IMG/VR virus record: IMGVR_UViG_3300026521_000088
Span: 1 to 32,550 of that record
Direction: 5' to 3' (one strand)
Length of the DNA stretch: 32,550 nucleotides
DNA from: a virus
Lineage: Duplodnaviria; Heunggongvirae; Uroviricota; Caudoviricetes
How positions within the stretch are numbered: position 1 is the first letter of the stretch; the number at the start of each line of letters is the position of its first letter. A model generated the notes under the pieces. The model made no database searches, was not told where the DNA came from, and saw only the letters and a program-made list of their open reading frames with translations. Below, in pieces: positions 1 to 32,550 of the stretch. The position numbers and the translations under genes are program-made.

Positions 1-1
1 G

Positions 2-148
2 TTATCTACATCTACACAAGTACTTAAAGGTGAAAAGAAATTAAAAGGGACAAACAAACTAGAAGAAAGTACTTCCTATTTTACACATATTAAAAAAGGT
101 AGAGCTTATGATGGTCCTAGAGTTATTTATAATTGGATGAGAGATTAG
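2..148 (+). CDS. 3' end of an unidentified gene entering from the left edge (partial)
   Basis: Frame 2 is open from the window edge to TAG at 146-148 (LSTSTQVLKGEKKLKG...YDGPRVIYNWMRD*). It converges on the amidase gene. Too short to assign a product. Confidence 0.55.
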   Translation, partial: LSTSTQVLKGEKKLKGTNKLEESTSYFTHIKKGRAYDGPRVIYNWMRD

Positions 149-159
149 AACCTCTCATC
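136..159. terminator. Possible terminator hairpin between convergent genes
   Basis: GATGAGAG (136-143) and CTCTCATC (152-159) form an 8-bp inverted repeat with an 8-nt loop, spanning the + strand stop and ending just before the amidase stop. No clear U tract. Confidence 0.3.
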
Positions 160-166
160 ATATAAG

Positions 167-925
167 TTATATAGAATTATTAAATAAATCTGCTATAAGT
201 TGCCCTTCTGTACCTGTTTTATGAGCCAGTTTATAATGAGGTACTGCTGGTTGTGTTATATGATATTGCTTATATAATTTTTGTTTAAGTGTTAATAACG
301 ATCGTTTTTGTGCATTTGTTAAAGGTTCCCAAGCACCATTCTTATAAACACCAGTAGCTTCAATACCTATACCTCCATTATTACCTTTAGAACCAGCATG
401 CCATAATTTCTTAGTTGGGTCTCCTATTTGGTAAATTTTACCATCTTGTGTAACAGTGTAATGAGCAGCTAAACCTTGCTTTAAAGCTCTAGGGTCATTC
501 GGTGTATTAAAACCATGTCCAGCTGTTCTATGAGTTACTATTCTATTAGGTGTTTGTGTACCATGATACAATACTGGAATATCATATTTTATAACATTAC
601 CATCTACTACTCCAGTATATTTAGTATTTTGTACTGTATCTGTTGTAGTTGATTTAGACTGTTGTATAGGTTTACCTAAACCTTGTTGAGTCTTTTTATA
701 AGTTAATATATCATTATCTAAAGATTGGTTTAACTGAAGTTTGTTTAAATCTATTTGTTGCTGTTTTTTAATAGCTAAAGCATTAGCTTCTGCTATATCT
801 TTCTGTTGCATATTAGATAAAATACTGGATGTATTACTTTGTAAACCAGGAGCAATATTACCTATATCACTAGATCGATTTTTATTAGCACTTAATTGTA
901 AAGCTTTTTGCATTAAGTTAGACAT
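167..925 (-). CDS. N-acetylmuramoyl-L-alanine amidase (Amidase_2/PGRP/T7-lysozyme family) with a ~100-aa low-complexity N-terminal extension
   Basis: Motifs IVTHRTAG, AAHYTVTQDGKIYQ, LWHAGSKGNNGGIGIEATG and VPHYKL match the Amidase_2 pattern. An SD-like AAGGT lies upstream of the ATG. Confidence 0.85.
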   Translation of the reverse strand: MSNLMQKALQLSANKNRSSDIGNIAPGLQSNTSSILSNMQQKDIAEANALAIKKQQQIDLNKLQLNQSLDNDILTYKKTQQGLGKPIQQSKSTTTDTVQNTKYTGVVDGNVIKYDIPVLYHGTQTPNRIVTHRTAGHGFNTPNDPRALKQGLAAHYTVTQDGKIYQIGDPTKKLWHAGSKGNNGGIGIEATGVYKNGAWEPLTNAQKRSLLTLKQKLYKQYHITQPAVPHYKLAHKTGTEGQLIADLFNNSI

Positions 926-942
926 ATATAACCTTTTAAAAT

Positions 943-957
943 AATTATACTATAATT
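943..957. promoter_or_regulatory. Dyad AATTATA-C-TATAATT giving back-to-back TATAAT boxes between divergent genes
   Basis: Perfect 7-1-7 inverted repeat with TATAAT on + (951-956) and on - (949-944). AT-richness weakens the inference. Confidence 0.35.
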
Positions 958-1024
958 TTAGTAATATACAAAGCTGTTAGTTTTTTATTAAACTTAAATA
1001 AACAATTAAAATATAAGGAGAATC

Positions 1025-1123
1025 ATGAATAAATTACATGAAAAATTAAAATATGAAGAAATACGATATATAAATTATATTAAAGATTTATATATTATAT
1101 TAAAGTTACCATATTATGGATAA
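1025..1123 (+). CDS. Small hypothetical protein, 32 aa (not in the ORF track)
   Basis: Strong SD AAGGAG (1015-1020) precedes ATG 1025. Translation MNKLHEKLKYEEIRYINYIKDLYIILKLPYYG*. It overlaps the next ATG by 8 nt. Confidence 0.5.
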   Translation: MNKLHEKLKYEEIRYINYIKDLYIILKLPYYG

Positions 1124-1274
1124 ATTAAAAGGTTTATTCTATAGTGTTGTTATATTTGCTTTACTTATATTTGGTATAGCATTTTGGTATATCAGTCTAT
1201 TAGTTATCGTTATAGTGTCTATACTATATGCTGGACAACTAATAACTGTTATTGAGAAAGAGCTAAAAGAGTAA
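1116..1274 (+). CDS. Small membrane protein, 52 aa (not in the ORF track)
   Basis: MDKLKGLFYSVVIFALLIFGIAFWYISLLVIVIVSILYAGQLITVIEKELKE* has about 40 uncharged, mostly hydrophobic residues between charged ends. It fills the gap exactly and stops 1 nt from the convergent 1337-aa gene. Confidence 0.7.
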   Translation: MDKLKGLFYSVVIFALLIFGIAFWYISLLVIVIVSILYAGQLITVIEKELKE

Positions 1275-1275
1275 G

Positions 1276-4200
1276 TTACTTACTCAATTGCTCTATATTA
1301 TGAAATAATGCTGGATTTACAATAGTGTCTAGTGTCATTCCAAGTAAATCTGCAGGTGTGTGTATTGAAGATGTTAAATCTCTAGTGAGTAAACTATCTC
1401 CTAGTGGACTATCTTCATATAATGTACCACCTGTTATTACTGCTAATCCTACATTTAAAGGGTTCTTTAAAGTAACCCTACTTAATACTTTTTGTATTCT
1501 AAGTAAGAACTTCGTAAACATCATAAATCCTCTATCTTCTAACCATTGCATACCTTTACCTTGCTTAACATTATAGTTAATTTGATTATCTAATATTTGT
1601 TTTACAGCAACTTTATGTGGTACTCCTTTATGTTTTAAATTATAATATGTTGAGTATCTAGCTCCAAAGTCACTGTATTGCATAGTTTTTAATAAACCTT
1701 TATACATATCAGTATTTTTAGATATATAAAGATACCCTAATACTTTCTTTACTTTATCTGGTACTTTAGTAGTTAATTTCTCAATTCTACTATCTATATA
1801 AGTTTCTCTATGTAAATCAGCATTAGCTATATCTTCTGTAGTAGATGTATACATACCTGCTTCTATTAATGGTTTTACTGGATTTTTCTGTAAATCATTT
1901 ATTAATTCTTTTTTTCTATTTAACTCTTTACTTGTAACTACCCCTGCTTTTTCTTTAACCTTTATCTTCTTTATCTCTTCTTCAGTTTTTAAATAACTAT
2001 CTAAGTATCTCATACCTTTTATTTGTTCTTTAATCTCATCAATAGGGCTTCTTCCTTGTAATACAGCTAATAACATATTTGATAATATATTAAAGTATAG
2101 TACATGAAGAGATCTAACAACAAGTATAGGTTTTAATGTCTTTATCATATGTTTCCATAACATATCAAGTAATCTAATTACTTGTGCTGCTTTAGGGTAT
2201 TTAGCTGCTAACTTATTTTGAGTATCTCTACCAAATAATATAGCTTCTCTGTTCCCAAATACATGATATACTTGGTTTTCTCTTATAGGTATAGATGGAT
2301 GTCTTTTATATAACTCTTTTACTTGTTCTTTAATATCCTCAGATAAGTCTTTACTCTTTCTATATTCTTCAATATATTCTTTATTTAATTTAGATGTAAT
2401 TTCTAGTAATTTAGATACATCTGGATCTAATTCATTGTATCCTTTTTTTAACTCTATCTCTAAATCTACTATTTTATCAGTTTTTACTACTTTATCTTTT
2501 ACTAATACAGCTATTTCTTTTTGTATTCTATTATAGTGTCTTCTTATAATGTCTATTTTAAAATACCTAGGCATAGGATTCCATACTTCTATAGATTTAT
2601 CATTCTGTTCATAAGGTCCTATAAGTACATATTCCATTCTATCATATTTACCTACTCTTTTACCATACTGATAGTTTCTCTCTGCATTTAATTCTACTTC
2701 ATCTAATACTTGTAGATTTACCTTTTTTGATAATCTAATGTCTGCAGCTCTAGCATAGGATTTAGCATATACTGTTTCTACTTTATTTTTAGTTCTAAGT
2801 ACATTTTCTAACTCATTCTTACTTACTGTTATATTCATATCAGATACATATAGTGTGCCTTTATGGTCTATTGACCATATAGGCATCATTCCTGTATTTT
2901 CTGGTATATAGTATTCATTTCTCATTTTAAGCATTTCAGCTTTAACTTCTTGCTCTTTAAGAGACATTATAAGGTTAGTTTCTTTTCTTACAGCATCATG
3001 TTTCTTTTTATCAAATAAATCCTTATCTTCTAACATCTCACTTTTTAGTATATTTGTATATGAATTTATAGCTACAGTATCGTTAGTAGTTTTTACTGCT
3101 CCTGATTTCCAACCAGGTTCAGCATAAGAATCATTAACATATACTGTAAAATTATTATCATGTGTTAATGTATTATATGTATTATCTGATATTTTTATTT
3201 TTTTATAACCACTAAGTAGCATTTTCTTAGCAGTTTCTTCATCATCTCTACCTACCCTATATGTTATATATGCAGCATTAATTTTTTGATGATGTCCTTT
3301 CACTTTATTAATATCATATTGTCCTTCAAATTCTTCAATATGTCTATATTCAGCATCTATCATTTTACTATATCTACTTAGTAGATATATCTCTTTTTCT
3401 TTATCTTTTATAATTTTAGATACTCTAGTATTTAATACATTATCATTTTCTTTAATAGCGTATAGAGTAGCTAATTTATCAATTAAAGCTTTATTATATT
3501 TAGCTATAGGTAAATTATTAGCCATTTTAATATTATCAAATTTATCAGAAAAATAAGTACCGTATATCATATATGAGTTAGGTAATTGCCCTATACTTGC
3601 TTCACCAGTTACCATATACTTACCTAAACCTTTAGCTTGGTTGATAATAACTTGTACTTTATTACCTTTACCTATACTATCTTCTAATTGACTTTGTGTT
3701 AAATATATCTGTGTTTCTAGATAATCTGGATCTTCTAATATTTTTACTAAAGTTTCAAAATTAGATTCTTTAATTTTTGGTAAGTTATCATTTAATATAC
3801 TTTCAAATTCTATATCAACTAAACCTTTAGTAATATCTGTACTTTCACTATCCGTTAATGGTAATATCTCCTTAATAGTATCTGACATAACCATAGTAGC
3901 TGTATCAATAGCATGGTCTATTTTATTAGTTACTACTCCTAGTTTTTCAATATTATATTCATGGTTATCACTTTGTCTAAATCCTCTAATAATCTGTTGT
4001 ATATCACCAGAACCTTTTAAACCTTCAATACCAAAACCTTTAAGTAATTTACCAGGTATTTCTCTCATAAATGTTTCAAAATCACCTACTGTACCCTCAT
4101 CATCTGATACTAACCACTTAGCAAATATTTTAGTGTATATCTTAGTTTTCTCATATTTACTTAAATTTTCATCATCTAATCTATTTAAATCTTCTCGATA

Positions 4201-5289
4201 TTTTTTATTAGCTTCAGTACCTATATTAGCTTTAATCTTATCTACTTGTTTTTGTATTTTAACTGATAAATATTCATTAGCTTGTTCTAACTTATTTGAA
4301 GCATACTTTGATATACCTGTTTTAAATTCTAAATCTTTATATGCTATATTATTTATTTTAGTAATTTCTTGTAAGTATCTAGCCATAGCTTCAGCACCAG
4401 TTTCTTCTTTTCTATTACCTCTAATTTTTTCTCTAGTAACTTCATATAAATTTTTAATTAGTGCTATTAGCTTAGTGTATAATGTATTACCAGTATATTT
4501 TTCCCTTTTAATTTTAACTCTGTTTTCTAAGATATTTTTCACTCTTATATCTGTCTCTGCTCTAGCCATAAATTCATTAATACCTACTCTAGGATTTTTT
4601 AAGTATTCTACTAAATCCTTAGCTATTTTTTGTTCTGTAACTAAGTTTATACTAGTCTCAGGCATAAAATCTGTATACTTTACTTCTTTTAAAAATGCTT
4701 CATATATTTCTTGAATATCTATTATAGATTCTCTTACTTTATCAGGTGCATTTGTTATAGCAAATTCTCTAGCAGCATGTCCTAATTCATGTACATACAT
4801 TTCTGCTGCTGACATTGTATTTCCAGCTATTAATGCACCATTTGATACATCTACATAAATACCTTTCTTTTTGGTATCTGTATCTTCCATAACCATACTA
4901 CCAAAATTTTTATCTGCTTTACTAATTACTTGTACCATATCTGGTATATTTTTATTTAATTCATTAGTTAAATTTTTCATAGTGCTTCTTAATAAATCTT
5001 CATGCTCTTTACTTATTTTAACACTATCTAACTCTAATAATTTATTAAATATTTCATTATGTTTTTGTGGATTATTTATCATATCAGCAGATACCTCTAT
5101 TAAGGTACTACTATTAGTATTTGATGTATCATTTGTAGCATTATATGTAGTTACATCATATACTTCTTCTACTATCTTATTAGCTAATTCTCTAGCTTTC
5201 TTATATTTCATATTAGGAGCTTGTTTTACTAACTCTCCTAATATATCTTCAAATATCTCATTCTTTACTTTTATACTACAATTACTCAT
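1276..5289 (-). CDS. Virion ejection protein resembling the C-terminal part of N4 vRNAP (HExxH metallopeptidase-like domain plus C-terminal domain)
   Basis: AEMYVHELGHAA (HExxH at 4777-4791). The C-terminal MQYSDFGARY...INYN...G.QWLEDRGFMMFTKFLLRIQKV resembles, from memory, the conserved C-terminus of N4-type vRNAP polyproteins. Its only Cys is residue 4. Confidence 0.7.
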   Translation of the reverse strand: MSNCSIKVKNEIFEDILGELVKQAPNMKYKKARELANKIVEEVYDVTTYNATNDTSNTNSSTLIEVSADMINNPQKHNEIFNKLLELDSVKISKEHEDLLRSTMKNLTNELNKNIPDMVQVISKADKNFGSMVMEDTDTKKKGIYVDVSNGALIAGNTMSAAEMYVHELGHAAREFAITNAPDKVRESIIDIQEIYEAFLKEVKYTDFMPETSINLVTEQKIAKDLVEYLKNPRVGINEFMARAETDIRVKNILENRVKIKREKYTGNTLYTKLIALIKNLYEVTREKIRGNRKEETGAEAMARYLQEITKINNIAYKDLEFKTGISKYASNKLEQANEYLSVKIQKQVDKIKANIGTEANKKYREDLNRLDDENLSKYEKTKIYTKIFAKWLVSDDEGTVGDFETFMREIPGKLLKGFGIEGLKGSGDIQQIIRGFRQSDNHEYNIEKLGVVTNKIDHAIDTATMVMSDTIKEILPLTDSESTDITKGLVDIEFESILNDNLPKIKESNFETLVKILEDPDYLETQIYLTQSQLEDSIGKGNKVQVIINQAKGLGKYMVTGEASIGQLPNSYMIYGTYFSDKFDNIKMANNLPIAKYNKALIDKLATLYAIKENDNVLNTRVSKIIKDKEKEIYLLSRYSKMIDAEYRHIEEFEGQYDINKVKGHHQKINAAYITYRVGRDDEETAKKMLLSGYKKIKISDNTYNTLTHDNNFTVYVNDSYAEPGWKSGAVKTTNDTVAINSYTNILKSEMLEDKDLFDKKKHDAVRKETNLIMSLKEQEVKAEMLKMRNEYYIPENTGMMPIWSIDHKGTLYVSDMNITVSKNELENVLRTKNKVETVYAKSYARAADIRLSKKVNLQVLDEVELNAERNYQYGKRVGKYDRMEYVLIGPYEQNDKSIEVWNPMPRYFKIDIIRRHYNRIQKEIAVLVKDKVVKTDKIVDLEIELKKGYNELDPDVSKLLEITSKLNKEYIEEYRKSKDLSEDIKEQVKELYKRHPSIPIRENQVYHVFGNREAILFGRDTQNKLAAKYPKAAQVIRLLDMLWKHMIKTLKPILVVRSLHVLYFNILSNMLLAVLQGRSPIDEIKEQIKGMRYLDSYLKTEEEIKKIKVKEKAGVVTSKELNRKKELINDLQKNPVKPLIEAGMYTSTTEDIANADLHRETYIDSRIEKLTTKVPDKVKKVLGYLYISKNTDMYKGLLKTMQYSDFGARYSTYYNLKHKGVPHKVAVKQILDNQINYNVKQGKGMQWLEDRGFMMFTKFLLRIQKVLSRVTLKNPLNVGLAVITGGTLYEDSPLGDSLLTRDLTSSIHTPADLLGMTLDTIVNPALFHNIEQLSK

Positions 5290-5292
5290 ATA

Positions 5293-8256
5293 TTACTCAC
5301 ATTCTTTAATTTTAGATTTGTATTTATTATACATTTTTTTAGTTAGTTTGTTCTTAATAATATCTCCTTTATTATATGTTAATTCATCTGATAAAAATTC
5401 AGATGGTAATAGTTCAATAATTTTTATATTATTATCACTATTTCTTATATTAGTCTTAAAGAAGTCTATACTATTTTTAGCTTGTTGTAAAGATCTATTT
5501 ATAGTATTTGTTCTAGTACTGTTACTAGTTCTTTTTTGTATTGTATACTTATCATTTTGTAACACAGCTATATCAGATACTTTTAGTATATGTTTATTTG
5601 TACTTGGTGTTAATATTGTATAACCTTTATCTCGTAATATTACTAGTTCATCTGCAAGTTTTTTGTATATTTTATCTTTATTTTTAATTTTTTTAAATGC
5701 TTTAACTATATAATCTGTACTATCAATACCTAGTAAATTTACTAGTACATCATCACTATCTATAATTTTATCATAATTACTAGCTAGAAATGTTTTACCT
5801 GAACCTGAATTAGCTACAATAATCTTATTTTCGTATTCTGGTTTTAGTACACCTATACCTTCTTTAGAGTCTTTATAAAACGAGTTAAAATCCCTTACAT
5901 CTTTTGTCCTTGGTATAAATGGTGCCAGTAAATTCTTAGCATCAAATATAGTAGCTGCTTTAGCAACTGTTACTGTACTACCATTAGGTGCTACCCAATT
6001 AAATGTATCTTCTAATGTTTTCTTTTTATCTTCACTTAAGTCAACCCAAATAGCTTGTATACCTGTTGTTCTTTCAGCAACAATAGTTGTAGTGAACCCT
6101 GACGGATTTCTCTCAATATCAGCTTCGTATGTACCTACAACTTTATTATTTGTATCTACTATATCGTATGCTACAATTCTACTAGATGTACTATGTTCAT
6201 TAAATCTTTTTATATTAGCTAATTTAGTACCTTTTGGTGTAACTGCTAATGTAAGTACACTACTTGATTTTAAAAAATTTTTTGCAGCATACTTCCCTAA
6301 AGGTTCCAATATGTCTATTTTAGCTAAATTACCAATTTTACCTAGTGCATTCATAATAGCTTCATTATCTGGTATTGAGAAATCAAATAATACAGTTATT
6401 TCAGAATTTTGTTGCAATTTATAAATAATTTTACTTATTGTTTCAGGTGTTGAGTCTAATAATGCAAAATCTAAATCATGTAAGTCAGTACCATTTTTAC
6501 CTTGTTTTCTATATATTGTTCCTTGCATAGCTAATGCTTCAGAACCAGTAAACACTGCTGTATTATTAGATGCTTCCATAACATCATATATAATACTAGC
6601 AGCTTTTGGTTGTTGTTTAAAATCATTTGTTGGATTAACTTTTTTAGTACCTTTTTTAGGTTTAAATGATATAGCTTCTGCATTTTCTCCATTATAAATA
6701 TTCAAAGCTAATTGTTTTATATTGAAATCTATTTTATATTGTTCAAATTGTTTTTTATTAAATATTTTAGCAAATGTATATTTTATAAATTTAAGTATTT
6801 TACCTAATATACTATTATCAAAACTTTTACCTAAACCAATGTCTAACAGATCATCTTTAATACCTTCAGATATTTTATGCTTAGCTTCTTCTCTTGTTAT
6901 TGTACAGTCTTTACTTACTTTAGTTATTAAATTATTTACAAATGTTGATTTTTCTAACATATTAACATATATATCAGCATACTTTTTTATACTTATATCT
7001 GCATTATTTACATAACTATCTACAGCTAATACTAGTTCTTTTTTAGTATACTTATCAACACTATCTTTGACATCTGGATACATAGTTTCTAATTTATTTA
7101 AAATTTTATTATATATATAAGTATCCATATCATCATAGGTTTTTAAGTCTTTAGCTTCTAAAAAGTTATTTGTTAAAATATTTCTTAACTCTTCTTTAGA
7201 TTTATTATCTAATTTTTTAAATAACCCTTTAACCCAAGTACTAAACTTTTTCCACCAATTATAAGCTAAACCTTTTTGTACTACTACTTGTTCTCCAATA
7301 GCTTGTACTAAAGCTTCCTCAGTACCATATTTTTTAATACCAGTTTGTACTATAGGTGACTCTTTAAACATTGCTATATAATGATGAGCATATTCATGTG
7401 GTAATGTATCTTGTGTTTGTAGCTCAGGATTTATAAGTACAGATAGAGCTTTTATATCTGCTTTACCTCTAATATTTTTACCTAAGTCTTTATAATCTAG
7501 TTTAATATTAGGGTATAATTTTTTTAATAATTCTTGTAACCTTTTATTTAATTTCTCATCAAATTTACCTGTATTAGGTGTATTTGTTTTTTGAAATTCA
7601 GGTATATCTTTATCTGTATTTACATCTTCAGCATTATCAATATCTGCTAAGTCCAATAAATCTTTATAAGCTTCATTATAAGTTTTATATACACCTATTT
7701 GTAATCTAAGTGCAAATTCATTACTTATATTAACATCTGTTGTAGCTAGTATAGTTTGGAATTTTTCAGGTAAATCTGTTATACTAGTATCAGTAATCTT
7801 TGTATCAGTGTTTGATGTAGTTGGAGTATTAAACCAATCATCTGTATTAGTAGCTCTTTTTTTAGATTTTTTTAATTTTTTTATATTCTTTATTATAGTA
7901 TACCCTTTATCAATATAAAAATTAAAATCATCTATATCATCAAATACACTATGTATATATACTACAGCTGGTTCACCATCCATAGTTAGTATAGGATGTT
8001 CCATCTCAAATGAGAAATAATCATAATTGTATCCTTGTTCTGCTATAACATCTTTTAAACTATTATATTTACTAGTATTAGATTGTTTTTCTTTATTACC
8101 TTTTAAATCGCTACTAATAGTATTTTCTGTATTGTTATTATTTACTAATATTTCTAGTTTATCAACTAAAGGCTGTATAGCCTCTTGTTGTTTTATATTA
8201 TAGTTTAGTGATAGTTCAGCTAACTTATTTAGTAAGTCTAATGCTCCACATTCCAT
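5293..8256 (-). CDS. Polyvalent protein: HExxH metallopeptidase-like, Pol-beta-superfamily nucleotidyltransferase and P-loop kinase-like domains
   Basis: LPHEYAHHY (~7384-7398). FTGSEALAMQGTIYR...LHDLDF...IFDAK...RTKDVRDF (~5890-6555). IIVANSGSGKTFLA...IIDSDD (~5760-5825). Cys only at 3, 451 and 986. Confidence 0.75.
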   Translation of the reverse strand: MECGALDLLNKLAELSLNYNIKQQEAIQPLVDKLEILVNNNNTENTISSDLKGNKEKQSNTSKYNSLKDVIAEQGYNYDYFSFEMEHPILTMDGEPAVVYIHSVFDDIDDFNFYIDKGYTIIKNIKKLKKSKKRATNTDDWFNTPTTSNTDTKITDTSITDLPEKFQTILATTDVNISNEFALRLQIGVYKTYNEAYKDLLDLADIDNAEDVNTDKDIPEFQKTNTPNTGKFDEKLNKRLQELLKKLYPNIKLDYKDLGKNIRGKADIKALSVLINPELQTQDTLPHEYAHHYIAMFKESPIVQTGIKKYGTEEALVQAIGEQVVVQKGLAYNWWKKFSTWVKGLFKKLDNKSKEELRNILTNNFLEAKDLKTYDDMDTYIYNKILNKLETMYPDVKDSVDKYTKKELVLAVDSYVNNADISIKKYADIYVNMLEKSTFVNNLITKVSKDCTITREEAKHKISEGIKDDLLDIGLGKSFDNSILGKILKFIKYTFAKIFNKKQFEQYKIDFNIKQLALNIYNGENAEAISFKPKKGTKKVNPTNDFKQQPKAASIIYDVMEASNNTAVFTGSEALAMQGTIYRKQGKNGTDLHDLDFALLDSTPETISKIIYKLQQNSEITVLFDFSIPDNEAIMNALGKIGNLAKIDILEPLGKYAAKNFLKSSSVLTLAVTPKGTKLANIKRFNEHSTSSRIVAYDIVDTNNKVVGTYEADIERNPSGFTTTIVAERTTGIQAIWVDLSEDKKKTLEDTFNWVAPNGSTVTVAKAATIFDAKNLLAPFIPRTKDVRDFNSFYKDSKEGIGVLKPEYENKIIVANSGSGKTFLASNYDKIIDSDDVLVNLLGIDSTDYIVKAFKKIKNKDKIYKKLADELVILRDKGYTILTPSTNKHILKVSDIAVLQNDKYTIQKRTSNSTRTNTINRSLQQAKNSIDFFKTNIRNSDNNIKIIELLPSEFLSDELTYNKGDIIKNKLTKKMYNKYKSKIKECE

Positions 8257-8265
8257 ATATATCCT

Positions 8266-11200
8266 TTAACAGTTTTCTAATAATGTTTGTAATAAATCAT
8301 TATTTTTTATTTTATTAGTACCAACTAAATCTTTTAGTATATCTTGTATAGCTTTTTTAGGAGCTGGTTGTAACTTATTATAAGTATCTATTATACTATC
8401 TAAATCTTTATTTTTACTAGATTTTATGTTTTTATTTTTTTGTATAAACTCAACCATTTCCTTAATTCTCTTAGAAACACTCCTACCACTAGTAAGTAAT
8501 GCTATATACTCTTTAGCTTTTTTCTTATTTATATTATCAGTAGCTTCTATACTTTTCATAGCATCTAACATACTATTTTTTGGTATTTGTCTAAATGTTA
8601 TACTGTATCTATAATTATTTTTTGCTTTACCAACAGTATGGTATAGTAATCCTGTATTCATTTCAACCAATGAGCCATTAGGGACTGTAATTGTATTACC
8701 ACCTATTTTATGGTCAGTAATAGTATCGCCTATACTTACAATAGCTACAGGACCAACATTACCATTAACATCTAAATAAATACCTTCTGCATCTTGATGA
8801 TTTCCTATACCTACACCTTTACCAAATCTATTAAATAGTACATGATTGTATTTACCAGTTTCAACACCTAATTTACTTTCTACTTTTCTAGCTAATTCAG
8901 ATAACCATTTTGGCATTGGTTTTGGTTTATGTATTAAAGTACTTTTACCCCCATTATACCTATACTCTATAGGACCAAACACTTGTGCTACTTGAGTTTG
9001 TACATTATGTGTATTTGATTTATTATTAGCAGTACTAGTTTTTATTAAATTTTCCATATTATTTATTAATGTTGTACTATATGTATCATTTATAAAATTT
9101 TCATGTATTACTACATCTTTAGGTTTAGATTTAGTCTTAGGTATTTCAATTGTAATAATATTTTCAGATTTTATAGTACTTTCATCAGTACTTTTTAAAT
9201 AATTCTCTACATCTTTGTATGTAGTAAATTCTTTATTTTTAATAATACTAGGTACTAGTAATGCTATAGCTACAGGTAGTTCATCTACTGTATCTTTAAG
9301 TGATTTTGGAAAATCTTCAAATTCAGTACTTAAGTATACATTCTTTTCACCAACTTCTTTACCATTAATCTTAGTAGGTATATTTATATTATATTTAGAA
9401 AATATGTTTAATAACTTAACTTCTAAATTTTCTGATAATTTTTTACCAGACTCTAATACTAAAGATATTGTATTAAATGCAGTTTTATCAGCTCTACTTA
9501 TATCATTAGGTACTAATTTAACTAGTTTAAGTAATGTATTATTATCTTTACTAAATTCTATATCTGTTTTAGCTAACCTTTCTCTGATATTTGTAAGTAT
9601 TTCTGGAAACTTTTTTGACCAATACTCTGGTATCTTATCTCCACTATGTGTCAATACTTTATTACCAGTACTTAATAATAAAGCTTTTGCAGAATTGTTA
9701 TCAGTATAGTACTTTAACATAATCTTTTTTAGTATAGCTTCTGTTTGTTCTTCCCAAGCTTTTTTAAGATTTTTATCTTTACTCTTAATATTTGAACCTA
9801 GAATTTTTGCAGCAAACCCTGATGTATAATTACGCTTAAGTCCAGTATCTTTTGGTTTATTCCATTTAGCACCTTCTTTATTAAGATTAAGTATCTTTTC
9901 TGCTATCTTATGTTCACCAAAGAATTTAGCTTTAATATACTGATATGCTCCTTCTACAGTAGCAAATTCAGTATGTCCTGTAATAAACTCTGTATCTGTA
10001 TTATTTACTGGTATTGTATTAGAATCTAATATAACTGTACCAGTATTAAAGTTTGATAAGCTATCATAACCATTAGCTTCAGTAGAGTGTATATTTATAA
10101 CTTTATTAGTTTTTACTTTATTTATATAGTCCTTAATCTCTTTTAATTTATCTTTACTAGGATTTTCTAATAAATCATTAGTATATTCTAATAATTTACT
10201 CTGTAACCCAATATCCTGTGTATTTGCAAATATCTCATTAAGCACAAGTTGTAGGTTAGCTATTTTATTATTATTATCATAAGGTAGTATTTTCATATAT
10301 GTTAAATTACCAGTTAATAAGTTTAATCTATTAGCTAGATAATTATATAGCTTAGGGGCTTTAGTTTTTAAATTAGATACACCTGTACCTATACCGTTAG
10401 ATGGTAATACTATTGTTTTACCTTCTTTAAGATAATTCTCTACTACAGCTAAATCTGTATCTACTTGTTTTTTAAATTTATCAAAATCTTTAGTTTCATA
10501 AAATCTAGTAGAATCTTTAGTATTAGCATTTTTAACAGTAACTATACCTATAGTATTAGGTAATCCTCTAATTACTGCTTGTGTAATATTTGGGTACCTT
10601 CCTTTAGTTTCATCTTTAATATCTATTAAATTTTGACCAGAAGTTCTTTCTTCATTATCACCAAATAAGTAAATCTTATCCATATCTTTCTCTACATTAG
10701 ATCTATATAATTTTTTTATTAGTTCTACTTTATTATTATACGGTACAAACTTAGAGTTAGATACAGGTTTTTTTGAACTATTTACTTGAGTATTATTTTT
10801 AGTAGTTCTTTCATTGTTATTAACTACACCTTTATTTAGTAATTCTTTATGATTTATGAGATTTCTCAATACTTTAGCGTGAGTTAAATCACTAGTTTTT
10901 TTATAATAAATTATTTGTTTAGGTACAGTATTATTACCTATTACTTTTATATCTAATTTACCATCTAGTATTTGGGAAATTATCCAATCTCTTCTATTAG
11001 GTTGTACATCTAAATCAGATTTTTTAAGTAACCAGTTAGCAAATCTTTTACTCACTTCTTCTTCATTACCTGCTTTAATAATATAACCAGCTTTTGTATA
11101 CTGCTTATCTTTACCTTTTTCATACCCTGTAACTAAGAAAGGATTACCATAATGATGTTGTGCATCTAAACCTTTTACATAATCAGATTTAAATACTCTC

Positions 11201-12147
11201 TTGGAGTATATACCTAAATTACTATTATGTGCTGTAACTGCACCTTTTTCTGTGTTAGTTATAAGAATGCCATTATTACTAATATCAGATAATACATTTT
11301 CAGGAAGTTTATTAGATTCTAATTTATCTCTTACAGGTTTATCTTTATCTTTCTTAAGTACAGCATCTAATTGTTCTTGCCATTTAGGATCAGCCATATT
11401 AATTACTGGTCTACCTTTTTTGCTAGCTAGTATAATAGCTTGTCCAGTACCTCCAGTATTATGTTCATTATTAGTACCACCATAATATACTTGACTATAA
11501 TTAGTTACTGCTTCACCTTTATTATTTAATGGTGTCCAAGCTAGTACAAAATCTACTGGGTTATCTAAGTCTTTACCAAATACTTGGTTAGTATTTCTAG
11601 CCATTAACTTAGCTGGACCATCACCATTTTTAATTAAAGCTTCAAAATTACCGTGAGTTTCTTTAGCTACATTCCATTCAATACTATCTTTTTTAATATC
11701 TTCAGGTCTATATAATTCTCTAGTGCTTCCATCTTCTTTAGTACCATCAATAAATGCTCCATCAGCACCTTCTTTTTTATTTTTAAATGTCAATCCAGTT
11801 CTAAGTGTATATCCTTTAGATTCTAAATATTTAGCAACTTCTGTCATAGTTTCATAAATAGGTTTACCATTACTATCTACAGCTTTAGTACCTCTTCTAC
11901 TTCCAATACCAGCATAAGTCATAGACTTAGAATCTTCTGTATATTCTGGTAATGAATCTAATATAGGTGTAAGTTTTTTATCTACTATTGTATTTTCAAT
12001 TATTCTAATCTCTACTTCAGAACTATAAACTCTACCTAAAGTTATTAAATTATGTATAGGTATAGAGAACTTATTAGAGTTCTTTACACCATATTTATTT
12101 TGTAATTTCTTAATCTCTGATTCTATCTTTTTTGCATCACAATTCAT
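8266..12147 (-). CDS. Polyvalent protein: SLOG (DprA/YspA-like), DUF4326-like, macrodomain-like, NADAR (YbiA) and AlkB-type 2OG-Fe(II) dioxygenase domains
   Basis: SLOG: YAGIGSR...LRTG...GADGAF...ARN..QVFG.DL..PVDFVLAWT...GGTGQAI. DUF4326-like: YGNPF...RRDWI...HAKVL. Macro-like: YLFGDN...QAVIRG.PN.IGI.T...LPSNGIGTG...APKLYNYL. NADAR: LSNF...FATVEGAYQYIK...LLLSTGNKVL. AlkB: EYRYNG...NHVLFNRF...GIGNHQDAE...VSIG...YHTV...RYSITFR. Cys only at 3 and 1293. Confidence 0.85.
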   Translation of the reverse strand: MNCDAKKIESEIKKLQNKYGVKNSNKFSIPIHNLITLGRVYSSEVEIRIIENTIVDKKLTPILDSLPEYTEDSKSMTYAGIGSRRGTKAVDSNGKPIYETMTEVAKYLESKGYTLRTGLTFKNKKEGADGAFIDGTKEDGSTRELYRPEDIKKDSIEWNVAKETHGNFEALIKNGDGPAKLMARNTNQVFGKDLDNPVDFVLAWTPLNNKGEAVTNYSQVYYGGTNNEHNTGGTGQAIILASKKGRPVINMADPKWQEQLDAVLKKDKDKPVRDKLESNKLPENVLSDISNNGILITNTEKGAVTAHNSNLGIYSKRVFKSDYVKGLDAQHHYGNPFLVTGYEKGKDKQYTKAGYIIKAGNEEEVSKRFANWLLKKSDLDVQPNRRDWIISQILDGKLDIKVIGNNTVPKQIIYYKKTSDLTHAKVLRNLINHKELLNKGVVNNNERTTKNNTQVNSSKKPVSNSKFVPYNNKVELIKKLYRSNVEKDMDKIYLFGDNEERTSGQNLIDIKDETKGRYPNITQAVIRGLPNTIGIVTVKNANTKDSTRFYETKDFDKFKKQVDTDLAVVENYLKEGKTIVLPSNGIGTGVSNLKTKAPKLYNYLANRLNLLTGNLTYMKILPYDNNNKIANLQLVLNEIFANTQDIGLQSKLLEYTNDLLENPSKDKLKEIKDYINKVKTNKVINIHSTEANGYDSLSNFNTGTVILDSNTIPVNNTDTEFITGHTEFATVEGAYQYIKAKFFGEHKIAEKILNLNKEGAKWNKPKDTGLKRNYTSGFAAKILGSNIKSKDKNLKKAWEEQTEAILKKIMLKYYTDNNSAKALLLSTGNKVLTHSGDKIPEYWSKKFPEILTNIRERLAKTDIEFSKDNNTLLKLVKLVPNDISRADKTAFNTISLVLESGKKLSENLEVKLLNIFSKYNINIPTKINGKEVGEKNVYLSTEFEDFPKSLKDTVDELPVAIALLVPSIIKNKEFTTYKDVENYLKSTDESTIKSENIITIEIPKTKSKPKDVVIHENFINDTYSTTLINNMENLIKTSTANNKSNTHNVQTQVAQVFGPIEYRYNGGKSTLIHKPKPMPKWLSELARKVESKLGVETGKYNHVLFNRFGKGVGIGNHQDAEGIYLDVNGNVGPVAIVSIGDTITDHKIGGNTITVPNGSLVEMNTGLLYHTVGKAKNNYRYSITFRQIPKNSMLDAMKSIEATDNINKKKAKEYIALLTSGRSVSKRIKEMVEFIQKNKNIKSSKNKDLDSIIDTYNKLQPAPKKAIQDILKDLVGTNKIKNNDLLQTLLENC

Positions 12148-15100
12148 TAACAGTTACCATCCAGTACTTTAGTAAGTATTTTTATTATTTCTATATTATA
12201 CTCTATTTTTTGTTTAGTATCTTTAATACCATTAGTAGATAAGATACTTTTTAAATAGTTTTGTCTTGCTTTCTTAGTTTTTAATGCTTGAAGTTCAGGT
12301 ATATTATTAATACTACTTAATCTACGTTTTATTCGTAATTCACCTTCTTCTATAAATTTATCTATATTATATGTAGCTTTAGACTCTATAGCACTATTCA
12401 TTGCTGGGAATTGGTCAACAACTACATCATGTGAAAACATCTCTTGTCTTTTTATCCATACATCCTCTGCTAGTTGTTCTAACTCTACTACTTGGTCTAA
12501 AAATGGTTTAGTGACATACTCTTCATCACCATTTTCATTAGTTTTTTTAGATTGCTTTTTCTCACTTTCTGTACGCATATCATCTAAGTTAATATAATCT
12601 AAATTCTTAGCTTCTTCATATACAGCTCTAGCACCTTTAGCCATACTATTAATGTTATCGTATGCTTTACTTGTTTCTATAAAATTGGTGTTCATACTTT
12701 TTACAGTATCTAATTGTCCACTAGCTCCTAAAACTAAAGCATCATGTACTGGTATAATACCAGTTTTATCTATATTATCATTAATAGTTTTAGCCATAGT
12801 TACAGCATCTTCTGTATGTGTAGGTATAACACCTGCTGCTGAGTAAGCTTCTGTTATTTTCTTAATAAATATTTTAGTAGATATTGTTCTACTTTCCCCA
12901 CTACTAGTAGTATATCTTAATGCTGGTTTATTATCAGAATATGGTATGTCATCATCTTTAGCTAAACCACTATCAAAAATAAAGATACCATCTTTTAGTC
13001 TATCACTAGAAGCTGGTCCATCAAATATAGGTAAAAATTTAGCTAATTCTTTAGTTAATTCAAGTGTTTCATCTTGAGATAATGTAAGAATTTTTCTTTT
13101 ACCAGTATTATTTTTATTTAATTCTTCTAACTTTTCCTCTACTTTTTTAGTCATAGCTTGTTCAAATATTCTCATCATATATCTTGATGTAACATTTACT
13201 GCATCAGTAACTTTAATCATCTCACCAAATGTAGACTCTACAGCCTTTGATACAGCTTTACCTAATGAGTTTTGAAACATAGTAGTTAATACTGTATCTA
13301 AGTTATTCTTTTTAGTACCTAACATATGCAGTGGTGTATTACCTAAAGCTAATACTAAATCATCAATAGTGTCTATATTTAATGTTTCATTGAGTTGAGC
13401 AACAGGTAATAAATGAGATAATGTTAATGCTGCATTATTTTGTAAATCAATATCTTCAGTATTATGGTAATCTTTTAGTAATTTACTAATAGCTTTATTA
13501 GCAGTTGCTTTACCAATATTCTTAATTACAGTCTTTAATGAACTACCATACTGTGTAGTCATAGTAGGGTTTTTAAGTAAGTCTCTTAGAGCTTTAGTTA
13601 ACCCTTCATCAATATCTGGTAAGAATTGCATAAATAAATCATCTTCTAATACATTACCATCACTATCAAATAGTAAACCTAAAGGATCAATAGAACTTAT
13701 ATCATCATCAGGTGCTTTATTTTCTAATAAAGCATTAACTAGGTCTTCTTTTGAAATTTCAGCAATAATACCTTGTGAGAAGTAAATATCTAGCACTTTA
13801 CCTTCTTCTCCATTTTTTCTAGATTTATTACTCTCACCTAATTGTGTTAACATACCATCTTTAAGCATATCATCATAACTTACACCAGTTTGATATAAGC
13901 CAGAGTTATCAGTATCTTTAAATACAAACCCACCTTTAACTAGTAATTCATAAATATTTTTACTTAGTGGTATTTGTAAAGATTTAATCATAACACCATT
14001 TGTAACACCATCAAATTCAGCAGAAATATGAGCTTCAAAATTATCATTTGGACCAGCATTCTTATAAGCTTCAATAGCTGCTAAAGCTTGCATTGCATGA
14101 CCAAAGTGATCTATATTTTTCTTACCATCTTCACTAATTTCAGTAGCTAGTTTAAATAACTCATCCATATCTTTTGTTAATAAATCTGTTGCAAAATCTA
14201 TAGTATCTTGAGGTATTTCTTTATCAATGTCTAAACCAAAAGCTTGAGCAATACCAAATTTAAAACCTATAGTATCTAAAACATCTTTATCTATAGCTGC
14301 TTTATTTAGTACACTTCTAGATTTAACTGGTACTGTGAGCCATCTATGAGCTTCTTTCTCATTCTGTTGGTCAATAAGTACTGATTTACCATTAAGTCTG
14401 TTATTCTTAGGAGTGAACCATGTAAAATAAAAAGAATTATTTCTAACACCACTAGTTATTTTAGTATCTAGCTTTAGTAATTCATCATAAGCTCTAGTAA
14501 TACCAAGATTTTGTGCTTTAGCTACTGATTTATCATATTCAGATAATGTAACATCATTATCAATATCAACATCATCTCTCCAACCCATAAGTTTTAAAGC
14601 TTGTTCTTTTGGTACTTTTTTTACCCAATCCATAGCTTCTGGTATAAGATAATTCTCTTGTTGATTTAAGTTATTAATAGCATCTGCTACAGTTTGTGTA
14701 GGTATAGTAACACTATTATCTTTAATACCTATTTCTTCTGGTGTCATAGTTCTAGGTTTTTCAAATTGAATACTATGACTATCTTGAGGAATAATTGTAT
14801 CTTCTTCTAATTCATCAATAATATCTATAGTTTCTTTTAATATATCTTTATCTGTATCTTTTTTAAATTTTAAAAAGTTAACTGAAGAATCTTTATTTTT
14901 ATCTGTTATTTCAATATCTAAGTCAGCTTTCTCAGCATACTCTTCCAGAGACATAGCTACATTATCCATATAACGCTCTTCTAACATTGCTACACCTAAT
15001 AGTCCTAATCCAGATTTAAAACGGTTATATGCTGCTATATCACCATCTTTTGGTTTAGCTTGTAGATCTAGTAAATCCATAATTGATGTACCAATATCAT

Positions 15101-18100
15101 TAGCTAAACTAGCTCTAGTTGTTAGGTTCTTAAATGTATTTCTCATCTCATCAGTAATTTCATACTCATTTTTACCTAACATAGAAGCTATCTGCTCATC
15201 TTCTTTATAACTTAATTTACTTAATTGATTTCTTAAAGTAGTGTATGTAGCTACAAATACAGCAGTAGCAACATTCTTATCTATATTACCCTTATCATCA
15301 AGTATAAATGCAGTACCAGGTTGTCTAAAGTCAATATAATTTTTAAGTTTTTTACCATTAACATCAAGCTCAATATCTTTAAAAAATTTAACAGCTTCAT
15401 TTGTTATTTTAGTTAATGTTTTACTTTCTATCATATTAACAGGTACCATACCTAATAATGATGTACCTTTCTTCTTAGTTTGTGCAAAGTCTTCAAATTT
15501 TAAAGGTATACCAGATTCTAATCTAGCTTCTTGTGCTTTTGTATCTATTTTACCACCAGACATAGGTGTATTACCAGCTCTATATTTTTGTCTAAGTAAT
15601 AAATTCTTAGTGTAATTAGGTGTAGATGTTTCAGTTTTAAGTCTTTTAAGTCTTTTAGTCAATACTGCTAATGTTCTTTTATTTCTACTTTGTTTCTTTA
15701 AAGCTTTCTTTCTGCTATCATTAAAATTTTGTAATTCATCATATTGTACTTCAGTATCTTTATTAAATAATTTAATTATTTTTTTAGTAGTTTTAGAGTA
15801 TTCTTTTTCAAAGTTTTCTATATTTTTAGTAGAATTATCTAATTCTTTTTTCTTAGTTTCTAGCAATTTCTCTTTTTCTTTAATTTGTTTATTTAATGTT
15901 ACCATATCTTTAAGAATTTTACCACTACCATTAACTAATTTACCTAGGTAATTCCATAGATTTTTATATACAGTTCTTAATTTTTGTATAGTAGTTTCTC
16001 TAATCTTTAGATTCTTACTATGGTTATTTGTTAATTTATGTACTTCTTTATTAAGATTAAATAACTTATCTTGTAATTGTATACTTTTACCTTCTAAAGT
16101 TTTTAACTCTCTTTCTAATTTAGCTACTTCTTTTTTATCTACTCTTTCCTTAGCTTTAAGCTCTTTAAGTTTATTGTTTAATAATGTTAAATACTCTAAA
16201 TGCTGTTTAGTACTTTCAGTCATAGTTTCTGAAGAATCTAAGATTGTTTTTTCAATAGCTGAAATTTTAGCTTCAGTAACTTTACCATCTACTGTAATAG
16301 TTTTTATAAATTTTTTATTATTAGCTTCAATTTCTTGTTTAAGTTGGTATATTTTGTCTTCTAACTCTTCTACTTCTAGTCTTTTAGTTACTACTTCAAT
16401 ATCACTCTGTGTATTTTCTTCTTTATTACTATTATGTTTTTTATCATATTTTTCTTTCTCTCTATTAATCTCATGAGGTACTGTAACTTCATTATCAATA
16501 TTTAATAAACTATTATACAAATCCAATTCAGTTTTAATAGATTTTGCTAATGCAAATATATCTGTAGTTTTATCCGTACTACCATCAATATTTCTAGGTG
16601 TATTGAATTTTTGATCAACAATAGAATTATAGCTAATAGTTATTTTCTTATTGCCATTACCAGTACCTACTTCTTTGGACTCTAATTTATATATAGAATG
16701 TAGTGCATCTATAAGTTTAGTAGGGTCATTTCTTAGCTCTTCTGCTGTATAGACTACTTCATCTTTACTATCAGATAACATATCTTTTACATCAATACTA
16801 GGTACTGTATAACCATTAGCATATAAATCTTTAATAGTAGCATTTATATCTGAAGACATATTTTTAATAGCTTTAGCAATAGCTACTAATTTAGCTTTTT
16901 TAGTACTTTGTTTAGTTTTAATCTTTTTAACTACTTGTTCTTTAGTTTTAGCTAAAGACTCTATTTTTCTATCAATATCATAAATAGATATTAATTTTTT
17001 AGCTTTTAATCTACTATAATAATTAGCTCTATTAGAACCTGTAAAACCTTTAGATAAGAATGTTTTAATATCAGGTGGTGTAGTTCCATCAGGTATATGT
17101 TGTTTTATATAATTTTCAGTAAATTCTATAGTTTTTTGTTTAAGTTTTTCATAATGTTTTATTGCTAATTCATTATGTTTTATTTTCTTAATTCTTTCAA
17201 CAATACCATCTTTACCATATATATCTTCAGCAATAATTCCTTCTGCTGTAAGTTTAACTTTAGGTTTTTTAGTTTGTTTTTTTGATTTAGTTTTAGTACT
17301 TTTTTTACTATTCCTGTTATCTGTTTTTTGACTAGTATTGCTAGAAGTTTCAGTATTAGGATTTTCAACATAATCATCTACAGTACTATCTATTGTGCTA
17401 TCATAATTCTCAATAGCATTTATATAGGTTTTTATATTATCTAAATCTTGTTTCTCTTCATTAGGTAAACTATCATAATAAGGGACCATATTATCTAATA
17501 AAGCTTTTAACTTTGGTATAGGTAAATTATTTACATGCTCTGGTAATTTATCATGAAGTTCTTGTATTACAGAAGAGTCTGGAGTAGCTCCAAATACTTG
17601 TATTTTCTCAGAATACGTCATATTATTTAATCTATCTAAATCTACATCTGACAATACTTTAGTACTTACATCATTAATTTTAGCTTCAAAATTATTAATA
17701 GCTTGTTCATAATTTTTTACTTTAGCTTTCTCTTCAGTTGTTAGAGTATTATAATCTAGTTTATCTAAAGCTTTTTGTAACCTATCAAGTACAATTTTAC
17801 TAGAACCTAATTTAGTATTTTGCAAAGCTTCTTGTGATACTATGGCATCATCTAAAATACCAATATGTTTATCTAACTGAGAGACTTTACCATCTTTACT
17901 AAGTAATAATGTATCTAATTCATTTAATACTTCTTTATTATCATATTTACCATTACTCATTTTAGCAGATGGTACTTCATTCTCTAGTTCATTATATAAT
18001 GTACTTACTACATCTTCATGGTATTTACCATCTAGTGTATTTTTAATAGTCCTTACTTTAGCACCTTGATTTTGTACTAGTTCTAATAATTCTTCTGATG

Positions 18101-25553: not shown

Positions 25554-26820
25554 CTAAAATTGTTATTTTTCCAGAAGCATAAGTCCAAGTATCATCATCT
25601 TTACTACCTTGAATACTATATGTACCTTCTCCAACATTTGCTACAGAATCTGAATCTATAGCAAATTCTATATTAGCATCATTTACTGTACCATCAGTTG
25701 TATATGTAGTCCCATCTATAACTATATATAGCTTAAATGTTATATCATCACTATTAGTATCACCATATACAGATAACATAGTCTTTAATGGTAATGTGTC
25801 TGTTTTAAATCTACTTATATCTCTAATATTAGTAGAACCTTGATAATCAAATTTAAGTTTATCTGGTGTTACATCATCTTCACTATAATCAAGTAAAGGA
25901 GCTTTAAATTTATTACCTAATCTTTCAGCTAAATTATTATATGTATCAGTAATATGTGGTGTACTAATACTAGGTGTAACAGACTCTAATGATGTATCAG
26001 AGAATACCATAGCCCAAGCTTGTAATTGTGTATCATACAACTTTTGTTTAGCATTATCGTCAAAACCTTCTGCTTGTCTATTATACAAAGCTGTTTGAGC
26101 AGTATTTAACATAGTACTGTTTGCACAATCACATTTATACTTCTCAATTTGTTGATCTTTTAACGCACATTCATGTTCAGCTCTACAATTATCTCTCTCA
26201 GAAGCTACACCAATTTCTGTTGTAGTTGCTTCAATATTATCAACTGTAGCTTCAAGTTTTTCTATCTCTTTAGGTAGTACATTATCTGTCTCATAAATAA
26301 TTTTATCTTTTTGAGCTTCTTTTAAAGCACATTCTGATTGAGTCTCACAATCTCTTCTAGCTGATTCTAAGGGTATTTCATCTTTTTGAGCTTCATTTAA
26401 TTCAACTTTAGATTGAGTCTCACAATCTCTTCTAGCTGATTCTAAGGGTATTTCATCTTTTTGAGCTTCTTTTAAAGCACATTCTGATTGAGCTAAACAA
26501 TCATCTCTTTCAATTTTTTTATTTATTTCACCTATTTGTGTTTTAAGTAAACAAGTTTCTAGTTGAGCTTTATATAATCCTAATTCAAAAGTTATAGCAT
26601 TTCTCATAGCTTCTGCTATCATTGTACTATATACATCACCTGCAGTTTTTTCGGTAATCTCACCTTTCTTTTTAGCATCTTTTATATGAGCTCTAGTAAG
26701 TAACATTAAGTCACCTACTTTACCACCATTTTCTATGGTTTTATCACCAACTACTCTATCCCATTCAGGTACACCAATTGTACCTAAATCAGTACAAGAT
26801 ACTAGTATTTCATCTGCCAA
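25540..26820 (-). CDS. Minor virion structural protein (N4 gp54-like), TTG start, Cys-rich coiled-coil repeats
   Basis: LMLLTRAHI...GEIT...DVYSTMIAEAMRNA and QTALYNRQAEGFDDNAKQK...QAW resemble gp54-family motifs. SD AAGGAG lies 6 nt before the TTG. Confidence 0.7.
   Translation of the reverse strand: MADEILVSCTDLGTIGVPEWDRVVGDKTIENGGKVGDLMLLTRAHIKDAKKKGEITEKTAGDVYSTMIAEAMRNAITFELGLYKAQLETCLLKTQIGEINKKIERDDCLAQSECALKEAQKDEIPLESARRDCETQSKVELNEAQKDEIPLESARRDCETQSECALKEAQKDKIIYETDNVLPKEIEKLEATVDNIEATTTEIGVASERDNCRAEHECALKDQQIEKYKCDCANSTMLNTAQTALYNRQAEGFDDNAKQKLYDTQLQAWAMVFSDTSLESVTPSISTPHITDTYNNLAERLGNKFKAPLLDYSEDDVTPDKLKFDYQGSTNIRDISRFKTDTLPLKTMLSVYGDTNSDDITFKLYIVIDGTTYTTDGTVNDANIEFAIDSDSVANVGEGTYSIQGSKDDDTWTYASGKITILDDAE
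26305..26492. repeat. 75-bp tandem repeat, ~2.5 copies (25-aa unit EAQKDEIPLESARRDCETQS[KVELN/ECALK])
   Basis: ATCTTTTTGAGCTTC recurs at 26305, 26380 and 26455, with near-identical DNA between copies. Confidence 0.9.
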
Positions 26821-26860
26821 CTATAACTCCTTATATAATACATATATTATAACTATATCA

Positions 26861-26888
26861 GAACCAAATATTTTAATATATTTGGCTC
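26861..26888 (-). terminator. Hairpin downstream of the gp55-like gene
   Basis: Minus-strand GAGCCAAATAT-ATTAAA-ATATTTGGTTC gives an 11-bp stem with one G:U pair. No strong U tract. Confidence 0.4.
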
Positions 26889-26896
26889 CAATATAA

Positions 26897-27481
26897 TTAA
26901 TTAATTAACTCAATCTCATTATTTTCTATAATAGTTTGTCTTTCACCAAGCTTCTTAAGTTCTTGTTTAGTAAGTGGTGCTAACCTTTCAATACTATACA
27001 TTGGACCTTTTTTATATGTAGGTTTTTTACCATCTTTAAAATTTCCAGGTACAGATATTTTACAAGTAGCTTTTTCAAGTATTCTTAATGCACCTACTCT
27101 TACATGCCAAGGAGTATCAAATACAATTTTTTCTGTCTGATGTCCAATTAAGTCATTACCCCAAGTTAACCACTCAAATTCTGATGGTGTTTGAGTTTTT
27201 CTATTATCTCTAATAATAACTCTAACTTTAGGCATAAGTTCACTAATTTGGACTTTTCTTTTAATAGCTTTTTTCTCAGCTTTAGATAGTACCTTTTTCT
27301 TTGGTTTTTCTTCAACCACATCTTTCTTAGTAACTTCTATATCTTCTATATTCTCTATAGCTGCTACATACTCTTTTTTAGTAGGTTTGTTCAAATTTTC
27401 AGCTTGTACTACTATACCATTTTCTTCACAATAAGTTTTAAGCTCTGCTACTTTCATAGCATTTAATTCTACATCTGTCAT
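26897..27481 (-). CDS. N4 gp55-like protein with an N-terminal Rho-N/HeH-like helical domain
   Basis: N-terminal LNAMKVAELKTYCEENGI. C-terminal RVIIRD...WGNDLIG...PWHV..GALRIL resembles gp55-family proteins. Lies directly after the capsid gene. Confidence 0.65.
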   Translation of the reverse strand: MTDVELNAMKVAELKTYCEENGIVVQAENLNKPTKKEYVAAIENIEDIEVTKKDVVEEKPKKKVLSKAEKKAIKRKVQISELMPKVRVIIRDNRKTQTPSEFEWLTWGNDLIGHQTEKIVFDTPWHVRVGALRILEKATCKISVPGNFKDGKKPTYKKGPMYSIERLAPLTKQELKKLGERQTIIENNEIELIN

Positions 27482-27544
27482 ATTTATCCTTAAATTTTTT
27501 ATTTAATATTATAACCTATATAAGATTAAGTTATAGTAGTAAAT

Positions 27545-27577
27545 AAAAAAGAGTAAGCATAATTACTTACTCTTTTT
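27545..27577 (-). terminator. Rho-independent (likely bidirectional) terminator after the major capsid gene
   Basis: AAAAAGAGTAAG (27546-27557) and CTTACTCTTTTT (27566-27577) form an inverted repeat with an 8-nt loop and a U run on each strand. Confidence 0.8.
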
Positions 27578-27591
27578 AGTATTAGCTATTA

Positions 27592-28926
27592 CTAGCTCTC
27601 TTTCAGTGAACAGTTAATCATACGAATCCACTCTGGATGTAAGAACATAATACCAAAGTACCATGAAATACTCATTACACCTGTATTACCAAATGCATCA
27701 TAACCTTGTGTAATATCACCAGGCATTTTAGTTTTAACTTTAGCAACATCTCCTTCAAATCCAATAGTAGCAAATGACTCATTACCTACAAATAGGATAG
27801 GGAATACATCATATCTTTCTTCACCATCTGAACCAATACTTGAATATCTGTTTGCTCCATCTTCATCATCATCATCATCACCAGTCTTAGCACCTTGACC
27901 AGCATAACTAGCCATATCTTCAACTTCAATAAATCTAAACTGTCCAATAGAACCAATCTCACCATCTGCTACAGTAGTTGCTCCTGCATAAGTTTCTACA
28001 GGTTTCCATACTTTAACACCATTATGTTCCATATCTTCAAGAGTAGGTAGTGCTTCAGTAGGTACATATACATATCTAGCTTTACCAACAACTCTAGTAT
28101 CAAATTTACTTTGACCAGTAATAATCTTAGTATCTTTAGGAGCTCTAGCTAGTGTTAAAGATCTTTCCATTTTACGAAGTGATTCATAAGTTAGAATATC
28201 TCCAGCACCTACTTCATCAATAGCTGTAGCATCACCAGCAAATACTCTGTTTTGTTCAGCTTGACCAATAAGAGCATTTCTAATTTGAGCTTCTCTAATA
28301 GTACCTTGCGCTGCACCCATTTCTCTAGACATTCTAGCTTTTAGAGTTTTTTCTGTATCCATTTCAAGAGCTTTTTTAGTAAATTCTTGGAAGAATCCAT
28401 ACTCTTCAATCTGAGCTTCAATAACAAGTCTTTTCATACCAACTCTGTTTACCCAACCACCTTCTTCTGATAGGATAGGGAATGCTCCATTTTGAATAGC
28501 TAAATCTTTAGATGTACCATACATATTACCATTACCAGTTCTAACAGTACCATCTTCACCAGCTTTATCTTTAGCCTTATCTTCTGTAGAATAACCTGTA
28601 TTATTATCTGCATCAGCATCATCTGTAATTCTAACACCATCAGCATCATAAGCATACCATACACCAGCTAGTACTTTTACACCATTAGCATCAATACCTT
28701 CACTGTTAATGTTTCTATCATCAAGAATTGGTAGATCATGGTATTTAACCATTTTATCTCCATAATTTTTCTTTTGCATCAAAGGACTACCTAATTGTGA
28801 GAATACCTTAGTTCTTGCTGCTTCAATTACTGCTCTTCTAGACCAATACTTATCATTAATCTGTCTACCAATACTTGAGTTAGTTGCTGATGGTGCATAA
28901 CCACCTTCGTTAAATGACTGTGCCAT
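27592..28926 (-). CDS. Major capsid protein, N4-gp56 family
   Basis: PILDDRNINSEGIDANG, GNMYGTSKD, LSEEGGWVNRVGMKR, GFFQEFT, DTRVVG.ARYVYV, GEIGSIGQFRFIEV, YDVFPILFVG.ESFATIGF and SISWYFGI closely follow the N4 gp56 motif series. Confidence 0.96.
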   Translation of the reverse strand: MAQSFNEGGYAPSATNSSIGRQINDKYWSRRAVIEAARTKVFSQLGSPLMQKKNYGDKMVKYHDLPILDDRNINSEGIDANGVKVLAGVWYAYDADGVRITDDADADNNTGYSTEDKAKDKAGEDGTVRTGNGNMYGTSKDLAIQNGAFPILSEEGGWVNRVGMKRLVIEAQIEEYGFFQEFTKKALEMDTEKTLKARMSREMGAAQGTIREAQIRNALIGQAEQNRVFAGDATAIDEVGAGDILTYESLRKMERSLTLARAPKDTKIITGQSKFDTRVVGKARYVYVPTEALPTLEDMEHNGVKVWKPVETYAGATTVADGEIGSIGQFRFIEVEDMASYAGQGAKTGDDDDDEDGANRYSSIGSDGEERYDVFPILFVGNESFATIGFEGDVAKVKTKMPGDITQGYDAFGNTGVMSISWYFGIMFLHPEWIRMINCSLKES

Positions 28927-28944
28927 TGTTTACCTTTTATTTAT

Positions 28945-30171
28945 TTAATTTAAACTATCAATATACTTGATGAATGCTTCATCATCTAAATCTTTTAATG
29001 GATCTATTTTAGGTTTACTTCTAGTTTGTGTTTTCTTTCTTTTACTTACAGAAGATGCTTTTCTTCTAGCAGCTTCAACCTCTTTGTTTATTGCACCAAC
29101 TTTTTTAGAATAATCTTGTACTATATCTTCAGGTAATGACCATGTTCTCTCCTGTACTGGTTGTTGAGTTTGTATTTGTTGAGCATACTCAGCTTCTAGT
29201 TCTTGTAAAGCTATACGATATTGATCAATAGAAGAATAGCTAGAGTATGTTCTATCATAGTCTAATGCTCTTTTTTGATCCATTCTAGCTTTAACAATAT
29301 CATAAGTACCTGTTTTAATATGCTCTACTAAATCTTTACTGACAGCTTTATTATTGATAAGTTCTAGTACACTATCATCATCCCATTCTTTAGATATGAC
29401 TTCAGAAACTTTACTATCTACACCATTAGCTTTAGAGTAATCTAACACCTCTTCTAAACCTAGTTCTACACTGCTAGGTAGATGATCTTTAGGTTGATAT
29501 TTAATATCTTCTAAATCCATACTAAATGGATCAATTTCAAGTTCTTTAATATGTTTCTTTAAAGCTTCTGTATCACCTTCTAATAATTGTAATGCAAAGT
29601 TAAATCTATCTTTATCTTGTACTAAACCTTTTTCTTCTAAAGTCTTTATAAAGCCTTTATAAGGTTTAATTTGCTCCATTTTAGATGCATAATTTGCAGC
29701 CATTTGTTGAGCTTGTACTACTTTTTTAGGATCTGTAAAACCTTTAACTTTTACACCATTTGCTGTAAATTCTCCAGTAACTTCGTTATAGAAGTTTTTT
29801 ATAGGTTCTACTTCTTTTAATAATTTTTCATATTGTTCTTTATAATTAACTTCTTCTTCATTAGTATCAGATTTATCAACATCTTTAGTCTCATCTTCAA
29901 CTTCTTCAGGTTCAGCACCATTATCATCAACATTGTCATCAACTTCTTCTTCAACTTGAGCGTTCTCTGTATCATCATCTGATTCTATATCATCAGTTTC
30001 AGAAGAATTATCTAGAACTTCTTCTTCATTTTCTGGTTCTACAGTTTCTTCAGATGGCACTTCTGTTTCCTCAATCTCTGAGTCTGTATCAAAATCTTCA
30101 CTTATAAGGCTATCTAGATGAGCTTCAAACTCCTCATCAGATAGGTTATCTATATTAATACCATCACTCAT
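28945..30171 (-). CDS. N4 gp57-like protein (probable scaffold)
   Basis: Very acidic N-terminus, FTANG...VVQAQQMAANY..KM..IKP motif and a basic C-terminus. Lies immediately upstream of the capsid gene. Confidence 0.8.
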   Translation of the reverse strand: MSDGINIDNLSDEEFEAHLDSLISEDFDTDSEIEETEVPSEETVEPENEEEVLDNSSETDDIESDDDTENAQVEEEVDDNVDDNGAEPEEVEDETKDVDKSDTNEEEVNYKEQYEKLLKEVEPIKNFYNEVTGEFTANGVKVKGFTDPKKVVQAQQMAANYASKMEQIKPYKGFIKTLEEKGLVQDKDRFNFALQLLEGDTEALKKHIKELEIDPFSMDLEDIKYQPKDHLPSSVELGLEEVLDYSKANGVDSKVSEVISKEWDDDSVLELINNKAVSKDLVEHIKTGTYDIVKARMDQKRALDYDRTYSSYSSIDQYRIALQELEAEYAQQIQTQQPVQERTWSLPEDIVQDYSKKVGAINKEVEAARRKASSVSKRKKTQTRSKPKIDPLKDLDDEAFIKYIDSLN

Positions 30172-30556
30172 TATCTACTCTTTTAAGTTCAACTTTCATA
30201 TTTTCTAATTCTTCAAGTTTCTCTTTAGAAAAAGTATTGTTAATCTTAATTGTTTCAAAGAATGTTTTAAGTCCTCTAATATTATCTAAGAATCCTGTAA
30301 GATTTTGTAATTGATCTCTTTTCATATAAGTAGGGTTTGTAAGAGCTTCTACAACTCTATTAACTTCTTCTGTAAAATAAGCTTCTTCAATTACAATTTT
30401 ATAATCTTCTGACTCTTGTAATCTTGTTAGAGCATCACTAACTCTAATATTCTTCTTTACTTCAATTATTTGATCTTCAACATCTTCAAGTTGTTCTTCA
30501 ATAGATATTTCATCAAACTCTAGTTCTGGTTGTGTAAAGTTGTCTGTATTCGACAT
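30164..30556 (-). CDS. N4 gp58-like protein (start corrected to MSNTDNF, 130 aa)
   Basis: SD AAGGA precedes ATG 30556, while the track's 30610 start has no SD. Motif LTRLQESEDYKIVIEEAYFTEEVNR. Synteny between portal and gp57-like genes. Confidence 0.7.
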   Translation of the reverse strand: MSNTDNFTQPELEFDEISIEEQLEDVEDQIIEVKKNIRVSDALTRLQESEDYKIVIEEAYFTEEVNRVVEALTNPTYMKRDQLQNLTGFLDNIRGLKTFFETIKINNTFSKEKLEELENMKVELKRVDNE

Positions 30557-30594
30557 TGCTTTCCTTTTAATATAGTTTATTGTTTTAAATTTAA

Positions 30595-30625
30595 GATACT
30601 GTAACAGCATTGCTTATACAGTATC
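30595..30625. other. 31-bp imperfect palindrome in an intergenic gap
   Basis: GATACTGTA-AC-AGC-ATT-GCT-TA-TACAGTATC. Confidence 0.7.
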
Positions 30626-30638
30626 ATACCATAATTAC

Positions 30639-31199
30639 TTAATTAATTGCAATACTTTTTGCATATTCTGTTAAATTAGGTGTAGAGTCTGGAGCTACAG
30701 CTACTTCTTGACCATTAGCTTGAGCCTGTTGAACTTGTTCAGCTTGTTGCATTCTAGCCATTTGATACTCTTGTAAACCATTAATAAGTTCTGGGTCTTT
30801 AATAGTCTTAATAACTTTATGAATATCTTCATCACTTGCTCCTTGAGCTACCATATCATCAAGATATGAAGCAATTTGTACCACTTGTTGAGCTACTTCA
30901 GGATTAGATATACCACTTATATTGTTATCTTGACCACTAGCATCTCTTCTACCAACACCTTGTACAGCTCTTGCACCATCATCTACACCAGTAGCATAAG
31001 CTTGTTCAGCCATAGCTTGTTGTTCCATCTGAGCTTGTTGTTGCATTTGTTGCTCGTATGCTCTTTGTTGCTGTAATTGATTTAACTTCATATTACTAGC
31101 TTTATCTACTTCTCTTGCCATTCTAACTTGTTCTCCTAATCTTTGATTATCTACTGCTTGATTTTGTCTAGCTAATTGTGCTTGTAATGTAGGCATCAT
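30639..31199 (-). CDS. Gln/Ala-rich hypothetical protein, 186 aa
   Basis: SD GAAGGA lies inside the portal 3' end; 32-nt overlap with portal; Cys-free; no recognisable family. Confidence 0.7.
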   Translation of the reverse strand: MMPTLQAQLARQNQAVDNQRLGEQVRMAREVDKASNMKLNQLQQQRAYEQQMQQQAQMEQQAMAEQAYATGVDDGARAVQGVGRRDASGQDNNISGISNPEVAQQVVQIASYLDDMVAQGASDEDIHKVIKTIKDPELINGLQEYQMARMQQAEQVQQAQANGQEVAVAPDSTPNLTEYAKSIAIN

Positions 31200-32550
31200 T
31201 AGTTCCTTCTATATCATCTATAATGTTATCAGTAGTTATAGTATTTACAGCATTAACATTATTTTTTTGTTTAACAGATTCTAACTCTTTTTTAGCTATA
31301 TGAGATAGTTCCATATCCTCTAGTTGTCTTTTTCTATCTGTACCATCAGCTTTTTGTGCAAATTCTAGTTTTGCTAAATCTGCCTTTTCTTCAAGTACCA
31401 TTGCTTGAGCGTTTTTAAGTCTTGCTGTAGCTATATTCTCCTTTGTCTCAGATTGTAAGTTTTGAGCAGTTCTACTGTTTCTTTCTGCAATTTTACTATC
31501 TTCAGATTCAATACCTTTAGCAATATCTGCAATTTCTAGTTTAAGTTTTTTAATTTTTAATTCAGCTTCTTCTAGTGCTAATTTCTTTAATTCTTCTTGT
31601 GCTGGGTCTGGTTCTGGTTCAAATGATAAGATTTGTTGTTCTAAATCTGGTTGTTTTTTTAATCTAGCAATCTTACCTAATATAACCTTTTGCAATCCTG
31701 GATCCATATTAGGTCCAATAGTTTGTAATAAAAATGTTAAATCTTGAGCTTCTTGAGAATCTTTTTCAGGAGTAGATACATCTATAATAATATCAAACTC
31801 ACCTTTAATATCTTGTCTTTTTACTGTAACATATTCAGAATTTGTTATTCTTACTACTTCTTCTTCATCTAAAAATGCTTGGTTCATTGCTATAGTTTTA
31901 ACTGCTAAATCTTTAAATAAGTTATTAGACAATCTTCTAAGTATTGATAACTCTCTTTTAGCAGTAGCATCTAAAGAACTTCTAATACCTGTTGCTACAT
32001 TACCTAATGCTTGTGAACCAATACCTTGACTAAATGCTTTAGTACCTGTTAATGATTCTGTATCATTATTAGCATAATTAATCATTTCAAATACTGATCT
32101 AGGTACATCTTCAATAGTAGATTTATAGATAGAATTTTTAGCAGACATACCTGCTCTAGTATATACTGTTCTACCTGCTTTATAGTTAGCTTTTTGTGTA
32201 GCAGATAATAATGTCTCATCAATAAACTCTTGTCCTACTGCTATATCAGCTGTAATATCATACATTGCTCTAGTCATTCTACCAATAGCATTTTGATTTT
32301 CTATTAATAAATCACCATCAGTTTCACCATAAAAACTATTTTTTACTGGCATATATGAAGCTATACTAAATGGTAATCCATCAAAAGGATAAGGACTCTT
32401 TTCTAGTCTGATTAAAGTTTTACCTACCCAAGTAGCTACAATTACTTCTGTTTGACCATCTCCGTTAATATCCCAATAACCCCAGTATTCATAAGCTCTT
32501 AGCTTTCTTCTAGGTTTGTCTCCAAATTCAAAAGATGTATCACTATAATC
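31168..32550 (-). CDS. Portal protein, N4-gp59 family (5' end outside the window)
   Basis: The frame is open to the right edge: ...RRKLRAYEYWGYWDINGDGQTEVIVATWVGKTLIRLEKSPYPFDGLPF...YMPVK...YGE.D..L...NQ...ESLTGTKAFSQGI...VATGIR.ALDA..KRE..ILRRL, typical of N4 portal. Confidence 0.95.
   Translation of the reverse strand, partial: DYSDTSFEFGDKPRRKLRAYEYWGYWDINGDGQTEVIVATWVGKTLIRLEKSPYPFDGLPFSIASYMPVKNSFYGETDGDLLIENQNAIGRMTRAMYDITADIAVGQEFIDETLLSATQKANYKAGRTVYTRAGMSAKNSIYKSTIEDVPRSVFEMINYANNDTESLTGTKAFSQGIGSQALGNVATGIRSSLDATAKRELSILRRLSNNLFKDLAVKTIAMNQAFLDEEEVVRITNSEYVTVKRQDIKGEFDIIIDVSTPEKDSQEAQDLTFLLQTIGPNMDPGLQKVILGKIARLKKQPDLEQQILSFEPEPDPAQEELKKLALEEAELKIKKLKLEIADIAKGIESEDSKIAERNSRTAQNLQSETKENIATARLKNAQAMVLEEKADLAKLEFAQKADGTDRKRQLEDMELSHIAKKELESVKQKNNVNAVNTITTDNIIDDIEGTNDAYITSTIS

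Follow-up and report, generated by a model that had tools for sequence, protein, structure and literature searches.

The window analysed here, a stretch of 32,550 nucleotides from a virus of the Caudoviricetes (IMG/VR record IMGVR_UViG_3300026521_000088), carries on its minus strand four consecutive large genes, encoding vRNAP-N, two proteins denoted cargo 1 and cargo 2, and vRNAP-C. Features of the locus are summarized in Table 1. The genes are spaced by -1, 9 and 3 nt, and a consensus scan revealed no terminator-like sites at the three junctions; the same scan marked a suggestive site at the vRNAP-C stop codon, and sites inside genes, two in vRNAP-N and one in cargo 2. The row is part of a late structural module that includes the major head protein. 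Upstream of vRNAP-N, gene order and size resemble gp52-gp51-gp50 of phage N4. The two small Cys-free proteins encoded there were placed by synteny and had no match in a PHROG search; the 448-aa gene directly precedes the polymerase gene, as it does in N4 and in the related loci L008 and L013.

Table 1. Features of the locus (positions in the window)
Feature	Position	Strand	Description
vRNAP-N ORF	12147-20288	-	2713 aa
Polymerase domain of vRNAP-N	12489..15212	-	residues about 1693-2600; region aligned to N4 RNAP domain
Cargo 1 ORF	8266-12147	-	1293 aa
DprA-like domain, cargo 1	11338-11928	-	
DUF7831, cargo 1	10330-10716	-	
NADAR, cargo 1	9646-10074	-	
2OG-Fe(II) oxygenase, cargo 1	8590-9027	-	
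Cargo 2 ORF	5293-8256	-	987 aa
HExxH, cargo 2	7384-7398	-	residues 287-291
Pol-beta-type nucleotidyltransferase motif, cargo 2	6454-6549	-	GS...DLHDLD
P-loop, cargo 2	5788-5811	-	Walker A GSGKT
vRNAP-C ORF	1276-5289	-	1337 aa
HExxH, vRNAP-C	4777-4791	-	in C1
Junction 1	12139..12152	-	Cys2713 codon 12150-12152, overlapping TAATG stop/start, Cys3 codon of next protein 12139-12141
Junction 2	8248..8271	-	Cys1293 codon 8269-8271, stop, 9-nt spacer with AGGA, start, Cys3 codon 8248-8250
Junction 3	5278..5301	-	Cys986 codon 5299-5301, Glu, stop, 3-nt spacer, start, Cys4 codon 5278-5280
Terminator-like hairpin and T-run	1269..1285	-	at vRNAP-C stop codon; consensus scan, suggestive
Cys-free 448-aa protein	20298..21644	-	N4 gp51 position (ejection protein); synteny
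Cys-free 168-aa protein	21654..22160	-	N4 gp52 position (small ejection protein); synteny only

Cargo 1 contains four domains that pass Pfam or PHROG thresholds. Its Pfam matches, counted only above the curated cut-offs, score 89 bits for DUF7831, 38.9 for NADAR and 37.8 for 2OG-FeII_Oxy_2, and the protein also matches phrog_768 (E 3e-28). With at least two unrelated enzyme domains in one chain encoded among virion genes, it has the makeup of a polyvalent protein. For cargo 2, no Pfam or PHROG family was found at the thresholds used. The three motifs listed for it were read from the sequence and are kept in L003 and L006; weak fold matches to nucleotidyltransferases (4ok0, MenT toxins) and to shikimate and adenylate kinases serve as leads only. 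A preliminary reading of the letters and open reading frames (hereafter the sequence-only reading) had described both genes as multi-enzyme genes, in agreement with the four domains of the 1293-aa protein and, for the 987-aa protein, with motifs and weak fold matches only. The cargo enzymes would probably provide repair or counter-defence activities, acting ahead of phage gene expression.

Homology of the two halves to an N4-type polymerase

vRNAP-N comprises an N-terminal domain and a T7-like single-subunit RNA polymerase domain with catalytic motifs A, B and C all present. It matches PHROG 2206 (virion RNA polymerase, 3406 positions) over profile positions 777-1997 (E 3e-63), and a profile built from the N-parts of seven split polymerases covers residues 1168-2061 of N4 gp50 (hhalign, probability 99%, E 2e-18). 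Residues D2093 of motif A, R2235, K2239 and Y2247 of motif B and D2516 of motif C are invariant in the seven N-parts, as is C2713, the last residue and sole cysteine of vRNAP-N. The protein ends 197 aa beyond the aspartate D2516, not about 120 aa beyond motif C as first read.

vRNAP-C is a homologue of the C-terminal domain (CTD) of N4 gp50 (hhalign probability 99.9%), with a C1 part that carries HExxH and a large, helical C2 part. It matches PHROG 2206 (E 7e-106, best stretch at profile 3034-3394) and the solved N4 vRNAP chains in the PDB (E 8e-22), and it aligns to the Presley vRNAP (gp79) at 2200-2390, where the HExxH motifs coincide, and at 2728-3445 (E 2e-43). M1, C4, E168 and H171 are invariant in 11 vRNAP-C homologues, C4 being its only cysteine. 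The homology of the 1337-aa ORF to the vRNAP C-terminal region, on which the sequence-only reading had staked the split, was found; its placing of HExxH in this ORF alone does not hold, as cargo 2 carries a second such motif.

In N4 numbering, the N-part stops close to residue 2100 and the C-part begins at about 2060-2100, in collinear order. By these comparisons, with both N4 gp50 and Presley gp79, the two ORFs are collinear homologues of an N4-type vRNAP and tile it as the sequence-only reading had expected; its claim of a vRNAP split over two ORFs 6.9 kb apart likewise agrees with the coordinates (6,857 nt between the halves; 2713 + 1337 = 4050 aa). The linker between RNAP and CTD is disordered at 2102-2123 in N4 (PMC13434306), and in the alignments the break falls at or near this flexible linker. 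N4-type vRNAPs are typically one continuous chain of ~3400-3500 aa; here the polymerase is divided by conserved stop and start codons. The split is not an assembly artefact: the same start recurs in a copy from a second sample (94% identity) and in over 100 diverged stand-alone homologues.

A split vRNAP was already published in 2013 for the Alteromonas AltAD45 phages (Garcia-Heredia et al., PMC3821669). ORF127 and ORF126 of AltAD45-P1 to P4 have the same split boundary, with an N-part of ~2480 aa and a C-part of ~1400 aa, and their genomes of 100-104 kb are similar in size to the ~104 kb genome here (27% GC), whereas that of N4 is ~70 kb. The AltAD45 halves are directly adjacent without cargo; at the locus studied here, the 1293- and 987-aa genes intervene. 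Other relatives differ further. No gene lies between the halves in L008, as in AltAD45-P1, and a single one in L013 (425 aa), L010 (725 aa), L004 (1125 aa) and L019 (1319 aa). The middle of L006 is one fused protein, called at 3840 aa, which unites parts homologous to cargo 1 (NADAR region) and cargo 2, and in P0158 a helicase is fused to the CTD. This synteny, with conserved flanking halves and variable middle genes (none, one, two or one fused), supports the proposal of the sequence-only reading that the break is an exchangeable cargo slot. Insertion of an arbitrary gene, or use as a protein-delivery platform, would be an extrapolation.

Cysteines at the facing termini

The four proteins contain seven cysteines in 6,330 aa, where ~68 would be expected at the ~1.08% of the rest of the genome, and six of these occupy the six junction-facing ends. 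Cargo 1 has only Cys3 and Cys1293; cargo 2 has Cys3, Cys986 and Cys451, which is internal and not conserved. Across 11 loci (27 proteins, 40,419 aa), 32 of 33 cysteines lie at the 32 facing ends, 0-4 residues from the chain end and paired across all 16 junctions, and L019 adds two more paired junctions. Complete middle proteins have cysteines at both ends only, save for the extra internal one of the 987-aa cargo 2, and outer proteins (whole, or the recovered part where a contig end cuts them) have one only at the inward-facing end. AltAD45-P1 follows suit: its N-part has a sole cysteine at position -2, and its C-part a sole one at residue 4.

Among representatives of 122 stand-alone CTD clusters, 113 have a cysteine within the first six residues, and in 111 clusters a single cysteine is found, at residue 3-6. 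The pattern is looser in the 55 cargo-1 homologues: 41 have no internal cysteine, 31 have one at most six residues from the C-terminus and 27 at most six from the N-terminus; 10 have cysteines near both ends and a further nine have their second cysteine at -6/-7. Single-chain N4 gp50, Presley gp79, P0022, P0084, P0102 and P0119 contain no cysteine at all. Of the 3,332 recovered residues of the fused L006 chain, only the last is a cysteine, and the only cysteine of the P0158 fusion is chain residue 4. The complete lack of cysteine of N4-type vRNAPs is not seen here; the interior is Cys-free, with one terminal cysteine per half. In the tree, full-length forms without cysteine are nested beside split forms that bear it (sister-pair support 0.999 and 0.953), and parsimony counts five changes.

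Cysteine suppression in ejection proteins of Schitoviridae has been published, and is usually explained by the danger from periplasmic disulfide catalysts (PMC11445570); exposed terminal cysteines or disulfides could therefore be a liability there. The AltAD45 authors read the cysteines as a sign against injection of the protein, without remarking on their positions (PMC3821669). We found no paper in the literature that describes the cargo slot or the cysteine rule.

A candidate disulfide-linked chain and its alternatives

We hypothesize that the four consecutive genes at 1276-20288 form one functional unit, in which an N4-type vRNAP, itself a 'polyvalent' ejection protein, has been cut at its linker, additional multi-enzyme proteins have come to be inserted at the cut, and the products make up a disulfide-linked, injectable thread of four proteins with the cargo in the virion. 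As a whole we hold this explanation to be reasonably probable. The pieces would be re-joined head to tail, the C-terminal cysteine of one protein bonding to the cysteine at residue 3-4 of the next, and the joint would stay thin because the stubs beyond each cysteine are at most ~4 residues. The CTD would serve to pack the joined set, which would then thread the ~35 Å tail channel as beads on a string, the model proposed for N4 gp50, in which C1 with HExxH spans 2124-2375 and the CTD is autoinhibitory (PMC13434306). The reducing cytoplasm would then break the links, freeing the polymerase from the autoinhibitory CTD and releasing the cargo enzymes. Packaging and injection are predicted here from composition and from the AltAD45 halves, whose stop codon was re-sequenced and which were seen as two separate gel bands, under gel conditions that are unstated (PMC3821669).

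Capsids assemble in the reducing cytoplasm, which counts against a disulfide chain, as do the two separate AltAD45 bands and the internal Cys451 of cargo 2. The terminal cysteines might instead join proteins, or copies of one protein, by binding a metal ion or cluster in common or by attaching to another virion component, a reading that we consider unlikely. The 4 +/- 1 vRNAP copies packed per N4 capsid (PMC13434306) could supply four thiolates to one site, and reducing conditions in the cytoplasm, which disfavour disulfides, would still allow such a site to form. The acidic or amide residues that often lie next to the cysteine (NC, EC, DC) also favour a metal site, as does the failure to find a phage thiol oxidase, in an Erv-type search that had no working control; thioredoxin and glutaredoxin were likewise not found among the phage proteins. 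Against a metal site, each terminus offers one cysteine only, with no conserved second ligand or CxxC motif near it. Moreover, the cysteines always occur as one C-terminal and one N-terminal residue per junction and are lost together upon gene fusion, and therefore follow the arithmetic of pairwise links. Under this alternative, too, the split, the slot and co-ejection would stand.

Still less likely, in our view, is that the middle genes are ordinary late-expressed inserts whose products remain unpackaged, their cysteines serving a cytoplasmic role in assembly, in regulation or as a cysteine switch of HExxH. A thiol could indeed cap the HExxH motifs of the CTD and cargo 2, but cargo 1 lacks HExxH and yet has a cysteine at both ends. 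The cargo also shares the extreme cysteine depletion of ejection proteins (one internal cysteine in 2,280 aa against ~25 expected at 1.08%), is set -1 to 9 nt from the polymerase halves without terminator-like sites at the junctions, and has domains that elsewhere are joined either to the CTD or to each other within a single giant chain. We give very little credence to splicing of the pieces by split inteins or another ligation, or to a split that reflects a sequencing or assembly error. The Asn-Cys at two termini resembles the C-terminal junction of an intein, but most relatives have EC, DC or KC, a Pfam search found no Hint or intein domain, and there is no room for intein halves because the terminal cysteines lie 0-4 residues from the chain ends. 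An error is contradicted by stops conserved in more than 100 diverged clusters and by the re-sequenced stop and two bands of AltAD45.

How megadalton amounts of protein pass a channel of ~35 Å is an open question, and coupling through terminal cysteines, if true, would constitute a new type of injectable chain made from exchangeable parts. It would also explain how a lineage can afford to cut an essential polymerase, and would point to a large unannotated pool of NADAR, AlkB-like oxygenase, helicase, nucleotidyltransferase and kinase enzymes that act within the first seconds of infection. For annotation, giant Cys-free phage proteins with one terminal cysteine could then be read as chain members.

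Related systems

N4 gp50 (Schitoviridae; PDB 9pnq and related) has the same polymerase motifs, the same CTD of HExxH-bearing C1 and C2, and the same late-operon place after two small Cys-free proteins, and internal cysteine is avoided in both systems. It is one Cys-free chain of 3500 aa, whereas here there are two chains with two proteins encoded between them and a single cysteine at each facing end. The polyvalent proteins of phages and conjugative elements (Iyer et al. 2017, PMC5512222) are likewise large arrays of enzyme domains whose genes lie with those for virion proteins, and their entry together with the DNA has been predicted. In them the N4 polymerase module usually comes linked to an HExxH peptidase-like domain, and at times to further effector domains. 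Their domains reside in one polypeptide, for which autoproteolytic release has been proposed, in contrast to the four separate Cys-capped ORFs here; cysteine and disulfide are unmentioned in that paper (PMC5512222), and release by reduction is our own proposal.

The Cellulophaga phage phi14:2, filed in another order (Crassvirales), has consecutive giant virion proteins, g067-g066-g065, that are MS/MS-confirmed in the record and in which the only cysteines are residue 1797 of 1797, residues 3 and 2179 of 2180, and residue 3. Its polymerase is presumably of a different fold from the T7/N4 type, and its RNA-polymerase cargo trio would work alike. Consecutive giant proteins with cysteines only at facing termini thus occur here, in the 11 loci and in phi14:2, as a shared pattern that does not imply homology. 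We speculate, with the chances about even, that two or more unrelated lineages of podophages (N4/AltAD45-like and crAss-like) use a modular disulfide train, which runs from a fixed engine, the polymerase N-part, to a fixed packaging hook, the CTD, passes the tail as a single chain and is uncoupled by reduction in the cytoplasm. Any Cys-free protein with one cysteine per end could then couple, and the slot between RNAP and CTD would be a natural plug-and-play site for counter-defence. A comparable logic is known from A-B toxins, in which an interchain disulfide survives an oxidising compartment and narrow translocation and is opened in the reducing cytosol to free the enzyme. The toxins and their translocation machines are unrelated to the proteins described here, in which the link would run end to end between whole proteins.

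The polymerase halves and their genomic setting

The window forms the initial 32.5 kb of a viral record that spans 104,075 bp, with an estimated completeness of 95%. The minus strand of the window carries every long ORF, and the GC content is 26-30%. An N4-like structural module, recognized by PHROG matches (the major head protein, phrog_2120 and phrog_2050), is followed by two small proteins without a family match, four large ORFs and an amidase-like gene. The order gp52-gp51-gp50 of phage N4 is mirrored in the window by a 168-aa protein, a 448-aa protein and the polymerase. The spacing between the four large genes is -1, 9 and 3 nt, and a scan of the window found no terminator-like sites at the three inter-gene junctions; a terminator-like hairpin coincides with the end of the fourth gene.

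The sequence-only reading had proposed that the virion RNA polymerase (vRNAP) is split into an N-terminal part (N-part) and a C-terminal part (C-part, or CTD), and this observation is confirmed by alignments to PHROG 2206 (virion RNA polymerase), to the single-chain polymerase of Acinetobacter phage Presley (3492 aa) and to N4 gp50. The N-part matches positions 777-1997 of the 3406 in the PHROG profile (E 3e-63), and the C-part matches the same profile with E 7e-106, most strongly at positions 3034-3394. In BLAST alignments, C-part residues 148-355 correspond to Presley 2200-2390, with the HExxH motif at 167-171 aligned to the Presley HExxH at 2212, and residues 468-1285 correspond to Presley 2728-3445 (E 2e-43). 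The C-part also matches solved N4 vRNAP chains (E 8e-22), and a profile of 11 C-part homologues aligns to N4 gp50 as far as residue 3470 (hhalign, probability 99.9%). This profile places the HExxH stretch at N4 2441-2514 with low confidence, and the alignment of the HExxH segment was therefore taken from the Presley BLAST, not from hhalign to N4.

Searches of PDB sequences with the N-part, by phmmer and with an HMM of seven N-parts, gave no match, and by these comparisons the N-part is more diverged than the C-part. When the seven split N-parts are aligned, the residues of motif A (D2093), motif B (R2235, K2239 and Y2247) and motif C (D2516) are all invariant, and the alignment matches N4 gp50 1168-2061 (profile-profile comparison, probability 99%). 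From the motif C aspartate to the end of the N-part there are 197 residues; the initial estimate had been about 120 aa after the motif. The N-part is ~600 aa longer than the N4 N-terminal domain and polymerase together; the excess, at about residues 640-1560, is a long Lys/Glu-rich helix-like stretch, of which the N4-type profile matches only the end (residue 1242 onwards).

In the N4 structure, a disordered linker (residues 2102-2123) lies between the polymerase and the CTD, and the HExxH subdomain C1 spans residues 2124-2375 (PMC13434306). Because the N-part extends ~75 profile columns past N4 residue 2061, and the first residue of the C-part falls at about N4 2060 by the HExxH offset, the break is placed at the N4 linker, give or take a few tens of residues. 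By these alignments, the two halves tile the single-chain enzyme collinearly with no large overlap or gap, as had been anticipated.

Coordinates and cysteine positions of the features discussed (window positions unless a contig or record is named)
Feature	Coordinates (strand)	Length (aa)	Cys residues	Assignment or content
vRNAP N-part	12147-20288 (-)	2713	last residue	
Cargo 1	8266-12147 (-)	1293	3, 1293	DprA-like domain (phrog_768, E 3e-28); DUF7831 (89 bits); NADAR (38.9 bits; cut-off 35.1); 2OG-Fe(II) oxygenase (37.8 bits; cut-off 31.2)
Cargo 2	5293-8256 (-)	987	3, 986 (facing ends); 451	No family match at thresholds used
vRNAP C-part	1276-5289 (-)	1337	4	
Protein directly past the C-part terminator	167-925 (-)	252	none	C-terminal half amidase/endolysin-like (PHROG, E ~1e-10)
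Major head protein	27592-28926	444	439	phrog_1357 (E 6e-88)
Virion-module protein	25053-25553	166	162	
Protein ending EVECE, full genome record	G000:C1:47031-47750 (-)	239	238	
Early-gene region, relative	L002:9976-10710			Anti-Pycsar Apyc1-like protein
Early-gene region, relative	L004:13573-19241			Glycosyltransferase, Stealth, APS-kinase, ATP-grasp gene block
phi14:2 giant virion proteins	L017:4998-21201	g067, 1797; g066, 2180; g065	g067, 1797; g066, 3 and 2179; g065, 3; no others	MS/MS-confirmed
Two sets of Cys-capped proteins, other phage (28% GC)	L018:1498-17239	205, 731; 1969, 528, 158, 1480	first set, 204 and 5; second set, facing ends only	

Variable genes at the break

Two predicted cargo genes occupy the break in the window, the first encoding four domains that score above the thresholds used (see table). 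Cargo 2 carries, and shares with its homologues, an HExxH motif, a nucleotidyltransferase signature of the pol-beta type (GS followed by DLHDLD) and a Walker A motif, GSGKT; contrary to the initial reading, HExxH is not confined to the C-part. A weak model of cargo 2 residues 540-987 (pLDDT 60; matches with E of at least 1.6e-3) and Atlas look-ups provide leads only, to AbiEii/MenT-like nucleotidyltransferases, small P-loop kinases and ArdC/M78-like peptidase contexts. Relaxed Pfam scans of the unassigned cargo segments returned sub-threshold noise only, and neither cargo protein matched PDB sequences.

While a single-sequence pattern scan of viral contigs with the CTD found no relatives, these were obtained by protein searches, in which C-part homologues were found as stand-alone proteins whose contigs give the layout of the slot. 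No cargo is present in contig L008, where an N-part of 2460 aa is followed after 2 nt by a C-part of 1322 aa, or in the cultured Alteromonas phage AltAD45-P1. The slot holds a single middle gene in L013 (425 aa), L010 (725 aa), L004/L005 (1125 aa, with DprA-like and DUF7831-like parts) and L019 (1319 aa). Directly upstream of the C-part, L003 has a cargo-2 homologue (72% identity) and L006/L007 a single protein called at 3840 aa. In L006 this protein contains a Dda-like helicase, DUF7831, NADAR and a terminal cargo-2-like part (36% identity over 770 aa); 3,332 residues were recovered, the first ~508 residues and the upstream gene lying outside the recovered part. Within the clade closest to the window (C-part identity 36-54%), the slot differs in gene number, size and content. 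The layouts of these contigs and of AltAD45-P1 bear out the expected synteny of conserved flanks and a variable middle, and the reading of the break as a slot for cargo genes is supported to the extent that sequence alone can show. Some relatives have an alternative arrangement, in which the C-part carries extra domains fused to its N-terminus, such as the SF1 helicase of the cluster representative P0158.

The early-gene regions adjoining in L002 and L004 encode an Apyc1-like protein and a gene block, respectively (see table), which may have counter-defence or modification functions.

Cysteines at the chain ends

The four proteins contain 7 Cys in 6,330 aa, compared with ~68 expected from the frequency in the remaining genome (~1.08%). 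Six are at neighbour-facing ends, and the outer ends of the set have none. The sole internal one, Cys451 of cargo 2, was considered as a fossil junction and rejected, as the homologue with 72% identity has Tyr at this site and L006 has Glu. Of the 33 Cys in the 27 proteins (40,419 aa) of 11 loci, 32 are on the 32 junction-facing ends, and the junctions are paired in 16 of 16 cases, with two more paired in L019. AltAD45-P1 follows the same rule, and so do three giant virion proteins of the crAss-like Cellulophaga phage phi14:2. The 252-aa Cys-free protein beyond the terminator has no terminal Cys, and by the rule is therefore not a chain member.

The C-part was scanned against 1.84 billion cluster representatives, with 831 matches at E of 0.001 or below. 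Of the best 150, 122 are stand-alone proteins with lengths of 1100-1700 aa; 113 of the 122 have a Cys within the first six residues, which is the sole Cys in 111, and the commonest starts are MSC, MAC and MGC. Internal Cys are absent from 41 of 55 cargo-1 homologues. Of the 55, 31 have a Cys no more than 6 residues from the C-terminus and 27 have one no more than 6 from the N-terminus; ten have Cys at both termini, and nine more have a second Cys at -6/-7.

Single-chain polymerases provide natural controls. N4 gp50 (0/3500), Presley (0/3492), P0022, P0084, P0102 and P0119 are Cys-free, and in a tree of 146 CTDs such full-length forms adjoin split, Cys-bearing forms (P0119/P0083, support 0.999; P0084/P0141, 0.953), with five state changes by parsimony. 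In the P0084/P0141 pair, the fused protein continues across the start position of the split partner and has no Cys there. The L006 protein, which joins parts homologous to cargo 1 (NADAR region) and cargo 2 in one polypeptide, has a Cys only at its last residue among the 3,332 recovered. The position of the Cys thus follows the ends of chains and not the boundaries of domains, and in these comparisons terminal Cys appear and vanish in pairs. The rule is simple and widespread among uncultured phages, and the literature searched described neither terminal cysteine pairs nor an insertion of cargo genes at the break.

Exceptions to the Cys-free rule are two long single-chain relatives. P0152 (4604 aa; CTD match at 4224-4436) has 13 Cys, the first six listed being at residues 2284-3400, upstream of the CTD match, and may have a Cys-rich insertion in this slot; in P0168 (3725 aa), residues 3471 and 3476 are Cys. 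In L018, the 1480-aa protein ending the second Cys-capped set has no N4-type polymerase match, and the rule therefore seems to reach beyond N4-like phages.

Proposed joining of the chain

The finding is a variation on known kinds of system: the N4 virion polymerase, the AltAD45 split and polyvalent proteins. In AltAD45 phages the polymerase consists of two polypeptides, with a re-sequenced stop codon and bands of 270 and 175 kDa (Garcia-Heredia et al. 2013, PMC3821669); the authors took cysteines as a sign of non-injection. Cys is suppressed in the ejection proteins of Schitoviridae (0.00075% in gp71 homologues versus 0.865% proteome-wide), which was ascribed to passage through the periplasm (PMC11445570). 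Polyvalent proteins, as defined by Iyer et al. (2017), include the N4 vRNAP, and fusions of the polymerase module with extra effector domains were noted; neither cysteine nor disulfide is mentioned there (PMC5512222). The gp50 CTD has been related to T7 internal virion protein D, and such proteins have been described as hosts for cargo domains (Hardies et al., PMC4819975).

At the level of sequence, the polymerase is split, the slot is variable, and the predicted chain members are Cys-capped and otherwise Cys-free. We hypothesize that head-to-tail disulfides restore the continuity of a chain arranged as 'beads-on-a-string', the model put forward for N4 gp50, whose CTD is autoinhibitory (PMC13434306). 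With the Cys no more than ~4 residues from the ends, such a joint would be hardly thicker than a peptide bond. The CTD, cited as required for N4 encapsidation (in PMC3821669 and PMC5512222), could carry the other pieces into the capsid, and the joined chain could be threaded through the tail in one piece. Once reduced in the cytoplasm, the links would free the polymerase from the CTD and release the cargo enzymes, whose domains (NADAR, AlkB-like oxygenase, nucleotidyltransferase and kinase; helicases in relatives) may act in repair or counter-defence at entry.

The disulfide proposal has weak points, in that the capsid is assembled in a reducing compartment and neither thioredoxin nor glutaredoxin was found in the phage genome. 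The search for Erv/Alr oxidases gave no match even in control genomes and so carries no information, and complex prediction with the last 154 aa of the N-part and the first 280 aa of cargo 1 scored 0.14, a value that bears on binding in neither direction. In the main rival, the terminal Cys would be joined by a metal-bridged clasp instead of disulfides. Other explanations were rejected: inteins, sequencing error as the source of the split, and a nucleotide-level signal behind the Cys codons. Both TGT and TGC are used for these Cys, and their distance from the stop and start codons varies; the interior depletion of Cys is a feature of the protein level.

Single Cys near the C-terminus also occur in the major head protein, the 166-aa virion-module protein and the 239-aa protein (see table); they could be due to chance or represent further disulfide partners.

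What the first reader, a model, noticed from the sequence alone, without database searches (positions are those of the whole stretch)
8266..12147. Five-enzyme NAD/ADP-ribose/alkylation repair polyprotein probably co-injected with the genome
Seen (approximate spans): SLOG 11390-11920, DUF4326-like 10850-11210, macro-like 10320-10700, NADAR 9570-10100, and AlkB 8590-9110 with intact HxD...H...R (HQD, YHTV, RYSITFR). Established: NADAR enzymes reverse guanine ADP-ribosylation by DarT1; macrodomains (DarG) reverse thymidine ADP-ribosylation by DarT2; AlkB oxidatively removes base alkylation; SLOG domains bind nucleotides and occur in NAD-linked defence systems such as Thoeris ThsA. Inference: this is a pre-made anti-defence kit acting before early transcription. 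All five domains in one virion-block protein is an unusual architecture.
Basis: partly seen in the sequence, partly recalled or inferred. Interest (0 to 1): 0.85.

Follow-up and report, generated by a model that had tools for sequence, protein, structure and literature searches.

The report
Injected multi-enzyme DNA-mark eraser protein
A marine N4-related phage encodes, between the pieces of its split virion RNA polymerase, a 1293-residue protein that joins an ADP-ribose-removing enzyme, an alkylation-repair enzyme and three nucleotide-handling domains; it is probably shot into the cell with the DNA, which makes it a new variant of the known "polyvalent protein" strategy.

Summary
The ORF (window 8266-12147, minus strand, 1293 aa) is real. 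Four of the five domain calls hold:
- DUF4326-superfamily domain.
- Phage gp30.3/AdfN-type NADAR, with Glu732, Lys739 and His834.
- AlkB with an intact HxD...H and RxxxTFR site.

The phage is N4-related, 104 kb. Its virion RNA polymerase (vRNAP) is split into an RNAP-core ORF (2713 aa) and an MPTase/C-terminal ORF (1337 aa). This protein and a 987-aa ORF lie between them.

No proteomics was possible, but three lines of evidence support packaging and ejection:
- Two distant syntenic loci have the same layout.
- Each of the five modules occurs elsewhere in one chain with vRNAP parts.
- The four chains are almost Cys-free except at the facing termini (here Cys3 and Cys1293). Among 125 homologous large proteins, 51% and 57% show such terminal Cys, against about 0.5% expected.

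Injected polyvalent proteins and SLOG/Macro/NADAR/DUF4326 fusions are already published (Aravind lab). The new points are the ADPr/alkyl-eraser content on an N4-type chain, the five-module set (a singleton), and the terminal-Cys links. Enzyme activities and targets remain inference. The scan has separate notes on this same stretch.

The parts
8266..12147 (-). ORF1293 (P0001), the polyvalent cargo protein. It is the middle link of the split vRNAP chain and has only two Cys, at residues 3 and 1293.
11968..12147 (-). N-terminal leader, residues 1-60, starting M-N-C. The start codon overlaps the stop of the upstream ORF (TAATG).
11338..11967 (-). SLOG (DprA/LOG/ThsA-like Rossmannoid) domain, residues 61-270. 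Motifs: GIGSR 80-84, GADGAF 127-132, MARNTNQ 182-188, GGTGQA 232-237.
10843..11235 (-). DUF4326-superfamily domain, Cys-less version, residues 305-435. It has H-Y-G-N-P-F at 332-337 and His423.
10303..10728 (-). DUF7831 domain, residues 474-615. Motifs: FGDN 495-498, TQAVIRG 522-528, GIGTG 585-589. It is an alpha/beta fold of unknown activity.
9568..10098 (-). NADAR domain of the phage gp30.3/AdfN type, residues 684-860, with Glu732, Lys739 and His834.
9058..9567 (-). Unassigned region of about 170 residues between NADAR and AlkB (residues 861-1030).
8578..9057 (-). AlkB-type Fe(II)/2OG dioxygenase, residues 1031-1190, with Asn1106, His1117, Asp1119, His1170, Arg1180 and Arg1186.
8269..8577 (-). 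C-terminal tail, residues 1191-1293, with no family match. It ends ...LLENC.
12147..20288 (-). Context: ORF2713, the first link. It holds the N4-type vRNAP core (phrog_2206 profile positions 777-1997). Its only Cys is the last residue.
5293..8256 (-). Context: ORF987, the second cargo link. It has an HEYAH motif at residue 287 and Cys at 3, 451 and 986.
1276..5289 (-). Context: ORF1337, the last link. It holds HELGH (MPTase-like) at residue 167 plus the N4 gp50 C-terminal (encapsidation) region. Its only Cys is residue 4.

Best explanation
ORF1293 is a polyvalent cargo (ejection) protein of an N4-related phage. It is the middle link of a virion RNA polymerase chain that has been split into four genes.

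Proposed course of events:
1. It is made late and packaged in the capsid with the vRNAP core (ORF2713) and the MPTase/C-terminal piece (ORF1337). It is probably tethered head-to-tail through its terminal cysteines.
2. It is extruded into the cell with, or just ahead of, the DNA.
3. It is released there, by reduction of the tether and/or by the neighbouring HExxH peptidases.

Proposed activities in the cytoplasm, before any phage gene is expressed:
- The gp30.3/AdfN-type NADAR domain removes ADP-ribose from bases of the incoming (single-stranded) DNA.
- The AlkB domain oxidatively removes alkyl lesions from ssDNA or RNA.
- The SLOG, Cys-less DUF4326 and DUF7831 domains bind or process ADP-ribose-derived nucleotides.

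Shown: domain identities, catalytic residues, gene context, fused forms in relatives, and the Cys pattern. Inferred: packaging, tethering, release, and every substrate.
For: Domain identities:
-.
- The NADAR clade aligns to T4 AdfN. Glu732 matches E36, Lys739 matches K43, and the phage-type His is kept. PMC11825919 shows that T4 AdfN de-ADP-ribosylates DNA and counters DarTG1.
- AlkB keeps N...HxD...H...RxxxTFR.

The carrier is N4-type:
- ORF2713 matches Schitoviridae vRNAPs.
- ORF1337 matches the gp50 C-terminal region, which is required for encapsidation in N4 (cited in PMC5512222).

Synteny:
- L003 reads: RNAP ORF '...GEC*' | P0002 'MSC...KEC*' (SLOG-AlkB) | 'MSKC...' CTD ORF.
- L016 reads: '...GEC*' | P0060 'MSC...LQC*' (SLOG-NADAR-DUF7831-AlkB) | 'MPIC...' CTD ORF.

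The same modules occur in one chain with vRNAP parts:
- P0109, 3725 aa: DUF4326L + NADAR + DUF7831 + N4 RNAP + CTD.
- L009: AlkB + CTD.
- P0041, P0007, P0016 and others: SLOG + CTD.
- P0057 and P0133: DUF7831 + CTD.

Cysteine signature:
- ORF1293 has Cys only at residues 3 and 1293, while the rest of the proteome has 1.05% Cys.
- Of 125 large homologues, 51% have Cys in residues 2-6 and 57% in the last 6, against about 0.5% expected.
- All 11 split proteins that end in the CTD have only an N-terminal Cys. Single-chain vRNAPs have none.
- The canonical DUF4326 Cys triad is replaced in this protein.

The phage also carries Nampt for NAD+ salvage.
Against: - There is no virion proteomics, no expression data and no biochemistry.
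- ORF1293 has no recognisable packaging or ejection signal of its own.
- The complex prediction of its N-terminus with the ORF2713 C-terminus gave no verdict.
- NADAR specificity in vivo is narrow and context-dependent (PMC11125620), so DarT1 reversal is not assured.
- SLOG lacks the LOG PGGxGTxxE motif.
- The DUF4326 version has lost three family-conserved Cys and might be non-catalytic.
- DUF7831 has no known activity.
- The host and its defence systems are unknown.
- Capsid assembly happens in a reducing cytoplasm, so a disulfide tether could form only after release. The Cys may serve another purpose.
Confidence: 0.6

Rival explanations
1. The same protein is packaged, but its main targets are soluble NAD+/ADP-ribose-derived molecules rather than modified DNA. 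These would include Thoeris-type cADPR isomers, His-ADPR and ADPr-1''-phosphate. In this reading NADAR, DUF7831, DUF4326 and SLOG form a degradation pipeline for immune signals or toxins, and AlkB is an unrelated add-on.
For: - Aravind and co-workers predict this for viral SLOG/Macro/NADAR/DUF4326 fusions (PMC9503650, read; PMC7824862).
- DUF7831 recurs fused with DUF4326 and with YAcAr-type SLOG in mostly viral clusters.
- The phage has NAD+ salvage genes.
- N4-like phages are targeted by Thoeris (bioRxiv 10.64898/2026.06.04.730250).
- A DprA-like SLOG phage protein is reported as an anti-Avs factor predicted to bind AMP (bioRxiv 10.1101/2025.06.06.658234).
Against: - The only experimentally characterised activity of the gp30.3-type NADAR clade is removal of ADP-ribose from guanine in DNA (PMC11825919, PMC11125620).
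- AlkB, a nucleic-acid repair enzyme, co-occurs with these modules repeatedly (P0012, P0020, P0037, P0060, L009). This points to nucleic acid as a shared substrate.
- Immune signals are made after sensing, when early phage genes could already act.
Confidence: 0.25
2. The protein is not packaged. It is a late-expressed cytoplasmic repair/anti-defence enzyme that cleans replicating or progeny DNA/RNA, and it merely sits in the late operon.
For: - No direct evidence of virion association exists.
- ORF1293 lacks vRNAP N- or C-terminal regions.
- Most viral NADAR, Macro and SLOG proteins are stand-alone and often early (PMC9503650).
Against: - It is translationally coupled inside the vRNAP chain.
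- The position between RNAP core and CTD is conserved in three divergent phages.
- The same modules are covalently part of single-chain vRNAPs.
- It shares the extreme Cys depletion and terminal-Cys rule of the chain.
Confidence: 0.1
3. It is an RNA-repair kit. AlkB demethylates tRNA/mRNA, while NADAR, DUF4326 and DUF7831 process ADP-ribose phosphate by-products of NAD-dependent RNA repair. This would counter host tRNA- or mRNA-damaging defences.
For: - AlkB homologues of RNA viruses repair RNA (own knowledge).
- Iyer et al. link NADAR and Macro to NAD+-dependent RNA repair.
Against: - No RNA ligase, kinase/phosphatase (Pnkp) or Tpt1/KptA partner lies in the chain.
- The carrier is a DNA-dependent RNAP that acts on incoming DNA.
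Confidence: 0.04
4. Artefact: the four ORFs are one vRNAP gene broken by assembly errors or joined by programmed frameshifting.
For: The Alteromonas phage AD45-P1 record annotates its gp50-like region as a 'potential frameshift'.
Against: - The break points, each with stop, new ATG and flanking Cys, are conserved at the protein level in L003 and L016 at 21-41% identity, and in dozens of metagenomic proteins.
- There is no slippery heptamer at the TAATG junction.
Confidence: 0.01

Closest known systems
Polyvalent proteins of phages and conjugative elements, including N4 vRNAP-type ones (Iyer, Burroughs, Anand, de Souza, Aravind 2017, PMC5512222)
   Same: - Many unrelated enzymatic domains in one large polypeptide.
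- Encoded with late/virion genes and linked to an N4-type vRNAP and HExxH MPTase.
- Proposed to enter the cell with the DNA and act at the earliest stage of infection.
   Different: - The 2017 survey lists ART, lysozyme and PBECR RNase as partners of N4-type RNAP. Its text has no mention of NADAR, AlkB, SLOG or DUF4326.
- Here the chain is split into four genes whose ends carry cysteines, and the cargo consists of erasers rather than modifiers.
SLOG / Macro / NADAR / DUF4326 fusions of DNA viruses (Iyer et al. 2021 PMC7824862; 2022 PMC9503650)
   Same: The same guild of NAD+/ADPr-related domains fused in shuffled orders, with a predicted counter-defence role.
   Different: - Those are described mostly as stand-alone or small fusions in jumbo phages and NCLDVs, with a true Macro domain. 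Here the third module is DUF7831, and macro identity is unproven.
- AlkB is added.
- The DUF4326 lacks its Cys triad.
- The whole set rides on an ejected vRNAP chain.
T4 gp30.3 = AdfN, the anti-DarT factor NADAR (PMC11825919; PMC11125620)
   Same: - NADAR fold.
- Conserved Glu and Lys, shown to matter in AdfN.
- The phage-type His in the last strand (hhalign probability 91%, E 1.1e-6).
   Different: - AdfN is a 152-aa stand-alone early protein.
- Alignment identity is only 26%.
- The activity of this domain is untested.
T4 Alt, T4 IPI* and P1 DarA/DarB: pre-packaged, injected host-modifying or anti-restriction proteins
   Same: Strategy: a ready-made protein delivered from the capsid so that it acts before transcription.
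   Different: - Unrelated folds and targets.
- They act as single activities, not as five modules on an RNAP chain.
E. coli AlkB / human ALKBH2
   Same: 2OG-Fe(II) dioxygenase core with HxD...H, Asn and RxxxTFR.
   Different: - Very divergent: NCBIfam AlkB equivalog scores 12.9 bits against a cutoff of 267.
- The Tyr of the NRY motif is Phe here.
- It is embedded in a phage cargo protein.

Membership tests
Polyvalent proteins (Iyer et al. 2017) | Two or more domains of disparate biochemical activity in one polypeptide | tested here: met
   SLOG, DUF4326-like, DUF7831, NADAR and AlkB all lie in one 1293-aa chain.
Polyvalent proteins (Iyer et al. 2017) | Encoded among late/virion genes and linked to a module known to be delivered with DNA (here N4-type vRNAP) | tested here: met
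   The ORF lies between the vRNAP core ORF and the CTD ORF, downstream of portal and major capsid protein genes. The same modules are fused to vRNAP in P0109 and L009.
Polyvalent proteins (Iyer et al. 2017) | Associated zincin-like MPTase | tested here: inconclusive
   HExxH motifs occur in ORF987 (HEYAH 287) and ORF1337 (HELGH 167), and are conserved in L003. There is no profile-level match except a weak Peptidase_M4 hit in P0109. ORF1293 itself has none.
Polyvalent proteins (Iyer et al. 2017) | Physical transfer into the host with the DNA | not testable with these tools
   Needs virion proteomics or injection assays.
NADAR superfamily, phage gp30.3/AdfN type | Match to the NADAR family model above its curated threshold | tested here: met
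   Pfam PF08719 scores 38.9 bits against 35.1. The clade profile matches YbiA 2b3w at 2.2e-18 and NADAR 8bau at 2.1e-13.
NADAR superfamily, phage gp30.3/AdfN type | Catalytic Glu and Lys (E36/K43 of T4 AdfN; E88/K95 of E. coli C7 NADAR) | tested here: met
   Glu732 and Lys739 are invariant in the clade and align to T4 E36/K43.
NADAR superfamily, phage gp30.3/AdfN type | His in the last strand in place of the YbiA Glu or the DarG1 Asp (PMC11543638, PMC11125620) | tested here: met
   LTH834 aligns with T4 LKH.
NADAR superfamily, phage gp30.3/AdfN type | Guanine-ADP-ribose glycohydrolase activity / DarT1 rescue | not testable with these tools
   A biochemical or phage assay is needed.
AlkB family (2OG-Fe(II) dioxygenase) | Family model above threshold | tested here: met
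   PF13532 scores 37.8 bits against 31.2. The profile matches ALKBH2 at 7.6e-6 and E. coli AlkB at 0.043. The NCBIfam equivalog for E. coli AlkB is far below its cutoff, so this is not an orthologue.
AlkB family (2OG-Fe(II) dioxygenase) | Fe(II) triad HxD...H and 2OG ligands N, R...R (RxxxTFR) | tested here: met
   N1106, H1117, D1119, H1170, R1180 and R1186 are invariant in alignment A1.
AlkB family (2OG-Fe(II) dioxygenase) | Nucleotide-recognition lid / substrate preference | not tested
SLOG superfamily (Smf/DprA-LOG) | SLOG Rossmannoid fold | tested here: met
LOG family (cytokinin/AMP phosphoribohydrolases) within SLOG | PGGxGTxxE catalytic motif (own knowledge) | tested here: not met
   The corresponding loop reads GGTGQAIILA, with no Glu. 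No Pfam Lysine_decarbox hit was found.
ThsA-type SLOG (cADPR sensor) | cADPR-contacting residues | not tested
DUF4326 (PF14216) | Homology to the family | tested here: met
   The clade profile A4 finds 36 PF14216-annotated proteins at E from 9e-17 to 2e-6. Ten of 24 clade members hit PF14216 weakly. The shared motifs H-[FY]-GNPF, W, RR.WI and H..VL align. P0001 itself gives no Pfam hit.
DUF4326 (PF14216) | Conserved C-x-C...C-H cluster of canonical members | tested here: not met
   It is replaced by I-Y-Y...T-H in P0001 and other polyvalent-protein copies. This is therefore a Cys-less variant, and its activity may differ.
Macro domain | Sequence match to macro family models | tested here: not met
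   No Pfam Macro hit at E up to 1. The DUF7831 profile finds no PDB chain at E up to 10.
Macro domain | Macro fold | tested here: inconclusive

The most novel reading that the evidence does not exclude
A clade of N4-related phages has cut its giant ejected RNA polymerase into several genes and re-joins the chains head-to-tail through single cysteines at the new termini. The rest of each chain is kept Cys-free, even at the cost of the conserved Cys triad of DUF4326. The virion would then carry a disulfide-stapled 'daisy chain' that the reducing host cytoplasm unclips. This would release free vRNAP together with a swappable cassette of ADP-ribose and alkyl erasers, of which this five-module protein is the richest example. 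It would be a protease-independent, redox-triggered way to deliver and release anti-defence enzymes.
Probability: 0.35. Interest if true: 0.85.

Novelty: new variant of a known kind. Interest (0 to 1): 0.62.

Why it matters
Known counters to DarTG, Thoeris and similar systems are almost all early-expressed proteins. An eraser kit that arrives ready-made with the genome would act before the first transcript. That timing matters most for N4-type phages, whose first step, vRNAP transcription from single-stranded hairpin promoters, exposes exactly the ssDNA that DarT toxins and alkylation damage hit.

The locus offers several things:
- A natural, modular catalogue of candidate anti-defence domains (DUF7831, Cys-less DUF4326, phage SLOG) whose repeated co-occurrence with NADAR and AlkB gives testable substrate hypotheses.
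- A simple sequence signature for finding ejected proteins in metagenomes: Cys-free chains with terminal Cys.
- A possible new mechanism for assembling and releasing multi-chain cargo.

Tried and rejected
- crAss-like phage. This was my first guess from the giant ORFs and low GC. I rejected it because ORF2713 matches N4-type (Schitoviridae, Alteromonas AD45) vRNAPs and PHROG 2206.
- Iterated profile search of the DUF4326-like domain. It drifted into the neighbouring DUF7831. A clean hhalign of the two families shows no relation (probability 0.2%), so I discarded the idea that the two domains are homologous.
- Sequence searches of the PDB. The SLOG, DUF4326-like and DUF7831 profiles found nothing meaningful.
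- Foldseek for the SLOG model. Against PDB and Swiss-Prot it gave only generic Rossmann hits, with DprA/ThsA at high probability but weak E-values. The Foldseek-independent VIA search settled it.
- Joint alignment of SLOG plus DUF4326-like for one fold job. It misplaced the fragment rows and was abandoned, so the DUF4326-like domain, AlkB, the 861-1030 region and the C-terminal tail have no models.
- Searches for closer syntenic loci. A viral-contig scan with ORF1337 alone found nothing. The metagenome-contig scan returned only two short contigs.
- Complex prediction of the ORF2713 C-terminus with the ORF1293 N-terminus. No verdict: score 0.24 against a mark of 0.34. This is neither support nor evidence against.
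- tblastn of the NADAR span against phage genomes. It did not reach T4 gp30.3. The link was made by alignment and hhalign instead.
- PADLOC and NCBIfam gave only sub-threshold NADAR/AlkB hits.
- Programmed frameshift at the junctions. Rejected for lack of a slippery site and because the stop/ATG/Cys pattern is conserved.

Full report
**Observation.** The window has an uninterrupted ORF at 8266-12147 on the minus strand, 1293 codons, kept as P0001. The genome is about 27% GC, so an open frame of this length cannot arise by chance. These coincide with the domains I find.

**Domain by domain.**

(i) Residues 61-270, SLOG.
- PHROG 768 'DprA-like DNA recombination-mediator' scores 2.6e-28. Pfam is silent.
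- An AlphaFold2 model built on 43 homologues has pLDDT 85.
- The fold call is therefore confirmed. The LOG catalytic PGGxGTxxE motif is not present (the loop reads GGTGQAIILA), so a phosphoribohydrolase activity cannot be assumed.

(ii) Residues 305-435, DUF4326-like.
- There is no Pfam hit for this protein, and weak hits only for 10 of 24 clade members.
- A profile of the clade retrieves 91 small proteins, and 36 of them carry a precomputed Pfam DUF4326 annotation, at E from 9e-17 to 2e-6.
- The alignment shows shared H-[FY]-G-N-P-F, W, RR.WI and H..VL motifs.
- Canonical members have C-x-C...C-H. This protein and other polyvalent-protein copies have Y-Y...[ST]-H, so it is a Cys-less variant.

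(iii) Residues 474-615, DUF7831.
- This is Pfam DUF7831 at 2.2e-25. No paper in the library mentions the family.
- The model is good, with pLDDT 86.7, but it has no convincing solved relative.
- Foldseek's best PDB hits are protein tyrosine phosphatases at E about 0.07.
- 'Macro-like' is therefore possible but unproven, and the DarT2 inference has no support.
- Conserved FGDN, TQAvIRG, GIxT and GIGTG motifs sit at strand ends, as in a nucleotide-binding site.
- Atlas clusters show DUF7831 habitually fused with DUF4326 and with YAcAr-type SLOG, mostly in viruses.

(iv) Residues 684-860, NADAR.
- Pfam NADAR is above threshold. The clade profile hits YbiA at 2.2e-18 and a NADAR structure at 2.1e-13.
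- The clade aligns with T4 gp30.3/AdfN: hhalign probability 91%, E 1.1e-6. Glu732 matches E36, Lys739 matches K43, and His834 lies in LTH/LKH.
- The literature defines phage NADARs by exactly this His (PMC11543638, PMC11125620). It also shows that AdfN removes ADP-ribose from DNA and defeats DarTG1 (PMC11825919).

(v) Residues 1031-1190, AlkB.
- Pfam 2OG-FeII_Oxy_2 is above threshold. The profile matches ALKBH2 at 7.6e-6.
- Asn1106, His1117-x-Asp1119, His1170 and Arg1180...Arg1186 (RYSITFR) are invariant among homologues.

Residues 1-60, 861-1030 and 1191-1293 match nothing.

**Context: the surprise.**
- I first took the phage for a crAss-like virus. ORF2713 (12147-20288) in fact matches N4-type virion RNA polymerases, both by PHROG 2206 profile positions 777-1997 and by tblastn to Vibrio schitoviruses and the 104-kb Alteromonas AD45 podoviruses.
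- ORF1337 (1276-5289) matches the end of the same profile and carries HELGH. It therefore corresponds to the MPTase plus C-terminal region, which in N4 gp50 is required for encapsidation (PMC5512222).
- The window is the first 32.5 kb of a single 104,075-bp contig.
- So the vRNAP is split, and ORF1293 and ORF987 lie in the gap.
- The ORFs are tightly coupled. The ORF2713 stop and ORF1293 start overlap as TAATG, and gaps of 9 nt and 3 nt follow.

(a) Synteny.
- L003 (an ENA contig) reads: RNAP ORF | P0002 (SLOG-AlkB plus an ORF987-like part) | CTD ORF.
- The much more distant L016 reads: RNAP ORF | P0060 (SLOG-NADAR-DUF7831-AlkB) | CTD ORF.

(b) Fusion. Each module occurs in one polypeptide with vRNAP parts somewhere:
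- P0109 (3725 aa) carries DUF4326-like + NADAR (1.2e-13) + DUF7831 + N4_RNAP_helical + CTD.
- L009 carries AlkB + CTD.
- Eight proteins carry an N-terminal SLOG plus CTD.
- P0057 and P0133 carry DUF7831 + CTD.

(c) A shared idiosyncrasy.
- ORF2713 has one Cys, its last residue. ORF1293 has two, at residues 3 and 1293. ORF987 has Cys at 3, 451 and 986. ORF1337 has one, at residue 4. The rest of the proteome has 1.05% Cys.
- L003 and L016 show the same '...EC*' / 'M-x-C' junctions.
- Among 125 large homologues gathered through the three N-terminal modules, interior Cys is 0.09%. Yet 51% have Cys in residues 2-6 and 57% in the last six, against about 0.5% expected.
- All 11 split proteins that end in the CTD have only the N-terminal Cys. 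The single-chain vRNAPs in this set have no terminal Cys, and most have no Cys at all.
- The loss of the DUF4326 Cys triad fits the same rule.

ORF1293 thus obeys the constraints of the ejected chain and has ends built to meet its neighbours.

**Mechanism (inference).**
- I propose that ORF1293 travels as a bead in that string, tethered by its terminal Cys. The tether would be a disulfide formed after lysis or, less likely, a metal bridge. The protein would be freed in the reducing cytoplasm and/or by the HExxH domains next door.
- Once inside, NADAR and AlkB would clean the incoming template. DarT toxins act on ssDNA, and AlkB prefers ssDNA (own knowledge). N4-type early transcription uses single-stranded hairpin promoters (own knowledge; N4 template requirements are cited in PMC5512222).
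- For SLOG, DUF4326 and DUF7831, the published prediction is processing or sensing of ADPr-derived nucleotides (PMC9503650).
- The genome also has Nampt, with NAPRTase 7.9e-25 and NAMPT_N 2.9e-12. This agrees with an NAD-centred conflict.

**Uniqueness.**
- P0001 is a singleton at 90% identity among 5.8 billion clusters, and it is the only protein seen here with all five modules.
- Four-module proteins exist in other orders: P0012 is AlkB-SLOG-DUF4326L-NADAR and P0060 is SLOG-NADAR-DUF7831-AlkB. Twelve more proteins have three of the five.
- The guild is therefore recurrent, and the cassette is variable.

**Comparison with the literature.**
- Injected polyvalent proteins, including N4-RNAP-type ones with an MPTase, were defined in 2017. 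Their listed partners are ART, lysozyme and PBECR, and the text mentions none of NADAR, AlkB, SLOG or DUF4326.
- Fusions of SLOG, Macro, NADAR and DUF4326 in DNA viruses were described in 2021-22. Those papers mention AlkB only as a sporadic jumbo-phage enzyme.
- I found no paper on split vRNAP chains with terminal cysteines.

**Verdict.**
It is a new variant of a known kind, not a new category.
- Earlier notes of this scan flagged the split vRNAP and the Cys-ended chains on this same stretch. I re-derived both here and extended the Cys rule to other phages.

Noticed in passing
window 1276-20288 (four ORFs); also L003, L016 and about 125 metagenomic proteins: Terminal-cysteine rule. Giant ejection/polyvalent proteins related to this locus are almost Cys-free (interior 0.09%) but carry a Cys at residues 3-5 and/or within the last 6 residues. 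First links have only a C-terminal Cys, last (CTD) links only an N-terminal Cys, and single-chain vRNAPs have none. This suggests head-to-tail linking of split chains.
   Followed up: partly
window 10843-11235 (P0001 residues 305-435); alignment A11: Canonical DUF4326 proteins have a conserved C-x-C...C-H cluster. The copies inside polyvalent proteins replace the three Cys by Tyr-Tyr and Ser/Thr and keep the other motifs. This is a Cys-purged variant of the family.
   Followed up: partly
window 5293-8256 (ORF987): Second cargo protein with no family hit apart from a weak Methyltransf_32 hit. It has an HEYAH motif at residue 287, which is conserved in P0002. Residues 381-791 recur in P0002 and P0073, so it is another shuffled polyvalent module set.
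   Followed up: partly
window 167-925 (ORF252): A Cys-free 252-aa protein directly downstream of the chain. Its C-terminal half matches endolysin/amidase PHROGs (1e-10). It may be a virion-associated peptidoglycan hydrolase, an activity that the N4 ejection proteins are said to lack.
   Followed up: no
L005-L012 (IMG/VR N4-like contigs): Of these eight loci, seven carry a single-chain vRNAP of 3500-3700 residues (L009 is cut by the contig end at 1939 residues; L011 is split). All but L007 have no cysteine in the chain that carries the C-terminal region. L009 carries an AlkB domain (7e-17) in the same chain as that region.
   Followed up: partly
L004 8001-19178 (P0109, Logan SRR28738744): A 3725-aa single-chain vRNAP with DUF4326-like, NADAR and DUF7831 modules in its N-terminal third. 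A tyrosine-recombinase gene lies immediately downstream on the opposite strand.
   Followed up: no
G000 71146-73789 (outside the window; L013): NAD+ salvage genes: Nampt (NAPRTase 7.9e-25, NAMPT_N 2.9e-12), preceded by a weak cytidylyltransferase-like (NMNAT-type) ORF.
   Followed up: partly
L001 1606-13288 (Alteromonas phage AD45-P1, NC_021532 positions 90623-102305): The N4 gp50-like region of this cultured 104-kb podovirus is annotated only as a 'potential frameshift' over 11.7 kb. It may be another split vRNAP chain, and so a cultivable model for testing packaging.
   Followed up: no
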